In this document: in pieces, positions 1-64,000 of the stretch
How the letters are laid out: the number at the start of each line of letters is the position of its first letter
Position numbering within the stretch: the first letter of the stretch is position 1
Source: a virus
Lineage: Duplodnaviria; Caudoviricetes
Reading direction: 5' to 3' (one strand)
DNA length: 64,000 nucleotides
Virus record (IMG/VR): IMGVR_UViG_3300025389_000011
Position numbers and translations under genes: made by a program
Notes under the pieces: model-generated
Seen by the model: only the letters and a program-made list of their open reading frames with translations
Databases searched by the model: none
Told to the model about the DNA's origin: nothing

Positions 1-2165
1 ATTTCACCTTCTTCAATTTCATCATCCGCATCAACTGGACCTAATTCTTCTGGTAATTTACAACCAAGAATCTTGCAAACTTCTTCGTAATTGATTTGAT
101 TTTCATCACCAATATATTGAATAGCTTCTGCATCTAAATCATGTACGTTGCGTATTCCAGCACTTTTCATATATTCTATAGCAGATTGTTTTACTTCTTT
201 TACTGGATCCCAACCTTCTGAAACTTCATTTTCAGCCATACCATCTTTATCAGCAATTGCTAAAGCAGTATTTGCCGCATTGTTACCTTTAGTTGCATTC
301 ATTGAATTTGCAGAACCATTGTCTGGTGGATTTTGTGCACCATCTTCTTCCATTTCGTCTTCAGCAACTTTGTAAGTCATTTGGTCTTCTGATTCTACCT
401 CATCAACCATTTCTTTACCTTGTTCTGGACCGCATTCGCATTCGTACATACCGCACTCACCGCAGATTTCAGGACCATGCTCGTGGTCATGACTTTCTTC
501 GTCTTCGTAATCATGTGAATCTACGTTTGAATCTTGTCCGCTTAGTCTTTTCATTAATGACATCATACCATCATGGTCATCAATTACTTTAATACCGCCA
601 ACTTCATGTGAACCGTTTGGTGTATCTACCATTGCCTTTTCTTCACCACCAAATACACCTAGACCAGCTTGTTTGATAATGTCTAATAACATATCTGCTT
701 CACCGTCTTGTGCATTTACGCTTACTGAATCAGGAGCACCTTGTTGACCTTTACTGATACTTACGGTTAAACCTTCACTTAATAGTGAGTTTAATTGTTT
801 ATCTAGTGATTCAAAAGCCAATGAATTTTCTAACACTTCGTCATCATGGAAAGTTTGTCCAAATGCTTTGAATGTATCTCCAGGAGTCTCTTTTGCTTTT
901 TTCTGCATGTAAGCAGTTTTATCCATCTCATCTATTTCAGGAGTACGTGAACCAAAACTTGCCATGTTTTCAACTTCTGGACCTTGACCCATTTCACCAA
1001 CCGCGGTGCGACCTAAGATAGGCATTTGGCCATAACATTCATCTAAACCTTCTTTGTAACCTTCGTGATAGCAACTGCACTCATCTAAATCTTCGTATGG
1101 GCAGTTATAGCTTTGTTTACTCAATGCATGTGCTTTACCATGATGATGTGCAGCCTTTAATCTGTGATCCATACTTTCTTTAATCATTTTCTTTTTGCAA
1201 TCAGCTACCATTTTCTTTAATTCTGTGTGGTCACAATCAGGGTGCATTTTGCAAATTTCTGCTACAGTTTTACCATCTTTACACATTTTTTTGATGTGTG
1301 CCATCGATGGCATTTTCTTTTTGTCAGTACTTTCTAAGAATGTATCACTACGTCCACCGTTACTCATTGGGCTTGATTGTGCAAAGTTAGTTGGTGCTTC
1401 ACCTTCTTTAACTTTACCCCAGCCACTCTTAGCACGAATAGCAAATGCTAATTCTTTCATTTTTGTAAATGCAGGTGAACCTTTCTTATGTGGACCACTA
1501 GCTTTTAATTTATTATATTGTGACATTAATTCTGATTTGGTTTTGCCATCAAACATACCCTTTTTCTCAGGATTTAATTTAATACCACCTTCAATTTTTT
1601 CGTCTAATTCAGCTTCTTGCATAGCGCCAACTTGAGTACTGCTTGGTGTTGCACTTGATGAAGCACCTGGCTTTTGCATTGATAATGTACCATCTTTAGC
1701 CGCTTTAACTACTGCTGGATCAGTTGTAGTGATAGCTGATGCTTGTGGATTTGAAGGATCTTTAATTAAGAAATTTTGACCTGATTGTTGTTTAGGAGCG
1801 GGAATAGGTTGAACTGCTAATCCTGCTTCAGCAATCATGTTTTGTTCGTCAACTGTTTCAATCCAATCTTTTAGACTGTGCTTGATTGTTTTCTTTTTGT
1901 CATGCTTAGGTAATTTAACATCTTTACCATGTTGAACGCCAAACGCAGAGAAGTCATATTTTTTAACTTCACCTGTTTCGTCAGCATCTTTCTTAGGACG
2001 ACCACGACCACGTTGGGTATCTTGTTTAACTTTGTTACCTTCTTCGTTTTCATCATCCTTACGACCATAACCACCTGGTTCAGCAGTATGAATCTTACCT
2101 GTTTTAGTAGCAGTAACACCTTCGTTTAACTGGTCTAATGATTGTAATAAATTTTTAAAATCCAT
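1..2165 (-). CDS. Large acidic, modular putative head/internal protein, truncated at the window edge (>721 aa); absent from the ORF track
   Basis: Hand translation from ATG 2165 (SD AAGGAA, MDFKNLLQSLDQLNEG...) stays open to position 3; D/E-rich, RGRGRPKK motif, many [ILVMF]-x-E sites. Confidence 0.8.
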   Translation of the reverse strand, partial: MDFKNLLQSLDQLNEGVTATKTGKIHTAEPGGYGRKDDENEEGNKVKQDTQRGRGRPKKDADETGEVKKYDFSAFGVQHGKDVKLPKHDKKKTIKHSLKDWIETVDEQNMIAEAGLAVQPIPAPKQQSGQNFLIKDPSNPQASAITTTDPAVVKAAKDGTLSMQKPGASSSATPSSTQVGAMQEAELDEKIEGGIKLNPEKKGMFDGKTKSELMSQYNKLKASGPHKKGSPAFTKMKELAFAIRAKSGWGKVKEGEAPTNFAQSSPMSNGGRSDTFLESTDKKKMPSMAHIKKMCKDGKTVAEICKMHPDCDHTELKKMVADCKKKMIKESMDHRLKAAHHHGKAHALSKQSYNCPYEDLDECSCYHEGYKEGLDECYGQMPILGRTAVGEMGQGPEVENMASFGSRTPEIDEMDKTAYMQKKAKETPGDTFKAFGQTFHDDEVLENSLAFESLDKQLNSLLSEGLTVSISKGQQGAPDSVSVNAQDGEADMLLDIIKQAGLGVFGGEEKAMVDTPNGSHEVGGIKVIDDHDGMMSLMKRLSGQDSNVDSHDYEDEESHDHEHGPEICGECGMYECECGPEQGKEMVDEVESEDQMTYKVAEDEMEEDGAQNPPDNGSANSMNATKGNNAANTALAIADKDGMAENEVSEGWDPVKEVKQSAIEYMKSAGIRNVHDLDAEAIQYIGDENQINYEEVCKILGCKLPEELGPVDADDEIEEGE

Positions 2166-2183
2166 TTTGTTTTTCCTTAATAA

Positions 2184-2807
2184 TTAAACCATTGCGCCAG
2201 TTTTTGGCTTGGGTGGTCTTGTAATTTTTGTCATCGGGCTCTTGTCTCCCGCTCTTTTATCGTCTAGATATGGCTTGAACGGATCAAACGCATCTGGAGT
2301 TTCTTTGCCCGCATATGGAGTGTTAATCTTAGAACCTTTACTTTGGTCTTTGATTGAACTTAAATATGAATCACCATATGCTTTACTTGCTTCTTTAGCA
2401 TCTGGTTGTTCTTCTAATTCAGTATGATCTAATAATGGACTATGACTCATTTCATTTTCATATCCCATTTGCTCACTATCAATGCTATCGTCAAAATCAG
2501 TACCAACTACACGCACCATGTTAACATTGTAACCTAATAATTGTGCAATTTGCTGAATCATTGGCTCATTAGCTGGATATCTAAATTCAGCTTTAATGAT
2601 TGTAATAGCTTCGTTTTCTAAATTTGGGAATCCATATGGACTCTTTTGAATAGGAGTACGTACCGGATCGCTAATCTTGACTGGATCAAACTTGTTTAGA
2701 TTGTACTTAAACATATCTATAAAGTTATTGTCAATTTCGCCGGCAATTTTGATAGTGTAATTGTATGTATGAACACTTTCTACTATATATTGTTTTAGGC
2801 TTTTCAT
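2184..2807 (-). CDS. Hypothetical virion-associated protein (207 aa)
   Basis: ORF track; late box ATAAATA and SD AGGA upstream; N-terminus MKSLKQYIVES resembles a T4 capsid-targeting sequence. Confidence 0.7.
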   Translation of the reverse strand: MKSLKQYIVESVHTYNYTIKIAGEIDNNFIDMFKYNLNKFDPVKISDPVRTPIQKSPYGFPNLENEAITIIKAEFRYPANEPMIQQIAQLLGYNVNMVRVVGTDFDDSIDSEQMGYENEMSHSPLLDHTELEEQPDAKEASKAYGDSYLSSIKDQSKGSKINTPYAGKETPDAFDPFKPYLDDKRAGDKSPMTKITRPPKPKTGAMV

Positions 2808-2832
2808 TTTTTATTCCTGTATTAATTATTTA

Positions 2833-3315
2833 TCATTTTTCGTTTGTTTTGCTGGAGAGAATTTTTAGTAGTTCGTTGCGGTCTAATGTTTTACCATCAC
2901 CTAATGGAGTACTTTCAATTTCTTCAGTTTTACTAGCCATTTTTTGATCCAATTGCGCTTTCTTCAATTGCAACTCAATCATTTTTAATTTTTTGTTTAT
3001 TTTTGCTGTTTTAGCTGTGATAGCATGTCCAAGCATAGTTCCTGCACTATTAAAGATTTCACTTGCAAATCTACTATCAACTTGCATTCCTAAATCCATT
3101 AAATCTTTATAACTGCTTGTTGCTAGTCCTGCTAGTTCATCCATTTCCCCATCAGCCATATCTAGACCGCGTACTTGTGGTAATGCGTTTTCAATTTTTT
3201 CTATGTTGTCTAATGCATCAGCGATAACATATTCTGCGTTATCAGGAATAGGTGCGCTAAGAGTTTCAATCTCACTTTGCGGTAATTCAAAAAGTTCTTC
3301 TAGTTTTTTATTCAT
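2833..3315 (-). CDS. Helical protein, possible terminase small subunit (gp16-like)
   Basis: 160 aa helical/coiled-coil with a pattern resembling T4-type small terminases; CDS confident, function weak. Confidence 0.4.
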   Translation of the reverse strand: MNKKLEELFELPQSEIETLSAPIPDNAEYVIADALDNIEKIENALPQVRGLDMADGEMDELAGLATSSYKDLMDLGMQVDSRFASEIFNSAGTMLGHAITAKTAKINKKLKMIELQLKKAQLDQKMASKTEEIESTPLGDGKTLDRNELLKILSSKTNEK

Positions 3316-3327
3316 GAAAGTATTTAT

Positions 3328-3765
3328 TTACTTTCGTGAACCATTTCTAAAAAGGTCATCTTCGGTGATTACTCTGAAGGTATACCCTTGAGTTTTACAG
3401 TAAGCCATTGCGGCTTGCCACTTTGCATGATTAATTGCAACAACAATTTTATCTCTAGCACTTGCCGCACGACTTTCAATTAAACTTTGTTTTTTAGGTT
3501 TTATCTCAACAACTTCAGCAATTGATTTACCGTACTTGTTTTGATATACTACAAAAAAGTCAGGTATATATTTGTGTATTTTTCCATCTAATGGACTACG
3601 ATAGGGTATTGCTAATGCTTCACTGGCCCAATGAGTTACATTATTGTGTGTATCGCAAAATGTCATGAATGTTAATTCCCAACCACTGCGATATTTAGGC
3701 TTATGCTGACCTACGTACTTGTGTGGGTTTTTTGGAGTAAATATACCTTGTGCATAATTTGCCAT
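3328..3765 (-). CDS. gp4: Head completion nuclease (T4 gp4 / TnsA-N-like PD-(D/E)xK)
   Basis: YRSGWE...WASE..IPY...Y.PDF...EIKP motifs. Confidence 0.85.
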   Translation of the reverse strand: MANYAQGIFTPKNPHKYVGQHKPKYRSGWELTFMTFCDTHNNVTHWASEALAIPYRSPLDGKIHKYIPDFFVVYQNKYGKSIAEVVEIKPKKQSLIESRAASARDKIVVAINHAKWQAAMAYCKTQGYTFRVITEDDLFRNGSRK

Positions 3766-3767
3766 GA

Positions 3768-4127
3768 TTAAAGCACTATGTTACGTGCCACCGGTTGATT
3801 TGATTTTGGTATAATAGCTATACCATATAATGATGTTTTACTTTTAAAACTATTCAAATAATATGCAAGTATTTGATTTAATTCCATTTTTGTTTTACCT
3901 TTTATTTGGTCTAACAAATCAAGCACAGATATACCTGTATCTTGTGCTATTCTGAATAAAACAGCAGTAAAATTATTTGCAATAGTTTTTGTAGCACACA
4001 CGCCTGTAAAATAACTATGTACAATATCATATTGATTTGCCGGTACAACCAAATCAAAGGAATAAAAAGAATCAAAGATTCTAATTGTTTGATCTAAATT
4101 ACTTCTAGTGTCTAATATTTGAGCCAT
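3768..4127 (-). CDS. Hypothetical tail/baseplate-region protein
   Basis: 119 aa ORF with late box 4 nt upstream of ATG. Confidence 0.65.
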   Translation of the reverse strand: MAQILDTRSNLDQTIRIFDSFYSFDLVVPANQYDIVHSYFTGVCATKTIANNFTAVLFRIAQDTGISVLDLLDQIKGKTKMELNQILAYYLNSFKSKTSLYGIAIIPKSNQPVARNIVL

Positions 4128-4141
4128 AATGTATTTATGTA

Positions 4142-5380
4142 TTAATTAGGCCCGGTATTAGAAACACCTGCATATGGATTGGCAGTTATTTGTTGTGGGC
4201 TTCCCGGTGCATTAGGAGGCGTACCTGCATTACCATTTGGTGTTGCCCCAAATATCGGAGTAACAACATTTATATTTCTATTTGGTGTTTGTTGCACAGC
4301 ATTAATAATACCAGAGGTAACTTCGCTGGCTGCAAGTTGTGTTAAATTTTGATTTTTAAATGTATTGTATGTTGTGCCTGCGGCTTGTACTGCGCCCAAC
4401 AAATTACCATTGGCTAAATTACTAACCACACCATTAGCACCGTCTACTAAACCACCTTGACCTAATATAGTTGCTTGGCTTCCTGGCTTTGATATAGGGC
4501 TTGGTGTCAAATCATAATTAGTTTCTAAACCAAATCCAGTAACAATATTACTAGGACTAGCACCACTTATAGCACCGTTGTTATATACTACTGTTTCATA
4601 ATCTAATGTCATTTGATTTTCCATAATACCTGTATTTTCAGCGTAACTATAAGTGTCGTGACTGAAATTAGTGATAATTGGATTTATTAATGTGTATGCT
4701 ACAAAATTATGTTGGTTGAAACCAAAGATTGTAATGTTCTTAAAAAACGGTACTTTTTGTGCACCTGTACTACTAGGAACATTGGTATCTCCTATATAAC
4801 CCCAAGTAGCATTTCCTGCTATACTAGGATCATACTGATTTCTACTGTTATACGTTGCCCCTGTGCTTGATGCCGCAGTACCTCCTTGACCAGCAACACC
4901 GCCTTGATTTGGATTTGTTCCTCCACGAGCACCGGCAAATACAACTTGTGCATTGTTACCGTCTGCATAGTAGTAATTATAATACGCTGTCCATAAACTT
5001 CTTATGATACCACCTGCAGTTGGACTGCCTGCCGCTGTTCCGTTATCATCATGAAACGTTATGGTAATTGGATCATATTTAATTTTAGTTTGTACAATTC
5101 TTTTACGATTGTATTGATTTAGTGTAGATGTTTCAAAATTAAATTTAGGTAATTGTGCAGTTTTGACATCTAATCCAAAGTTTGCACCAGTGTTTACGTT
5201 TTGATTATACGCAGTTGTGTTTATGTCAAAATAGACATGAAATAGATATTTAAACTTAGGTGCATATTGATATGCATTAGTTCTAAACGTTTTACTTGCG
5301 TGAGTGTAATCACGTAGGTAATCGCTGCCGAAAAATGTGCCGGCAGCGCCTTGTAGTAAATTTTGAATAAATCCAGACAT
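4142..5380 (-). CDS. Tail tube initiator / tube-like baseplate protein (gp54-like)
   Basis: KTAQLPKFNFETSTLNQYNRKRIVQTKIKYDPITITFHDD tube-fold motif; follows the tail tube gene. Confidence 0.65.
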   Translation of the reverse strand: MSGFIQNLLQGAAGTFFGSDYLRDYTHASKTFRTNAYQYAPKFKYLFHVYFDINTTAYNQNVNTGANFGLDVKTAQLPKFNFETSTLNQYNRKRIVQTKIKYDPITITFHDDNGTAAGSPTAGGIIRSLWTAYYNYYYADGNNAQVVFAGARGGTNPNQGGVAGQGGTAASSTGATYNSRNQYDPSIAGNATWGYIGDTNVPSSTGAQKVPFFKNITIFGFNQHNFVAYTLINPIITNFSHDTYSYAENTGIMENQMTLDYETVVYNNGAISGASPSNIVTGFGLETNYDLTPSPISKPGSQATILGQGGLVDGANGVVSNLANGNLLGAVQAAGTTYNTFKNQNLTQLAASEVTSGIINAVQQTPNRNINVVTPIFGATPNGNAGTPPNAPGSPQQITANPYAGVSNTGPN

Positions 5381-5403
5381 GGATTAATTCCTTTAATTAC
5401 GCA

Positions 5404-6036
5404 TTAAACTGATGCACCAATACCAGTAGCCAATGATCCAAGTGTTCTACCAACTGTTGCACCAACACCAGAACCAATTGGTGACTGAATTGCGTTATCA
5501 AAGCGTAGTGTCAATGAAATTGTAACTACTTCGTTAGTACCGTAATTTAATGTATTGTAGTTTGCTGTTTGTACAAAGCATCCATATAGTTCCCATGTTT
5601 CTAAAACTATTGGAGCACTTGTTCCGTTACCACCATCTAAAACTTCAATATTTGTTTCAAATTTATAGTCTTGACCAGTTGCCGCACTTGCTTGTTCAAC
5701 AAAGTCCATTTGTTTCTGAATTTGTTGACCAATCAATGCAGATACTGAGCCTGATGCATCGTCACGAATATTGATAGTCATTGTTTGCCATTGTGCTTTA
5801 CCAGCCAAATACATTGTTGAGTTGTAAATTGGAAGTGTAATTTCTTGGAACTGAATTTGTGGTCTTGAGCAATCAATAACCTGTTTTGTTAAGTTTACTG
5901 TACTTCCACCTGTACCAAAATTCAAAAAGTTAACTCTGAATCTGAACTGTAATTTTGGCATTAGTAAGCCCTGATTGCCACTGGCGTTATCAGATGCTAC
6001 TGTCATGTTGTACAATGATTGTGAGGCTGTTGCCAT
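5404..6036 (-). CDS. gp19: Tail tube protein
   Basis: FRFRVNF...W.TMTINIRDD...WELYGCF...L.Y....V.TISLTLRFD; downstream of the sheath; strong SD AGGAG. Confidence 0.9.
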   Translation of the reverse strand: MATASQSLYNMTVASDNASGNQGLLMPKLQFRFRVNFLNFGTGGSTVNLTKQVIDCSRPQIQFQEITLPIYNSTMYLAGKAQWQTMTINIRDDASGSVSALIGQQIQKQMDFVEQASAATGQDYKFETNIEVLDGGNGTSAPIVLETWELYGCFVQTANYNTLNYGTNEVVTISLTLRFDNAIQSPIGSGVGATVGRTLGSLATGIGASV

Positions 6037-6072
6037 TTTTGTTTCTCCTGTTAATCTTATTTATCTAAAGTA

Positions 6073-6092
6073 GATAGCCCTTTCGGGCTATC
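6073..6092 (-). terminator. Stem-loop terminator after the tail sheath gene
   Basis: GATAGCCC-GAAA-GGGCTATC followed by TACTTT on the minus strand. Confidence 0.7.
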
Positions 6093-6093
6093 A

Positions 6094-8958
6094 TTAAGCA
6101 CCATTAGATGATGATATTGCTCCGGTATTTAACACTCTAACTGGAATGTAGATGAATTCTGCTGCCTTAACTGGCTCGATTGCAACGTCAATCCATAATT
6201 CATTTCTATCAATTCTAGCTGGAGTATTGTTACTTTCGTCACAAACTACCAAATAATCGTATATACCGCGTTTAGCAACTAAATCAATAAGCAATGTTTG
6301 AACAACACCTGAAATTTGATTGCGTGTTAATGCATCGTTAGGCTCAAATACGAATGGTCTTGCCGCTATTGTTAATTGTCTACGTAAGTAAGCAATTAGT
6401 CGTGCAACATTTGTTCTATCTAACGCACTATTAGATGCATAGCTTGTTTTGTTACCAAAGTTCAATAGACCAACACCAGTAAAGAATACTAATGGATTGA
6501 TGTAATTGATATACAATGTGTCACGAATACCAAGGTTAGTTTTGATCGTAATAAATTGACCAGTTGTTCTATCTAGATAACCAATGTTTGTTGCATTATC
6601 AATAATACCACGACGTGTACCTGCTGCCGCAAACCAAGGATAAGCAATAGTATCATTGCGTAAGAATGTACGAATCATCATGTGACTTGGTGGAACAGCA
6701 ACTAAGTTACCTGTCAAATCAGTTGTTAAACCACTTGGATAGAATAGACCTAAATAAGTGTCACGTGTAACGCAACCTTGCTCGTCTGTTCTTGGAGCAC
6801 CTGCGGCATTTGTAGCCCATGCTTGAATTGCAGTAGCACTAGCCGGAAGTCCCATTGGTGTGTCACCTAAAATGTATCCTGTGTCACCACGGTCTGCATT
6901 TAATACAACCATGTTAGGTTGTAGTTCTTCATAGTAAGGACATGCAATTAAATTAAAATAGTTGTCTTCATCACGAATATCTGTGTTAGTATCAACAACA
7001 CTACTCAATGATTTAACTACCATTTCACGTTGAGCAAATCTACCCATGTAAGGAGCACCATTAGTTTGATTACCACTTGCTGTTACCCATGTATAACTGA
7101 ACTCTGGTAAGTTACCAACTGTTGTAGGAGCACTTGGATTATAAGGATTAGCATTAGGATAATTTGCACTTGTAAAATAATTTGTTCTAAATTGTTTTAC
7201 ATTATATCCTGAACGGCGCGTATTCCATAAAATCATACCATTTGGATATAGTGAAGGATCCGGAGCATCTAAGTCAATATAGTTACTAGTTAGCAAACTT
7301 TGAATTGTTGGGATAGGATCGTTAACTGGATCAATAGCACCAGAACTTCCCCAACGTGCATCTTCAAATATAATACCAGTACTGCTTGTATCTGCTGTAT
7401 TATTAATCAATACCCATGTATTTGAACCATTGACTAATTGATAACGATATATCAACGGATATAATTCTAATGCATCAATGCCAGTATCAATCCAAATATC
7501 ACCGTATTGTAATGATGTACCATCACTTTGTACTGTTGGTTGACTTGCACTCATGATAGGACCATTTGGATCAGTATTGTTACTACCAGTGTGTGCTGGG
7601 AAACCAGATGTGTCATAAGCTAAATTGTTATAACCATTCCATTGACCATTGTAGTTAACCATTAAATCAACTTGGTCATTAACACTATAGAACCAGTTAG
7701 TGTAATCAGCTGGTAATGTAGCTGGAGCACCGTTATTTGATGCATATGTAAATGATACCCAATTACTTAACTGAGTTGCATATATTTGCGGAATTGCATT
7801 TCCAGAAACATATGTTACTGCTTGAATTCCACCGCTGATTACGCTAACAACTTTAAGTACTAAATCATTAGCTGGAGTAGTACCACCTAAACTTGTACCT
7901 GCAATTGTTACCGTGTCGCCTGCGGCATAACCTGTACCTGCAGTTACTATACAGTTATTAGCTATTATGTACTCACCGTATTGAGGTGATACTCTGAAGG
8001 TAGCACCTGTACCACTACCTGTAGTACTAGTTGGTGAAACTGTAAATATTTGAGCATATGAAGGTCCATATTTTACTCCACTAGTTTCATCTGCAACAAT
8101 ACCAATCTGTGCTAATACACCACTATGTTTACCTTCATTTGAACCAGATATTATGGCATCATATAAAAGAATCTCACCACCTGCGGTGTGTGTTAATTGA
8201 ATAGCGCCGTCTGTAGTAACACTTGCTGTTGTATAGGGTGCTCCTGCAGCCGCCCATGAAGTAACAAAATCACTAGGACTCATGCCATTTGAAATAGACA
8301 TATTGTAATAAGTAGACAAACTTGTAGAACCCGGGATACTTACCCTGATACCCATAATAGTTGGACTATCTAGAATACCACTTAATGTCCAATTTGTTGT
8401 TGTACCAGTAATTACTGTAGGTCCAGTAGCTATGCGATTCCATAAATACACTGGCCCTTGATTGTAACCACCATCAAATCCATATTGTGCATAAACTGTA
8501 CCAGCTGGAATAGCTTGACCACCTGTTGCATCTAATAAAGAATCTACAGTCCAATCAGCAGTTGCCGTTAATACTGATAATGCTTTCCAACTTTGTGTCA
8601 CACCATTATATTGAGATACAACTGGATTTAAACCAGTTGTTGATGTGGCCACTTGAATCCATACTGATCCAGTTGGAGCAGGTTGTGCTTGACTTTTAGA
8701 CCATAATGGCATTTGAGCAGATGTACCGTATGCTACTGATGGTTGAAAATAATATGCAGGAGTAACAATAGAACCAAACAATGCTGTTAATAACTCTGTT
8801 GTACCAGTAACTATTTCTAGAAACGGACGTTGTCCTGGTAATTCTGGTTGTGCTGAAAAAATATTTAATTTTCCAGATATTACCGATGCACTAATATAAG
8901 TATAACCTAAATTATTAATTGCTGTAGCTAATCCTGCTACAGTATTGTTCCCATTCAA
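6094..8958 (-). CDS. gp18: Tail sheath protein, central and C-terminal part (TTG start, no well-spaced SD)
   Basis: PWFAAAG.RRG, YIN.INP, GNKT, LDR.NVARL, FVFEPND, EPVKAAEFIYIP sheath motifs. Confidence 0.9.
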   Translation of the reverse strand: MNGNNTVAGLATAINNLGYTYISASVISGKLNIFSAQPELPGQRPFLEIVTGTTELLTALFGSIVTPAYYFQPSVAYGTSAQMPLWSKSQAQPAPTGSVWIQVATSTTGLNPVVSQYNGVTQSWKALSVLTATADWTVDSLLDATGGQAIPAGTVYAQYGFDGGYNQGPVYLWNRIATGPTVITGTTTNWTLSGILDSPTIMGIRVSIPGSTSLSTYYNMSISNGMSPSDFVTSWAAAGAPYTTASVTTDGAIQLTHTAGGEILLYDAIISGSNEGKHSGVLAQIGIVADETSGVKYGPSYAQIFTVSPTSTTGSGTGATFRVSPQYGEYIIANNCIVTAGTGYAAGDTVTIAGTSLGGTTPANDLVLKVVSVISGGIQAVTYVSGNAIPQIYATQLSNWVSFTYASNNGAPATLPADYTNWFYSVNDQVDLMVNYNGQWNGYNNLAYDTSGFPAHTGSNNTDPNGPIMSASQPTVQSDGTSLQYGDIWIDTGIDALELYPLIYRYQLVNGSNTWVLINNTADTSSTGIIFEDARWGSSGAIDPVNDPIPTIQSLLTSNYIDLDAPDPSLYPNGMILWNTRRSGYNVKQFRTNYFTSANYPNANPYNPSAPTTVGNLPEFSYTWVTASGNQTNGAPYMGRFAQREMVVKSLSSVVDTNTDIRDEDNYFNLIACPYYEELQPNMVVLNADRGDTGYILGDTPMGLPASATAIQAWATNAAGAPRTDEQGCVTRDTYLGLFYPSGLTTDLTGNLVAVPPSHMMIRTFLRNDTIAYPWFAAAGTRRGIIDNATNIGYLDRTTGQFITIKTNLGIRDTLYINYINPLVFFTGVGLLNFGNKTSYASNSALDRTNVARLIAYLRRQLTIAARPFVFEPNDALTRNQISGVVQTLLIDLVAKRGIYDYLVVCDESNNTPARIDRNELWIDVAIEPVKAAEFIYIPVRVLNTGAISSSNGA

Positions 8959-8962
8959 TGAC

Positions 8963-9748
8963 TTAATCTGGACTTCCTGGAACGGCTACTGTAAAGTTAA
9001 AAAAGCCATTCATGTTAAATTCAATAGTGTCACCTGCAACTAATGTTGGGTTGGAATTTGTACTTTGAATAGTTGGCCAATCATTAGCCCAGTCACTAGA
9101 TCCTACAACTGCCCATGTATTATTAGAAGTTTTGTAAAAATATTGACCATATTGGTTAGGTGCACTTGATGGAATTTCAATTGCATTTACTGCATAGTCA
9201 CCTATGTTACCAATACTTTGTAACGGAACTTCTCCGCTTAATTGATCTGCTTGATATATTACAATAGGATTCATTAAAGAGAATGTTCCCGTTGTAGCAT
9301 CAAATTCATTAATACCCCATGTACTATTGATAGTATCTAACCAATATGTGCCGGCTGCCGGAGCGCCAATTGGACGACTTGTTGAACCTACTAAACTTGC
9401 TAAATCAATATCAGCACGAATAACATAACAACGATTGGAAACACCTAATGCGCTGTAAGCCGCTAATAGACCATATTCATTTAATTCATATCCTTGAATC
9501 GGTGTACCATTAGTTGTTGTGTAGAAAAATGGAGTACCATAATTTTGCACTAAGTCTTGTTGACTTGTAGCCAAATATAATTGACCCGCATTTGCTAATG
9601 TAGTACCAGGAGCTACGCCTGTACCTGATGGATTAGATTTGTTTTGTGCTGTTGCAATAATTACTAGTGGAACAGAGCCGGTTGAGGCTGGTAAATATTG
9701 ACTCTGGTCAATGATATCTACTTCTACGCCTGGTGATGATAATGCCAT
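8963..9748 (-). CDS. gp18: Tail sheath protein, N-terminal part (261 aa), separated from the rest by a stop and frame change
   Basis: MALSSPGVEVDIIDQSQY, FG.P, ELNEYGLLAAYSAL..SNRCYVIRAD are sheath N-terminal motifs. Confidence 0.85.
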   Translation of the reverse strand: MALSSPGVEVDIIDQSQYLPASTGSVPLVIIATAQNKSNPSGTGVAPGTTLANAGQLYLATSQQDLVQNYGTPFFYTTTNGTPIQGYELNEYGLLAAYSALGVSNRCYVIRADIDLASLVGSTSRPIGAPAAGTYWLDTINSTWGINEFDATTGTFSLMNPIVIYQADQLSGEVPLQSIGNIGDYAVNAIEIPSSAPNQYGQYFYKTSNNTWAVVGSSDWANDWPTIQSTNSNPTLVAGDTIEFNMNGFFNFTVAVPGSPD

Positions 9749-9868
9749 TTTATTTTTCCTTTTATGTAAGATTATGAGGTTTACAACCTGAATGCATACT
9801 ATTATTTATTAAAAAAAATAAAAAACACGGTATTACCGTACCTTCGAAGGTCAAGTTATAAATAACTG

Positions 9869-10213
9869 ATGAGACCTATATGTAAAACCTGCAACAAAAA
9901 CATGTGTGCTATTAATTATAAGCGCAACGGTATAACACATTACAGAAGTATATGTGATGAATGCGGCAGAAAGAAAAATAAATTAAAGCCTAGAAAATCT
10001 AGTTGGGCTACTAATGGTTACAAGAAAAAAACCACATGTGATTTATGTGGCTTTAAAAGTTTATACCCTAGTCAAATAACCGTGTTTCATATCGATGGTA
10101 GATTAGAAAACACATTGCAAACTAATTTACGCAGTATATGTTTAAACTGCGTAGAAGTAGTTAAGAAAAAAGAAGTTAATTGGAAACGGGGAGACCTTGA
10201 GATTGGCTATTGA
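9869..10213 (+). CDS. HNH-fold zinc-finger protein, apparently degenerate active site
   Basis: CxxC pairs and HIDG....N...NL...CLNC; exact TATAAATA at 9857-9864. Confidence 0.7.
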   Translation: MRPICKTCNKNMCAINYKRNGITHYRSICDECGRKKNKLKPRKSSWATNGYKKKTTCDLCGFKSLYPSQITVFHIDGRLENTLQTNLRSICLNCVEVVKKKEVNWKRGDLEIGY

Positions 10214-10835
10214 TAATACTTTGTATAGTATTATGTAAGTCATCAATGGTTCCGTTATTGTCTACATAATAGTCGTAGTTAATACCAATGCTTGAATATT
10301 CACTGGCATGTACTTTGTGTTCGTCAAGTACGTGCTTACTTGTGGCCCAATATATATTTCTATCTGGTCCTTTATTAAATTGAACTGCCGCATCGTACCA
10401 CTCAGGATTTTCTCCTCGTATTACTCTGATAGTTATTCCACCCGTGTTTTTAATAGCATTGACTTCATTGATAAATCTACAGTCGGTGATTACAACATCA
10501 TCTTTGGCGTTTAACAATTTATGTTCTAAACTAGCTACCCAAATGTCTTCATGAAAGCCTTTACGGCAAACTTCAGTACCCCAATATTGTAATACCCATC
10601 TAGGAGTGATTGTCATGTCCAAACGGTTACTCCACCATTCGTCTTTTTGTTCTCTCCACTCTCTGCTTGTTTTTGTTGTGCCTTCTAGCATCTCACGGTC
10701 CCATCCAAAGACATTTGCTACTGCATCTTTGAGACTTGCCGCAAAACTAATACGCTTAAAGCCATGATATGTTGTAAGATAGTCAGCAATCGTATCTTTG
10801 CCACTACCGATAAGTCCAGTAATACCTATAATCAT
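10176..10835 (-). CDS. Deoxynucleoside monophosphate kinase (T4 gp1-like)
   Basis: IIGITGLIGSGKDT P-loop, SFAASLKD, R..LQ.WGTE, VITDCRF.NE. Confidence 0.9.
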   Translation of the reverse strand: MIIGITGLIGSGKDTIADYLTTYHGFKRISFAASLKDAVANVFGWDREMLEGTTKTSREWREQKDEWWSNRLDMTITPRWVLQYWGTEVCRKGFHEDIWVASLEHKLLNAKDDVVITDCRFINEVNAIKNTGGITIRVIRGENPEWYDAAVQFNKGPDRNIYWATSKHVLDEHKVHASEYSSIGINYDYYVDNNGTIDDLHNTIQSIINSQSQGLPVSN

Positions 10836-10894
10836 AAAACACCCCCGTAGTACTTATTATATTACAAAGATGTTGCAATGAAAATACTTTTAGG

Positions 10895-11692
10895 TTAACC
10901 TTGTATCCAAGTTAATGGTTGTGAATAATCAACATAACGTTTCAATTCATCGAGTAAGAATTCTACAGCGGCTTTACCTTCAGCCTTCATTGCCGCACCA
11001 TTCAAACTTGTACCGCCACCTGGACCTGCAATTGTACCAAACTTCTCACGTGCTTCACCAATAATCAATTTAAGTTGCGCTAAAATAAAGTCACCAATCC
11101 ACACGCCTGAGCCAGGGTCTTGTAACAATACTTCTTCTGGTTTTTGTACATCGGCCCAAATTAAAATTTGTTCGCCAGAACCTTTAAAGTCACGAACAAC
11201 ACGCAACACTTTGGTTACTGGATTCCATGTATAAGTTACATATCCTCCGAACATACGTGCTGCCAATTTAACATATCCTGCATAAAAATCGTATGTTGCC
11301 ATACCACCTGCATAGTTATAATTCAATAGGTATGTGTTTAGAATAGCACTACTGAAAGGGTCAAATGATGTTGCCCCTGGACCTGTTTCTAAACCAATCG
11401 TTCTACGAAAAATATTTCTAATATTAATAAACTCTTGTGGTAATGTGTAGGTGTCCACATTTTTTTCCACCGTCATTAATGTGTATGATTCTTCTGTAGC
11501 GTTTTGTGCTTTTTGACGATATACTTTAATAGCATAATTATATGCGGCTTCATAGTGTTCTGGATCCAACTCTAAGTCTATAATACCTTGACCTAAACGA
11601 TATGATACATTATTGAATAATGCTTGTTTTAACTCGTCTAGTGTTAGACCAGTAGGCGTTGAAAGAGGGTTAGCTGTTGGGTATGTTGACAT
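10895..11692 (-). CDS. gp13: Neck protein (gp13-like)
   Basis: LG...IDLELD.EH, WI.DF.LA..K.IIG..R.KF..I.GPGG..SLNG. Confidence 0.8.
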   Translation of the reverse strand: MSTYPTANPLSTPTGLTLDELKQALFNNVSYRLGQGIIDLELDPEHYEAAYNYAIKVYRQKAQNATEESYTLMTVEKNVDTYTLPQEFINIRNIFRRTIGLETGPGATSFDPFSSAILNTYLLNYNYAGGMATYDFYAGYVKLAARMFGGYVTYTWNPVTKVLRVVRDFKGSGEQILIWADVQKPEEVLLQDPGSGVWIGDFILAQLKLIIGEAREKFGTIAGPGGGTSLNGAAMKAEGKAAVEFLLDELKRYVDYSQPLTWIQG

Positions 11693-11733
11693 ATATGTTT
11701 CCTGATATTGTATTTATCAAGAAACATATTGAT

Positions 11734-12147
11734 TTATAAATCGCCGTCTTTACGATTTTCACTATAAAATGCATCAAATGAACCGCCGGGATAACGGCTT
11801 TCAAGTTTGCGTACATTCTCAGCAATAACTTCATTAGGGTCAAGATTTAATGCACGACAAGCATTAATCCAATACCACATGATATCACCCAATTCACGTT
11901 TCATATGAAATACATTTTCATCAGTAAGAGGTTTACCTTGAAAAAAGATTTTTTTGGGCACTTCTATAAATTCACCGCTCTCAGCCGCTAATCCAAGACA
12001 TGCAGTTAACAATAGCGGTACATTGATATCAGGACCACCATCATTACCATCAACTTCATCTAGTCGATTCATGAAAGTAGTTAACTCATTGCTAGGCTGA
12101 CTGGTTACTGCTTTTACAAATTCACTATACTTATTCAAATCTATCAT
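11734..12147 (-). CDS. mazG: MazG-like nucleotide pyrophosphohydrolase
   Basis: GLAAESGEF.E..KK, ELGDIMWY, N..KLE.RYP. Confidence 0.85.
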   Translation of the reverse strand: MIDLNKYSEFVKAVTSQPSNELTTFMNRLDEVDGNDGGPDINVPLLLTACLGLAAESGEFIEVPKKIFFQGKPLTDENVFHMKRELGDIMWYWINACRALNLDPNEVIAENVRKLESRYPGGSFDAFYSENRKDGDL

Positions 12148-12326
12148 TCTAATTCCCTAAACATTTGTTTTCTACTTTCCTCACCTATTGTTGCATCAAA
12201 CAATTCTTTAGTACGTTGCAACATAGCACAGGCAAGCATTAATAATTCGTCCCTATCGTCAGTTAATGATATTGAATTATCAATCAATATCATCATTTCT
12301 GCCATTCGTTTTTGTATATCTGTCAT
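12144..12326 (-). CDS. Hypothetical protein (60 aa)
   Basis: ORF with ATGA-type overlaps on both sides. Confidence 0.65.
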   Translation of the reverse strand: MTDIQKRMAEMMILIDNSISLTDDRDELLMLACAMLQRTKELFDATIGEESRKQMFRELE

Positions 12327-13468
12327 TAGAATGCTTTCAAAATAATCATGTTCTCGTTAAAACGACCATTGGGTACTGCACCAACTGCCTTAATTGATTT
12401 AAAATACTTACGTGCCGCAGGTTTGCTTCCCATAACTTCTTTGATTTGCTCACCGGGCTTACGTAGTGTTTTCATTTCACTATTTGTAGTATCAAATCCA
12501 ATCAATGTGTTGCCCTTTACTTGGAATTCTTTTGTATACTCGTCAGCGATATAGTGATGCAACTTACGCTTTGCAGTATCATATACCCATGCCTCAGTTG
12601 CATGATGCAACTTAGTTGGATGGATACTTGTTAAGTCTAATTCTGCATCCTTAAATGCTTTTAAGTATTTTAACTTAGCAACAATCTTTTCAACAGGTAT
12701 TGCTTTACGTTTGCGAGGTGCTTTATTGGCTTTCTTAATACTAACATAACTATTTAGGTCACTTAGTACTTGTTCAATAAACTTAAGCATATTACGCAAT
12801 TGAATTTTACCTAAGTTACCATAGGCACCTTTCAACTCACTATCTATGGTTTCTGTTAATTCTTCATATTGCTTTTGTTTTTGTTTCCAAACGTCAACGA
12901 TAAGTGAAATATGTTGAGGCATTACATTATAACCTGCAACGATGTCAACTACTTTTGATGTTGTTTTACCTGTTGTAAAATATTCGTCAAACATGCCTTC
13001 AAGTTCACCGGCAGCCTCGCTAGCCTTCTCACGCATGATTTCTTGAATGTTAGGACGATTGGATACTACTACTTCTTTTTCTACAACTTCAGGCTTGTTG
13101 ATAACTGACAACAATCGTGAAATATCATTTTGAAGTACTGTATTTTCATGTTCATTTAACTGCAATCCACGTAATGTCATACGTGCTAACCAACATGTGG
13201 TCATTGAAAATTCTTTGTCCTCTATCTTACGAATAAATTTGGCATCGGCTACACGTTCATTGTGGTCTAGGTATTGAGCCAATAGTTCTTTTGCATCTTT
13301 TTTACCATAGAAACGATTGTACCAGGTAAATCCTTGTGTAAGTGCAACGTTTCTTTCTCCCCCTTCAAGCTGGATAGGAAAGAAGGGTTCATCTCCCATG
13401 TATTTTGTATCCGCATCTTTTGGGTTAAGTGCTTTGACAAAATGGTCATCTGTTTGTTTGCGAGCCAT
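12326..13468 (-). CDS. Hypothetical basic protein (380 aa), early-promoter driven
   Basis: ORF track; SD GGAG; sigma70 promoter at 13499-13527. Confidence 0.75.
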   Translation of the reverse strand: MARKQTDDHFVKALNPKDADTKYMGDEPFFPIQLEGGERNVALTQGFTWYNRFYGKKDAKELLAQYLDHNERVADAKFIRKIEDKEFSMTTCWLARMTLRGLQLNEHENTVLQNDISRLLSVINKPEVVEKEVVVSNRPNIQEIMREKASEAAGELEGMFDEYFTTGKTTSKVVDIVAGYNVMPQHISLIVDVWKQKQKQYEELTETIDSELKGAYGNLGKIQLRNMLKFIEQVLSDLNSYVSIKKANKAPRKRKAIPVEKIVAKLKYLKAFKDAELDLTSIHPTKLHHATEAWVYDTAKRKLHHYIADEYTKEFQVKGNTLIGFDTTNSEMKTLRKPGEQIKEVMGSKPAARKYFKSIKAVGAVPNGRFNENMIILKAF

Positions 13469-13498
13469 AAATTACTCCAAAATAGTCATTGAATACGT

Positions 13499-13527
13499 AT
13501 TGTAACATAGCTTTTATCTATTGTCAA
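13499..13527 (-). promoter_or_regulatory. sigma70-type early promoter
   Basis: TTGACA-17-TACAAT. Confidence 0.75.
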
Positions 13528-13577
13528 GTTTTTGGTACAAAGGTATTAGCGATAAATAGATAATAAAGTGAGTAAAT

Positions 13578-15278
13578 ATGCCTAAACTATCGCTTTGGCG
13601 CCCGAATAAAACGAATGATTATAACTTTTTTGATAGAACTATATCAGAAATGTTTACCGTCGGGGCCACAGACCTATACGTACATAAATATTTAGGGCCA
13701 ACTAATCAGGGCCCTTCAACAGATTATACACAGCCTGATTATGCCGTGCAAAGTCCTACAAATATTCAAGATTTATTATTCTTAGAAAACAGGGATAGAG
13801 CATATGATACAAACATTTATAGATTACGTGGTCATTATACCGTACAAAATTTAGATTTTGATTTAAGTCAATTTGGATTATTTTTAAACAATGACATTAT
13901 ATTCGTTACTGTTCATTATAATGATATGATTGGTTTAGTAGGAAGAAAATTAATGGTAGGTGATGTTATTGAATTACCTCACTTAATAGATTATAATCCA
14001 TTGGACGAAACAATACAATATGCGTTGAAAAGATTTATGCAGGTTACTGATGCTAACTATGCAAGTGAAGGCTTTAGTCCAACATGGTTCCCGCATTTAT
14101 GGCGTATTAAATTAGAACCATTAACTGATAGTGAAGAATTTAGTCAGATATTAAGTCAGCCTAATAACTTAGACACTTATCTTGGTGTGTGGGATAATAC
14201 AAAAACATATCCCGCCGGATATGTAATCACATATGGTGATAAAAATTATGTCTCAACTCAGGCTGTGCCGGCTGGCGTTAGTCCACCTGATCCTAATTAT
14301 TGGCAATTGGATACAAATAGTGACTTGAAAGATGTCCTTGCAACATATAATAAAAATATCAAAATCAATGATGCGGCACTTGCAGAGGCAGAACGTCTTG
14401 TACCCGCATCTGGGTATGATGCAACTAATTTATTCATTGTTCCAACATACGGTGAATATGAAAGTAATAATGTACCTTCTAATAAAATTAATCAGCCGGC
14501 TCCACCGACAGCAGTAGTTGTCCCTAACACTGGTTCTATACAAATTGTTACACCGCCTGGATATGCAGATGCTCCTGTAGTTAGAATTTCTAAATCAACG
14601 TTAAAAAAATTACAAGATAGTAGTCCAAGTAACTTTGAAAAGTTAGATTTTTTTAATACGTTAAACATAGAAAAGGTAACACTAGACCCGGTTAAATCTG
14701 AAAGCGGTAATGGATCTGGTTTTGTAAGTGGACCACAGATATTATTAGTGTCATCAATGGGCACAATAAAAGGCCCATATGGTACAGCAGATAATACCTA
14801 TGCAACTGCTGACCAAAATCCAGAAGCACCTAATTTTACTGGAACAGAACCATATGGTCCAAATACAATGGATTATCGTGCAGATTGCGACCCTTCATTT
14901 GCATACATAGCACGTAGTACTCCTCGTACCTTTGGTTACTCAACAGGTTATATGACCGGAGACGGTACTTCTCCAAACGGAATACCAACTGGTGCAGGTA
15001 TAAGTTTCCCGCAAAACCCGCAAGTAGGAGATTATTTCTTACGTATTGACTATTTACCTCAGTTGCTATATCGTTGGGACGGTAGAGTATGGGTTCGCAT
15101 ATCAGCCAATGTACGAACACAAACAGGGTTTGCTGATAGTGCTAACCAATCACAATTGTCAGGATTTATCAACAATTCAAACGTTACTGTTCTTTCAAAT
15201 GGCACTACAATACCGCAATCACAACCACTTTCAAGTATATTAACACTATCACCAGATGTGATACCACCGGGAACTTAA
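13578..15278 (+). CDS. Neck protein gp14-like with C-terminal extension
   Basis: DLLFLENRDR.YD, QNLDFDLSQFGLFL.ND, VGDVIELP motifs; precedes gp15-like gene. Confidence 0.7.
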   Translation: MPKLSLWRPNKTNDYNFFDRTISEMFTVGATDLYVHKYLGPTNQGPSTDYTQPDYAVQSPTNIQDLLFLENRDRAYDTNIYRLRGHYTVQNLDFDLSQFGLFLNNDIIFVTVHYNDMIGLVGRKLMVGDVIELPHLIDYNPLDETIQYALKRFMQVTDANYASEGFSPTWFPHLWRIKLEPLTDSEEFSQILSQPNNLDTYLGVWDNTKTYPAGYVITYGDKNYVSTQAVPAGVSPPDPNYWQLDTNSDLKDVLATYNKNIKINDAALAEAERLVPASGYDATNLFIVPTYGEYESNNVPSNKINQPAPPTAVVVPNTGSIQIVTPPGYADAPVVRISKSTLKKLQDSSPSNFEKLDFFNTLNIEKVTLDPVKSESGNGSGFVSGPQILLVSSMGTIKGPYGTADNTYATADQNPEAPNFTGTEPYGPNTMDYRADCDPSFAYIARSTPRTFGYSTGYMTGDGTSPNGIPTGAGISFPQNPQVGDYFLRIDYLPQLLYRWDGRVWVRISANVRTQTGFADSANQSQLSGFINNSNVTVLSNGTTIPQSQPLSSILTLSPDVIPPGT

Positions 15279-15281
15279 TAC

Positions 15282-16652
15282 ATGGCACAATTTTTTTATG
15301 ACAATCAAATACGCAGATTTTTAATTCAATTTGCAAAAATATTTAGTAACTGGTATGTAACTAAAGGTAATGATCCAGCAGGTAATCCAATATTAGTTCG
15401 TGTACCTATCATGTACGGTGATAGCAGTAGACAAGCGGCTACTATTATTGCTAACAATAGCGCAAGTAATTTACCAAGTGCACCTTTAATAACATACTAT
15501 ATAAGTGGTTTAGAGTACAATCAAAAATGGACTCAAGATCCTACTTATGTAGATAATATACAAGTACGTCAACGTAGTTATAACCCAGAAACTCAACAAT
15601 ATGAACCTGTACAGGGTCAAGCATTTACTATAGAACGATTAATGCCTGTACCTTATACATTACGAATTAGTGTAGATTTTTGGACTACTAATTATAATCA
15701 GAAACTAGAAATTATTGAGCAGTTAGGAACATTATTCAATCCGGCATTAGAAATACAAAGTACTGATAACTTTGTTGATTGGACGAGTTTAAGTGCGGTG
15801 TTTCAAGATGGGCTAACTTTTACTAGTCGTAGTATACCAGTAGGTAGTGGTAATCCAATTGATGTCATGACATGGAAATTTTACATGCCCATATGGTTAA
15901 GTACAGCAAGTAAACTGAAGAAGATGGGTGTTATTGAAAAAATTATTGCAAGTATTTTTGCCGGTAATGCATTATCTGATATACAAGATAATGATTTATT
16001 ATTAGGCACACGACAAAAAATTACCCCATATGGTTATAAGTTATTGTTATTGGGAAATCAATTACAGATATTACCTGCAGATGAAGCATTTTATCCAAGC
16101 AATGTTGATTTAGATTTGCCTCCAAGTCCTGCAACAGATATTTATTGGACCAGTGTATTAAATGTATACGGTGCTATAAGTCCTGGGATCAGTCAAATTT
16201 GGCTACAAAACCCTTATATAGACCATGACATTGTTGGTACTATTGTTCCAAACCCAACTGACGATAGATTTTTAATATACAATATTGACCCTGATACGTT
16301 ACCACAAAATACATTAGATCCCGTTAACGGTGTTATAAATCCACAAGTGACAGGTCCAAATGCTGGTTTGCCGGGACCTGTCAACGGTGTTCGATATTTA
16401 ATCGTTGAAAATATCGGTAATCCAGGAGATAGTACAGTATCTTGGGGAAATCTTGTAGCAAATGCCAATGATATTATTGAATTTGATAGTGGCACTATGC
16501 AATGGTTTGTAGCATTTGATAGTCAAAATGATACATCTGTGCAATATGTAACCAATTTATCTACACAAATTCAATATAGATATGTTGATGGAATTTGGAT
16601 GAAATCATATGAAGGTTGGTACGACCAAGGTGATTATTCTATAGTGATTTAA
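15282..16652 (+). CDS. gp15: Tail terminator / sheath stabiliser (gp15-like)
   Basis: FFYD.QIRRFL.QF..IF, RVPI.YG, PVPY.L..., QKLEI.EQ...LFNP. Confidence 0.8.
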   Translation: MAQFFYDNQIRRFLIQFAKIFSNWYVTKGNDPAGNPILVRVPIMYGDSSRQAATIIANNSASNLPSAPLITYYISGLEYNQKWTQDPTYVDNIQVRQRSYNPETQQYEPVQGQAFTIERLMPVPYTLRISVDFWTTNYNQKLEIIEQLGTLFNPALEIQSTDNFVDWTSLSAVFQDGLTFTSRSIPVGSGNPIDVMTWKFYMPIWLSTASKLKKMGVIEKIIASIFAGNALSDIQDNDLLLGTRQKITPYGYKLLLLGNQLQILPADEAFYPSNVDLDLPPSPATDIYWTSVLNVYGAISPGISQIWLQNPYIDHDIVGTIVPNPTDDRFLIYNIDPDTLPQNTLDPVNGVINPQVTGPNAGLPGPVNGVRYLIVENIGNPGDSTVSWGNLVANANDIIEFDSGTMQWFVAFDSQNDTSVQYVTNLSTQIQYRYVDGIWMKSYEGWYDQGDYSIVI

Positions 16653-16670
16653 TTTTTGATAAATTACTAT

Positions 16671-17087
16671 ATGAGTAACACATCCGCAGGCGTTTTCTTT
16701 TACAGCAAAAATACCAATCGTTATCTTTATATGCTTAGAACTGATTCCAAGAATCCAGGCAATTGGGGTATTCCAGGTGGAAAAATAGAAGACAATGAAA
16801 CATTACTTGAAGGCATTATAAGAGAATGTGAGGAAGAAGTTGGATATTTTCCACAAGATGGAAAATTAATCCCAATACAAAAATTTATTAACAACAGTTT
16901 TACATATCATACATTTTTCTGTGAAGTAGAAAATGAATTTGTTCCTATACTCAATGAAGAACATTGTGGCTACGCTTGGGTAGGGGAAAGTCAATATCCC
17001 AAACCATTACATCCCGGACTATTTAGTACTGTTAATTTTGATGTTGTACAAGAAAAACTAAACACACTAACAAAAAAGACTGCCTAA
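16671..17087 (+). CDS. NUDIX hydrolase (ATG 16671 preferred over TTG 16656)
   Basis: GG.IE..ET....IIRECEEEVG Nudix box. Confidence 0.9.
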   Translation: MSNTSAGVFFYSKNTNRYLYMLRTDSKNPGNWGIPGGKIEDNETLLEGIIRECEEEVGYFPQDGKLIPIQKFINNSFTYHTFFCEVENEFVPILNEEHCGYAWVGESQYPKPLHPGLFSTVNFDVVQEKLNTLTKKTA

Positions 17088-17099
17088 GCAGTCTTTTTT
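17072..17099. terminator. Bidirectional terminator between convergent genes
   Basis: AAAAAAGACTGC-CTAA-GCAGTCTTTTTT. Confidence 0.85.
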
Positions 17100-17421
17100 A
17101 TTTTAACAATTTACTAACTGTATCAAATCCCATTGAGCCTAATACAACACCTGCTCCCATAATCATCCAGCGCCATTTCTCTAAAGCAGAAACTTTGCTG
17201 GCTAATTTATCATGAGCCTGCATGTCTTCGTCACGCATGGTTTTCAACATGTTCCTTGTTTCCTCAGCATTATTTTCTATAGTCTGGTGCATAGCCCTCA
17301 AATCCTCTTTAATCTCACCGAATTTATCTTCGATGTTTTTAACTTGAACTTGAAGTACTGCTATATCAGTCTCAGCTTGTACTTTTAATGCTCTGGAACT
17401 ATTAACTGCCATTTTATGCAC
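17098..17421 (-). CDS. Coiled-coil protein with C-terminal hydrophobic segment (possibly holin/XhlA-like)
   Basis: Heptad-rich body and WRWMIMGAGVVLGSMG tail. Confidence 0.5.
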   Translation of the reverse strand: MHKMAVNSSRALKVQAETDIAVLQVQVKNIEDKFGEIKEDLRAMHQTIENNAEETRNMLKTMRDEDMQAHDKLASKVSALEKWRWMIMGAGVVLGSMGFDTVSKLLK

Positions 17422-18676
17422 TCGCTATCTGTACTAATGGATAAGGCATTGCGTTAGCTACGTTTGCATCTGCTTCACTATTAAATGTAGCATAAGCAGG
17501 AGCTGAATTGTTGATATTTGCTGTACCTGTTGCAACTACACCTGAGTTAGCAGTAAACAACTCAACAGTATGGTCAGATAAACTCTGAACAGCTTGAGTA
17601 GTACTATTAGCGTATGTAGCAATAATGTGCATTGTATTTGGTGTTAATGCTGTGTTAGCAAGATTTGCCAAATAACATTGTGCTGTTAAGCCAGTTACTG
17701 TACCTGTTACTAGATATTTTTGTTTGCCTTTTTGACGAACAATATAACCTGCTTCTGGTAGTGCACCTAATATTGGGTCTCCAAAACCATTGTAGCCTGC
17801 CGCATTAACTGCTGAGTTAGTAGCCAATAATGCTTGTTGTTGAATAGCATTAGCAGTTACGCTTGAGTTTGATGTCAATGCTACGTTTGGACCGCCAATT
17901 GTAGTTGATACTGTAAATGCAGCCGCATTAGGAACAGCATTAATAAAGTATGTACTACCTGCAGTTAATCCACCGAATGAAGTGTCAAATACAACAGGAG
18001 TACCTGTTTGTAGAGTTTGTGCATTACCTGAAGTACCGATAACATTACCAGTAGCACTTGAGTTAGCAACTGCAACTGTTCGGTTACCTATATTGTTTGA
18101 TACTGTACCTAATAGGTTTACACTATAATTGCCTGGAGTACCTTGATATGCATAAAGATGTGTACCATTTGCTACGGCAGCAAAATTAGTACCTAAACCA
18201 ACAACTAATGGACTATTATTACTTGCAAAAATTGTACCAGCTACGTTAGCACCAATAGCAATATTAGCTAAAACTTGTTTACCAACGATAGCTGTGTTAC
18301 CACCAACTACGCTATATGTGTTAGCATTAGTTGTTGGGAAGCCTGGACCACCATTTGGATTGTTGAAATATGCATCAACTACAGCAACAGATGCACTTAC
18401 TGTTTGACCTGATGTGTTTGTTAATGTTGGATATACACGAGGCTGTACGCTTAAGTTTGTTGAAGATACATTGAATGTCGTACTAGTTAATACTTGATTA
18501 ATGTAATATGTCGTATTAGCTGTCAATCCACCTACAGTAGATGCTGTTACGAACGGCATACCTGCAATGATACCTAATGTGTTTAAATTTTGTGATACTG
18601 TTACAACACCTGTTGTAGCTGTACCAGTGATTGTTAAGACTGCTTGAGCCTTAGCGATTTTTAGAGGACGTCCCAT
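17414..18676 (-). CDS. T/A/N/G-rich virion structural protein (420 aa)
   Basis: Beta-rich composition; GYIVRQKG..KYLV motif; late box and SD AAGGA. Confidence 0.7.
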   Translation of the reverse strand: MGRPLKIAKAQAVLTITGTATTGVVTVSQNLNTLGIIAGMPFVTASTVGGLTANTTYYINQVLTSTTFNVSSTNLSVQPRVYPTLTNTSGQTVSASVAVVDAYFNNPNGGPGFPTTNANTYSVVGGNTAIVGKQVLANIAIGANVAGTIFASNNSPLVVGLGTNFAAVANGTHLYAYQGTPGNYSVNLLGTVSNNIGNRTVAVANSSATGNVIGTSGNAQTLQTGTPVVFDTSFGGLTAGSTYFINAVPNAAAFTVSTTIGGPNVALTSNSSVTANAIQQQALLATNSAVNAAGYNGFGDPILGALPEAGYIVRQKGKQKYLVTGTVTGLTAQCYLANLANTALTPNTMHIIATYANSTTQAVQSLSDHTVELFTANSGVVATGTANINNSAPAYATFNSEADANVANAMPYPLVQIASA

Positions 18677-18795
18677 TTGATTTTCCTTTGTAATATTTGT
18701 GAGTTCCAGTCACTACGCAGTGGGTACTGCATAAATTCTCCCTATGAGAATGTACAAAGTATTTATCTATATTACGTAAAAATTGCTGTTTTGGA

Positions 18796-19083
18796 TTATT
18801 CTGTACCAGTAACTGCGTGTGGAGCACCAAGTGGTGTCACGCTGAACGCACCTGCTGTGCCAGCTACGTTGATAAAAGCAATATAATTACCTTGACCTAC
18901 GATAAAACTGCGCTCAACTGTGTTAGCTGGAATAATTTCGCTAGATGTAAGATTAGCTACAACACTTGAGTTACCGACTGATACCGCTATTGCCGATGTG
19001 GTTGTAGCGATACGAACTTTATCAGTTGTACTTGCTGATGTTAATTGACTTGAACCGTTAGCTGTATAAATTGTTGTTGCCAT
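18796..19083 (-). CDS. Small structural protein (95 aa)
   Basis: Late box ATAAATA and SD AGGA; T/S/A-rich. Confidence 0.65.
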   Translation of the reverse strand: MATTIYTANGSSQLTSASTTDKVRIATTTSAIAVSVGNSSVVANLTSSEIIPANTVERSFIVGQGNYIAFINVAGTAGAFSVTPLGAPHAVTGTE

Positions 19084-19108
19084 TTTTTATTCCTGTATTA
19101 TATTTATC

Positions 19109-22100
19109 TTAAAGTCTACCAACTGCAACCTCGATAACACCTACACCTTCATGATTTTCCAATGCTTTACCAATGACTGTGCCTATTGAGGGATTAAATG
19201 CTGGTCTTGCGTATCCATTACCACCGCTGACTAACATATCGCCTTTTTTGATTGACCCGCGTACTTTACAAGGAACACGTCCTTGTAGTGCAATTGCTAC
19301 TGCTATACCTGAACAACCTGCATTCATTGCATATGCAGGATCAGTTGACACAACACCTGCTACTCTATTAGTGCCATCCTGTGCAACTGTAACTTCTTTA
19401 TCGCCACCAAACTCTAAAACTGTTCCAGGTTCGTAAACGGCATCGGCTTCATAATATTCTGCCAAGTCAGCATATGTTGCATTTAATCTTGATCCTGCAC
19501 TTAATGACCAGTTACCAGTTATAGTGCCTGTTGTTGTGTTTGCACCAGTTGTTAATGTGTTACCTAAATGTGTAGCACCTGTTCCACCTATATTGGCAGT
19601 TGAAGATATATTTCCAGTTACAGATAAACTTGTTAATGTACCTAAACTTGTAATATTTGGTTGAGCATTTGTGGCTAATGTACCTGTTAACAATGTACCA
19701 CTTACGTTACCTGCACTTACGTTACCAGTTACAGATAAACTTGTTAATGTACCTAAACTTGTAATATTTGGTTGAGCATTTGTGGCTAATGTACCTGTTA
19801 TTAAACCTGAATTGGCAGTGATATTTACTGCGGTTAATGTACCATTAACACCCAAACCTGTCAAAGTACCTAATGAAGTAATATTACCTTGTGCCGCAGT
19901 TGTTACAGTACCTGCTGTAGTTGCACTACTTACTGTACCTGTTACGTTAGCTCCGGCAATATTTGTTAAATTAGCACCAGAACCAGCAAATACAGTAGCT
20001 GTTAGCGTTCCTGTGTTTTTATTGTACACAAGACCTAAACTACCGGCCATGTTACCTGCATCATTAAATTGAACTTCTGTATTTACACCGGCCGGTGCAT
20101 AGTTGCTCGAAACATTACCTATATTTAAACCACCGCCTACTACAGCCGCCCAACCCGCTACAGCGGATGTAAATGTTATAGTTAAAGCATTAGCATTGGT
20201 GTAGTTGATTGTAGGGAAATCATATCTGCCCACATATGAATTACCATTACCATCAATTGGTTCTACAGTTACATATTGCCTATTGAGATTGTGTACTACT
20301 GTCCATGTTGTAGCCGCAGATGCCTGTGTATGTAGATAATACCCACCTGTTGGATTAGTCCAACTAAGATTACCTGAACCATCAGTTTGTAAAATTTGAT
20401 TGGCACTACCACCACTGATATACACGTTCCCAACACTATTAAGATTGCTCTTTCCAGATACTGTTAAACTTGTTAATGTACCTGTGCTAGTAATATTGGG
20501 TTGAGCCGCTGTGGTTAGTGTACCACCTAATGTAGTACCACTTACATTACCTACAAATGTAGTTGTTATTAATGCACCATTTGCAATATTTGCAGAGAAT
20601 GTTGCGTTGGAATTTATTCCGTAATTTGCATTAGCAGTACCTGAAATAAAAGGTAAATAGTATGTTCCACTTGTTACTAGTGATACTGTACTTGTGTCTG
20701 CAACATTGGCACGACTTGAATATAAATTTGGTACTTGGGTAGAACTTAGTACAACCAATGGACTTGTACCATTTGCAATGTTTGATTGAAGTTGGGTATT
20801 AGCAATTATTATGCCACCTGCAACTAAATTACCAACAACTGCATTCCCGGTACCTGTATTTAATGTACCCGCAACATTAATACCAGTTCCTGTTATTGTT
20901 AGTGTTGTATTACCAACTGCTGAAATAGATACATTACCATTTGCTGTTGCAATACGTACATTACTATTTCCGTTAGCTAACGGGCCATATACATTTCCTG
21001 TTATATTTCCTGTTGCATTAATAGTACCTGCAACATTAATGCCTGTACTTGTAACTACTAATACATTAGGTGTGCCATTAACACCAACCAATACGTTACC
21101 TGCACTTGCCGGAATAGATACATTACTAGTACCATTGGCAAATATACCAATGAAGTTACCACTAGTTGTGTTACCAGTTACTGCTAAGTTTGTCAATGTA
21201 CCAAGTGTAATAATGTTAGGTTGATTATTTGTTGTTAATGTACCGGTTAGTAATGTAGCACTTAAATTACCTGTTGCTACATTAAATGACAGGTTTGCAT
21301 TTGCACCTTGTGATAAATTACCTGATGTAGCGTTTACAAATATAGGATAATATGTGCCAGTAGTTTGCAATGTTGTTGTGCTTGTATCGCTTATACCAGC
21401 ACGTGCTACATATAAATTTCCAACCTGTGTAGTACTTGTTACTGTTAATGGGCTTGTGCCGGTAGCAATGTTTGAAACTAAAACAGTGCCAGTAATAATA
21501 CCATTTGCATTTATATTTCCTGTATTTACATTACCAGTTACTGATAATGCCCTGCTATTTGCATCGAATGTAAATCCTGCATTACCTGCTAATTGACCAC
21601 CATAATTATATTGTACGCTGTTCTGCACACCTGAAGCTACACCTGTTCCACCGCCGCCACTAGTGATAACTGCTGTTGCAAGACCTGTGTTTGCAGTTGC
21701 AGTTAATGTAGCACCATTAGCTCCGATTGTTCTGGATACATCCGTGTATAAACTTACATTACCGGAAGTTGGGTAATTATTAGATAATGTAATATAAAAT
21801 GACTTCCCATTTACTACACTATTTGCGTTTGTACCAAGAACACCTGATATTGTTATTTGTTGACCATTAGTGTAAGGTGTAGTGTTGGCTACTGTCATTA
21901 CGATAGGATTAGCATTAGATAACGCTTGTATAGGTGTATATAGCGTACCTTTAGGTGTCCAACTTAAATTACCAAGACCATCTGTTTCTAACACATAGCC
22001 AATAGCACCACCGCCCATGTATATGTTACCAACATTACCTAATTGAAGTTTTCCTCCATCAAGTTGTACATTTTGTCCTGTGTAATTTTCCCATGTATTT

Positions 22101-22366
22101 GTACTTGATACATAGGTAAGAATTTGTCCGTTAGTTAGATTACCAAGATTAAAGTTTGCACCGTTAGCACCGTCAATCTGACTGAAACTGATGTTACTGT
22201 AACTTGTTAATACTTCAATGTTTTCACTAGCAATGGTGTTTCCAGTGCGCCCAATGAACAGTCTATTTTCATCGGAAGCGAAACCAAATTCTGCATTATC
22301 TAGTTGAGGTAGGTCAACAAGATTACCGGATCTTGTTTGAATTTTGCTGATTTGTACTATGGCCAT
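19109..22366 (-). CDS. Tail fibre-like protein (1085 aa) with Mtd_N-like N-terminus and chaperone-like C-terminal domain
   Basis: MAIVQISKIQ.R.G...LPQL...EFG...D..RLFIG; QPNITSLGTL repeats; C-terminal ADLAEYY...GVVST.PAY...GRVPCKV...KGD.LV...GKALE. Confidence 0.8.
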   Translation of the reverse strand: MAIVQISKIQTRSGNLVDLPQLDNAEFGFASDENRLFIGRTGNTIASENIEVLTSYSNISFSQIDGANGANFNLGNLTNGQILTYVSSTNTWENYTGQNVQLDGGKLQLGNVGNIYMGGGAIGYVLETDGLGNLSWTPKGTLYTPIQALSNANPIVMTVANTTPYTNGQQITISGVLGTNANSVVNGKSFYITLSNNYPTSGNVSLYTDVSRTIGANGATLTATANTGLATAVITSGGGGTGVASGVQNSVQYNYGGQLAGNAGFTFDANSRALSVTGNVNTGNINANGIITGTVLVSNIATGTSPLTVTSTTQVGNLYVARAGISDTSTTTLQTTGTYYPIFVNATSGNLSQGANANLSFNVATGNLSATLLTGTLTTNNQPNIITLGTLTNLAVTGNTTSGNFIGIFANGTSNVSIPASAGNVLVGVNGTPNVLVVTSTGINVAGTINATGNITGNVYGPLANGNSNVRIATANGNVSISAVGNTTLTITGTGINVAGTLNTGTGNAVVGNLVAGGIIIANTQLQSNIANGTSPLVVLSSTQVPNLYSSRANVADTSTVSLVTSGTYYLPFISGTANANYGINSNATFSANIANGALITTTFVGNVSGTTLGGTLTTAAQPNITSTGTLTSLTVSGKSNLNSVGNVYISGGSANQILQTDGSGNLSWTNPTGGYYLHTQASAATTWTVVHNLNRQYVTVEPIDGNGNSYVGRYDFPTINYTNANALTITFTSAVAGWAAVVGGGLNIGNVSSNYAPAGVNTEVQFNDAGNMAGSLGLVYNKNTGTLTATVFAGSGANLTNIAGANVTGTVSSATTAGTVTTAAQGNITSLGTLTGLGVNGTLTAVNITANSGLITGTLATNAQPNITSLGTLTSLSVTGNVSAGNVSGTLLTGTLATNAQPNITSLGTLTSLSVTGNISSTANIGGTGATHLGNTLTTGANTTTGTITGNWSLSAGSRLNATYADLAEYYEADAVYEPGTVLEFGGDKEVTVAQDGTNRVAGVVSTDPAYAMNAGCSGIAVAIALQGRVPCKVRGSIKKGDMLVSGGNGYARPAFNPSIGTVIGKALENHEGVGVIEVAVGRL
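19614..19800. repeat. Two identical 76-bp copies, 111-bp period, inside the fibre gene
   Basis: 19614-19689 equals 19725-19800 by direct reading. Confidence 0.9.
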
Positions 22367-22416
22367 AAGTGTAATTTCTTCTGTTACACTTATTTATCAT
22401 AAAGTCACACTAAACT

Positions 22417-23100
22417 TTATACAAATTGTAGATAGTACTGTTCTACTCGTTTAAACCATAAATTAGTGTAACTATCAAATTCATCACCTTCAATAATGAA
22501 TTCTTGGTACAATCCACTAGGATCGCACATGAAAATTACGCCTTTACGTATGTTTGTCCCATGCACTTCGTTGTGTGCGTTTGCATATGCTGCCAATTGA
22601 ACAAAGTAATCATCAATCCATTCACGTTTTTTTGGTTTATTTGTTTGCTTATGGTCCATAATAGCTTCACTGCCATTATGAATACCACATAAATCCGTTG
22701 TTCCAGCATAGATTTGTGGATAATATAATGCAACTTCGGTGCCCCAAAATTCATTACAATTTACAAGACCTTGTTTGATGATACTGTTTGCCATCATATG
22801 ACTTTGAACGCTGTAGGGATTACTGCCCGGATCTCCGGTTTCACCCGTCTTTATATAGTTTTCAAGCCATTTATGCATACGTGTGCCACGACCTGCGGCT
22901 TCAGTTGTTATCTCTTGCGCTTTTTGAAAGCCAACACGCTTACGCCAATTGTTTAATGCTTGTTTACTTTCTTCACTTTTAGTAGCATCTAGTATAGTTG
23001 TTACGCTTGGGAGTTTTTCACCGTCTGGTGTAAGATATCTACGCTTCCCATCTACTTCAACACGTTGCATGGGCTCATAATTATATTTGTTTGTTATCAT
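22417..23100 (-). CDS. PD-(D/E)xK exonuclease (lambda-exo/MGME1-like)
   Basis: LPSVTTIL, A.RGT.MH..LE, E..LY, AGTTD, IMDHKQT, QLAAY. Confidence 0.85.
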   Translation of the reverse strand: MITNKYNYEPMQRVEVDGKRRYLTPDGEKLPSVTTILDATKSEESKQALNNWRKRVGFQKAQEITTEAAGRGTRMHKWLENYIKTGETGDPGSNPYSVQSHMMANSIIKQGLVNCNEFWGTEVALYYPQIYAGTTDLCGIHNGSEAIMDHKQTNKPKKREWIDDYFVQLAAYANAHNEVHGTNIRKGVIFMCDPSGLYQEFIIEGDEFDSYTNLWFKRVEQYYLQFV

Positions 23101-23106
23101 AGTTTA

Positions 23107-23952
23107 TTATTTTTTAATAGTTGGGTAAAATTTATTTTTAAGCCCTACTTTATTATATAGCCAATCATTTATATAATCAAGAGCAGATGGATAAATGTTA
23201 TTTAATAAATCTCTGTGTATGCCATATACTTTAAAATTGGCACTATATATTCCATATAGTTTACTGGATAAACTATCGATATCTTTTTCCCACAAACTTG
23301 TTCCGATTGATTTTGATTTATAATTTACAAGTTGTTCTTTTATCAAATAAGAATAAAATATAAATTCACTAGTATTAAATCCAATTTGGTTTTCATTAAT
23401 AGTCTCAAAAAAAATATGCTTTAGAGAATCCATGGTGGTAGAATTTCTTATAAGACTTGCATCAATCACAAACGGAGTAAATGGTGCTAGTGTTTCTTTA
23501 ATAGGATCAACATTAAATAATTTTGCGTAATGATTATTGGTATCACTAAATCCCGTAGCAGCCTCTTCTGACAGCACACCTGAACCTATAATATACTCAA
23601 ACTCGTCTAGTTTAGTGGGTTTTACAAAGAAATTTTTACTATCTAATAACACATAATTTTCTAAACATTTATAATATGCTAAGTGTGCAATTATAAATTT
23701 ATGCCATTGTTGTGTTACCCAACCTGACAACAACTCATAATCTTTAACATCATTTGGTATGATAGCTGGATAAATTAATAATGTATGGTTTTTATAATAA
23801 GGGGCTAACCATTTGTACCAAAAATCAATATCAGGTTTATGTTCATTAACTACAATCACGTGAACACAAGGTTCCACAAATTGTCCAATACTTTCTGCTT
23901 GTAATAGCATTTGTTGAAAATCTCTGTTACACACAATGGTAGCTAAAAACAT
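23107..23952 (-). CDS. Hypothetical protein, DUF6492-like; paralogue 1
   Basis: W..QQ..K....LLDSKNFFVKP motif; similar to the adjacent gene. Confidence 0.6.
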   Translation of the reverse strand: MFLATIVCNRDFQQMLLQAESIGQFVEPCVHVIVVNEHKPDIDFWYKWLAPYYKNHTLLIYPAIIPNDVKDYELLSGWVTQQWHKFIIAHLAYYKCLENYVLLDSKNFFVKPTKLDEFEYIIGSGVLSEEAATGFSDTNNHYAKLFNVDPIKETLAPFTPFVIDASLIRNSTTMDSLKHIFFETINENQIGFNTSEFIFYSYLIKEQLVNYKSKSIGTSLWEKDIDSLSSKLYGIYSANFKVYGIHRDLLNNIYPSALDYINDWLYNKVGLKNKFYPTIKK

Positions 23953-23962
23953 TTTTGAACCT

Positions 23963-24763
23963 TTATTTAATATAGGGATAAACTTTATTGTTTAGCTGTA
24001 CATGATTAGATAACCAATCATTTATAAAATTTATTCCAGTGGGATATAATCTATGCAATATTTTTTTATCTAAACTATATACTTTAACATCATCTTCTCG
24101 TTGACATAACTTAAACTCTAACATGTTTATATCAGAATCTTTTATAGTTTTACTTATTTCTTTAGTATGTTTAAAATCATTAATTTCCTGAACATCTACC
24201 AAATATGTATAAAATAAAAATTCGTTCATTGGCAATGTCATATCTTTAAATAATACATCAGATAACCAATCAACATTAATCATTGACATATATTTTTGGT
24301 GTAACACAAAAGGAAATTTAGGTGCAATCGATTTACCTACAGGTGCTACATTGAAATAATTTGCATAGTACTCATTTGTGAGTTTATATTTTTGAGTAAT
24401 ATCAACTAATTTTCCAGAACCAATTGTATTTTCAAAATCACTTAATTTAGTTGGTTTAATAAAAAAGTTATTGGTATGTAGCAACAAACAATCATCATCA
24501 ATCTTACTAGCAATATTTACCAATAACTTTTGTATTTTTCTGCTATCATATGCATTTTTATTTTTCAGCACAATAGAAGGTACCACAAGTAATTCATGAT
24601 TTTTGTAGTAAGGACTCAACCATCTATAGTAAAAATTAACATCAGGCTCATCTTCATTAACAATGATAACGTGAGTGCAAGGCTCAAAAAACTTTTGAAT
24701 GCTTTCTGCCTGTAATAACAATTGTGAAAATTCGTTATAACAAGTAACTGTTGCTAGGTACAT
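23963..24763 (-). CDS. Hypothetical protein, DUF6492-like; paralogue 2 (start corrected to ATG 24763)
   Basis: MYLATVTC...LLLQAESI..F.EPC.HVI.VNE aligns by eye with the paralogue N-terminus. Confidence 0.6.
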   Translation of the reverse strand: MYLATVTCYNEFSQLLLQAESIQKFFEPCTHVIIVNEDEPDVNFYYRWLSPYYKNHELLVVPSIVLKNKNAYDSRKIQKLLVNIASKIDDDCLLLHTNNFFIKPTKLSDFENTIGSGKLVDITQKYKLTNEYYANYFNVAPVGKSIAPKFPFVLHQKYMSMINVDWLSDVLFKDMTLPMNEFLFYTYLVDVQEINDFKHTKEISKTIKDSDINMLEFKLCQREDDVKVYSLDKKILHRLYPTGINFINDWLSNHVQLNNKVYPYIK

Positions 24764-24764
24764 C

Positions 24765-25085
24765 TTAAACTCTAAAACTTTCTCCGCAACCACAACGGTC
24801 ACGTTCATTTGGATTTTGAAATTCAAAGCCTTCATTTAGACCATTTCTCACATAGTCTACAGTCATGCCTTGCAAGTAAGCGCAACTTTTTGGGTCTACA
24901 AATAACGCACAGCCATTACAATCAAGTTTAATATCATGTTCTTGTGGATCGTCAACATATTCCAATACATAGGCTAAACCAGAACAACCTGTGGTTTTGA
25001 CACCTATGCGAATGCCTAAACCCTTGCCACGTTTGGCTAGTGTTTGTTTGATTTTGTTAATTGATTTTTCTGTTAGAGTTATCAT
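24765..25085 (-). CDS. iscA: Fe-S cluster assembly A-type carrier (IscA/HesB)
   Basis: GCSGLAY and CGCGESF, three conserved Cys. Confidence 0.95.
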   Translation of the reverse strand: MITLTEKSINKIKQTLAKRGKGLGIRIGVKTTGCSGLAYVLEYVDDPQEHDIKLDCNGCALFVDPKSCAYLQGMTVDYVRNGLNEGFEFQNPNERDRCGCGESFRV

Positions 25086-25099
25086 TCATATATTTATAA

Positions 25100-25348
25100 T
25101 CATAAACCCCAACGATTTTTAATTATGTCGTAATAATGATTTGCCAAATATACTTGACCTTCTGGTCGTTGTTTTATTGCCTCATCTATTTGAATTCTTA
25201 TACCACCATTGCTACATCCTTGGCGTGCATAGTTTTCTAGATTCCAACCTAATTTATTTGCTAAAACTTCACTCCAACTTGTGCCTGCATATTGTGGTTT
25301 ATTACTAGGTGCACTAAAACTACAACCACAAACTATAAGTTTCTTCAT
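25100..25348 (-). pseudogene. SGNH-hydrolase-like gene apparently lacking its centre (82 aa)
   Basis: Block I-like CGCSF and block II-like ARQGCSN run almost directly into a C-terminal helix; no DxxH block. Confidence 0.5.
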
Positions 25349-25350
25349 AT

Positions 25351-25686
25351 TTATTTCATTGCACGTTGAGCCATTTGGTGTACTACTTTTTTATCGTCCT
25401 CTGGAGCTGGAGGAGGTTCAGTGGTATTGTCAGTTTCAGACTGACCTTTGAAAATAATTTTGCCATCTTGAATGTTTGTAATAACATTACTTAGTGGTGG
25501 GGTTTTTATCATGACAAACAAATCAGAAGGATCTAAATTAATACCATTTAATTGTAGGTATTCTAAAAATTCTTCTGTTGTCCAATCTGTCTTGCCAGTA
25601 CCGTTGTCAATATCGCTTTTTAGCTTATTGGCAAGTGCTGTAAGTTTGACAGTCTCTGGGGGACTATCAAGTTCAAAGAGTAACAT
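25351..25686 (-). CDS. Hypothetical acidic protein (start corrected to MLLFEL, 25686)
   Basis: ATG directly follows the upstream stop at 25688. Confidence 0.65.
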   Translation of the reverse strand: MLLFELDSPPETVKLTALANKLKSDIDNGTGKTDWTTEEFLEYLQLNGINLDPSDLFVMIKTPPLSNVITNIQDGKIIFKGQSETDNTTEPPPAPEDDKKVVHQMAQRAMK

Positions 25687-25687
25687 A

Positions 25688-26398
25688 TTATCTCTTTGCT
25701 CTACCAACTCCGCCAGTTGGTTCTTCTTCTGGTTCTTCTGGAAAATTCAATTCAGGTTCTTCTACAGGTTCTTGTTCTGGTTGTTCAACTTCTTCTTCAC
25801 CTGCTAATTCACCATCGTCAAATGCCTCTTCTTCACCTGCGCCAAATGCTCCTGCATCCATTGCTTGACCAGTGATACCATTTAATGCTGATTGTAAACC
25901 TGATTTAGTTTCTGTTACTGATGCTTGAAGGGCTGTTAATGCTTCGCTTACTTGACTGTTGAACTGTTCGGCTTCATTTGCACCAATTTCACTTTGAATA
26001 CCTGTTGTTAATGCAGGTAATTCTTTAACTAACATGTCACTAACTTCCTCTAACATTTTTTGTACGCTGTCAACTAAATCTTGTGCAGCCAATACAACTT
26101 GTGACTTTTCAACTTCTTCATTTTCAACAACAATACGTGGTTGAGGACGATTACGCAATTCATTATAGTGATGAACCAATGATTGCTCCATGAACACTAA
26201 CTTCATGTATGAAGGAGATGTTTGTTCTTGGTAAAAGTTAACTGATTGTTTTGATTCTTTAATTAAACCGCGAACTTTATTAAGCATACTTTTTGTAGAT
26301 GCCATTGGCATTTTTGCTACATTGAAAGGCATCTCATAGTGTTCTTTAAGTGCTTTTGTTGCACTATTTTTGTTGTTGTCAAGGTCGTGTAGTTTCAT
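25688..26398 (-). CDS. Acidic coiled-coil protein, possible prohead scaffold/core component
   Basis: Very acidic C-terminus, LKE and VEN EE sites, late box at ~26427. Confidence 0.55.
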   Translation of the reverse strand: MKLHDLDNNKNSATKALKEHYEMPFNVAKMPMASTKSMLNKVRGLIKESKQSVNFYQEQTSPSYMKLVFMEQSLVHHYNELRNRPQPRIVVENEEVEKSQVVLAAQDLVDSVQKMLEEVSDMLVKELPALTTGIQSEIGANEAEQFNSQVSEALTALQASVTETKSGLQSALNGITGQAMDAGAFGAGEEEAFDDGELAGEEEVEQPEQEPVEEPELNFPEEPEEEPTGGVGRAKR

Positions 26399-26449
26399 AA
26401 TTTTTATTCCAAAGAAATATATAAAGTATTTATCAATAGTTATTAGATA

Positions 26450-26959
26450 TTAAGGTTTTGCATTGAATCGGCTGGCTTGCCAAATTTTAGATTCGTACAC
26501 ATAATTTTCCAATTCTTTATTAATTCTACTACGAATTATCTTTTCCTCACCTAATTTAGCCAAATATATCAATTTGTTATCAACATCTTTAGTTTTATTT
26601 GTTAAATTTTGATGTATTGCTATACTTGATTCAACACGTGTTAACTGAATATCTAAATCTTGTATTCTTTTGGAATCCATAATTCTATTGCGTTTGTCGT
26701 AAGTACACCAAGTAACAGCATGTTTTAATAGATAAAAATAATTATTGCTTTCTGCTAAATCGTTACGTGTTACTAAATATCTACCATCAATTTTTTTAAT
26801 GATATATTTGTTGTACAAACTATATGATCCATCGCTATTTTGAAGTACTGAAAGGTCAGCTAATTTTTCAATTTCGGCAGGAGTAATTGTTCTCTCCAAC
26901 TTGCTCATTATCTGTTCGGGAGAGAATTTTACTTTTTTACCGTTTTTCTTTTTAGCCAT
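26450..26959 (-). CDS. Hypothetical protein (169 aa)
   Basis: ORF track; coupled to the upstream gene. Confidence 0.65.
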   Translation of the reverse strand: MAKKKNGKKVKFSPEQIMSKLERTITPAEIEKLADLSVLQNSDGSYSLYNKYIIKKIDGRYLVTRNDLAESNNYFYLLKHAVTWCTYDKRNRIMDSKRIQDLDIQLTRVESSIAIHQNLTNKTKDVDNKLIYLAKLGEEKIIRSRINKELENYVYESKIWQASRFNAKP

Positions 26960-27410
26960 CGCTTAATACCTCAAAATATATATTTTTTAACTCATCACTT
27001 GTATCTAAATATGCCGGGACTTTATCCCACATTGAATTAGTTTTAATCATAGGTACTTGACTACAATCTTTGTACAATGCTCCTAATTCATTTATACCAT
27101 CATAAAACACACTACTATGATGCACAGAAAATACAAATGACCAACAAGGATATGTGTTATCTTCTTCTTGGTCAAACAAAAATCCAAATTGTATAAACTC
27201 ATCAAATCTAATATTTGATTTTACAGGGTTACCTAATACGTCAGGTTGACTGCGTAATGATATTGCCTGTACAATTGTGTCAAAATTACATTGTGTGTTA
27301 CGTTTTTGTATCCACTCTTGCAATAAATCTTCACGTTCAGGCTTACCCCTATTACGAATATTCGTAACAGTAATATCAAATAGTGTATAGCATTTAATTC
27401 GTTGATCCAT
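26952..27410 (-). CDS. Hypothetical protein (152 aa)
   Basis: ORF track; TAAATA 4 nt before ATG. Confidence 0.65.
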   Translation of the reverse strand: MDQRIKCYTLFDITVTNIRNRGKPEREDLLQEWIQKRNTQCNFDTIVQAISLRSQPDVLGNPVKSNIRFDEFIQFGFLFDQEEDNTYPCWSFVFSVHHSSVFYDGINELGALYKDCSQVPMIKTNSMWDKVPAYLDTSDELKNIYFEVLSDG

Positions 27411-27428
27411 ACAGTATTTAACAGAGGT

Positions 27429-27455
27429 AAAAAAACCCTAGAAAATCTAGGGTTT
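27429..27455 (-). terminator. Intrinsic terminator
   Basis: AAACCCTAGA-TTT-TCTAGGGTTT then TTT on the minus strand. Confidence 0.8.
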
Positions 27456-27473
27456 CTTTATAACAAACTAAGA

Positions 27474-27863
27474 TTAGTTTGTGAATGTAGCTGTGTTTGA
27501 TACTGCTGTAGTATTAGCAACACCACCTGCTGTCAATTCAGCATTGATAGCTGTTTGTAATGTTGTGCTTGTCCATGCGCCGTATGGATATACAGCCATT
27601 GACAATGTATCAGGACCTGCAGTTGTGAACTCATATAAGTAAACTGTAGCTAACTGTTGTGTAGCTTGGATGATTAAGTTTACTTGTGTACCTGACAATG
27701 CACTTGAACCACTTGCTGTAACTGTGAAAAATTGTAGCTTTGGACCTTGTGGTTGTACTGTTGAACCTGAACTAACTGCGTTTGCACCGCTGTTTGTATA
27801 TGCTGCCGCATCTAAATGTAATACTGGTAGTAAGTCACCATTAACTCTTGTAAATTGTGCCAT
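27474..27863 (-). CDS. Small structural protein (possible capsid decoration)
   Basis: Own late box, leader hairpin, SD AAGGA and terminator; A/T/S-rich. Confidence 0.6.
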   Translation of the reverse strand: MAQFTRVNGDLLPVLHLDAAAYTNSGANAVSSGSTVQPQGPKLQFFTVTASGSSALSGTQVNLIIQATQQLATVYLYEFTTAGPDTLSMAVYPYGAWTSTTLQTAINAELTAGGVANTTAVSNTATFTN

Positions 27864-27942
27864 TTTGACATTCCTTAAATATGTTGAAGCCTACTGCTTC
27901 ATATATTTATTTATGCCAATTGAAAAAAAATGTTGGTTTTGG

Positions 27943-29190
27943 TTATCTACTGCCAAAGTTTTGACGGCTAAAGCCCATTCTGTCTACATATTTGTATCCG
28001 TTAGCAACAAAGCCTTCTTGTCCTTTAGTACCATCATCTAATGAACCCTGTACTGGGCTGGCTTCTGCGGCTTTGTTTAGTTGATTTAATATCTCAGTTT
28101 TTAACTGATACACAGCAATCCATATATGCATCAATGCATCTACGCCGGCTTTGTTTGCAGGAATATGTCCTGGATATTCTTTTCCTGTTTTCTTGTCAGT
28201 ATAACCTGTTAATAGTTTTTGTTTCATTGGACCTGTTAATGGTCTTGACTCAATGAAGTCATAAAAACCCTGTGTTAAATTATTCAAGTTACCATCACGT
28301 ATTTTCTTATTAAAATAAACACCAATTAAGTTGTTTGCAAATGTGCTAGGATTAATTCCCAAGTAACTTGTGTCTAACAGTTTATCTAATGCAGGGCCAT
28401 ACTTGGCCAATTCTGATTTAAGATGTGCTATTTCAGCTTTAGGAACTTGAATCTTAGGTGTTTGTGGCATTTTGCTAGGTAATATAGCAACATCAGAATT
28501 ATTCTTTAATCCACCTAACTCACCATTTAATGATACTGCTAAATCGGTAGCATGTACTTTTTCCCCTGCGGCTGTCATTTGTGTTGCTTTTTCTGCGGCA
28601 TCAGCTTGAATATACTGATGTACTGCAATACCTGCAGTTTTTCCTGCTAACTCATGCCCAATTTCACTATTTGCTTGTACTGTGTATGTAATGCCGTTTG
28701 GATTGGCTTTGAAAATGTATAAACCATTTTGGTCTTTTAATGGCTGACTAAACAATAAGTCACCCCAATAATATCCCTTTGTGCCTTTACTTGACTTTTC
28801 TAAGCCAGGCCATATTGTTGGAATAATAGATGCCAACCCACTACGCTCGACACCACGTGCTTTATCGTATTCAATAAATTGTTCAGGGCTATAAATTGCA
28901 CGACCTGAACCATCAGGCTTATTAAACATATGCTTGTCGCTGATACTAAACTTACCATTAGTACCATGACCAAATATCAATGCAGGATATCCGTCCCACT
29001 TAATAGTAGCAGTTTGTGGCTTTTTAATAGTAGCCTCTACGGATTTTAATGCATCTTGTACACCTGCAGTGCCTTGCAAGTATACGCTGTCTTCTAAGTG
29101 AGGGGCATGTCCGCCTGTAAAGGCTTCATTGATAACTGATAGGCTATCAATCTTAGCTTTAAGAATTGCTAATGATTCTGATAGATTCAT
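27943..29190 (-). CDS. Conserved T4-like-phage protein (DUF6267-like), start corrected to MNLSES
   Basis: H..HLED, TIKWDGYPAL.FG, G.EG.V...KYVDR..FS motifs. Confidence 0.65.
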   Translation of the reverse strand: MNLSESLAILKAKIDSLSVINEAFTGGHAPHLEDSVYLQGTAGVQDALKSVEATIKKPQTATIKWDGYPALIFGHGTNGKFSISDKHMFNKPDGSGRAIYSPEQFIEYDKARGVERSGLASIIPTIWPGLEKSSKGTKGYYWGDLLFSQPLKDQNGLYIFKANPNGITYTVQANSEIGHELAGKTAGIAVHQYIQADAAEKATQMTAAGEKVHATDLAVSLNGELGGLKNNSDVAILPSKMPQTPKIQVPKAEIAHLKSELAKYGPALDKLLDTSYLGINPSTFANNLIGVYFNKKIRDGNLNNLTQGFYDFIESRPLTGPMKQKLLTGYTDKKTGKEYPGHIPANKAGVDALMHIWIAVYQLKTEILNQLNKAAEASPVQGSLDDGTKGQEGFVANGYKYVDRMGFSRQNFGSR

Positions 29191-29191
29191 G

Positions 29192-30832
29192 TTATGCCGC
29201 CGTTTTTTTAGTTCTAGTTTTCTTAGGCTTTGCAGTTTTAGCAAAATCTATTTTACTATCTAAATCTTTTGCCTTGTTAGGATTTGTAGCACTTGATGTA
29301 TGACGTACGCCAGTACCTGTAGGCGTTGATGTTCCACCTGTGCTAGATTTCTTCTGACCCATTGTGTCTAATTGTCTTGCCATATTACCAAATGCACTAG
29401 GTGCTTCTGGTTCTTGCTCTGGTTCTTGTTTAGCGGGTGCAGAACTAACTCCTAAACTCTTTTCAATATACTTTAATATACGTTGCTTACCCTTTTTATC
29501 TAATTTAGATAACAATGGCAATGCTTGTTTATATGCAGTTTGTTGTTTTGCAGGTGTAGCAGTTGCAGTTGGTTCTGTTGTGGGTGCGCTGGTTCCAGCA
29601 GACGCTGTTGGTTGAGCCACAGCAGATGTACTAACTGGTTCTGTTGATGTTGTTTGTTCTGGTTCAGCTTTACCTAATCCCTGTTGGACGCCAGCCTTGA
29701 TTGCATCCAATGCACTTTGTGGTTGTGCAGTAGCATTTGCTGGTTCTTTTCCATTGCCTTGACTATAACTTGTTGCAAATGCTAACTCAGCCATTTTACT
29801 CAACGGTGCTTTAATGTTTGGATAACTCTTTTGTACCTCGTCAGCTAACGCTTTCATTTGCGATAATGCTTGTGGATCACTTACTTTACCGCCCATGTAT
29901 TGCTTAAACATATTTTGCAAATATTGACTGATAGTTTGTTTTGCTGGTTGTTCCCCGGCTTCAACTATAGATTCAAACAATGCATCAAGTTTATAGAATT
30001 TACTTTCTTTCATTGATGCTTGAATATTTTGTGTGGCAGCTTGTTGCAATCTCATGCGTTTTTGTGCGGGTGTTTCTGCTTGCGGTGCAACTGGCTTAGG
30101 AGTCATGGTTGCTTGTGCATTTTGTGCGGCGACTCCTTGTTTTTTCTGTCTGATATTAGCTGATTGTTTTTGTACCTGGTCTGCTGGTAGTTTACTGAAC
30201 GGTGCCATTTGACCTTGTGCATTTTGTGTAGCAACACCTTGTTTTTTCTGTCTAATATTAGTTGACTGCACTTGTGCTTGATTTGTAGGTAATTTACTAA
30301 ATGGCGCCATTTGACTTTGTGCAGTTTGTGCCGCGGCGTTTTGTTTTTGTTGTCTTTTGTTAGCTATTTGTGTTTGTGTTTGGTTAGCTGGTAATTTACT
30401 AAACGGAACAGCTTCTTTATCTATATTTTGTTGTGCGGCTTTTTGTAATCTAATGCGTTTTTGTTCTGGTGTTTCTGGTTCAGCTTGTGCTGGTTGTGCG
30501 TTAGTATTAGCGTTAGGCTGTGTTGCATTAGGACTAGCATTGTTTTGATTAGCCTGCGGACTAGTGTTAGCAGGGGTAGTTGATTGTGCGGGTTGTGTAC
30601 CTGCTTTGGGATCTACCAGTCCACTTTTAATTGCGCTATTTAAGTTTGTATTTGCTCTACCAATAAAATCTGCTATAAATTTTTGTTTAGCCATTTTATC
30701 TTTAATAGATAATTGGCCCTCAGGATTACCTGTAATTCTGTTGCCAATTTGTTTAACGGCGGCAGAACCATAGTCACCTAGTACATGACTTAAGTTGACT
30801 TCATCAACTTGTTTAAATTCGTTTAGTTTCAC
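29192..30832 (-). CDS. Q/A/P/T-rich low-complexity protein with 34-aa repeats, probable internal head protein
   Basis: MKLNEFKQVDE N-terminus; PFSKLP repeats. Confidence 0.7.
   Translation of the reverse strand: MKLNEFKQVDEVNLSHVLGDYGSAAVKQIGNRITGNPEGQLSIKDKMAKQKFIADFIGRANTNLNSAIKSGLVDPKAGTQPAQSTTPANTSPQANQNNASPNATQPNANTNAQPAQAEPETPEQKRIRLQKAAQQNIDKEAVPFSKLPANQTQTQIANKRQQKQNAAAQTAQSQMAPFSKLPTNQAQVQSTNIRQKKQGVATQNAQGQMAPFSKLPADQVQKQSANIRQKKQGVAAQNAQATMTPKPVAPQAETPAQKRMRLQQAATQNIQASMKESKFYKLDALFESIVEAGEQPAKQTISQYLQNMFKQYMGGKVSDPQALSQMKALADEVQKSYPNIKAPLSKMAELAFATSYSQGNGKEPANATAQPQSALDAIKAGVQQGLGKAEPEQTTSTEPVSTSAVAQPTASAGTSAPTTEPTATATPAKQQTAYKQALPLLSKLDKKGKQRILKYIEKSLGVSSAPAKQEPEQEPEAPSAFGNMARQLDTMGQKKSSTGGTSTPTGTGVRHTSSATNPNKAKDLDSKIDFAKTAKPKKTRTKKTAA
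30105..30410. repeat. Three degenerate tandem repeats of 102 bp (34 aa)
   Basis: TTTACT anchor at 30191, 30293 and 30395. Confidence 0.85.
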
Positions 30833-31067
30833 GATTTTTCCTCAATGATTTGGAAAACTTAGTTTGATCCTTGCTTTTAATTGCACCTAAAAGTTTTCTT
30901 TCAAGCATTTGAGCCTCTTCTTCGGTATAATGTTTATTAATTAACTCAACTAAGTTAATTGCACTAGTAATTATACTGTGGGCTCTACTCTCAATAACAT
31001 GTGATGTATCACGGTTATTTCCAAGTTCTTCCAGTTCCTGCAATAGTGAGCGGGTTTGTCTTTGCAT
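30813..31067 (-). CDS. Hypothetical protein (84 aa)
   Basis: ORF with late box and SD AGGA. Confidence 0.65.
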   Translation of the reverse strand: MQRQTRSLLQELEELGNNRDTSHVIESRAHSIITSAINLVELINKHYTEEEAQMLERKLLGAIKSKDQTKFSKSLRKNRETKRI

Positions 31068-31112
31068 TTTATTTAGATTTCCTAATAGTATTTATGCTAG
31101 GACCCACATTAT

Positions 31113-32567
31113 CTATTTCTTTAATGAATTGAGTAACGATTTTAATTTTGAACCCTGTACATCTGCTACAATGTGTTTAGTGACTGGTTCCAGTATTTCA
31201 CCTGTCGCTTGGTTAATGATAGGTTGCGTTGCAACTAATGTCGCTTGAGGTTTAATTATGTTCATTAGTTCATTTGGACTAGGTTGTTGATTTGGACGAT
31301 AATTACTTTCATCTTCACCAGGATCAGTAATACGCATTGTTTCAATGTTGTACTCTAAGTCAATCTTTTGTCCAACACCTGTTGAACTACGACTTTTCAT
31401 ACATTGAATTTGATATTTACCACGTTCACGCATACTACGACTTGTAAAGATACCAAACACATTATCCGCAGTATTAATCTTACTGATACCACCTGCAATA
31501 TGACTATGGTCAAATTCGATTTCTTCAACTGCACTACGATTCAACTGACTTGCAGTTACCATGAGAATTCCAAGTTCTTTTGATAAATTACGCAATTCTT
31601 CACTAACGTATTTGTCTTTGATAAACTGGTCGTTAGGATTAACTTTAACACTTACAGGCATAACCAAATCTAAGTAATCAACCATAACAAAATCAATTTT
31701 GATACCAGTTTGAATCTGCACTTCTTTTAGATAGCTACGAATATCATTTACAGTACTTTGCGCAGGTAATCCTTTCACTCTATATGAGCCTGATTTTTTA
31801 CCTGCCATTTTAACTTTTAATTCAGTTACTTCAATATCTTTGCGAATATCACGGGTACTCATGCTAGTTAACATAGCATCTGTTCTAAGACTAGTTAATT
31901 CTTCACTCAATTCTAAACTGATATAAACACCACTAAGTCCCTTTTGTAACCAATTCAACGCAATATTCATCATAACCAATGATTTACCTGAACCACTACC
32001 ACCTGCAAAGATATTCAATTCTCCACGACTGAAACCACCATATAGTAGTTTATCCATTTGTGGCCAGCCTGTGCTGACTTGTCCACCTGCATTAAAATAC
32101 TTGTTGATACGTGTTTTAGGGTCTGCAAAATAATCTGTACCCATGTCTTTTTGTAGACTGATTTGTACAGCATCTTTAATCATTTTCTCAATAGGGCCAT
32201 AATCACCACGTTTATCCAACATGTCAGCCGCTTTAAGAATCGCACGTTCTAATTCTTGTCGTTTAGTGAATTGTTCAAAGTTATCTAGGAACCACTCAAA
32301 ATGTCCTTCGTTTAGATTTTCAATGGGCTGAATATCAATACCCGTCAGTGCCTTAATCTGTGCAGGGTCTGGTAATACTTTATATTTGTCTGTGTGTTCT
32401 TTGAACATTTCCGCTACTGGACGCAATGACTTATCAAAGTTTTCACTATTCATAATGTTCATGACCCGAGTATATAACTCAGCATTTGTCAACATCATGG
32501 ACAAGAAAAACTGTTGCGTTGCAGTATTATATTCTATTTGTTCTTTAGAATCCGTTTTGTTTGCCAA
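31113..32567 (-). CDS. gp41: Replicative DnaB-like helicase
   Basis: Walker A GGSGSGKS, VDYLDL, TASQLNR, GGISK..TAD. Confidence 0.93.
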   Translation of the reverse strand: MANKTDSKEQIEYNTATQQFFLSMMLTNAELYTRVMNIMNSENFDKSLRPVAEMFKEHTDKYKVLPDPAQIKALTGIDIQPIENLNEGHFEWFLDNFEQFTKRQELERAILKAADMLDKRGDYGPIEKMIKDAVQISLQKDMGTDYFADPKTRINKYFNAGGQVSTGWPQMDKLLYGGFSRGELNIFAGGSGSGKSLVMMNIALNWLQKGLSGVYISLELSEELTSLRTDAMLTSMSTRDIRKDIEVTELKVKMAGKKSGSYRVKGLPAQSTVNDIRSYLKEVQIQTGIKIDFVMVDYLDLVMPVSVKVNPNDQFIKDKYVSEELRNLSKELGILMVTASQLNRSAVEEIEFDHSHIAGGISKINTADNVFGIFTSRSMRERGKYQIQCMKSRSSTGVGQKIDLEYNIETMRITDPGEDESNYRPNQQPSPNELMNIIKPQATLVATQPIINQATGEILEPVTKHIVADVQGSKLKSLLNSLKK

Positions 32568-33522
32568 TTTTTTTCCTCTGTATTTCTATCTTGATTTTAC
32601 TACTTGTTGCACTCTGAAGTATACTAAGTAGGGTACTTAGTTTTCCATACTTTACTACAGCATCATTTACATCTTTTACATCACTTTCCCAATTGGGAAT
32701 ACTAACTTGATATCCCAATTCTAGTGCCCTGTCACAACTTTCAAGTCCTGTTTTGTCTCTATCGGGAACAAAAATAATTCGTTTGTTCAATTGACTTAAT
32801 AACAATGCTTGGTCATCGTTAATTGTGTTGTGTGTTAACGCACATGCATTCAAACTTAATGCGTCAAAAATACCTTCTACCAGTAAACATACTTCCCATT
32901 CAGGTTTTTGAAAATCATAACCAAAAACGTAACCAGGCTGTTGTTCATTAATATATTTAGGTATCTTGTTGTCTAAAAATCTGCTTGTGTGACCTACAAT
33001 TTTGTTTTTGTAAGTATAGGGAATAATGATACGATTACTCATTCTTCCTGATTCATTGGGAGTAACCATGAAAGGATAATCATTACTATCTATTCCCCTA
33101 GCAGTTAGATAATCTACGTACACTTTATGATTTGGGTTATTACTATCTAACAACTCACCATCAGGTAATGTGTGGTCATTGAATTTAATTTTTACACGTT
33201 TTGCCTTAGGCTGTAGTAAGTCTAGTAAGTCTTTATGCTGTAGGCTTTCCAAACTCCAACGTTGAATTTGGCTATCATCAATACCGCACCATGTTAGCAG
33301 ATTACGTGTCTTTGCGCTAATCTGACGCCCTAATACAAAATTACATTTGTATCCGCAATTGAAACAATGCATAGACCAGTTATTGCCATCAAACTTAACT
33401 CCGCCACGCATTCTTCGGTCAGCTTTGTGACCAAAATGGCTACAACAAACTGCATTAAAGCTAGTCCAACCACTACTAGTTTGTTTCTTTTTGCCCGGAA
33501 GAATTGATAATATATCAAACAT
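32545..33522 (-). CDS. gp61: DNA primase
   Basis: Zn-binding CC.H...HCFNC; Toprim EGIFDA and DRD. Confidence 0.9.
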   Translation of the reverse strand: MFDILSILPGKKKQTSSGWTSFNAVCCSHFGHKADRRMRGGVKFDGNNWSMHCFNCGYKCNFVLGRQISAKTRNLLTWCGIDDSQIQRWSLESLQHKDLLDLLQPKAKRVKIKFNDHTLPDGELLDSNNPNHKVYVDYLTARGIDSNDYPFMVTPNESGRMSNRIIIPYTYKNKIVGHTSRFLDNKIPKYINEQQPGYVFGYDFQKPEWEVCLLVEGIFDALSLNACALTHNTINDDQALLLSQLNKRIIFVPDRDKTGLESCDRALELGYQVSIPNWESDVKDVNDAVVKYGKLSTLLSILQSATSSKIKIEIQRKKIGKQNGF

Positions 33523-33570
33523 TCATACAGTATAACACTATTGTCACAACAAATCAACTGTTGTGGATAG

Positions 33571-34347
33571 TTATCTAGTTAATATGTTGCCCACTGCACC
33601 TGAATTGCTGATGAATTCCATGCGTATATATGGATGATATCCTTGAATGATATAACCTACAGTTTGCGTTACATTTGATACTTCTTCAGTAGTAACGATA
33701 TCATACCAATCACCATCTACCACTGCACTACCTTGAATGGTTGTGTTTCCGTAATATTCAATGTAATTGGTTTGAATTGTTAGTACAGGATTATCATTGG
33801 TGTCTAACACACTAGAATAATAGGTTAGATTAGATTCACCGTTACTATTCATATATGCTTGACTATTAGGGAACATTTGCGATGTGGGGATAGTCAATTG
33901 ATATGATGGAACAAAATTGGGTAACACACTATTCACGATATTCATAACACCACGTGCCCCTGCATTTTGGTCTACAAACACAGGGAAATCAAAATCTCCA
34001 ACTGGAATTTCTAGACTATAATATGCTTTCTGTGGTATAATATCTTCAATAGTTGCGGCATTAAGTATTAATGCACAAATGCCATTAGCTGGTAATTGTG
34101 GTACCAGTGTAGCTGACACTAATACTTCTGTACCTGCATTGTTAAGAATTCTGCACGTAATATCGATACCAGTGATATCGATAGGTTTTTGTTCCTGATT
34201 CAGGAATTGGAACTGAATCTGATTATCGACTCCCTTGTGCAATGTTAATGGTTTTGCATAGACTGGCATATAACTCCTTGGTGAATTGCCTGACAATAGC
34301 ACAACAATATTGCGTTGAATATAATAAAATACGGCTGTTGAATACAC
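33571..34347 (-). CDS. Hypothetical beta-rich protein, probably structural (GTG start)
   Basis: Late box CTAAATAC and SD AGGAG. Confidence 0.6.
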   Translation of the reverse strand: MYSTAVFYYIQRNIVVLLSGNSPRSYMPVYAKPLTLHKGVDNQIQFQFLNQEQKPIDITGIDITCRILNNAGTEVLVSATLVPQLPANGICALILNAATIEDIIPQKAYYSLEIPVGDFDFPVFVDQNAGARGVMNIVNSVLPNFVPSYQLTIPTSQMFPNSQAYMNSNGESNLTYYSSVLDTNDNPVLTIQTNYIEYYGNTTIQGSAVVDGDWYDIVTTEEVSNVTQTVGYIIQGYHPYIRMEFISNSGAVGNILTR

Positions 34348-34428
34348 AAATGTAGGCTCCTATAACGTATTTAGTCTTTGAAATTTTTATTTAATTAACT
34401 TTGGTTACCCAGTAATAAATAGAGTAGT

Positions 34429-34815
34429 ATGACTTTACAACAACAAGAATTTTTTAGAAGATTAACAGATAACCATCCCTTTATCACAGTATGTTCGTAT
34501 GCAGGCCAAGATTATGTTGGCATAATACAAAATCGTGATGAGATGGTTACTACCATTTATGATTACGGTTCTATATTAGAATCGTCGGTCAAAGAAAAGT
34601 TTTTAGAATTAGGAGATGTTTGGTGGTGGGAAAGTAATAGACTTATACCCATTAATTTATTCTTAAAGAATGAATGGGCACCCTTTAAAGATTATCTAAG
34701 AACGTTCAATAACAAAAGTCTAGTTATCATTCACGGCCCCATTACTAGTTTGAATGAACTTAGCAAACGCCGTAGTAAACGCAAAAGCATTACATTAGTT
34801 AGGAAAGTTCCTTAA
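34429..34815 (+). CDS. Hypothetical protein (128 aa), divergent late gene
   Basis: ORF track; ATAAATA 7 nt upstream. Confidence 0.7.
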   Translation: MTLQQQEFFRRLTDNHPFITVCSYAGQDYVGIIQNRDEMVTTIYDYGSILESSVKEKFLELGDVWWWESNRLIPINLFLKNEWAPFKDYLRTFNNKSLVIIHGPITSLNELSKRRSKRKSITLVRKVP

Positions 34816-35371
34816 GTAAATTCATGTGAACTACTACTAAATGTGCATACGCTATAGCATGTGCTTTCTTAAACACATACCCATCATCGTTCTTATCCCA
34901 AACAGTTTTATTCACTTCACTCCATGTCTTACCGATTAAATGTTTTTTACCCGGTCTAATAACTGCTAAAAACATTGCCAATCGCGGAATACTATCAATC
35001 GGTTCAGGCATTTTTTGCATGTTATAGAACTGACCATTCAAGTGAATTAATTTTTCAACAAATGCGCTGTCTTTAAGTTTAGACCAGTCAGGCTCATTCA
35101 TTAACTCAATTAAATGTTTTTCATCACGAACCTTCTCGTAAACGTGTACATTCAATATATCTAGTTTAAAATAACCACGCTTGTCAGCCTCTGTGTAATC
35201 AATACTTGCCATATCATTGATTGGATCATATGGCACAGGAGTAACATAAACGCCACTGGCATGTTTGCGAATAGGATTAACATTACGCATACTTGCAGAT
35301 GTATGTTTAATAAGACTTAGTAATTTTTCTCTATCACCAAAGTCAATGTCAATATCACTATTAATTTTCAT
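34799..35371 (-). CDS. Miniature DNA polymerase III alpha (DnaE / C-family) catalytic-core homologue, 190 aa
   Basis: DIDIDF, KHASG, FKLDIL, LAVIRPG, FKKAHAIAY motifs in DnaE order. Confidence 0.85.
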   Translation of the reverse strand: MKINSDIDIDFGDREKLLSLIKHTSASMRNVNPIRKHASGVYVTPVPYDPINDMASIDYTEADKRGYFKLDILNVHVYEKVRDEKHLIELMNEPDWSKLKDSAFVEKLIHLNGQFYNMQKMPEPIDSIPRLAMFLAVIRPGKKHLIGKTWSEVNKTVWDKNDDGYVFKKAHAIAYAHLVVVHMNLLKELS

Positions 35372-35790
35372 TTTTTAAGATAGTCCAATACTCTAAGAAT
35401 TCTATCCGGATTGTCGGCTAATGCACCTATGCCCCTATTACAATCGTGACATAACCAACCTCTAAATAATCCTGTTACATGGTCATGGTCACAACACCAT
35501 GAACCTGATTTTCTACCACCTCTACCACGAACTTCTATTTCTGGTCGTAAACAGATAGGGCAACAGTAGTCAGGGGGTATCGGTGGTGCAGACTCTCTAG
35601 CAAGTTTCCTAGATGCCATGATTTTTTTGTTGCACTCTTTACATTCACCACGACCATAACTAGCACCATTGGCTTTGCCATAAGCACTTAATGGTAATTC
35701 TTTTTTACACTTAGTACAGGGTTTTGTTTTTTCTGTTTGTGTTTCTATTTTTTCTGTTGAACCCCCAAAATCAAACAACGATTCGGTCAT
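35368..35790 (-). CDS. Endonuclease VII-like (His-Me finger) nuclease
   Basis: CPIC...CCDHDH.TG..RG.LC..CNRGIG. Confidence 0.85.
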   Translation of the reverse strand: MTESLFDFGGSTEKIETQTEKTKPCTKCKKELPLSAYGKANGASYGRGECKECNKKIMASRKLARESAPPIPPDYCCPICLRPEIEVRGRGGRKSGSWCCDHDHVTGLFRGWLCHDCNRGIGALADNPDRILRVLDYLKK

Positions 35791-36341
35791 ACTGCTAATC
35801 CTGCTTTTATTAATTTCATATATGCACGTTGTACAACAATTGCTTGATGTTCAGCGTCATCAACTGCCTTGTGACTTGTCACGTGTTTTTCATCCTTAAG
35901 ACTAACGCCCGCTACTTCATACAATGTACGTGTGTCACGCATAGTCCAAAAGGGCCATGGTATGGGGTTTGGCTTGTCACTAGTTTGACGCCATGCATTT
36001 TCCATAACTACCAAGTCAAAAGGTGCTCCGTTACTCCATACTGCACGACGGTTCCAACAAAACTTATATAGAATGTCCATACAATCTTTGAATGACATTC
36101 TATCACGGTCACCCATAGCTTCTTCAATTGCCTCAGCACTTTGCTCACCCCACCAACGTAGGGTGTCATCGTTGATACTACGATTGTATATCTCAGTTTG
36201 ATCTTCAATTGTAGGGCGCAATTCTAATCGTTCTACAACACCCTGACCTTTAGGGTCAAAACGTACGGCACCGATAGTTAAGATAACACAGTTAGGTGTT
36301 GTATCTAAACTTTCAATGTCTATCATAATATCGTTTGCCAT
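35787..36341 (-). CDS. DEDDh 3'-5' exonuclease (Rv2179c-like)
   Basis: MIDIES, W.NG..FD, RD.RT, H.A.DDA. Confidence 0.85.
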   Translation of the reverse strand: MANDIMIDIESLDTTPNCVILTIGAVRFDPKGQGVVERLELRPTIEDQTEIYNRSINDDTLRWWGEQSAEAIEEAMGDRDRMSFKDCMDILYKFCWNRRAVWSNGAPFDLVVMENAWRQTSDKPNPIPWPFWTMRDTRTLYEVAGVSLKDEKHVTSHKAVDDAEHQAIVVQRAYMKLIKAGLAV

Positions 36342-36350
36342 AATTATCCT

Positions 36351-36623
36351 TTAATTTTTCCACATCTCATACATGGTTATGTATTTGTCTTCCCACAATT
36401 CTATTGTAACACACCCTGATATAAATTGAAAGTCCCAACCACTACCACGTTCACCGAAATTTCTACGACACCATTTAATAAGTTGATTTGGGTCTTCTTT
36501 GCGCTTCTCACAGTCACGTACATATACTGTTTTATTTCCTGATTTGTATGTATGTTCTTTGTCAGGTGTGTTATACCTAAGACTATTAATAGGTATTAAT
36601 TTAGGTAGAGGTTGTATTGCCAT
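36351..36623 (-). CDS. Small hypothetical protein (W-rich paralogue family)
   Basis: LIKWCRRNFG...GW motif. Confidence 0.65.
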   Translation of the reverse strand: MAIQPLPKLIPINSLRYNTPDKEHTYKSGNKTVYVRDCEKRKEDPNQLIKWCRRNFGERGSGWDFQFISGCVTIELWEDKYITMYEMWKN

Positions 36624-36626
36624 AAG

Positions 36627-37277
36627 CTATTGTAACATGAGGTCATTAACAAAGTCAACTAAAAGGGTATAATGCTTTCCTTCATGCCATTTGTTTTCTA
36701 TATACTGCCAGGGTTTTTCATACCAATACTTTTGACTTTCAGGGTGACAGCCTATAATGCCAATGCGATTTTGCATGATAGCCATTGGGTCGCCATTACT
36801 ATAACGTGCAATTGTTTTGAATTTAGTTTCGTCACCCACTAATGCACAACCATCATAAAAGTACATATCTTGTTGTGTACCTTTCCAATCTACACTTGCA
36901 GTAGTACCATAACTACGTTTGATATCTGCTGTAGGACGTTTAATGTACTGTACAGCATCAACACCATCAAGTATGTCAAAGTATTGACTACCAGCCCAAT
37001 ATGCGCCCATGCATATACCCAAATATCGTCCACCATTGGTTACAAAATCAGCAATATAATTTTCTGTTTTACGTCTAAAAAACTTATCATAACTATCTGA
37101 ATCACCTATACCGCCGGGAAATGCAACAATATCAATACCATCTAACAAATTATTATTGATATCTTTTGTTCCAAATGTTTTAATGTCGTAATTATTACCT
37201 AATGCCAACGTCATACCATTCACGCAGTCTTGCGAACATTCAGGGTGATTTAAGAATAATGCTATTTTGGGTTTCAT
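36627..37277 (-). CDS. Class I glutamine-amidotransferase-like (BPL_N-like) protein
   Basis: PGG.G, GGRYLGICMGAY nucleophile elbow, HPE. Confidence 0.8.
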   Translation of the reverse strand: MKPKIALFLNHPECSQDCVNGMTLALGNNYDIKTFGTKDINNNLLDGIDIVAFPGGIGDSDSYDKFFRRKTENYIADFVTNGGRYLGICMGAYWAGSQYFDILDGVDAVQYIKRPTADIKRSYGTTASVDWKGTQQDMYFYDGCALVGDETKFKTIARYSNGDPMAIMQNRIGIIGCHPESQKYWYEKPWQYIENKWHEGKHYTLLVDFVNDLMLQ

Positions 37278-37278
37278 T

Positions 37279-37506
37279 TTATTGCCATGTTAGTGTGAAC
37301 ATGATATAGTCACGTTCGTATCTGAATTTGAATTGTATTGTATCATCAATAATACGCCAACGTGCATGTCTTTCGGGCTTGCCCATGTTGGTGTACAACC
37401 AGTTAATCATTTCGGGAAACTTGCCTGGCGAAAAGTTTATTACTACTTTATGCCAATGTTTGTCATCGTCCCATTCTTTTGATGGATCATAGTTTTCAAA
37501 TATCAT
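37279..37506 (-). CDS. Small hypothetical protein (W-rich family)
   Basis: EMINWL...G....RW...FKFRYERD..MF.L.W. Confidence 0.7.
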   Translation of the reverse strand: MIFENYDPSKEWDDDKHWHKVVINFSPGKFPEMINWLYTNMGKPERHARWRIIDDTIQFKFRYERDYIMFTLTWQ

Positions 37507-37784
37507 TGGAACTTTAATAGAAAAACCAAATATAATTTTTCATCCATTATTTTATATCCATCGGTGATATTTCCGTTAACCATGTTCATTTTAATACCAT
37601 AGTATTTTTCTAAATAATCTTCAAACTCATAGGCATCAAACTCTTGACTACCCTTTTGTTCTAGGTATTCTTTGCGTACAAGTTTAAGTGCATTCCAATA
37701 GTCCCATCGATTTTTGCGACGGTCTATTTCTGGATCGTCATCATCATAATCTTGAAAGGGTTTTATTGTAGCCATAAATTTCAT
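37503..37784 (-). CDS. Small hypothetical protein (W-rich family, divergent)
   Basis: C-terminal DEKLYLVFLLKF; coupled overlaps. Confidence 0.65.
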   Translation of the reverse strand: MKFMATIKPFQDYDDDDPEIDRRKNRWDYWNALKLVRKEYLEQKGSQEFDAYEFEDYLEKYYGIKMNMVNGNITDGYKIMDEKLYLVFLLKFQ

Positions 37785-37999
37785 CTAGAAAATTTGATTG
37801 CAAAGAATGTAGCATATTTATCTTCTTCTAAAGTAAGATACCATTTCTTACTCACCATTCCCGGGTCCCATTCATGTTTAGCTATCCAACCTTGTCCACC
37901 TATACTATTGTGCAAATAGTGTAGGCGTGGTCCTATTGTTTTAGCAAGCCATTGTTCTTGCTCACCAGTGAGTCCTTCAGGTAAAGGTATGCGTATCAT
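37781..37999 (-). CDS. Small hypothetical protein (W-rich family)
   Basis: QWL...IG...GW...EDKYATFFAIKFS; start likely MIRIP. Confidence 0.65.
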   Translation of the reverse strand: MIRIPLPEGLTGEQEQWLAKTIGPRLHYLHNSIGGQGWIAKHEWDPGMVSKKWYLTLEEDKYATFFAIKFSR

Positions 38000-38232
38000 G
38001 ACCACCTCAAGATAAACCACTCTAAGTCTTTTTTATCACGAAACCAAAACCTAGCATTATTAACATACCAACGTTGTTCGGGTAAACTAACAGTTATGGT
38101 GCCATATGTTTCGACTACCCATTTAACCATGTCATTCCAATACATGTTATCACCGTTAGCCATCCAGCCCTTAGGCTGTATAGTAAAATACTTTTCTCCA
38201 AACACGGTACCTTCATCGCATATTAGCTCCAT
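37996..38232 (-). CDS. Small hypothetical protein (W-rich family)
   Basis: DMVKWV..TYG...RW...FWFRDKKDLEWFILRWS; start corrected to ATG 38232. Confidence 0.7.
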   Translation of the reverse strand: MELICDEGTVFGEKYFTIQPKGWMANGDNMYWNDMVKWVVETYGTITVSLPEQRWYVNNARFWFRDKKDLEWFILRWS

Positions 38233-38233
38233 A

Positions 38234-38956
38234 TCAATAGCCACTTGACTTGAGTAGTTCTTTAATGTCTGAGACATTATCTGATTCTCTGTTAAACTTC
38301 AATGCCCATTGCTCTGGATTAATATAATCAATGATAAGTTTAACATGGTCTGCGTCCAAATTATCTAAAAATTGAACGCCACTATCACTTTGAAATAACA
38401 TCCATGGGCTTATTTTACCACGCACAATTTCATGGCAAATACGATTTACGTTAGCATAACGCAATACATCACGTGGTAATATGTTTGCAGATTCTGCAAG
38501 TTCTTCGCATGTTTTTATACTGCGATGGATAGCATCAACGTGATTTTCATGTCGTAGATATTCAATTAGATATCTGGTATAAACACTATCACTATACCAA
38601 GTATCTATTTTAATTTTATTCTTTAATAACCATTCAACATACTGACTGACATTGATTGCATTTACATCCGCACAATAATTTCCAAACTTAATAAAGGCTA
38701 TGTAATATGCACTCTTTACGAATTCTTCAAATGTTTTATTCTTTTTACTTGCTGTGTTTTTACTATAAAATTGCAACCAACATTGAAAGCCTATACGATT
38801 ACCTTGCTTGTCTTTATCTAGCCAACGTCTTTTGGTTTCACATATGTGTTTAACCATAGATGTTTCACGCAAGAATTCACGTTTACAAAAATCACAAGCA
38901 AATTTTGTGGGTGTGTTAATTTCCAATGTCTCGTTCATACTCTGCAAATTGCTCAT
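38234..38956 (-). CDS. Hypothetical protein with N-terminal zinc finger
   Basis: C..C...F......H.C motif. Confidence 0.7.
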   Translation of the reverse strand: MSNLQSMNETLEINTPTKFACDFCKREFLRETSMVKHICETKRRWLDKDKQGNRIGFQCWLQFYSKNTASKKNKTFEEFVKSAYYIAFIKFGNYCADVNAINVSQYVEWLLKNKIKIDTWYSDSVYTRYLIEYLRHENHVDAIHRSIKTCEELAESANILPRDVLRYANVNRICHEIVRGKISPWMLFQSDSGVQFLDNLDADHVKLIIDYINPEQWALKFNRESDNVSDIKELLKSSGY

Positions 38957-39503
38957 CAGTTGTTATTTCATTTAACGTTTCAATATCACTTTGCTTTAAG
39001 TGAGGAAATAGCTCAGCCAAACGTCTTTTACGTTTATGACTATCAACGTATGCCTTACTAATTTCATCAATGTCATTGATATCAGCCTTAGGATATATCT
39101 TTTTATAATATTCTTTAATATCCTTTAGTTTAGCAGGTGATTCAAGTTTTGCAACCTTTTGACTGATGTTTGGTATCCATTGATGAAATTGCTTTCCCAA
39201 GCCAGGGCTAGCCGCACACAACATCAACCACTGAAGTTTAGGATGCTTGTACACGTTTTCATTAAAGAAATATTTATTGGCATAATACTCAGTACTGCTC
39301 AAGTAATAGTTTTGCAAATCACTATTACCTTTAATTGCACTAATCCATTGTATCATCATAAAAGGAACAAACTTCTTTTGTTGTTCTATTGTCAACCTAT
39401 CGTAGTAACCATAATCTTTTTTATCGATAGCGGCAAGCATATCAAACAAGTCCACGTCTTGTTTTTCAAACTTTTCATCGGTTGCTACTTTTTCTTTTGC
39501 CAT
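38916..39503 (-). CDS. Possible clamp-loader small subunit (gp62-like)
   Basis: L..I.....Y...F.PFM..W...AN.......H..LQW......W pattern recalls gp62; function tentative. Confidence 0.45.
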   Translation of the reverse strand: MAKEKVATDEKFEKQDVDLFDMLAAIDKKDYGYYDRLTIEQQKKFVPFMMIQWISAIKGNSDLQNYYLSSTEYYANKYFFNENVYKHPKLQWLMLCAASPGLGKQFHQWIPNISQKVAKLESPAKLKDIKEYYKKIYPKADINDIDEISKAYVDSHKRKRRLAELFPHLKQSDIETLNEITTDEQFAEYERDIGN

Positions 39504-39812
39504 TTATTTTCTTAACATTTCAAGTGTAATCACGTGTGCAATACTTTGACCTAAATCTTTGTCGCCCGGGATAAGATGTAGTGTGTTGATATTTTCATCT
39601 TTACGGTCGTCATACTGACAGTATTCTAACACATGTCCGCCATTTGCAGAATAGATGGTAAAATTCATAGAAGTTTTATGATTACGGCGCTGTAGTCTGT
39701 CATGACCATCGGTCTCACATATCAACATATTGCTTTCATCTTCTTCATTGTTAAGATGTTCCATTCCAATTCTGGCTCTGTTAGCTATCCATTTATCAAA
39801 CCACTTAAACAT
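39504..39812 (-). CDS. Hypothetical protein (102 aa)
   Basis: ORF track, SD AGGAG. Confidence 0.65.
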   Translation of the reverse strand: MFKWFDKWIANRARIGMEHLNNEEDESNMLICETDGHDRLQRRNHKTSMNFTIYSANGGHVLEYCQYDDRKDENINTLHLIPGDKDLGQSIAHVITLEMLRK

Positions 39813-39822
39813 TATTACTCCT

Positions 39823-40323
39823 TTAGAATGCTTGACTATAATCTACTATTTCACAGTTTCTACTGATTTCTTTTACAAAATAAACACATTTTGGTTGCTC
39901 ACCGTCTTCAATAGGAACACACAAAAATTGTCCATTTTTTAATCTAGGCGCATACCATGTAACATCATGATAGATATCTATAATTTCAATTGGCATAAAA
40001 GTAGGACTAAAACTACTCAATGGATTAAACTCAAACGCATTGAAACCTCTATCGTTGATACTTGTTAGCGGTAACGTTTCTAAGTCGCCATGTTCTTTTT
40101 CACCAATTAATATCTGCCAATCAACTGGCATTTTGACAATATATTTGCCAATTCTAAGTACCAGTGCAGGGGCACTAAAACTTTCCAAAAAGATTAATGG
40201 TATATAATGATAATCTACGTTGTTTGGATTACTGTTATCCAGTATTGCAAATCGTAGGTCATCTATTTCTTCTGGTAATGTTTCTAAGTTATAAAACTTG
40301 TTATCTAATGTTAGTATTCGCAT
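39823..40323 (-). CDS. Conserved hypothetical beta-rich protein (166 aa)
   Basis: ORF track; follows UvsW. Confidence 0.7.
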   Translation of the reverse strand: MRILTLDNKFYNLETLPEEIDDLRFAILDNSNPNNVDYHYIPLIFLESFSAPALVLRIGKYIVKMPVDWQILIGEKEHGDLETLPLTSINDRGFNAFEFNPLSSFSPTFMPIEIIDIYHDVTWYAPRLKNGQFLCVPIEDGEQPKCVYFVKEISRNCEIVDYSQAF

Positions 40324-40335
40324 CTTTGTAGTATA

Positions 40336-41814
40336 TCACTTATATTTTAGTTTTTCAACATCAAACGGGTAGTTAGCTTCTTTATAAAATGCTTTTCGTT
40401 GTGTTAAATGTCTTTTGGCAAATTTGCAATTACTTGTTATATCCCAAATCTGCACAAAATCTTTGTCTTCTGCTTTACGTATTCCTCGACCAATACTTTG
40501 TATAACTCTAACAAAACTCTTACCTGGTTCTAATAACATTACATTAAAGATACGGGGAATGTTAATACCAACTGCCGCTACACCATAAGTGGCAATAATG
40601 ATTTTGTTAGTAGCAGTAGCAATATCATCATAGTGTTCTGTACGTGTTGTACCTTTGGTATCTCCTGAAATGAACACTACATTTTCTTCTTTGATACCAT
40701 TTTCTTCTAATTTGAGGTGTAACAATTTACCAGCCTCAATTCTATCTACAAGTATTAGTGTGTTGCCTGTTTCTTTAATCTTAGTGGTTAACTCAGCAAT
40801 TTTATTCAGTCTTTTATCATCACTGGTTAAATATTTCAATTCACTTTGATAGTTACCAAACTCTACACCATCTTGTAACTGTACTATATTAACGTGACAC
40901 ATAGACAATACACCCATTTCTTGTAGTGTACTTGCGGCTAATTGATTGATGACAGGACCTATACTAACATGTAATGATGTTGATTCATGTTTAGCCTTAG
41001 GGATAGTTCCTGTTAGCCCCCAACGTAATGGTATATGGCTCATGACACCTGTCAATAATGTTTTCAGTACATCAGCCTTAGCCTGATGTACCTCGTCTAC
41101 AATAACACAAACCACGCCTTCTAAAAAGTCACCAATTGGTACCTCAGCTTCCCCTGCCTTGGTATTCTTTAACATGTTACCAAGACTTTGCCATGTGCAA
41201 ATAGTATGTGTCTTGTCATACTCTTTACGTCCACCATAGTAGACACCAACATTTAACCCCAAGTTAATATAGTCACGTTCTGTTTGTGTAACTAAACTTG
41301 TGTTAGGTACAATAACAATACTACGACCATATTGTTCAACACTATAGCTTAGTGCCGCGGTCATGATTGTTTTACCTGCACCTGTGGCAATTTCTTGTAA
41401 TGATTGCGGATTCTTTAGATAGTTATTGATGATTTCAATTTGATAGTCACGCAACACAATAGGCTGACCTTCTGCTGGATGCTTTTTAGGCCATACCTTG
41501 TGTTTGAAGGTATCCTCGGACACTTCAGCAAAATTAAACGTTGTTTGATATTGACGTACATCTTCCAATTCAATATCATAACCCGCGGCATCAAGTAATG
41601 GTAATATTTCTTCTAATAAATTTACATACGTACTACCAGCTAAACTAAAGAAACTTTGTTTACCATTCCAACGACCTAACCTTACACTTGGTAAGTATCT
41701 TGCCCCGGGAACTTCAAACTCAAATTTTTTCATCAATGCTTTGCGCTCAGGTAATTCTAAACCTTCAATCTTTACATTGACTTCGTCTTTAATAATTAAT
41801 TTACATTGTTTCAT
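40336..41814 (-). CDS. uvsW: SF2 DNA helicase UvsW
   Basis: ATGAGKT, DEVH, GLTGT, GINIP, QSIGRG.R. Confidence 0.92.
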   Translation of the reverse strand: MKQCKLIIKDEVNVKIEGLELPERKALMKKFEFEVPGARYLPSVRLGRWNGKQSFFSLAGSTYVNLLEEILPLLDAAGYDIELEDVRQYQTTFNFAEVSEDTFKHKVWPKKHPAEGQPIVLRDYQIEIINNYLKNPQSLQEIATGAGKTIMTAALSYSVEQYGRSIVIVPNTSLVTQTERDYINLGLNVGVYYGGRKEYDKTHTICTWQSLGNMLKNTKAGEAEVPIGDFLEGVVCVIVDEVHQAKADVLKTLLTGVMSHIPLRWGLTGTIPKAKHESTSLHVSIGPVINQLAASTLQEMGVLSMCHVNIVQLQDGVEFGNYQSELKYLTSDDKRLNKIAELTTKIKETGNTLILVDRIEAGKLLHLKLEENGIKEENVVFISGDTKGTTRTEHYDDIATATNKIIIATYGVAAVGINIPRIFNVMLLEPGKSFVRVIQSIGRGIRKAEDKDFVQIWDITSNCKFAKRHLTQRKAFYKEANYPFDVEKLKYK

Positions 41815-42824
41815 TTAATATCCACTGGAGTTGAGTCTACCATTGTAATAATCTTTGCAAACCTATTTTTTGAATCATGTTCTGTTTGATTTCTAAATCC
41901 AACAGTAACTGGAAAATCATATTTTCTTTTAATGATTGTATCTTCAAGTATAACATCTATCGTTGTTTTTTGCAATATTTCTAGTAAATCACGTACAGGT
42001 TTTACATCAGTATATCTATATGTGTGCAAGAATACAGCATCACATCCTATTTCTTGTAACCATGGCACAATAATTGTTACCTCTGATACTTCTACTTTAG
42101 GAAACATATTAGCCATAAAATTTTGTTTTTTATCGCTTATGTCATAAACAGATTCATCTATTGTGACACCGTGATAAACTAAATTGGCAATTGTAATACT
42201 GTCAGTATTTAATACCATGTTACCTAAGGCCTCATCCAAATAAATATTTGTAGCAACAATATATAAATTACCATTGATATTACACAATGTGGGTTGCCAA
42301 TATCTAACATCTTTATAAGATTCTAGTTGATTTAGTAATGACTTGGTAATGTCACAGTAAAACATGTCCTTATAAAATTCATTAGCTACTTCTAACAATA
42401 TTTTTAGTTGAAATAATCCATAATCAACTTCATGCCTACGCAAATCCTTATTCCATTTAAAGTGATTATTAGGTTTTTTTCTAAAAGCATTTATAAAGTT
42501 TTTGTTGTAGGGACTTTTAAAATAAATTTTGTTATCTTCTATGGTAACATGACCTGTTGTATACTGTGGTGAACTTTCAATTACCTGCATGTCCCATGGT
42601 AAATAAATCAACTGGTCTACATCCAATTCATGTTTAACAAACTGTCTACGATACTTAAACACAATTTTATAAAACAATTCAACTTGATTAGTAGTAATTT
42701 GATCTAATGTTAGTAAATTGGTAACAAACCGTTCATCGAACCTACCTAGGCTGATGTTCTTTTTCATAAAGTGTGCAATATGCTCGGATGTTTTTAATTC
42801 TACCATTTTTATATTATAAAGCAA
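41811..42824 (-). CDS. Hypothetical protein (337 aa)
   Basis: ORF track; TTGCTT-17-TATAAT upstream. Confidence 0.7.
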   Translation of the reverse strand: MLYNIKMVELKTSEHIAHFMKKNISLGRFDERFVTNLLTLDQITTNQVELFYKIVFKYRRQFVKHELDVDQLIYLPWDMQVIESSPQYTTGHVTIEDNKIYFKSPYNKNFINAFRKKPNNHFKWNKDLRRHEVDYGLFQLKILLEVANEFYKDMFYCDITKSLLNQLESYKDVRYWQPTLCNINGNLYIVATNIYLDEALGNMVLNTDSITIANLVYHGVTIDESVYDISDKKQNFMANMFPKVEVSEVTIIVPWLQEIGCDAVFLHTYRYTDVKPVRDLLEILQKTTIDVILEDTIIKRKYDFPVTVGFRNQTEHDSKNRFAKIITMVDSTPVDIK

Positions 42825-42850
42825 TATACCAAGGAAAGCAAATAGAAAGG

Positions 42851-42871
42851 AAAAAAGGGACCGAAGTCCCT
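42851..42871 (-). terminator. UUCG-loop intrinsic terminator
   Basis: GGGAC-TTCG-GTCCC-TTTTTT. Confidence 0.9.
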
Positions 42872-42892
42872 ATAAAATTGCATAAGCAATGA

Positions 42893-43924
42893 TTATGATT
42901 TCATGCAAGTTGTACGTGCAAGTGATTGCCAATTGCTAGGACTGATCTTAACCAAATCAGCAATTTTCAAACTCATACGCAAGGACACTTCACGCAATTT
43001 TGTATGATTGTCCCACATGAAGTCCAGTACCTCAGTTGCCTGAGCATCAGTGAAATCATAGTCTTTGAACAAGCCACCATCAGCATCACGATGGACCTGT
43101 TTGATACGCAACATCTTGTCACGCTCACTATCAATAGTGAGGTCCAAAAAGTGACAACGTGATTGCAATGCTTCCAAGTGATCCTGCATTTTTTTGCTTT
43201 TCACATTGTCAAACTTAATGTTTGTAATGAAAATTGCACTACCGTTGAAGTGAAACATGTTAGGAATACCTTCATCTTTCAACAAACGTGAATCACTGTT
43301 CCAGCAAATCTTACGTGTTTTGCCTGAATCCAGTGCAGCCTTGAGAATGTTCAATGCCAACTCATCACTAAAAACGCTGTCACAGTCATCGAAAATCAAT
43401 ACATTCTTTTTGTCGCTGTACTTGTACAATTGTGCATACAAGCCCAGTGCTGTCATAGCACCTTTGACAATATTGAAACGGACCTTCTTGCCAGCAATCT
43501 TGTCAAACATGCTAGCCTTTTCCATTTGTGTTTCAACCCCGTATGATTTACCAACACCAGGGGGGCCTGAAACAATCATAGCACGAATATCACCACTGAT
43601 ACATGCCTTAGACATTTCATCAAGCACCGCAAAACGTGTTGCAATACGATCCATAGCCTCTACCTCAGTTTCTTTAACTTCAGTCTGCACTTTTTTAAAC
43701 TCCACTGTATTTTCTTTCACGGCTTCTCCATTTAAAAATTGAATGTCTTCAATACTATCTACTTTAACTTTAACTTCATCAATTGCAATTGCAAATTGCC
43801 CATCATTTTTTACAGTAACAAAACTGCCTTTTTTACCTGTTTGAAAACCCTTGACTAGAGTAAACACTTCACCTGCTACTGGCTGATTGCGATATGACCC
43901 AGAAAGAATGCGAATCGTTGACAT
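42893..43924 (-). CDS. AAA+ P-loop ATPase (early gene)
   Basis: GPPGVGKS Walker A, IFDDCD Walker B, SR arginine finger. Confidence 0.8.
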   Translation of the reverse strand: MSTIRILSGSYRNQPVAGEVFTLVKGFQTGKKGSFVTVKNDGQFAIAIDEVKVKVDSIEDIQFLNGEAVKENTVEFKKVQTEVKETEVEAMDRIATRFAVLDEMSKACISGDIRAMIVSGPPGVGKSYGVETQMEKASMFDKIAGKKVRFNIVKGAMTALGLYAQLYKYSDKKNVLIFDDCDSVFSDELALNILKAALDSGKTRKICWNSDSRLLKDEGIPNMFHFNGSAIFITNIKFDNVKSKKMQDHLEALQSRCHFLDLTIDSERDKMLRIKQVHRDADGGLFKDYDFTDAQATEVLDFMWDNHTKLREVSLRMSLKIADLVKISPSNWQSLARTTCMKS

Positions 43925-43958
43925 ATTTATATGCTCCGTTTAGTTAATCAATACAAGT

Positions 43959-43987
43959 ATTATAAGCCCAAAACGATTTATTGTCAA
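43959..43987 (-). promoter_or_regulatory. Consensus sigma70 early promoter
   Basis: TTGACA-ATAAATCGTTTTGGGCT-TATAAT. Confidence 0.9.
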
Positions 43988-43989
43988 AT

Positions 43990-44172
43990 TTAGGAGTTGG
44001 CTGTTGCAAAAGGGCTATATAATTCATCGTAGACTGATTCCAATACGTCATCAATCATTTCTACTGGAATATCCAATGTTCTGGCGATTTGCTCGGGGCA
44101 ACTACCATGATCCAACATAATACGAATTTCCATATCCAATTCAGCCATCTTTGACATTTTGTGTCCTTTCAA
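43990..44172 (-). CDS. Small hypothetical HTH-like protein
   Basis: G.CPEQIARTL.IP.E.I. Confidence 0.6.
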   Translation of the reverse strand: MKGHKMSKMAELDMEIRIMLDHGSCPEQIARTLDIPVEMIDDVLESVYDELYSPFATANS

Positions 44173-44381
44173 AGTTTTGCAATTAATTGATTGTGAATGA
44201 GGTTCATCTCATCCTGCTCTACATAAAAATCAGTCCTAGGATCATAGTACTGACCTTCTTTGTTGTCATAATACAACACTCGACCGCTAAAATTGAACGG
44301 ACCTTCTAGACCTTTGCGTGGGCCATACTTGGTACGCATTTCATCCATTTGGTACTTGTCAGCAACGATTTTATAACTCAT
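44169..44381 (-). CDS. Small hypothetical early protein (70 aa)
   Basis: SD GGAG and its own promoter. Confidence 0.7.
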   Translation of the reverse strand: MSYKIVADKYQMDEMRTKYGPRKGLEGPFNFSGRVLYYDNKEGQYYDPRTDFYVEQDEMNLIHNQLIAKL

Positions 44382-44416
44382 AATACCAGCTCCGTTTTGT
44401 TAGTGTCAATACAAGT

Positions 44417-44445
44417 ATTGTAGTCTAAAATGGATTTATTGTCAA
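44417..44445 (-). promoter_or_regulatory. sigma70 early promoter
   Basis: TTGACA-17-TACAAT. Confidence 0.85.
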
Positions 44446-44458
44446 ATAATTGAGACTA

Positions 44459-44488
44459 AAAAGTTGTTGCTTTTACACAACAACTTTT
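44459..44488 (-). terminator. Intrinsic terminator after the 24-aa ORF
   Basis: 11-bp stem AAAAGTTGTTG/CAACAACTTTT ending in a T run. Confidence 0.75.
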
Positions 44489-44498
44489 GTAGTACTAA

Positions 44499-44573
44499 TT
44501 ACTTACTGTCTTTGGGACAGGGGTTATATTTCCAGTGCCATTTTCTACATTTTGTGCATGTCCAAACTGTCAT
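44499..44573 (-). CDS. 24-aa Cys/Trp-rich microprotein MTVWTCTKCRKWHWKYNPCPKDSK (not in ORF track)
   Basis: AAGGAG 5 nt before ATG, dedicated promoter and terminator. Confidence 0.7.
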   Translation of the reverse strand: MTVWTCTKCRKWHWKYNPCPKDSK

Positions 44574-44601
44574 ATAAACTCCTTTTTGTTAGTGAATATG
44601 T

Positions 44602-44630
44602 ATTATATGTGATAACGGATTTATTGTCAA
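44602..44630 (-). promoter_or_regulatory. Consensus sigma70 early promoter
   Basis: TTGACA-ATAAATCCGTTATCACA-TATAAT. Confidence 0.9.
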
Positions 44631-45232
44631 TAATTTAATTTCCAAATGCAATTAATAAGATATATTAACCGTTCACTTGTAGTTACAGGTACCCCGTGCC
44701 ATGAGTTTGGCATATTACCCCAAACGCTACCTGAAAATTTTTTTGAGGGACTTTGATGCTTTTGTGTCCACTCTCCGGTATTTGGATTATGTGCATAAAA
44801 GGTAGTACCGCAATCAATAGCATCTTGTAAATGTACCACACCTGCTAATACAGTATGATGAGGATCAGTATGTATAGCCTGACTAAATCCAACTGAATCT
44901 TTTATTAGAGTTGACCCAATTATTATATTATCCTTTATAAAAGATAAGGGCTGTGTATGATAGTATTTAAAGTGTTCGTGTTCATTTAGTTTAGGAAGAA
45001 TAATATCATAAATAAAATCTTTTGTCCATTTATTGATTTGTATCATGTTATCACAATCTACAATAGACCTATGCACAAATGGTTGTTGCCGGTCGTTTAT
45101 TCTAATGGGAACATGATACTGTTTAGTTTTTTCTTCATTAATAACAGGATTAATAGGAAGGGGAGGATTAACATCAGTAAAATCAATTACTGCGTTATAC
45201 ATATAAGGCCCCTCAACTGTGGTTAAATTCAT
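44627..45232 (-). CDS. 2OG-Fe(II) oxygenase-like protein
   Basis: HTD...GTTFY...WHGV...R facial-triad pattern. Confidence 0.75.
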   Translation of the reverse strand: MNLTTVEGPYMYNAVIDFTDVNPPLPINPVINEEKTKQYHVPIRINDRQQPFVHRSIVDCDNMIQINKWTKDFIYDIILPKLNEHEHFKYYHTQPLSFIKDNIIIGSTLIKDSVGFSQAIHTDPHHTVLAGVVHLQDAIDCGTTFYAHNPNTGEWTQKHQSPSKKFSGSVWGNMPNSWHGVPVTTSERLIYLINCIWKLNY

Positions 45233-46104
45233 AGTGCTGTGAAATCAATTTCCCAATTTTTAATATGGTAATAATCTACTCCATCTTTTGTAGAGTATTT
45301 ATAGTAACCTTGAATAGGGACCTCAGTTTGTTCAAAGAAATATTCCCATAAATGTGCTAATTTATTATCCAATGGGATTTCCAATTTATACATTTTTTTA
45401 GAATCATCTTTTAACCAATATTCAGTAAACTTACTTGTTCTCTTTTTTACAATCAATTTAGTTAAAGGATTAAGCCTTACTGTTTTTGAAAAATTATCAG
45501 TTGGTTCAAATTTTTTAGTTAATTCATTCATCATAACCATATCATCGAAACCAATATCATACTCATAAAATTCAGGCAAGCGATACACCAATGGCATCAT
45601 TTCTTCCTTAAAGATTTTCCCATCACTATGAATAAATGAATTTAAATCTTTTCTAAAGGCTGATAACTTGTGATCCTTCAATGCAAAAACCATAAACTTT
45701 TTGCTATAATAGTCACGAATTTCTTTTGCACGTTCTCTATCACAAGGTTCAATATTTTCAAATAAAGTATTATCTGTTAATGATGATGGGCGAGGAATAA
45801 TATGATTACCTGCTTTTCTTATCTTATGCCAAACAACACTTAATATTAGCAAATCTTCAGGGCTTTCAAATACTTCATATCTCTTAACCTGATTCATACG
45901 CATACTACTAAGCATTGACTCAAGTTTATCATGTGATGCATTTCCACCAAGTGTTAGATTACCCAATCCAATGCTAGACAATTGACCTTGACCATTTACT
46001 GATATTGAGGGGCTACCACTGATTGATAAACCCTGACCAGCAATAACAACATTAGGATGATTATGTCCGGTGATTTGCACAGTACCTCTTCCATTGTAAC
46101 TCAT
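45229..46104 (-). CDS. Hypothetical protein (291 aa) with G/S-rich N-terminus
   Basis: ORF track. Confidence 0.7.
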   Translation of the reverse strand: MSYNGRGTVQITGHNHPNVVIAGQGLSISGSPSISVNGQGQLSSIGLGNLTLGGNASHDKLESMLSSMRMNQVKRYEVFESPEDLLILSVVWHKIRKAGNHIIPRPSSLTDNTLFENIEPCDRERAKEIRDYYSKKFMVFALKDHKLSAFRKDLNSFIHSDGKIFKEEMMPLVYRLPEFYEYDIGFDDMVMMNELTKKFEPTDNFSKTVRLNPLTKLIVKKRTSKFTEYWLKDDSKKMYKLEIPLDNKLAHLWEYFFEQTEVPIQGYYKYSTKDGVDYYHIKNWEIDFTAL

Positions 46105-46556
46105 ATGATTATATCTTCCATTCCAGCAGTTCTTAATCTAACAATATGACCCATTTGCCATTGTTTGGCTTCAAGTCCCTTTAATATACCTAACCAACTA
46201 TTTCTTAGTAATGCTACCTCATTAATCAATACTTCAAAATCAATGACTTCATCTTCACCATCAACATACTTTTCAGCATCACGGCTTGTCAATGCTCTAT
46301 TATACGCTTCTAAATATTTTTGAAAATGTTTTCGGCGAATTTTCCGTAATTGAATGTTAAGGTAGTTTAGTACTGCCTCTATTTCTTGTAACTGATTGAA
46401 ACGGTGTTCTGTGACACCCGGAATAGCGGCAATGTTTTTTTCAACATTTCCGCTAATCTTTACTTCGTTTTTTGCCGACGTTAACTCTGATTCATAGTGT
46501 GTTATGAAATCAGGTATGACACTTAAATCATACGTGATACGTGTGTACCAGTTCAT
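46101..46556 (-). CDS. uvsY: Recombination mediator UvsY
   Basis: Y.E.Y.RAL..RDAEKYVDGE...N....I.KGL..K.W. Confidence 0.85.
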   Translation of the reverse strand: MNWYTRITYDLSVIPDFITHYESELTSAKNEVKISGNVEKNIAAIPGVTEHRFNQLQEIEAVLNYLNIQLRKIRRKHFQKYLEAYNRALTSRDAEKYVDGEDEVIDFEVLINEVALLRNSWLGILKGLEAKQWQMGHIVRLRTAGMEDIII

Positions 46557-46820
46557 TTAATCCCAATCGTTGTCGTTGTCGTTGTAATCGTCTTCTTCGT
46601 ATTCGTCTTCATCGTACTCATCTTCTACAAAGTTTTCTTCTGCATATCCTTTTAATGCCTTAGTAATTATTTTATCACTAAATGCATCTTTGATATCATC
46701 AACTTCATAGTTGTTTTCCATTAGATAAGTAACCAATGCGTCAGCTGCCTCTGCACGGTCGTTTAAATCAATATGGTCGCATAGTACTTCCCATACTTCT
46801 GAAATTAAACTCAAACTCAT
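46557..46820 (-). CDS. Small acidic hypothetical protein
   Basis: D/E-rich tail; lies between uvsX and uvsY. Confidence 0.7.
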   Translation of the reverse strand: MSLSLISEVWEVLCDHIDLNDRAEAADALVTYLMENNYEVDDIKDAFSDKIITKALKGYAEENFVEDEYDEDEYEEDDYNDNDNDWD

Positions 46821-47881
46821 TCTGTTTCCTCCTCAGGTGTTACAGTACTTATCTTTGAGTTTGTTTTTTGTGTGTACTCTGCCATAACTTTATCTAGGCA
46901 ACCATCAGTATTTGCTTCCCATGCTTTGCGAAACTTTTTAATGATTTCACCATCAAGTGTAGTATAGACAAGACTGTTACCTTCTTTCTTAACAAGTTCA
47001 GCCTTCTCAATCATATCAAGCATGCCTGAGTAAGGACTCATACCTGTTTCATAAGGAATCTTAACTTGTACTGATTCAAAGGGTTTAGCGTAGCGTGTTT
47101 TCATAATCTTGCAACTTGCACGAATACCACGTACATCACTAATCTTGTTACCGTCTTCGTCTTCTTTAAGTTTAAGTTTCTTCATAGCAACTACAATACT
47201 ACTTGCATAAACGAAACCTTGACCACCACTGATTTTATCATCAGGGTCAAACATGTCTTGACTTGCGTATGTGTGATTAGTAGCAACTAATCCTACATTG
47301 TGATTACCAAACATGTTAACACAATTACGAACAAGTGCTGTTAGTGCTTTAGGCTTACGACCCATGTCACCTTTCATATCACCTGCTTCAAATTGATTCA
47401 CATCAGTTGGTGTCAATAGCATACCAAGACTGTCAATGATAAACAATACTTTAGGTTTATCTTCTGTTGGCAATACTTTATATGACTTCATGAATTCTGA
47501 AATAGTTTTACCTACATCATCAATCATAGCCATGTTTAGTTTCAATAATTTATCTTCACCTGTATCTACACCTAAAGCATGTAGCCAGGCTTCATCTAAC
47601 GCATTCTCTGTGTCAATTAAGACAACAAAGATGCCTTGTTGTTGTGCGTGTCTAACAAGGTTCCCTGAGCAGATAAAACTTTTTCCTGCTCCTGATTCTC
47701 CGGCAAAGACAGTAACTTTACCAAGAGGGACGCCTTTATTAAAATCACCGCTAATGAGGTAGTTGAGAGCATAATTTCCTGTCGAGATCCAATCAGTTGG
47801 GTCATTAAACCCAATAGACAGACCATCAATACTTTTTGTTATATCCTTGCGGAATTTACTTACATCAAATGGCTTAGCCAA
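46817..47881 (-). CDS. uvsX: RecA-like recombinase UvsX
   Basis: GESGAGKS, IDTENA, IDSLG, TNH.Y, SGG.G..YASS. Confidence 0.95.
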   Translation of the reverse strand: MAKPFDVSKFRKDITKSIDGLSIGFNDPTDWISTGNYALNYLISGDFNKGVPLGKVTVFAGESGAGKSFICSGNLVRHAQQQGIFVVLIDTENALDEAWLHALGVDTGEDKLLKLNMAMIDDVGKTISEFMKSYKVLPTEDKPKVLFIIDSLGMLLTPTDVNQFEAGDMKGDMGRKPKALTALVRNCVNMFGNHNVGLVATNHTYASQDMFDPDDKISGGQGFVYASSIVVAMKKLKLKEDEDGNKISDVRGIRASCKIMKTRYAKPFESVQVKIPYETGMSPYSGMLDMIEKAELVKKEGNSLVYTTLDGEIIKKFRKAWEANTDGCLDKVMAEYTQKTNSKISTVTPEEETE

Positions 47882-47893
47882 GTTATTCTCCTG

Positions 47894-48133
47894 TTATCTG
47901 TTTATTGTACCGTTTAATCGTATTCTATCAGTATATGCAATTTTATCAAGTAAATCGGGACATTGGTCTGCCATCATGTCTATTTCATAGTCATTGGGAT
48001 AGTGTCGCAATGCGCCTCTAGCACGTTCACGGATAATGCCTGGTACCCTAGGTGTCTTACCTGGATCACATAATTCTTCCAATAGTTTTTTACCTTGCTT
48101 TAAGGAACGATATCTTTCGTCTGGTAATGTCAT
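47894..48133 (-). CDS. BPSL0761-family-like small protein
   Basis: MTLPDERYR...L.EL...R....LRHYP. Confidence 0.6.
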   Translation of the reverse strand: MTLPDERYRSLKQGKKLLEELCDPGKTPRVPGIIRERARGALRHYPNDYEIDMMADQCPDLLDKIAYTDRIRLNGTINR

Positions 48134-48147
48134 GGTTATTCTCCTAA

Positions 48148-48169
48148 TAGGGGGAGATACCTCCCCCTA
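48148..48169. terminator. GC-rich stem-loop after gp32 (no clear U tract)
   Basis: TAGGGGGAG-ATAC-CTCCCCCTA. Confidence 0.6.
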
Positions 48170-48174
48170 ATACC

Positions 48175-49170
48175 TTATGCCGTTTTATTTTGTCTAGCAC
48201 GGATCATTGCTAGAATGTCGTTTGCCTTATCGCTACTTGGATTAGCTTTTGGGACTACGATAGGAGAATTAGTTGAAACTTCATCAGGCTCATCTTCTGC
48301 TACGGGCGCTGTTGCGGGAGAGGATGCGTTTTGTGAATTTCCCTCTGTTTGTTTGTCCGCTGTTGAACCTGCAGATGCTTCTAAACCATATGGACGATAG
48401 TATTGACCCCAACGCTCTAAGTCGTAAGGTTGACCATCTACTGATGCCTCAAACATTTCTTTGATGATACGCAATTCTGCTTCACCGGGTTTCTTAGGCA
48501 AAAAGTCTGTTAAATTAAACAAACCATGAGCCTCGATTGCCGCGGCTTCTGCCTCTGTTAATGCACTTTCTTTACGTGCCCAGTTACTTGTAGAGTAATC
48601 TGCGTAACCACCTTTACTAGTTTTCTTAACGTTAAAGTCAAGACCACGTAGATAGTCTGTTGGCAATTCTTCCATTTCAGGATCCATTAAGCTGGACTTG
48701 ATGATAGTGAAAATTTGTGGACTGATAATAAATCTACGAATTGGGTTAGTAGGAGTCTTGTCATCACCTAGTGGATTTTGACGAACAAAACCTTGGAATA
48801 GATAACTACGTTTCTTCCAATACTTGTTTGCCATTTCTTTCAATGTTTCGTCTTTATACCATGGACGAACTTCAGCTAAGATAGGACATGCATCACCATA
48901 CATTTCCATGCATGGTACTTGTACATCAATTTTCTTAACGTTAGGATCACCCTTAACGCCATTGAATGCTAGTTTAATGATTTGACGTTCTACCCAAAAG
49001 AATGTGTTCTTTGAGTCCGCATCTGGCAAGAAACGAACAGTCGCTGTTGCGCCTTCGTCAATGTTCCAGTGGGGGTAGATAGAATTATCAGATTGGGTGT
49101 TAGAACCCTTTTGATTTTGCTTTGTGTCTTGCGCTTGAATACGGGCGCGGATTTCTGCTAAAGATGCCAT
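48175..49170 (-). CDS. gp32: Single-stranded DNA-binding protein
   Basis: A.VRFLP, CP, G.DF...K...GY.DY..S.W, acidic tail; beside uvsX. Confidence 0.88.
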   Translation of the reverse strand: MASLAEIRARIQAQDTKQNQKGSNTQSDNSIYPHWNIDEGATATVRFLPDADSKNTFFWVERQIIKLAFNGVKGDPNVKKIDVQVPCMEMYGDACPILAEVRPWYKDETLKEMANKYWKKRSYLFQGFVRQNPLGDDKTPTNPIRRFIISPQIFTIIKSSLMDPEMEELPTDYLRGLDFNVKKTSKGGYADYSTSNWARKESALTEAEAAAIEAHGLFNLTDFLPKKPGEAELRIIKEMFEASVDGQPYDLERWGQYYRPYGLEASAGSTADKQTEGNSQNASSPATAPVAEDEPDEVSTNSPIVVPKANPSSDKANDILAMIRARQNKTA

Positions 49171-49245
49171 AATATATTTCCTTATAAATTGAGATGGTCT
49201 CGTTTTTAATGTCGCTACTCCCTATGAGTAACTAACACAAGTGTA

Positions 49246-49284
49246 AGTTTAGCATGTTCTTACAGATGCGTCAATAGTATTTAT
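49246..49284 (-). promoter_or_regulatory. Tandem sigma70 promoter and late box for gp32
   Basis: TTGACG-17-TAAACT (49274-49246) and ATAAATA (49284-49278). Confidence 0.65.
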
Positions 49285-49296
49285 GCCGGATATGGT

Positions 49297-49321
49297 AAAC
49301 CTCACCTTTTAAGTGAGGTTT
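49297..49321 (-). terminator. Stem-loop terminator
   Basis: AAACCTCAC/GTGAGGTTT 9-bp stem. Confidence 0.65.
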
Positions 49322-49329
49322 TGGGTGAA

Positions 49330-51339
49330 TTACTTTCTGATAATTCTTAAGATCGCATCAAGGTCCTCTTGTCCCTCTTTCACATCTTTTTTGTGTGCTT
49401 TGTCCATTGCCTTGTTTAGTGCTTTTTCACCTTTCTTAACAACGTCTTTGGGCTTGGCTGCTTTAACGTAATGTTCTTTGCCACCTGATTCATCATCACT
49501 GATATTCCATCCAGGGGCACCTTTTTGACTCTTGTCCATTTCGTTGATTTTGCTTTCATTAGCACCAACTAGTTTACCGATATTGTTATTCTTAACTTTT
49601 TCGGTTGGGCCCAATTGTCCTACACGCTTTTGATTAGCATCTAGTTCTTCCGCTACACTTTGTTCTAATGCAGGTCCAACTTTAATACCCTTACTTGCCA
49701 ACAAGTCTTTGATATGACCGGCTCTTTCGCTGGCCGCTTCATATTCTTGTTGTGTCTTGGCATTTTTTACAGCCATGACCGCTTGTTGATATTGTTGTTG
49801 CCATTCTTGTTTGCTTGGTGGTTTGATAGATGACCCGTCTGGATAGTCACTTTCGTCAACTTCTTCAAATGTTTGTACTTCACCTTCTTCTCCAATTCCT
49901 ATTCTGCGTTTGATTTCACGCTTCATATAGTCATTGTCTTGTTTGTTAATCTTACCTGATTTGGTAACTCTAGGTGACATTTTTCGTTGTAATGGATCGA
50001 TATCAAAACTGTGATTGTCTCTTGGGAAATGCATTTTGCCTGCACCAGCTTCAACTGTGTCAGCAATCTTATCTCCAAACTCTTGTCTTATTTGAGCAAT
50101 TACTTCATCACTATCTGGGTACTCATCATTAAGACCATAATATGCTTCTGGGTCTACAGAGTCCTTATATTTGTCAATTAAATCATCTAATCTGGCACGT
50201 TGTGTGTCATCAAGACCTTCCGCTACTGCCTGAGGAACCATGTTGATAAAGTTTTCTTCTACTTCTTCATCTTCAGGAATGCCAACTGGATTGTTACTTT
50301 GCATTCCATCATCTTCTTCTAAATCTTGGTCTAGACTTTCAGCCCACTCTGCTAATTGGTTTAGTTCTCTATCAATTTTTGTCTCTGCTACTTTTTTGTG
50401 TAGTCTTGATAGTATAGGCATTACGCTTTCAATTCTTGGATCAACGGTTTCTTGTACAAACAACTCATTGATATTTTCACCTTCACTATCATCTTCCATT
50501 AATGGAGGAGTCCAGCTTTCAAAGTATGCGTTATAACCACGATGACCTGTCATTTTACTTAATGATTCACGTAATGTGTAGTAATGTTGTATACCACTTT
50601 CAACTAACTGTTGTGCTGATTCATTAAACTGTTGACCACGTGTAGCACGTACAAATCCTGCCATTTTTTGATATTCTTCGCATAAACTGCCAATATGATT
50701 CCAACGCTCATCATGTGGTTTACCACCTTCAGCAATATGTCGTGCATATACACGTGCAATGCCTGGTTTTAATGTTGGTGCTAAGAAACGTTCACCATCT
50801 TGATTCTCTAAAAAGATTTTAGCGATATTGCGATAACGTTGTTCACCTTCTTCAATTTGACGGGTATGTTGAATAACCATCTTGATAGTTGGAACACTAT
50901 CGCTATAACTTGCTTTTTTACCCATTGGGTAATATGCTTCTCCTAAATTATCTTTTTTCTTCATATGATTTCTCCTAGCCATATCTGGTGCCAATTGGTC
51001 TTGATTCTTTAATTGCCAACCTTTAAATCCGTTGCGTGTTTTCCATGATTTTAAATCTTCTACAAATCCCAGCCATGTGTCATTGTATCCTATACCTGGT
51101 GTTGGTGTTTCTGGACTGTCACCTACATCATCACCATAATACAATATCAATCTACGCTCATCATCAACTGTGGCAAAAACGTCTCCGTATTCTTTACCAT
51201 CCATAGTAAACTTAAATTTGAAAACGTCGGCATCGTCCTCTACTGGAGTCACTTTACCACTAGAATCTAATGGTTTTGGTGAATACTTCGATAACTTGTT
51301 GTATAATTTGCGGTTGAGTGTTTCTGTATTAATTGGCAT
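49330..51339 (-). CDS. Acidic modular protein downstream of terminase, probable head/core protein (669 aa)
   Basis: Conserved-looking N-terminal half; C-terminal modules bounded by VAEG, VAEE, INEM, VKEG. Confidence 0.65.
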   Translation of the reverse strand: MPINTETLNRKLYNKLSKYSPKPLDSSGKVTPVEDDADVFKFKFTMDGKEYGDVFATVDDERRLILYYGDDVGDSPETPTPGIGYNDTWLGFVEDLKSWKTRNGFKGWQLKNQDQLAPDMARRNHMKKKDNLGEAYYPMGKKASYSDSVPTIKMVIQHTRQIEEGEQRYRNIAKIFLENQDGERFLAPTLKPGIARVYARHIAEGGKPHDERWNHIGSLCEEYQKMAGFVRATRGQQFNESAQQLVESGIQHYYTLRESLSKMTGHRGYNAYFESWTPPLMEDDSEGENINELFVQETVDPRIESVMPILSRLHKKVAETKIDRELNQLAEWAESLDQDLEEDDGMQSNNPVGIPEDEEVEENFINMVPQAVAEGLDDTQRARLDDLIDKYKDSVDPEAYYGLNDEYPDSDEVIAQIRQEFGDKIADTVEAGAGKMHFPRDNHSFDIDPLQRKMSPRVTKSGKINKQDNDYMKREIKRRIGIGEEGEVQTFEEVDESDYPDGSSIKPPSKQEWQQQYQQAVMAVKNAKTQQEYEAASERAGHIKDLLASKGIKVGPALEQSVAEELDANQKRVGQLGPTEKVKNNNIGKLVGANESKINEMDKSQKGAPGWNISDDESGGKEHYVKAAKPKDVVKKGEKALNKAMDKAHKKDVKEGQEDLDAILRIIRK

Positions 51340-51358
51340 AATGTATTTATCTAATTTC

Positions 51359-52909
51359 TTATCCCATTACGGCAAAGAAGGGTAATGGTGCTATCATTTC
51401 TTCGTGGTCACGTACATAGTTGTCTAACTCTAAATGATATGATCCTAATTCTTGTATAATTCTAACAGTTAATAGTGTTGCCATAATCAAGTCATCAGTA
51501 TCACCTATCTTAGCGGCATAACTACCACCATGTGCTACAAACGCTTTCAATTCAGTTATAAGACTACGACTATTTATTTTCATCTTTTTGCTTTCAAGTA
51601 GCGTTTTAAATTTAGCACATGCTGTTAATTTACTTTTATTTGTTGTGTTAAAACCTTTGCGTTTTTTACCTGGCTCACTCATAAATATGCCAGGTATATT
51701 ATTTTCCCCATATTCATTTAATGACACTAATGCGGCTTCACCAATGCTGTTGTTTTCTATGCTATAATATAGACTGTTAGGTTCATTTGTACATTCTACT
51801 ATGTACTTATTGATTTGTGCTATCAGTTTAATTTGATTGGGGATATCCGTTCTATTGTGCTTCCATTCACCTATTTGTGTAAGTGTGTTTGCTTCAAACA
51901 CTTGTATACCTGCAGGATCGCCACCTGTACCTAGGCTTGGGTCTAGCCCAACTACATATAAATTTCCTTTAGTTGGTTTCTTATACCAGCGTATTTGCCC
52001 CATTCTTTCAATAGGTTCCATGCCTTCTAGTGTAATTAAGGTGTTAGGATTAATCAATGTTTCATCAGCAATAATGAACTCACAACCAATTTCTCGGTTG
52101 AAACGATCCTCACCTAATTGTGCTTTCATTTGGTCAGCCCAAACTTGGTCACGTCCTGGTTGTTCATTCCAATATGCACGATATGCTTTGAAACCGTTTA
52201 CACCTAATTCAGTTTGATTACCAAACTCATCTTCTGTTTTATTAGCACCTTTCCAAATGTACGCAAATTGATCCTCGTCACTATTTGGTGTACTTGTAAT
52301 AATCGCTTTACCACCAGTTGCTAGTGTTGGTGTAATAGCAGTCCAGAATTCTTTGGCAATGCTTGGTCTTACGAATGCAAACTCATCAAGATACAATAGT
52401 GTAATAGACATACCACGACCTGTATTTTCAGTAGTTGTTGCACTAACAATACGACTACCGTTTTCAAAGTCTAGTGATCCTTTGTTGTATGTAGTTACAC
52501 CTGCTTTAATGTGGTCGGGACAGTTTTCATATGCATAACGTATACGTTGCATAATCTCCTGTGAACCTGTGTATTTGTGTGCGGCAATTAGAATCGTACT
52601 ATCTGGTACAAACATTGCGTACCATAATAAGTAACCCGCGGCACTTGTTGATTTACCACTCTGTCGAGGCATCAAGCTAATACTATAACGATATTTGTGA
52701 TATGTTTCAATCAATCGTTCTTGATATGGCCAAGGATGATACAACATACTACCTTTTGTAGGATGTTGTATATAGAAAAAGTTATCCATGAAGTATAGAT
52801 AACCTGTATCAGGGTCACAACATTTTACAAAGTCTTGTAATTGTTGTTGTGTAAAAGTTGTCTTTTTATAAGGTGTCTTTACCAAAGACGTAGCATTAGT
52901 TGTAGCCAT
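51359..52909 (-). CDS. gp17: Terminase large subunit
   Basis: PRQSGKST, LLYLDEFAF, ITSTPNS, GLDPSLG nuclease, DDL. Confidence 0.95.
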   Translation of the reverse strand: MATTNATSLVKTPYKKTTFTQQQLQDFVKCCDPDTGYLYFMDNFFYIQHPTKGSMLYHPWPYQERLIETYHKYRYSISLMPRQSGKSTSAAGYLLWYAMFVPDSTILIAAHKYTGSQEIMQRIRYAYENCPDHIKAGVTTYNKGSLDFENGSRIVSATTTENTGRGMSITLLYLDEFAFVRPSIAKEFWTAITPTLATGGKAIITSTPNSDEDQFAYIWKGANKTEDEFGNQTELGVNGFKAYRAYWNEQPGRDQVWADQMKAQLGEDRFNREIGCEFIIADETLINPNTLITLEGMEPIERMGQIRWYKKPTKGNLYVVGLDPSLGTGGDPAGIQVFEANTLTQIGEWKHNRTDIPNQIKLIAQINKYIVECTNEPNSLYYSIENNSIGEAALVSLNEYGENNIPGIFMSEPGKKRKGFNTTNKSKLTACAKFKTLLESKKMKINSRSLITELKAFVAHGGSYAAKIGDTDDLIMATLLTVRIIQELGSYHLELDNYVRDHEEMIAPLPFFAVMG

Positions 52910-52952
52910 AACGTATTTAGCTAAAACTACGACTATTTAGAAAAAGGTTTAG

Positions 52953-53663
52953 TTATTTAATATCCAACGGTCGTTGTTTAGTAGCTACAATAATATAGAA
53001 AGTTTCGTCTACTTTTTTTCTTTCACCATCTGGATTGTTCATATCTACTGGATACTCTACATCAAATGTAAATGTTTGGAAACTATCAATATTAAATCCT
53101 GTACGTTGTATCAATGCACCTAATTGATTTTTACCAAGAATACTATAGTGATTTAAATTAAACTCATGTTGTCTGTCACAGTCAGGGGCAGGTACTTCAA
53201 TGTAAATTTTACCAAACTGTTTTAGTACACGATTGTATTCCATTAAACTAAAGATAGGATATGGACTATGCTCTAATGCTTGACGTAAGAAAATAAAATC
53301 TACACTTTCGTCATGATAACCATCTTTTTGTGGTAAGAAACTTAAATCATACTTTTTAATTGTATGACCTTTGTCTTCACATTTTTTAACATCACCGGGA
53401 CTTAGTGTTACACCAGTTAAATTTGTATACCCACGTTCTTTCATTTCATCTAAGAAATAACCAGGACCACATCCTAAATCTAAGATAGTAGCATTTTTCG
53501 GTAAGTTTAGTGGATCAATATAGTCTTTAACCATTTTTGCGGTTAGACTTTTGTGCATTTGGCTATCGCCCTCATCATAGATGTGAGCAGTATATAACCA
53601 TTCGTTATAAAATTTTAATTTAACTAGGTCAAGTGTTTGGTTGATATCAATCATGTCTTTCAT
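52953..53663 (-). CDS. Class I SAM-dependent methyltransferase
   Basis: ILDLGCGPG, SVDFI, LEHSP, RVLK..G.IYIEVP. Confidence 0.88.
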   Translation of the reverse strand: MKDMIDINQTLDLVKLKFYNEWLYTAHIYDEGDSQMHKSLTAKMVKDYIDPLNLPKNATILDLGCGPGYFLDEMKERGYTNLTGVTLSPGDVKKCEDKGHTIKKYDLSFLPQKDGYHDESVDFIFLRQALEHSPYPIFSLMEYNRVLKQFGKIYIEVPAPDCDRQHEFNLNHYSILGKNQLGALIQRTGFNIDSFQTFTFDVEYPVDMNNPDGERKKVDETFYIIVATKQRPLDIK

Positions 53664-53685
53664 TGAGAATAATCCTTAAATAGAT

Positions 53686-53714
53686 ATTATTACTTATTCT
53701 CAATAAGATGTCAA
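53686..53714 (-). promoter_or_regulatory. sigma70-like promoter for the methyltransferase
   Basis: TTGACA-17-AATAAT. Confidence 0.6.
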
Positions 53715-53717
53715 CAA

Positions 53718-54092
53718 TTATTTTCTTTTGTAACCTTTAAAGGGCTTTGTAACACTTTGTTTATTAGTGTCAGCCATTTCAGTACTGCCCATTGGTGTTA
53801 ACATTTTTCCACCAGCTTCTCTGCCAAATGCTTTTTCAGCTTGTCTAACCATATCTGCTTCTGCTTTAGTATATGCAACTGTTATCAATGCTTGTCCGTT
53901 TGGACCTTCTCTTTCAGGTTCATGCTCATATGGATTTTTTCCATCTGCACCTGCTAAGTAATGTGCAGAATAACGCCATGGATGATATGGACTACTGTTA
54001 TCTAAGTTAGGATGCGAACGCATTCCCGGTGTAGCGTCTTGGTGACTCTCTGGAAATTTTTGATTTTCCGTAACGAATTCGTTTGCTCTCAT
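53718..54092 (-). CDS. Probable internal head protein (124 aa)
   Basis: MRANEFVTE N-terminus resembles the T4 capsid-targeting sequence. Confidence 0.6.
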   Translation of the reverse strand: MRANEFVTENQKFPESHQDATPGMRSHPNLDNSSPYHPWRYSAHYLAGADGKNPYEHEPEREGPNGQALITVAYTKAEADMVRQAEKAFGREAGGKMLTPMGSTEMADTNKQSVTKPFKGYKRK

Positions 54093-54093
54093 A

Positions 54094-54924
54094 TTATTGC
54101 TCCGTAGATATGGTAAATTCTAAATCTTCTGTGGCCATATCACTATCTATGTACCCATCTAATTGTATATCTAATCCACCTATTGTATTACCAATGTAAG
54201 TAACCTGAGATGCAATAAAATGCAATAGCACTTCATTAACTATAGGATTTGCTAATACCCTAACGTTACCTGCTGTTACATCCATTGAATAACGTGTTAA
54301 TGCGTTACCTGAAAAAGTAGTGCCGTACCCCGTCCATTTAACATCTAAATTATTATTTGTAATTTGTGCTGAAAGTATAACATCTTGGCTATCAGCAGTT
54401 GATGTATCACTACTGCGAATTTGAAAATTGCCTTGTGTAAAACTAGTAACAGGAATTTCACATAATACTTGATTGGCATCTAAACCTACAGTATAAGTTG
54501 TGAAAGTGTTTGTGGTTGTAAAGAAAAGATTACTAAAGTTATTATTAATCTTTTGGAAAGCTGTACGTAAAGGATCACCTTCACCGTCATTAGGTGTTGT
54601 ACCAATGTTAATATATTGCTGATTACCGTATGGACCTTGTGGTGTTGTGTCAAATGACAACATTTTTGCAGTTGGATTTTCAATAACTGCGGGTAAATTA
54701 TTAATATATAAATTGTTGGTAATATTTATATTACCAGAGTACTCTGGGCTAACATTAGCAGTAATTTCTGGAAATTGATTAGGATCAACCAACTCTACAT
54801 TGGCTGTTGGAACCAATGCCATTAGATTTGCAAAGTTATTATTAATTTTGTCAAACGCTACACGTAAAGGATCACCCGTGCCATCGTTTGGTAAACTACC
54901 TGTATCAATGATTTGTTGAGTCAT
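54094..54924 (-). CDS. Structural protein with duplicated gp9/gp10-like N-terminal motif
   Basis: IDTGSLPNDGTGDPLRVAFDKINNNF and INIGTTPNDGEGDPLRTAFQKINNNF. Confidence 0.7.
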   Translation of the reverse strand: MTQQIIDTGSLPNDGTGDPLRVAFDKINNNFANLMALVPTANVELVDPNQFPEITANVSPEYSGNINITNNLYINNLPAVIENPTAKMLSFDTTPQGPYGNQQYINIGTTPNDGEGDPLRTAFQKINNNFSNLFFTTTNTFTTYTVGLDANQVLCEIPVTSFTQGNFQIRSSDTSTADSQDVILSAQITNNNLDVKWTGYGTTFSGNALTRYSMDVTAGNVRVLANPIVNEVLLHFIASQVTYIGNTIGGLDIQLDGYIDSDMATEDLEFTISTEQ

Positions 54925-54965
54925 AATTATCCTAGAGATATAAAGTATTTATCTCTTTAATAGGA

Positions 54966-55241
54966 TTATTTATTGAACTTGTCCCAAAGACTTTTTTGAG
55001 TATTGTACCATTCTACCCAACCGTCTACTTTAAGTGAACATTCATGATATTGAGTATAGTTTTTGACTACCGTATCAGCAACTGTGCTTAGTTTGCTGTC
55101 ATTAGGTAATTGATTTAATTCTGGGCATGTAACAAGCAATTGTTCAGGAACATCAGGAAATTTGTTAGTAATAGGTACACCAACTTTAGTAGTAGAACAA
55201 CCTGCTAACAATACTGCAAAGATAATAGTAGCATATTTCAT
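54966..55241 (-). CDS. Outer-membrane spanin (o-spanin) lipoprotein
   Basis: Lipobox LLAGC, Pro-rich, C-terminal Y.EC. Confidence 0.75.
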   Translation of the reverse strand: MKYATIIFAVLLAGCSTTKVGVPITNKFPDVPEQLLVTCPELNQLPNDSKLSTVADTVVKNYTQYHECSLKVDGWVEWYNTQKSLWDKFNK

Positions 55242-55693
55242 TTTAATGTGTCCTTGGATTGTTTACTAGCCGCTTGATTGTGTGCGTCTACAAATGCTTG
55301 TGGGATTTCACATTTGCTGTCATATTTTGTTACTTCTCTATCAACATAACGAACTATATCATCACCGCGTGTTTTATAATATTGCGTTTTTGTAATTACT
55401 TTTGTAACTATTTTTACGTTTTCTTTTTCTGATTCTGCTTGTACTTGTGCTACCTTAGCCTGTGCTTCTGCGGCTTCAACTTTGAATTCTGCACGTCCAG
55501 CTAAATCACCTTCAATATATATACCGGCTATAATTAATACTATGCTGATTGCTCTTACGGGAGTTACGTATATTTTAAGATACGGGAGTAATTCTAGTAT
55601 TGAGCCAACTAATGCTCCCACTATACCTATTATTAGTATTGAATGATACATCCACATAGGGATGGTTATTTGAGAAAATATAAATGACATCAT
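55238..55693 (-). CDS. Inner-membrane spanin (i-spanin)
   Basis: N-terminal TM segments, coiled coil, C-terminal Cys; overlaps the lipoprotein gene. Confidence 0.7.
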   Translation of the reverse strand: MMSFIFSQITIPMWMYHSILIIGIVGALVGSILELLPYLKIYVTPVRAISIVLIIAGIYIEGDLAGRAEFKVEAAEAQAKVAQVQAESEKENVKIVTKVITKTQYYKTRGDDIVRYVDREVTKYDSKCEIPQAFVDAHNQAASKQSKDTLK

Positions 55694-55701
55694 GCATATA
55701 T

Positions 55702-56658
55702 TTATGCAATTTTGAAAAAGGGATCGTTCTTAAGCCAATTATAATAGATTTCAAATCCTTCAGCTACGTCTACTTTAGGATCATAATTAAAGTCTTTTTT
55801 AGCGGCAGTACAATCTAATGCACCTCTGCTAGGAAAATCAAAGTCTTTATCACGTACTTCAATTGTGCCACGCCCGGCTAATGATACTGCTATTGATGCG
55901 GCATCATATAAAGTAACTGCATGACTTTTTGTAATGTTATATGTTTTATTGTCTGTGTTGTCACTTAATGATGCGGATACGATACCATCTGCGGCATCAT
56001 CTACGTAGGTGAAATCCAATGTCTCTGTACGTCCGTTAACTTTAAGTATTCCACCACGCATTGCTGTTAGTAAGAATTTACTAATTACTCTGTCTTCAAC
56101 ATCAAGAGGTCCGTATACTGCACTAGGGCGAATTATTGTATATGCTAAATTTTTACGTGCGTAATCTTTAACAAGATGTTCACCTGCAAGTTTCATAATA
56201 CCATATTGACCAATTGGATTACAAATTGCATCTTCTTTTACAACTCCAGTAAAGTCACCATACACCATTGAACTGCTGATATAAATGAATTTTCTAACTT
56301 CATACTTATTACTAGCTTCCAACAAGTTGAGTAATCCTTCACTCATCGTTCTGCTACCAAGTGCAGGATTTGCATTAACTACTTTTTGTCTTGGAAAACT
56401 AGCCATGTGAATTACAATCTCAGGTTCTTCAATTGCAAAAGTTCTATCTACTTTTTCTGCATCACATATATCTCTCAACCAAACTTCACTCTTAAATTTC
56501 TTGGCACGTTGTGTTAATAGGTAATCAATTTCATCTTGAGGTATAATACCGTAATTTGTTTGTGTGTCCATGATACATACATCATGTCCAAGGTCTTCTA
56601 ATCTACTAACAACGTTGTGTCCAATAAGACCGCACCCACCTGTTACTAAAATCTTCAT
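55702..56658 (-). CDS. NAD-dependent epimerase/dehydratase (extended SDR); start corrected to MKILVTGG
   Basis: TGGCGLIG, SSS.VYG, YG..K, IRP..VYGP. Confidence 0.92.
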   Translation of the reverse strand: MKILVTGGCGLIGHNVVSRLEDLGHDVCIMDTQTNYGIIPQDEIDYLLTQRAKKFKSEVWLRDICDAEKVDRTFAIEEPEIVIHMASFPRQKVVNANPALGSRTMSEGLLNLLEASNKYEVRKFIYISSSMVYGDFTGVVKEDAICNPIGQYGIMKLAGEHLVKDYARKNLAYTIIRPSAVYGPLDVEDRVISKFLLTAMRGGILKVNGRTETLDFTYVDDAADGIVSASLSDNTDNKTYNITKSHAVTLYDAASIAVSLAGRGTIEVRDKDFDFPSRGALDCTAAKKDFNYDPKVDVAEGFEIYYNWLKNDPFFKIA

Positions 56659-56876
56659 AAGAAAAATATACCTTTTATATACAATCCACTCATAATCATG
56701 TTTAGTAACCACATACTAGGTTGTTTCCACATGACACCTAACCAACCCCAAAGAATAGCGGTAATCAATCCAAAATATTTATTGATCGGTGTAATATCAT
56801 GTGAAGTTAAGTATACTGTTACTAATGCTAATAGTGTTGCACCCCACTTGACACAAAATTCTAATTTATTATTCAA
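56655..56876 (-). CDS. Small multi-pass membrane protein
   Basis: Three hydrophobic segments. Confidence 0.65.
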   Translation of the reverse strand: MNNKLEFCVKWGATLLALVTVYLTSHDITPINKYFGLITAILWGWLGVMWKQPSMWLLNMIMSGLYIKGIFFL

Positions 56877-57117
56877 ACTTTAACCTAAAATATGTTAATT
56901 GCTTTGGGGTAAGATATGCTGTAATTGTGTACAGATAGCCCCATGTATTAGGGTGTCTATGCCAAATAGGTTTTTCTATAGTGCAATTTTCCATTACCCA
57001 CTTGCCAGCATCAGTTTGTTGCCATTTCCAAATGGGTTCGGCAACAAACAAGTCAGGGTCTTCCACGTCACCCATGTTAATTTTATGTACTATATATGGT
57101 ATTACTTCTTCTGTCAT
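56869..57117 (-). CDS. Small hypothetical protein (W-rich family, divergent)
   Basis: W.....GKWVME...LTYFRLKF. Confidence 0.65.
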   Translation of the reverse strand: MTEEVIPYIVHKINMGDVEDPDLFVAEPIWKWQQTDAGKWVMENCTIEKPIWHRHPNTWGYLYTITAYLTPKQLTYFRLKFE

Positions 57118-58025
57118 ACTGCCATCGGTGCCTTAATTGAGTCCATTGATTTATAATCTATTAATTTTACATCACTCATAGTGAATTTGTCAATAGATGT
57201 TACATCTGGATTCAACCAAAGTGTCGGTGGCTGTAATGGTGTACGTATAAGTTGTTCTTTAACTTGGTCGATGTGATTATTATAAATGTGCGTGTCACCT
57301 GTACTAATAATCAATTCACCAACCTTTAGTCCACATACATGTGCAATCATGTGTGTTAGTAATGCATAACTTGCAATGTTAAATGGTAGTCCCAAGAATA
57401 CATCTACGCTACGTTGATACATATGGCAACTTAGTTCGCCACTTTTACTTACATTAAATTGGCTCATAACATGACAGGGTGGTAATGCCATTTCATCTAA
57501 CTCACCTGCATTCCAAGCATTGATAATATGTCTACGACCATATGGGTCTTTTTTAATACCATCAATTAAATTTGAGAGTTGATCCGTTTCTTTGAAGTGT
57601 ACGTGACCTTGTCTGTGGAACCAATGGCCGAATTCATTCTTAAATGATTCCGTTTTATGTTCAATCGGTGTCTTCCAATGCCTCCACTGTACCCCGTAGA
57701 CACGACCCAAGTCGCCCTCAAATTTCGCTTTGTGTTTCCAATACGGTGCCAATGCGTTCGGCGTCCAAATCGTAGTCGTACCTTCTTTGTTTCCGTGTGT
57801 GATTTCTGCAAGACGCCTTTCATCACCACTGCCTTCAATAAACCAAAGAAGTTCACCGACGCAAGCCTTCCATGCAAGTTTTTTAGTAGTGACAGCGGGA
57901 AAAGATTTACGCAAATCAAAGCGAACACTACGTCCAAACACACTAATGGTACCCACACCAGTTCTATCATCTTTGGTTTCTCCGTTATCTAAAATGTCTT
58001 GCAACAAATCTAAATACTGTTTCAT
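57114..58025 (-). CDS. thyA: Thymidylate synthase
   Basis: DRTGVGT, LG.VYG.QWR, MALPPCH, YQRS.D.FLGLPFN.ASY, GD.HIY.NH. Confidence 0.97.
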   Translation of the reverse strand: MKQYLDLLQDILDNGETKDDRTGVGTISVFGRSVRFDLRKSFPAVTTKKLAWKACVGELLWFIEGSGDERRLAEITHGNKEGTTTIWTPNALAPYWKHKAKFEGDLGRVYGVQWRHWKTPIEHKTESFKNEFGHWFHRQGHVHFKETDQLSNLIDGIKKDPYGRRHIINAWNAGELDEMALPPCHVMSQFNVSKSGELSCHMYQRSVDVFLGLPFNIASYALLTHMIAHVCGLKVGELIISTGDTHIYNNHIDQVKEQLIRTPLQPPTLWLNPDVTSIDKFTMSDVKLIDYKSMDSIKAPMAV

Positions 58026-58318
58026 AGCTTACCTAATAATTTATCCGTTTCAGGTTGAACAACATCTGCAATAGATTGTACGTTTAATATAAACTCCATG
58101 CTAACGATTTCATCATCTAATTCATGTAGTTTTCTACTAACTGCTTCCTCTATTTGGTCAGGGTCTAACCCTTGTTTTAGAAAACGTTCAATATTAATTG
58201 TATGTTGACGTTTGCCGTCCAATTTAATTACTAGTTTTCTAATAAACTGAACTGGAATTTTTTGTTTTTCAACATCTTCAAGGATGTGTTCCCATTTTTC
58301 AATGAACTCTGGACTCAT
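58022..58318 (-). CDS. Hypothetical protein (98 aa)
   Basis: ORF track, coupled overlaps. Confidence 0.7.
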   Translation of the reverse strand: MSPEFIEKWEHILEDVEKQKIPVQFIRKLVIKLDGKRQHTINIERFLKQGLDPDQIEEAVSRKLHELDDEIVSMEFILNVQSIADVVQPETDKLLGKL

Positions 58319-59022
58319 TATGCACTAACTTTAGCTTTTTTATTGTATGCTCTTTTTGCCTTAGGGGCTTCTACTGCTGGTTTTACTGGATCCATTTGTG
58401 CGGCTTCTTTTTCTAATCTAGCAGCCTCAGCTAATAATCCTTTTGCTTCCGAGGCCATTTTAGCAGCCTGTTGACGCAAATTATTTGCAATAGCATTGTC
58501 ACCCAATGCATCATTGCTAGTTGCAGTTAATGGTGCTACGGGTGGTGTATTAGTTGCAGGAACTTTTGCATCACGTGTTTGTTGCTCACGCATTCTACGT
58601 GCTACATCAGTTGGATCTTGTAATCCGCGGCTCTTGTCTAATTCAGCTAAACGCTTAACAGCCTCTTCACCTTTTTCCATTTCACTTAAAATCTTGTTAA
58701 GTTCACTTAACTTGACTTTGCTCTGTGGATTAGGAGTAACAACAACTTGCTCTGTTTGTACCTTCTTTAACAAACCTTCTGCATGAAGTGTTTGTAGAAT
58801 AGGTCTGCCATCTAATCCTAGTGTGCGATTCAATGCATCAGCTAGTGATTGACTGTTTTGGCCAATATCACTTTCAATACAACGAATCAATGGATCATGA
58901 ATGTGTTGATTCAATGTTTCTGTATATGTGACTAAACACATATGTGGTTCACCAGGGATCTCACGAAAAATGATTGCCACTTTTCTATCACCCATTTTAC
59001 CAACGTGTCGTAAAAAACTCAT
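58318..59022 (-). CDS. Hypothetical protein (234 aa)
   Basis: SD GAGGAG; late-like box TAAATA. Confidence 0.75.
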   Translation of the reverse strand: MSFLRHVGKMGDRKVAIIFREIPGEPHMCLVTYTETLNQHIHDPLIRCIESDIGQNSQSLADALNRTLGLDGRPILQTLHAEGLLKKVQTEQVVVTPNPQSKVKLSELNKILSEMEKGEEAVKRLAELDKSRGLQDPTDVARRMREQQTRDAKVPATNTPPVAPLTATSNDALGDNAIANNLRQQAAKMASEAKGLLAEAARLEKEAAQMDPVKPAVEAPKAKRAYNKKAKVSA

Positions 59023-59080
59023 ATTATTCTCCTCGAGTAGTTAAAGATATTTAACTTGAGAAAGTTTGCCCAATATATTT

Positions 59081-59377
59081 TTAGGACCAAACTAATTCAT
59101 AGGCGATTGCCTCTTTAGGATCTTCAAATGCAGGATATCCATTGAAGCCTAAAATTTGTAAAAATTCCATGTCATCTTTAACTTTATGCACGACAGAAAA
59201 TCTACCCCTAAGTTTATTCATTATCCAAATTCTAGACTCTTCGGTTAATTTGGTATTAGCAACAACAAAGTGCTTGGGGGTAAATTTTAACTCACGTCCA
59301 CTATACCAGGTTATTGGATCTGCAATATATTCTTCTATCATTGTGTAAGAGACACTAGCATCTTTAATTGTTCCCAT
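59081..59377 (-). CDS. Small hypothetical protein (W-rich family, divergent)
   Basis: RIWI...L.GRF...AFEDPKEA..Y.L.WS. Confidence 0.65.
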   Translation of the reverse strand: MGTIKDASVSYTMIEEYIADPITWYSGRELKFTPKHFVVANTKLTEESRIWIMNKLRGRFSVVHKVKDDMEFLQILGFNGYPAFEDPKEAIAYELVWS

Positions 59378-59745
59378 GTATTCTTAATTACCGGAATATT
59401 CATTTTTCTAGGTGGCAATACTTCTATCCAAATATTTTCCCCTAAATCAGGATGCACATAACCTTGGTCGGCTCCATAGGTTCTAGGTTGATGTATCTTT
59501 CCTTGCATCCAAAGTTTAGCGCCCAAATCTTGCACACTTTCTAGTGAGTATTCTGTTAAGTCGTAGCCTGAGGCATTTCTAGAATAAGGGTTACCTTGAT
59601 TATAGTAACCTTCTAATACGGCTAGTAGTTTAGAAATGTCAGGGCAGTCGGTACGTGTAACAATGAATAAAACATCATCCAAGGACACTTCGCCTGCTAG
59701 AATAGATTTTACACAACGACCTAGGCTTGTTCCAATGTACATCAT
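59338..59745 (-). CDS. Hypothetical protein (135 aa)
   Basis: ORF track. Confidence 0.65.
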   Translation of the reverse strand: MMYIGTSLGRCVKSILAGEVSLDDVLFIVTRTDCPDISKLLAVLEGYYNQGNPYSRNASGYDLTEYSLESVQDLGAKLWMQGKIHQPRTYGADQGYVHPDLGENIWIEVLPPRKMNIPVIKNTWEQLKMLVSLTQ

Positions 59746-59975
59746 TTCTTTAATTCCAATAATATTTCAACACGTTGTAATGCATCATCCATGGTCTTAT
59801 CATCTTGAGCCATTATTACAGCCTGTTTAAGATTTAACCAACGATTAGCAACCTTATCTTCAGGTGCTACTTTAATCATTTCACGTTCGGACGATCCACT
59901 CTTGCGAGAGTAGACCGTCTTACCGCCGTCAGGACTTTCGTATATGATTATTTCTTCAATACTTTTAACTGTCAT
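59742..59975 (-). CDS. Hypothetical protein (77 aa)
   Basis: IYESPDGGKTVY motif. Confidence 0.65.
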   Translation of the reverse strand: MTVKSIEEIIIYESPDGGKTVYSRKSGSSEREMIKVAPEDKVANRWLNLKQAVIMAQDDKTMDDALQRVEILLELKK

Positions 59976-61249
59976 TTCTCATCATAGAGAGCATAAGTAC
60001 CAAATGGGGGATTTGGATTTTTATCACCATGAATGATCCATGTAGTATCACAATAGTCAGGGTCGCCCCAGCTACCAAAGGGATATCCATCAGTAAACAC
60101 AATCAAACGTTTTGGTTCAATTGCGTTATCTTTAAGATACTTGAAAATACAATCAAAGTCAGTACCACCACCGCCCATTGGTTCGTATTCTGCAATGTCA
60201 TCCATGTTGTCACTATGAAAGTCTTTTGGATTATAAATTTCAGTATCAAAACAGAATACATGGACCTTATAACCATCAAACGCATTCATCATGCCACCGA
60301 TTTCACCTAAGAAATCTTGTGCTTGTTTTTGACTGATACTACCTGACATGTCAAGTGTCACAACAACATCAATTTCTTCACCGGGAGTCATGCCGGGCAT
60401 AATAGCATCAGTATGCCAACCTCTACGTGAAGGACGCATCCAACTATAATCAGTACGAATTGCACTTGTCAAGTTTGTTTGAATCAACTCACGCCAGGGC
60501 ATAACTGGATTAGTAGCCTGCTTGATTAATCGTTCAACACCTTTTGGCAACTGACCTGCCTCGCATGTACTTGCGGCATTAATAATAGCCTGTTTGACTT
60601 CTTGACGAACACGCTCACGTTCCTCAGGACTCATCTTTGGACGTTTATTTTTACCTGTTTGGTCACCATCACCATCACCATCCATGTCACCATCACCATC
60701 CATGTGGTCATCAATCATTTTATCAACCAAATCGTCAATATTGATATGTTGAACATTTTTCATGAGGTCATCATAGATTTCTTCGCTAGGTAGACCATCA
60801 TATTTTGCCTCATACAAACAAGGCACACTTGTAATAAACTCACCTACCTTATGTCGTTTCAAGTCTGCATTAACTGCATAGTCGTTTGCAATATTAAAGA
60901 TTTGATGGTCACGGTCACCTCTACGATCCATGTGGTCATATACCACGTGCAACACTTCATGACCTACTAAGAATTCAACTTCTTTAGGCTTTAGCAACAT
61001 AATGAAACGTGAATTGTAGTAAAACTTCAATCCATCAGTTGCCGCGGTTGAACACCATTCATCGGCATTAACCAATTGCAAACGTGTTGCAAGATTACCA
61101 AAAAATGATTGACGTAATAGTAAACCAACACGGGCAGTAATCAATCGTTCACGGGCTTGTGCATCAATTTTACTGTCAGTTGGACCTACTAGATTTTCAA
61201 ATTTTTTGCTACGCTTACTTTTTTTAGTTGGGGCAATAACGTCACTCAT
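59972..61249 (-). CDS. Metallopeptidase-VWA protein (DUF2201-like)
   Basis: HEVLH zincin motif; DMSGS MIDAS; GGGGTDF. Confidence 0.85.
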   Translation of the reverse strand: MSDVIAPTKKSKRSKKFENLVGPTDSKIDAQARERLITARVGLLLRQSFFGNLATRLQLVNADEWCSTAATDGLKFYYNSRFIMLLKPKEVEFLVGHEVLHVVYDHMDRRGDRDHQIFNIANDYAVNADLKRHKVGEFITSVPCLYEAKYDGLPSEEIYDDLMKNVQHINIDDLVDKMIDDHMDGDGDMDGDGDGDQTGKNKRPKMSPEERERVRQEVKQAIINAASTCEAGQLPKGVERLIKQATNPVMPWRELIQTNLTSAIRTDYSWMRPSRRGWHTDAIMPGMTPGEEIDVVVTLDMSGSISQKQAQDFLGEIGGMMNAFDGYKVHVFCFDTEIYNPKDFHSDNMDDIAEYEPMGGGGTDFDCIFKYLKDNAIEPKRLIVFTDGYPFGSWGDPDYCDTTWIIHGDKNPNPPFGTYALYDEK

Positions 61250-61275
61250 ATATGTTCCTTATTTACAATACTAGT

Positions 61276-61304
61276 AGTATACAATAATATTGATTTATTG
61301 TCAA
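61276..61304 (-). promoter_or_regulatory. sigma70 early promoter
   Basis: TTGACA-17-TATACT. Confidence 0.85.
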
Positions 61305-61306
61305 TT

Positions 61307-61326
61307 AAAGCGGGACCGAAGTCCCG
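61307..61326 (-). terminator. UUCG-loop terminator
   Basis: CGGGAC-TTCG-GTCCCG-CTTT. Confidence 0.75.
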
Positions 61327-61332
61327 TTTTAA

Positions 61333-62436
61333 TTAGTTACCGGCTTCTACAATGTATTTACCGTATTTCTTGTGAAACTCATCAAAGTGTTTCAATTGAC
61401 TTGGCTCGATTGGCAACTTGTAAGTTTTCAATGCAATCTTGGCACCCATCACAACCAATTCAGTTTCAAAGTTTTTCATGATGTATGACAAGAAATTGTC
61501 AGCCATGTCATGGAATTGTTTTTGATTAACTTTCTTACCTTCAAGTGCATCACGCAATTCATAGCACATTGAAACGGTCAATGAGTACATTGCACTAATT
61601 TCTTTTACATTAAGTTCAGTTACCTTACCTGACAAGATATCAGCAGGGTCGGGCATCTTACCTGCAATCTTGCGGTGTGCCGCAAACTTAACTGCAAGAC
61701 CTTCACCAACTGCACCTGCTACCAAGTTAAACAAGGTATCAGTATCGGTATCAGCCTCATCATTCAACAAGTCACTAACGAAACACCAGCTACGTGGAGT
61801 AGCGAATGCACGGCTAGCCGATTTGCTATCAAAATCATACAAGTCTTGTTTAGCGAAAGACAAGTAACCAACCACGTCCTTATGGATACCTTTTTCAACT
61901 GCCCAGTTTTGCCATGCAGTAAAGTCAGGGCGCATTTCTAAGTGCAAGAAACGATTAGCAAGGGGCATTGGCATACGATATGTAACACCTTTGTCACTAT
62001 CACGATTACCCGCCGCAACAATTACAACATTGTCAGGCAATACATACTTACCAACACGACGGTTAAGAATCAATTGATAACCCGCAGCCTGCACAGCTGG
62101 ACTTGCACTATTCATTTCATCTAAGAAAAGAACCACGATTGGATATTCTTTTGCAAGTTCCTCATCAGGCAAGTCAACTGGAGACGCCCAATCCATTTTA
62201 TTCAAGTCACGATTAAAGAATGGAATACCACGAATGTCAGTTGGTTCCATTTGCGCCATACGCAAATCAATCATGTGACCACCTAATTCTTCAGTAACTT
62301 CGGCTACCACTTCTGATTTACCGATACCGGGAGGTCCCCACAAAAAGATAGGACGCTTTGCTTTGAATGCACGTAAAATTGCTTTACGGGCCTGTACACT
62401 AGTAATAGTGAGATTGTCTGATACATGAGATGCCAT
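61333..62436 (-). CDS. MoxR-like AAA+ ATPase
   Basis: WGPPGIGKS, FLDEMN, AAGN, LANRF, TPRSW. Confidence 0.9.
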   Translation of the reverse strand: MASHVSDNLTITSVQARKAILRAFKAKRPIFLWGPPGIGKSEVVAEVTEELGGHMIDLRMAQMEPTDIRGIPFFNRDLNKMDWASPVDLPDEELAKEYPIVVLFLDEMNSASPAVQAAGYQLILNRRVGKYVLPDNVVIVAAGNRDSDKGVTYRMPMPLANRFLHLEMRPDFTAWQNWAVEKGIHKDVVGYLSFAKQDLYDFDSKSASRAFATPRSWCFVSDLLNDEADTDTDTLFNLVAGAVGEGLAVKFAAHRKIAGKMPDPADILSGKVTELNVKEISAMYSLTVSMCYELRDALEGKKVNQKQFHDMADNFLSYIMKNFETELVVMGAKIALKTYKLPIEPSQLKHFDEFHKKYGKYIVEAGN

Positions 62437-62464
62437 TTTAACTCCAGTCGTTTAAGATAGATAT

Positions 62465-62493
62465 AGTATAGTTGAAAATTGATTTATTGTCAA
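62465..62493 (-). promoter_or_regulatory. sigma70 early promoter
   Basis: TTGACA-17-TATACT. Confidence 0.85.
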
Positions 62494-62939
62494 ATTCTTT
62501 TACGTTTGTTGCCATTTATTTTATCGCACAATTGACCAAAAAGTATTTCTTCACGTTTAAAGGCTTCGATTTCCCATGGTCGGTTAAAGTAATCTGCCTT
62601 AACACGTTTACCACACCAACCTTGCATAATCCTACCATTTCTTGCCTTGCGTAATTGATACTGACCTCGAACCATTTGCTTAACGTGAACCATTTCATGT
62701 GCTAAGGTAATCAGTAATCGTGGCAACTTCAAATAGCTGTCCAATTCAATTGTCAATTCTCTGTGCCCTGAATAGTATACTTGACCGTTGAATTGGTGAT
62801 CCTTACGCAAAATCTTGTTGTTCTTTACAATGATTGTATAATTAAAATCCTTGACGTTCAACTGTTTTGCGTAAAAAGGTATTACCTTTTCAATGAGGTC
62901 CTTGCGAACCTCACTTTTAATTTGTATATCAAATTCCAT
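62490..62939 (-). CDS. Zincin-like (HExxH) metallopeptidase
   Basis: LAHEMVHVKQ...Y...PWE.EA. Confidence 0.8.
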   Translation of the reverse strand: MEFDIQIKSEVRKDLIEKVIPFYAKQLNVKDFNYTIIVKNNKILRKDHQFNGQVYYSGHRELTIELDSYLKLPRLLITLAHEMVHVKQMVRGQYQLRKARNGRIMQGWCGKRVKADYFNRPWEIEAFKREEILFGQLCDKINGNKRKRI

Positions 62940-63244
62940 TACAGGATCGCTTCCAAAATACGATTGTACACATCCTTCTTGGACATGTAATATTCGTAGT
63001 CACGTTCACCGGGGTGAAAGTTTTTCCATTGATTTTGACCTGCAAAACCAATGAGGTCATTCTTCAAGGACACATCACTATAAAAATCAATAAAGCCGTA
63101 CATGTTATAGTGAGCAATGAAACCACTTGCAAGATACAAAAAGTTGTAGCCTGTCTTATTCAGTTGGGTAATGTCTTTACATGCCTTGACCACGTTGTTT
63201 ACAATCAAAGTCTTTTGGCGTTCAGTTAATGGTGTCAATGACAT
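62939..63244 (-). CDS. Hypothetical early protein (101 aa)
   Basis: SD AAGGAG. Confidence 0.7.
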   Translation of the reverse strand: MSLTPLTERQKTLIVNNVVKACKDITQLNKTGYNFLYLASGFIAHYNMYGFIDFYSDVSLKNDLIGFAGQNQWKNFHPGERDYEYYMSKKDVYNRILEAIL

Positions 63245-63253
63245 ATAAGCTCC

Positions 63254-63502
63254 TTAAACTAAGTTAACTTGAAAACTGATGGTTTTAGCATTCATTTTTT
63301 CATCATAGACCCTGGTCTGTCCACCAAAGCCTTCGATTTTTTCACGACCGATAACTTCCAATGCATTCCAAACTGCAATCCGTTGCTCGGTAAAACACAT
63401 TTCAGTAGCACCTTGAACAGTAGTGTAGAACCCCACACCGTCTACAATAACACGGACTTTTTGACTGTTATTAAGACCTTGAATGATTTGTTTTCTACGC
63501 AT
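63254..63502 (-). CDS. Hypothetical early protein (start corrected to MRRKQ, 63502)
   Basis: SD GGAG; the track's TTG start lies inside the promoter. Confidence 0.7.
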   Translation of the reverse strand: MRRKQIIQGLNNSQKVRVIVDGVGFYTTVQGATEMCFTEQRIAVWNALEVIGREKIEGFGGQTRVYDEKMNAKTISFQVNLV

Positions 63503-63533
63503 TTTTAACTCCGTTTTCTGATTCAATACAAGT

Positions 63534-63572
63534 ATTATAGCAGATACCCGAATTATTGTCAAATTCGGGTAT
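63534..63572 (-). promoter_or_regulatory. Consensus sigma70 promoter inside an 11-bp inverted repeat
   Basis: TTGACA-17-TATAAT; ATACCCGAATT/AATTCGGGTAT. Confidence 0.9.
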
Positions 63573-63579
63573 GTTGCTT

Positions 63580-63801
63580 TTATGCAACAAAATCGTATGC
63601 AAATTCGGGCATAACAGGGCCGTTCATTGGGCCACTAACTTGCACTTTACCCAAACCATAATCTTTGCTTAGTTTGTGAAAGACCTTGCGAGCCTCAGCC
63701 TCTGAACACTCAACAAAAAGTGTACCGCATGTAAAACTAGCGCGGTTATCATCTTTGAGAACCTTAGCAACTTTGTCTAGTACGATTTTTTCAAAAGCCA
63801 T
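63580..63801 (-). CDS. Hypothetical early protein (start MAFEK)
   Basis: SD AAGGAG. Confidence 0.7.
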   Translation of the reverse strand: MAFEKIVLDKVAKVLKDDNRASFTCGTLFVECSEAEARKVFHKLSKDYGLGKVQVSGPMNGPVMPEFAYDFVA

Positions 63802-63831
63802 TTTCAACTCCTTTAATCAATCAATACAAGT

Positions 63832-63876
63832 ATTATAGTCCCAAAACGATTTATTGTCAAATTTTGGGACTATAAT
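63832..63876 (-). promoter_or_regulatory. Consensus sigma70 promoter inside a 15-bp inverted repeat
   Basis: TTGACA-17-TATAAT; ATTATAGTCCCAAAA/TTTTGGGACTATAAT. Confidence 0.9.
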
Positions 63877-63882
63877 TTTCAT

Positions 63883-64000
63883 TTATTTTTGAAAACGAAA
63901 GTATGCAGTTTTACTATTGTGAATGTCATAAGACTTTTCACTAGTTTTAACAACATACAATGCTTTGTTGCCACAACTAATTTTAGTTCGGCCCATATAT
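63883..64000 (-). CDS. C-terminal fragment of a gene truncated by the window edge
   Basis: Open frame YMGRTKISCG...YFRFQK*. Confidence 0.5.
   Translation of the reverse strand, partial: YMGRTKISCGNKALYVVKTSEKSYDIHNSKTAYFRFQK

What the first reader, a model, noticed from the sequence alone, without database searches (positions are those of the whole stretch)
8945..8985. Essential tail sheath gene is interrupted by a stop codon and frame change
Seen (minus strand): ...CCA GGA AGT CCA GAT TAA GTC A|TTG AAT GGG AAC AAT ACT GTA GCA. The N-terminal 261 aa end at TAA (8963-8965); the 954-aa remainder is in the +1 frame with only a TTG start 5 nt later and no well-spaced SD. Removing 1 nt (PDKSLNGNNTV) or 19 nt (e.g. 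PNNTVAGL) restores one ORF; from memory, unverified, related sheaths read roughly VP.SPNNTV.GL, which would favour a 19-nt insertion. Inference: (a) an assembly error or defective genome, (b) +1 recoding or short bypass at a stop, as in RF2 or T4 gene 60, or (c) a naturally two-chain sheath made by re-initiation. No matching GAY landing codon is nearby, so classical matched-codon hopping is not supported.
Basis: partly seen in the sequence, partly recalled or inferred. Interest (0 to 1): 0.75.

Follow-up and report, generated by a model that had tools for sequence, protein, structure and literature searches.

The report
Private 19-base lesion in sheath gene
The tail sheath gene of this freshwater jumbo phage is split only in this one assembled contig, by a 20-base foreign patch, while at least ten otherwise identical contigs carry the gene intact, so it is most likely an assembly or library error or a dead-end mutant and not a recoding signal.

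Summary
On the minus strand a 261-aa ORF (9748..8963, TAA at 8965-8963) is followed by a 954-aa ORF (8958..6094, TTG start) in the +1 frame. Together they make a jumbo-phage tail sheath.

An intact 1211-aa sheath reads ...VPGSPNNTVAGL... and is 100% identical to both halves. It sits on at least 10 contigs from independent JGI, ENA and Logan assemblies.

At DNA level the window has 20 nt (AGATTAAGTCATTGAATGGG) where the siblings have a single T. This is the only indel between the window and its sibling contigs across all 64 kb, which are 99.98-100% identical. The two split proteins are on record from one contig only.

None of 80 related viral loci or 119 homologues is interrupted at this site. 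The site is a conserved motif in a confidently modelled strand-helix loop inside one domain.

The 20-mer, extended to 26 nt by the native AACAAT, is identical to the coding sequence of a copia-type retrotransposon reverse transcriptase. Those contigs carry names from what looks like the same JGI series. That points to mixing in the tube or the computer, not in a bacterial cell.

No bypass, frameshift or re-initiation signal was found. Verdict: a private, non-programmed lesion, most likely technical. Low interest. Read mapping could not be run.

The parts
8963..9748 (-). N-terminal fragment of the tail sheath gene (261 aa, P0001). It ends ...VPGSPD and then TAA.
   Evidence: tblastn hits to annotated jumbo-phage tail sheaths. 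Residues 1-260 are identical to the intact P0003.
8949..8968 (-). Foreign 20-nt patch AGATTAAGTCATTGAATGGG. It takes the place of the single T of the intact allele (CCT AAC), a net gain of 19 nt. It carries the TAA stop and the TTG.
   Evidence: DNA alignment with four intact sibling loci. Unique in the window even with 3 mismatches allowed. Identical to copia-type RT coding sequence in 8 metagenome contigs.
6094..8958 (-). C-terminal fragment of the tail sheath gene (954 aa from the TTG, P0002), in the +1 frame.
   Evidence: PF17482 Phage_sheath_1C at residues 842-941. From NNTVAGL onward it is identical to P0003 residues 261-1211.

Best explanation
The split is a technical artefact of this one assembled contig. 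A short piece of co-sequenced foreign DNA, 20 nt of a eukaryotic copia-type retrotransposon reverse-transcriptase gene, has been spliced into the sheath gene, either during library preparation or during assembly, gap closing or consensus building. In the natural phage the gene is one uninterrupted 1211-aa ORF. Shown: the lesion is on record from one contig only, the intact allele is widespread and otherwise identical, and the patch is identical to foreign DNA. Inferred: that the patch arose in vitro or in silico. The exact technical route is not known.
For: (1) The intact allele P0003 (1211 aa) is 100% identical to both halves. It was found on at least 10 contigs, including JGI 3300025357 and 3300025781, ENA ERZ27271977, ERZ27272000 and ERZ27272014, and Logan SRR5260840. 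(2) The split products P0001 and P0002 are on record from one contig only, the 223,865-bp JGI contig. (3) Sibling contigs cover window 1-64000 at 99.98-100% identity. The only indel anywhere is this one. (4) The change is complex: 20 nt replace one T. It is not a duplication, and no local template exists in the window. (5) The 20-mer occurs in 8 contigs encoding a copia-type RT (PF07727 RVT_2, E 2e-42), where it codes in frame for ...EIKSLNGNN.... Identity runs on through the native AACAAT to 26 nt. By my own estimate a 26-mer match in a collection of this size is expected about 2e-4 times by chance. (6) Those contigs carry names of the same numeric series (Ga00078xx, Ga0208xxx) as the phage's sibling contigs. 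This suggests one sampling project in which the two DNAs were sequenced together. A bacterial virus and a eukaryotic retroelement would not normally meet inside a cell.
Against: Raw reads could not be examined, so the artefact is not demonstrated. De Bruijn assemblers do not invent k-mers, and the phage and the retroelement share only 6 nt on one side and about 6-7 of 10 nt on the other. I therefore cannot name a concrete assembler step that would yield a patch that returns to the same position. A three-part chimeric read would have to outweigh the correct reads. The source sample and assembler of the window's contig are hidden from me. A second, unrelated contig (L088) also holds the 20-mer, as expected by chance for a 20-mer, so only the 6-nt extension makes the retroelement match significant.
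Confidence: 0.72

Rival explanations
1. The insertion is real DNA but a non-functional lesion. It would be a recent, private mutant allele with a broken sheath gene, for example filler DNA captured during repair of a break. It would be carried briefly in the population by co-infection with wild type, or be a dead-end genome that happened to be sampled.
For: An assembler normally needs reads that contain the junctions, which fits a real molecule. The flanks are otherwise clonal, as expected for a very recent event. The 6-nt AACAAT microhomology at one edge resembles templated-insertion repair.
Against: It is seen on one contig only, against at least 10 intact ones. It breaks an essential structural gene inside a conserved motif and a folded domain, yet it would have had to be the majority allele to be assembled into a 224-kb contig. 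The template is a eukaryotic retroelement, which a phage of bacteria has no obvious way to meet in vivo.
Confidence: 0.2
2. Programmed recoding. Ribosomes would pass the TAA either by a +1 frameshift at GAT TAA G, giving ...SPDKSLNGNNTV..., or by hopping over about 19 nt, giving one full-length sheath chain.
For: A stop codon sits in the A site directly at the frame change, and the downstream frame is open for 954 codons. A purine-rich AGGAAG lies 4 nt upstream of the GAT codon, loosely like the prfB stimulator. That run is native sequence, also present in the intact allele.
Against: The feature is not conserved. 0 of 80 related loci and 0 of 119 homologues carry it, and identical-flank siblings lack it. 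For a hop from CCA or GAT the required landing triplet is GGG, which does not match. The only matching pairs (GTA...GTA, GGA...GGA) would delete 8-10 conserved residues and are not next to the stop (read). tRNA-Asp cannot re-pair from GAU to AUU. The 81-nt RNA around the site folds no better than shuffles (z = -0.33). A +1 product would put 6 extra residues into a loop where almost no homologue has any insertion. A sheath is needed in hundreds of copies, which low-efficiency recoding could not supply (general knowledge).
Confidence: 0.03
3. A natural two-chain sheath. The 261-aa and 954-aa products would be made separately, the second by termination-reinitiation at the TTG 4 nt after the stop, and would assemble non-covalently.
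For: The stop and the TTG are close enough for coupled re-initiation in principle. Both fragments keep 100% of the native sequence.
Against: There is no Shine-Dalgarno at a working distance. In the AlphaFold model the break falls between a strand (model residues 101-106) and a helix (115-124) of one compact domain, at pLDDT about 96. It is not at a domain boundary. The motif is conserved and unbroken in all relatives. The split is on record from one contig only.
Confidence: 0.03

Closest known systems
Contractile tail sheath proteins of jumbo myoviruses (Agrobacterium phage Atu_ph07, Pseudomonas phage PA5oct, Rak2-like phages; T4 gp18 superfamily)
   Same: There is a C-terminal Phage_sheath_1C domain. 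The N-terminal roughly 150 residues are 50-54% identical and the C-terminal roughly 550 residues 38-44% identical to annotated sheaths. Neighbours are gp13-like, gp15-like and terminase genes.
   Different: The protein is long (1211 aa), with large middle insertion domains. In this window alone the gene is cut in two.
Phage T4 gene 60 translational bypass
   Same: A stop codon lies at the point where the reading frame must change, with a short non-coding gap inside an essential gene.
   Different: There is no matched take-off and landing codon pair around the gap, no take-off stem-loop and no conservation in relatives. The gap is a patch of foreign sequence.
prfB (RF2) +1 programmed frameshift
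   Same: An in-frame stop is followed by the continuing frame at +1, with a purine-rich run a few bases upstream.
   Different: The P-site codon GAT cannot re-pair in the +1 frame. The product would carry 6 extra residues in a conserved loop. No relative has the site.
Chimeric or misjoined sequence in metagenome assemblies
   Same: The sequence is private to a single assembly. It is identical to unrelated DNA that appears to come from the same sample series. Everything else matches sibling assemblies base for base.
   Different: Usual chimeras are two-part joins. Here a 20-nt patch is flanked on both sides by the correct locus, and I cannot assign a specific tool step to that.

Membership tests
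Contractile phage tail sheath (T4 gp18-like) | Conserved C-terminal sheath domain | tested here: met
   PF17482 Phage_sheath_1C, E 1.8e-13, 50.8 bits against a cut-off of 26.9, residues 842-941 of P0002.
Contractile phage tail sheath (T4 gp18-like) | N-terminal region homologous to known sheaths, in the same gene as the C-terminal domain | tested here: met
   P0001 hits annotated tail sheaths (E down to 6e-43). In the hits checked by coordinates (PA5oct and Atu_ph07) the N- and C-terminal matches lie close together under one annotated sheath feature. P0003 is likewise one protein.
Contractile phage tail sheath (T4 gp18-like) | One uninterrupted reading frame | tested here: not met
   The window has TAA at 8965-8963 and a +1 frame change. 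The feature is met in at least 10 sibling contigs and in 80 of 80 related loci.
Programmed translational bypass (T4 gene 60 type) | Matching take-off and landing codons flanking the gap, with the take-off codon next to a stop | tested here: not met
   Read. The triplet before the resumed AAC codon is GGG, while the candidate take-off codons are CCA or GAT. No GAY or CCN codon sits at the landing position.
Programmed translational bypass (T4 gene 60 type) | Stable take-off stem-loop | tested here: not met
   The 81-nt fold has MFE -14.5 kcal/mol against a shuffle mean of -13.6 (z = -0.33).
Programmed translational bypass or frameshift (any type) | Conservation of the recoding site among relatives | tested here: not met
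   0 of 80 loci, 0 of 119 homologues, and siblings identical in the flanks lack it.
prfB-type +1 frameshift | P-site codon able to re-pair in the +1 frame (CUU U type) | tested here: not met
   The sequence is GAT TAA G. The +1 triplet is ATT, which does not pair with tRNA-Asp (read; pairing rule from established knowledge).
prfB-type +1 frameshift | Shine-Dalgarno-like stimulator about 3 nt upstream of the shift codon | tested here: inconclusive
   AGGAAG ends 4 nt before GAT. It is weak and is native sequence also present in the intact allele.
Naturally split (two-chain) structural protein by re-initiation | Split at a domain boundary, with a usable ribosome-binding site | tested here: not met
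   The break lies in a loop at pLDDT about 96, between a strand and a helix of one domain. There is no Shine-Dalgarno 5-10 nt from the TTG.

The most novel reading that the evidence does not exclude
The 20-nt patch is real phage DNA: a templated insertion copied from a eukaryotic retrotransposon, for example from environmental DNA taken up by the host and used as filler in break repair. The phage would tolerate it because ribosomes shift +1 or re-initiate at the TAA-GTCA-TTG junction. That would be a freshly born recoding site in an essential virion gene.
Probability: 0.02. Interest if true: 0.75.

Novelty: not a real feature. Interest (0 to 1): 0.08.

Why it matters
If the break were a genuine recoding site in a major virion protein, it would be a rare new case of translational bypass or +1 frameshifting. 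The evidence says otherwise. The natural gene is intact, and the interruption belongs to a single assembled record. The practical value is in annotation. This contig's sheath should be annotated as one gene with a suspected sequence error. The case also shows that a short patch of unrelated co-sequenced DNA can sit inside an otherwise perfect 224-kb metagenomic contig and mimic a recoding signal.

Tried and rejected
No whole genome is held either.

(2) Near-DNA search in GenBank phages found nothing. Only distant protein-level relatives exist there.

(3) Exact searches of IMG/VR for the interrupted and for the intact junction both found nothing. This phage population is not in that collection, so the searches were uninformative.

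(4) Local duplication or a template within the window: there is no copy of the patch with up to 3 mismatches. Only chance-level 10-11-mers occur. Rejected.

(5) A mobile mini-element that recurs inside other genes: the 20-mer does recur, but in those contigs it is ordinary in-frame coding sequence of a copia-type RT and does not interrupt anything. The ninth contig (L088) is an unrelated intergenic match consistent with chance. Rejected.

(6) A micro-intron: 19 nt is far below any known self-splicing intron, and no significant structure was found. Rejected on that basis, not tested at RNA level.

(7) An alternative genetic code: reading TAA as sense would not repair the frame, and the window's other genes are long ORFs under table 11. 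Rejected.

(8) Looking up the window's own contig record to learn its sample and assembler: the record was not returned.

(9) Literature searches for bypassing in sheath genes and for the JGI sample numbers returned nothing useful. My recollection that these contig-name series belong to a Wisconsin bog-lake time series is unverified.
Full report
**Observation.** On the minus strand the window reads ...GTA GCC GTT CCA GGA AGT CCA GAT TAA, then GTCA, then TTG AAT GGG AAC AAT ACT GTA GCA....
- An ATG-started ORF of 261 aa (9748..8963) ends at this TAA.
- A 954-aa ORF (8958..6094) follows in the +1 frame from a TTG.
- The only purine-rich run upstream of the TTG, AGGAAG, ends 14 nt away, so there is no usable Shine-Dalgarno.

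**What the gene is.**
- The 954-aa part carries the Pfam Phage_sheath_1C domain at its C-terminus (PF17482, E 1.8e-13).
- Both parts hit annotated tail sheaths of jumbo myoviruses by tblastn: Atu_ph07, Phosso, the PA5oct group and Rak2-like phages. Identity is 38-54%.
- In PA5oct and Atu_ph07 the coordinates show both parts under one annotated sheath gene.
- Neighbouring genes are gp13-like, gp15-like, MazG, terminase, helicase-primase and RecA-like. This fits a T4-like jumbo phage.
- The split proteins are recorded on a single JGI contig of 223,865 bp.

**The intact allele.** A search of the large protein collection with the first 400 residues of the C-terminal part returned P0003, 1211 aa and 100% identical.
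- Its sequence equals P0001 residues 1-260 followed directly by P0002 from NNTVAGL onward. The junction reads ...FTVAVPGSPNNTVAGLATAINN....
- P0003 is encoded on at least 10 contigs. Examples are JGI 3300025357 (a 146-kb contig), JGI 3300025781, ENA ERZ27271977 and Logan SRR5260840.
- Near-identical intact copies are in ENA ERZ27272000 and ERZ27272014.
- Gene calls of 1211 aa also appear on contigs of ERZ27271967 and ERZ27271979.
- P0001 and P0002 are each on record from a single contig.

**Anatomy of the lesion.** The DNA alignment shows the siblings reading AGTCC-T-AACAAT. The window reads AGTCC-AGATTAAGTCATTGAATGGG-AACAAT.
- Twenty bases replace one T, a net gain of 19.
- The change is not a tandem duplication.
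- The patch is unique in the window even with three mismatches allowed.
- No sub-string longer than 11 nt occurs elsewhere in the window.

**How different is the rest?** I fetched sibling contig pieces that together cover window 1-64000 and compared them by blastn.
- The JGI siblings are 99.99-100% identical: 0 or 1 mismatch per piece of up to 23 kb.
- The nearest ENA siblings show 0-30 mismatches per piece.
- No piece shows any indel other than the sheath one. The lesion is the single indel in 64 kb.

**Is it conserved or recurrent?** No.
- All 80 related loci fetched from IMG/VR (59-79% identity to the N-terminal part) give one in-frame tblastn alignment across the junction, without a stop.
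- In 119 full-length homologues the junction is a conserved motif, roughly T-[IV]-x-V-P-x-S-P-N-N-T-V-x-G-[VIL]-A-x-A-I-N. Hardly any of them has an insertion there.
- I built an AlphaFold model of residues 150-420 from a 34-sequence alignment.
- In that model the junction, at model residues 111/112, lies in a short loop between a strand (101-106) and a helix (115-124). Both belong to one compact alpha/beta domain, and pLDDT there is about 96.
- The break therefore cuts a domain in two and does not separate domains.

**Where the patch comes from.** An exact scan of JGI metagenome contigs for the 20-mer found nine contigs.
- One, L088, is a GC-rich bacterial contig where the 20-mer sits between genes. 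By my estimate a 20-mer is expected about once by chance in a collection of this size.
- The other eight are diverged copies of one element. In them the 20-mer is ordinary in-frame coding sequence (...AEEAEIKSLNGNNVLLP...) at the start of a reverse transcriptase.
- Pfam assigns that protein to RVT_2 (PF07727), the copia-type RT of eukaryotic LTR retrotransposons (E 2e-42).
- In most copies identity with the window continues through AACAAT, giving 26 identical bases. The 10 bases upstream are 6-7/10 similar (AGGA.G).
- I estimate a 26-mer chance match at roughly 2e-4, so the resemblance is unlikely to be coincidence.
- The retroelement contigs are named Ga0007805, Ga0007876, Ga0007878, Ga0208107 and Ga0208742. 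The phage's sibling contigs are named Ga0007834, Ga0007863, Ga0208383 and Ga0208386.
- From these names I infer one sampling project. I could not verify this.

**Interpretation.** A bacterial virus and a eukaryotic retrotransposon meet in the DNA extract, the library and the assembler. They do not obviously meet in a cell. Four points support a non-biological or at least non-functional lesion:
- single-contig occurrence;
- perfect identity elsewhere;
- an intact allele in every other assembly;
- a break in the middle of a conserved, folded motif of an essential, high-copy structural protein.

I rate a technical artefact at about 0.72 and a real but defective private allele at about 0.20.

The weak point is that I cannot name the step that would produce a patch flanked on both sides by the right locus. 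De Bruijn assemblers do not invent junction k-mers, and I could not see the reads or the contig's provenance.

**Recoding readings.**
- **Hop.** The triplet before the resumed AAC codon is GGG, which matches neither CCA nor GAT. The matching pairs that do exist (GTA...GTA, GGA...GGA) are not next to the stop, would delete 8-10 conserved residues, and are native sequence.
- **+1 shift at GAT TAA G.** tRNA-Asp cannot re-pair on ATT. The product would gain DKSLNG in a loop that tolerates almost no insertions.
- **RNA structure.** The RNA has no structure beyond chance (z = -0.33).
- **Re-initiation.** This would need a ribosome-binding site that is not there, and it would produce two halves of one domain.
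- **Origin.** A site created by a patch found in one contig cannot be a programmed feature of this phage lineage.

Together I give these readings about 0.06.

**Comparison with known systems.** The gene is a member of the contractile-sheath family. The interruption resembles T4 gene 60 and prfB only in having a stop at a frame change. It fails the defining features of both that could be tested here.

**Verdict.** Options (b) and (c) are not supported. This is not a real biological feature and interest is low. Read mapping on the source sample is the decisive test and remains to be done.

Noticed in passing
L085-L087, L089-L093 (e.g. L092:1-2369): A family of diverged copia-type LTR-retrotransposon pol genes (RVT_2, E 2e-42). 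It occurs in metagenome contigs whose names fall in the same series as the phage's siblings, so it probably comes from an abundant eukaryote in that water body. It is the apparent source of the 20-nt patch.
   Followed up: partly
window 19611-19689 and 19722-19800 (minus-strand gene 19109..22366, 1085 aa): Two 79-nt copies that differ by one base, 111 nt apart, lie inside the 1085-aa gene, which has no Pfam match. They show up as secondary blastn alignments in every sibling contig. This is an internal near-perfect repeat in a large structural-region gene.
   Followed up: no
L097 (ENA ERZ27272000 k141_171361) against window 11740-25285: A second strain of the same phage coexists in one sample, at 98.3% identity with 34 gap openings. 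Its MazG and gp13-like gene calls are shorter (83 and 253 aa against 137 and 265 aa). The population is therefore not entirely clonal.
   Followed up: no
L103:3246-3368 (ENA ERZ27272014 k141_35910): This sibling contig follows the sheath gene only to residue 764 and then diverges (blastn alignment ends at 3272 of 3368). Its end is probably chimeric or a strain-variant break. This is an independent example of assembly trouble within the same gene.
   Followed up: no
window 3328-3765 (minus): In sibling gene calls, a 145-aa protein just downstream of the sheath module carries a Tn7 TnsA-like N-terminal endonuclease domain (PF08722). An endonuclease VII gene lies at 35368-35790. Both are possible homing or repair nucleases and were not examined.
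   Followed up: no
window 1-64000: The window is part of a jumbo phage contig of about 224 kb. Its closest cultured relatives by sheath protein are Agrobacterium phage Atu_ph07, Sinorhizobium phage Phosso and the Pseudomonas PA5oct group, at only 38-54% amino-acid identity.
   Followed up: partly

Follow-up and report, generated by a model that had tools for sequence, protein, structure and literature searches.

A probable 24-codon Cys/His/Trp gene in a PeSL-type cassette of an uncultured T4-like phage

The micro-ORF locus, its promoter family and its neighbours

The window, by which we mean the whole 64 000 nt stretch of phage DNA analysed here, has a G+C content of about 36 %, carries nearly all of its coding on the minus strand and yielded no tRNA genes. 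Between the genes for a 201 aa and a 70 aa protein lies a 24-codon micro-ORF with its own promoter, leader and hairpin (Table 1). A first-pass annotation had called all four elements here, and on re-reading the sequence each of its coordinates for the promoter, Shine–Dalgarno (SD) sequence, ORF and hairpin proved correct. The promoter matches the sigma-70 consensus at 12/12 positions, with a phage-specific extension (ATAAATCC) 3' of the −35 hexamer and an AT-rich stretch on the upstream side; the −35 hexamer itself contains the TGA stop of the upstream 201 aa gene. Transcription is expected to start near 44597–44593. The ORF cannot be longer than annotated because an in-frame TAA lies six codons upstream of its ATG. 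A repeat search placed the promoter in direct-repeat family D1 and the leader in direct-repeat family D2. In the hairpin, A-tract and U-tract arms flank a GTTGTTG/CAACAAC core, and the structure sits 13 nt ahead of a further promoter box, which is a direct repeat of the micro-ORF promoter 185 nt away.

Table 1. Features at and around the micro-ORF in the window, and versions of the peptide at other loci (L numbers)
Feature	Position	Strand	Details
Micro-ORF promoter, sigma-70 consensus, early-type	44602–44630	−	−35 TTGACA, 44630–44625; 17 nt spacer; −10 TATAAT, 44607–44602
Leader	44574–44601	−	SD AAGGAG, 44584–44579; 5 nt spacer TTTAT before ATG
Micro-ORF, 24 codons plus stop	44499–44573	−	ATG, 44573; TAA, 44501–44499; window peptide MTVWTCTKCRKWHWKYNPCPKDSK
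Hairpin	44459–44488	−	AAAAGTTGTTG / CAACAACTTTT; 11 bp stem; starts 10 nt past micro-ORF stop
Next promoter-box copy	44417–44445	−	TTGACAATAAATCC ... TACAAT; upstream of 70 aa gene
70 aa gene	44169–44381	−	
201 aa gene	44627–45232	−	
AAA-type gene	42893–43924		
L089 peptide (metagenome)			MTVWTCTKCKKWHWQYNPCPKDSK
L081/L082 peptide (IMG/VR)			MTVWTCTKCKKWHFHTNPCTPGQNK
L107 peptide (metagenome)			MVWTCTKCRKWHFHTNPCIPGSRR
L084 peptide (IMG/VR)			MVWTCNKCKKWHWQFNNCPKDKKN

The promoter belongs to a repeated family. The box TTGACAATAAATC-N-TA(T/C)A(A/C)T, counted with up to two mismatches in TTGACAATAAATC, is present in seven copies in the window, all on the minus strand, and each has a TATAAT-like hexamer, often followed by ACTTGTATTGA, with an SD and a start codon 25–30 nt further on. 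Perfect 12/12 promoters number four, against an estimated expectation of about 0.2. Relaxed promoter matches were no commoner than in shuffled sequence (26 versus 23.6), and we therefore place weight only on the extended box family. The promoter-plus-leader module is repeated three times within 700 nt (spacings of 458 and 185 nt), and the layout of the micro-ORF matches that of the bona fide genes of the promoter family, which range from 70 to 425 codons. Across 80 related loci we counted 314 cassettes of promoter, SD and start codon, nearly all of them upstream of ORFs of at least 40 codons. The Cys/His ORF was the smallest credible one in this set, beside two membrane-peptide types of 32 and 38 aa. 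The 38 aa and 32 aa micro-ORFs, found behind the same promoter class at L010 2503, L036 881 and L036 3761, encode hydrophobic, membrane-like segments.

Two features of these promoter sequences can mislead. The leader of the 70 aa gene contains a promoter-like site at 44380–44409 on the minus strand (TTGACA-18-TATTAT with TG), the −10 of which overlaps the start codon; this site probably follows from conservation of the leader sequence ATTGACACTAAC rather than being a working promoter. Read in one frame, the shared promoter box gives FDNKW-x-W-x-YNTCI (L001–L080, many sites, e.g. L075 2441–2467), a trap that produces weak false tblastn matches to Trp/Cys-rich queries in this phage clade.

An AAA-type gene in the neighbourhood is a homologue of T4-like nrdC.10 genes at 35–50 % identity. 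The 501 nt micro-ORF region had no nucleotide match in GenBank phages by blastn. None of the genes neighbouring the micro-ORF, including the 201 aa gene, belongs to a Pfam family. The 70 aa gene is very widespread: IMG/VR has 522 related loci, up to 96 % identical, and contigs bearing a homologue reach 335 kb. It matches phrog_13298 (E 4e-10) and gave a near-threshold OCRE-domain match over its Tyr-rich half. Among the 80 of these 522 relatives that were examined, two loci carried the micro-ORF, both from one phage type. The 201 aa gene, for which a related-locus search found no relatives in IMG/VR, encodes a protein with an H-x-D ... H pattern (HTDPH ... WHGV). We also observed a 20 nt direct repeat (17/20 identical) between 44144–44163 and 44537–44556, that is, between the start region of a 60 aa gene at 44172 and the interior of the micro-ORF (CACAAAATGTAGAAAATGGC); it probably arose by chance.

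Homologues of the peptide and evidence for coding

Scanning IMG/VR, JGI/ENA metagenomes and species genomes with back-translated patterns brought the number of distinct versions of the peptide to at least five, that of the window included. The phages at L081, L082 and L089 are closely related to the window phage and syntenic with it. That at L107 is distant, with neighbouring proteins about 50 % identical to those of the window, and the L084 phage is otherwise unrelated, sharing a single 35 %-identical protein in 13 kb. The L084 peptide is nevertheless 70 % identical to the window peptide. Whilst the leader is near-identical in L089, L081/L082 and L107, the L084 micro-ORF is preceded by another promoter box (TTGCCAAATCCACC...TGGTATAAT) and another leader, with AAGGAG 7 nt before the ATG, so conservation extends to the peptide but not to the DNA around it. 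It is the recurrence of one peptide behind unrelated promoters that allows a gene this small to be validated from sequence alone.

Searches for further members returned only out-of-frame or unrelated sequences, both among the matches listed for W-x-C-x2-C-x2-W-H-x5-C in viral contigs and with a K/R-tolerant pattern run over viral contigs and 185 579 species genomes. The peptide gave chance matches only (E≥3) by tblastn against GenBank phages, and a collection of about 15 billion predicted proteins contains none of the five versions. The usual gene callers apply length cut-offs that exclude genes of about 25 codons.

Eleven residues (V3, W4, T5, C6, K8, C9, K11, W12, H13, N17 and C19) are invariant in all five versions, with synonymous codon differences at C6, H13, N17, C19 and other positions. 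The first-pass annotation had proposed looking for conserved Cys and His residues in related phages, and C6, C9, H13 and C19 are indeed identical throughout; it had held that loss of the frame at homologous loci, together with a lack of ribosome occupancy, would suggest an RNA product, and the frame is open in 5/5. The proportion of synonymous differences (pS) exceeded that of non-synonymous differences (pN) in 10/10 pairs. Between the window and L084, pS was 0.96 and pN 0.13, so their similarity is old and does not reflect recent transfer. In a six-frame control on an 18-codon core, the summed pN/pS was 0.29 in the micro-ORF frame and 1.34 and 3.54 in the two other frames open in all members; with no more than five distinct sequences, these figures rest on a few dozen sites. 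Stops interrupt the other three frames. The micro-ORF frame was thus the only one of the six both open in every member and under purifying selection. Third codon positions account for 10 of the 20 variable core sites, the sole core indel is exactly one codon, and the ATG and AAGGAG are kept in every version. The closest pair, the window and L089, is uninformative on coding by itself because the entire cassette is about 95 % identical; the weight falls on L081/L082, L107 and L084. A 62 aa antisense ORF at 44450–44638 on the plus strand was considered and rejected, its frame having stops in relatives and a pN/pS of 1.8.

Two explanations would dispense with a functional peptide. In the first, the promoter-to-hairpin unit acts through a small non-coding RNA of about 140 nt that merely happens to contain an open frame. 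The unit is indeed short and bounded in this way, its RNA folds somewhat better than shuffled sequence (z −2.8 over 161 nt), and its untranslated parts match between the window and L089 as closely as the ORF does. However, L084 keeps only the ORF, its leader, promoter and 3' region being unrelated; the concentration of substitutions at third codon positions, the low pN/pS, the one-codon indel and the constant presence of SD and ATG all count against it, and no Rfam match was found in the 3 kb searched. We regard an RNA product as quite improbable. In the second, the ORF is a chance frame in a duplicated promoter and leader segment, for example a decayed promoter copy, as hinted by the resemblance of FDNKWxWxYNTC to KWHWKYNPC and by the many weak tblastn matches at related loci that are in-frame readings of promoter boxes. 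By itself, an open frame of 24 codons is not unusual, since by our estimate some 16 % of ATGs at 33 % G+C stay open that long. Against this, L084 keeps KWHWQFNNC behind a different promoter family, which led us to reject promoter-box resemblance as the source of the conservation, and five sequences in four contexts preserve the peptide, their substitutions following a coding pattern. A chance ORF is accordingly very improbable. The comparative evidence (invariant residues, pN/pS and the codon-sized indel) instead bears out the first-pass call of a gene, and the micro-ORF is very probably a true protein-coding gene.

The hairpin and the cassette architecture

The window hairpin has a predicted folding energy of −15.6 kcal/mol (z = −4.1), and 0/200 shuffles fold as well. 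In L089 a G-to-A change turns the closing U-G pair into U-A. A different, GC-richer hairpin follows the micro-ORF in L082 (−24.9 kcal/mol) and L107 (−19.0 kcal/mol), and between the two hairpins there are three compensatory double changes and one wobble, every pair being kept. In the covariation controls, which had two distinct rows to work with, the shuffle was weak (67/500), whilst sliding the pairing partner lowered the paired fraction to 21–54 %. The hairpin begins 10 nt after the stop in L089, as in the window, and 7 nt after it in L082 and L107; L084 showed no convincing terminator hairpin at the micro-ORF. The pattern of changes indicates that the hairpin structure is selected.

The role of the hairpin is less simple than that of a terminator closing a self-contained transcription unit, as the first-pass annotation had it. 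The unit does have its own promoter, SD and hairpin. However, the hairpin and the next promoter together form a shared junction, and the L107 hairpin is followed by a further small gene without a promoter of its own. Since this gene is promoterless and the L082 and L107 hairpins lack a clear U-tract, the hairpin may attenuate transcription or stabilize the RNA rather than fully terminate. For the window we consider it a probable intrinsic terminator or attenuator, forming the stem-loop half of the junction.

These observations also bear on a further explanation, in which the micro-ORF is a regulatory leader peptide: a ribosome near the hairpin would modulate termination or read-through, and the act of translation would matter more than the peptide made. 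A ribosome terminating 7–10 nt before the hairpin would touch its base, the promoterless gene in L107 must be reached through the hairpin, and the missing U-tracts in L082 and L107 are compatible with such a role. The gene that would be regulated is not constant, however, being the 70 aa gene in the window and L089, a 124 aa ORFan in L081/L082, another small gene in L107 and an unrelated one in L084, and, with the exception of L107, it mostly has its own consensus promoter. Invariance of 11 residues, including four Cys/His, across saturated synonymous divergence would not be needed in an ORF that served purely as a spacer. We therefore judge a leader peptide improbable.

The arrangement of the locus recalls the promoter-early stem-loop (PeSL) cassettes, PeSLs combined with ORFans, named in T4-type phages (PMC2839356, PMC4122927). 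Arbiol, Comeau & Krisch in 2010 and Comeau et al. in 2014 demonstrated promoter and terminator activity as well as PeSL-to-PeSL recombination (PMC2839356, PMC4122927); recombination between PeSLs yields mini-circles, and reporter assays and inverse PCR on infected cells were used (PMC2839356). The window shares with PeSLs its repeated consensus sigma-70 early promoters with an AT-rich upstream region (the seven copies, four of them perfect, described above), a stem-loop placed directly before the next promoter, small ORFans bracketed in a variable region, and insertions, deletions and replacements between close relatives that are bounded by repeats. A host-type sigma-70 consensus promoter fits early expression, following the same logic as PeSL early promoters (PMC2839356). 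Unlike the published cases, the window phage is a distant, uncultured T4 relative and not a coliphage, its box sequence (TTGACAATAAATC...ACTTGTATTGA) is its own, and the cargo has only 24 codons. The micro-ORF's own promoter also differs in lacking a stem-loop, because it overlaps the stop of the 201 aa gene. The order of stem-loop then promoter recurs in L081/L082, and in L107 a stem-loop precedes the micro-ORF promoter.

The replacements concern the genes on either side of the micro-ORF. The 201 aa gene is missing in L081/L082, where a 291 aa gene adjoins the micro-ORF promoter, and L089 has a 53 %-identical version of it between flanks at least 95 % identical to those of the window (95 % for the 291 aa gene, about 95 % at nucleotide level for the micro-ORF cassette). 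Judged from these comparisons, this position behaves as a swappable slot. On the other side, the 124 aa ORFan, which matches no Pfam or PHROG family, sits with its own promoter box between the micro-ORF and the 70 aa gene in L081/L082 (L082 2565–2939). At L084 the phage's own repeated box (TTGCCAAATCCACCAAATCTGGTATAAT, of extended −10 type) flanks the micro-ORF on both sides, at 96–123 and 285–312, which would place the same cargo in a PeSL-like bracket of different regulatory DNA. By its sequence features, the micro-ORF unit is a PeSL-type ORFan cassette and thus of an ordinary, known architecture. If it behaves like published PeSLs, homologous recombination between the promoter boxes repeated on either side would be able to insert, delete and move the cassette, and such box-to-box recombination would explain the sporadic distribution of the micro-ORF.

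The peptide, its putative metal site and possible targets

The peptide has the core C6-x2-C9-x3-H13-x5-C19 and an extreme composition, with three Trp, one Tyr and six Lys/Arg in 24 residues and a net charge of about +5. Neither a signal peptide nor a hydrophobic segment is present. Single-sequence and profile searches found no significant match in Pfam, PHROG, NCBIfam, PADLOC or PDB. Below threshold, the window peptide alone (other members 0/3) resembled the zinc pocket of HVO_2753 (PF07754; E 0.034, 14.4 bits against a cut-off of 33.2), one member matched a TNFR Cys-rich repeat (E 0.0025), and further hits were to the Fe-S ligand segment of family-4 UDG (E 0.08) and to phrog_15216 (E 0.29), the latter being the sole match in the PHROG, NCBIfam and PADLOC searches.

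The first-pass annotation had described a zinc knuckle. Retroviral-type CCHC zinc knuckles (PF00098), of the gag-knuckle fold group, have the spacing C-x2-C-x4-H-x4-C, and in nucleocapsid knuckles aromatic and basic residues around the ligands contact single-stranded nucleic acid. The peptide resembles these in having the same set of Cys, Cys, His and Cys within a 14-residue span and aromatic and basic residues around the putative ligands. It differs in that the His is moved by one position (x3/x5 instead of x4/x4) in 5/5 versions, in lacking the family-typical Gly, and in standing alone and not as a module of a larger protein. Given the shifted His and the failure of zf-CCHC PF00098 to match the peptide even at E≤10, it is not a member of that family. 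The archaeal zinc-finger micro-proteins HVO_2753 (PF07754) and HVO_0758 are 40–60 aa long and have two C(P)XCG motifs with four Cys (PMC6562870, PMC10716476). The peptide is likewise a very small stand-alone protein around a single, here putative, metal site; unlike them it has 24 residues, one CxxC plus a His and a Cys, and a score below the PF07754 cut-off.

The same Cys/His spacing with flanking Trp occurs in larger uncharacterized proteins at L113, which contains DUF2283, and at L153 and L309, the match at L153 being partly imposed by the search pattern. This lends weak support to a recurring structural unit. The L153 and L309 proteins match no known family, and none of the three gives a functional clue.

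A translated peptide might also do without a structural metal site, acting through redox or disulfide chemistry, or as a Trp/Lys-rich amphipathic, membrane-acting or short linear motif peptide. The composition given above would suit such roles, there is no zinc-finger family match and the spacing departs from canonical knuckles, whilst the best sub-threshold hits, none of them significant, include disulfide-rich TNFR repeats and an Fe-S UDG segment. Structural disulfides are unlikely in the reducing cytoplasm, however, and this is where a peptide with neither signal peptide nor hydrophobic segment should stay. Exactly the four potential ligands are invariant, two of the Cys codons having changed synonymously, and the same spacing with flanking Trp recurs in the three larger proteins. 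We consider a peptide of this non-metal kind unlikely, and on balance favour the view that C-x2-C-x3-H-x5-C binds metal as a knuckle.

Taken as a whole, we would put at roughly 60 % the probability that the micro-ORF is a genuine, translated accessory gene of an uncultured T4-like phage, carried in a PeSL-type cassette. Under this model, host sigma-70 RNA polymerase would start at the consensus promoter soon after infection, producing an RNA of about 140 nt that would end, or be attenuated, at the hairpin. The strong SD would drive translation of the 24-residue peptide, for which the comparative evidence of coding speaks. Judging from their invariance and spacing, C6, C9, H13 and C19 may then fold the peptide around one metal ion, most likely Zn2+, and the resulting gag-knuckle-like mini-domain would display the invariant W4, W12, K8 and K11 on a very basic surface. 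More speculatively, this surface could bind a macromolecule of the host, whether nucleic acid or an acidic protein surface, in the course of host takeover.

That the peptide is a host-directed binder or inhibitor is a tentative proposal, and the narrower suggestion in the first-pass annotation of a host-enzyme inhibitor or anti-defence factor is a guess: there was no PADLOC match, and nothing found speaks specifically for anti-defence. That an early gene of about 25 codons in a T4-type phage can encode a peptide acting directly on a host protein has a precedent in T4 Stp, an early peptide of 26 residues that counteracts EcoprrI, a restriction enzyme. The two peptides are not similar in sequence, and Stp lacks a Cys/His cluster. 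Characterized phage early micro-proteins mostly act on host machinery (PMC11323111). It seems rather doubtful, on present comparisons, that the peptide represents the smallest stand-alone gene-encoded zinc-knuckle protein described, selected across unrelated phages as promoter-bracketed cargo and serving as an early blocker of a host protein or nucleic acid. The family is new and without annotation, yet its practical weight is limited by its rarity and its restriction to uncultured phages, and the cassette architecture is already known. Should the metal site be real, the peptide would be a natural zinc-binding domain of minimal size, readily synthesized and studied, and one more phage early micro-protein.

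As a separate observation on the larger proteins with this spacing, those at L153 1206–1496 (+), on a viral contig, and L309 2046–2330 (−), in a Saccharibacteria MAG, are homologues of about 96 aa. Both end in a C-terminal module of the form W-Q-C-x2-C-x-R-W-H-x5-C-G-C-x-G-G-x-Y, which contains the Cys/His spacing of the peptide.
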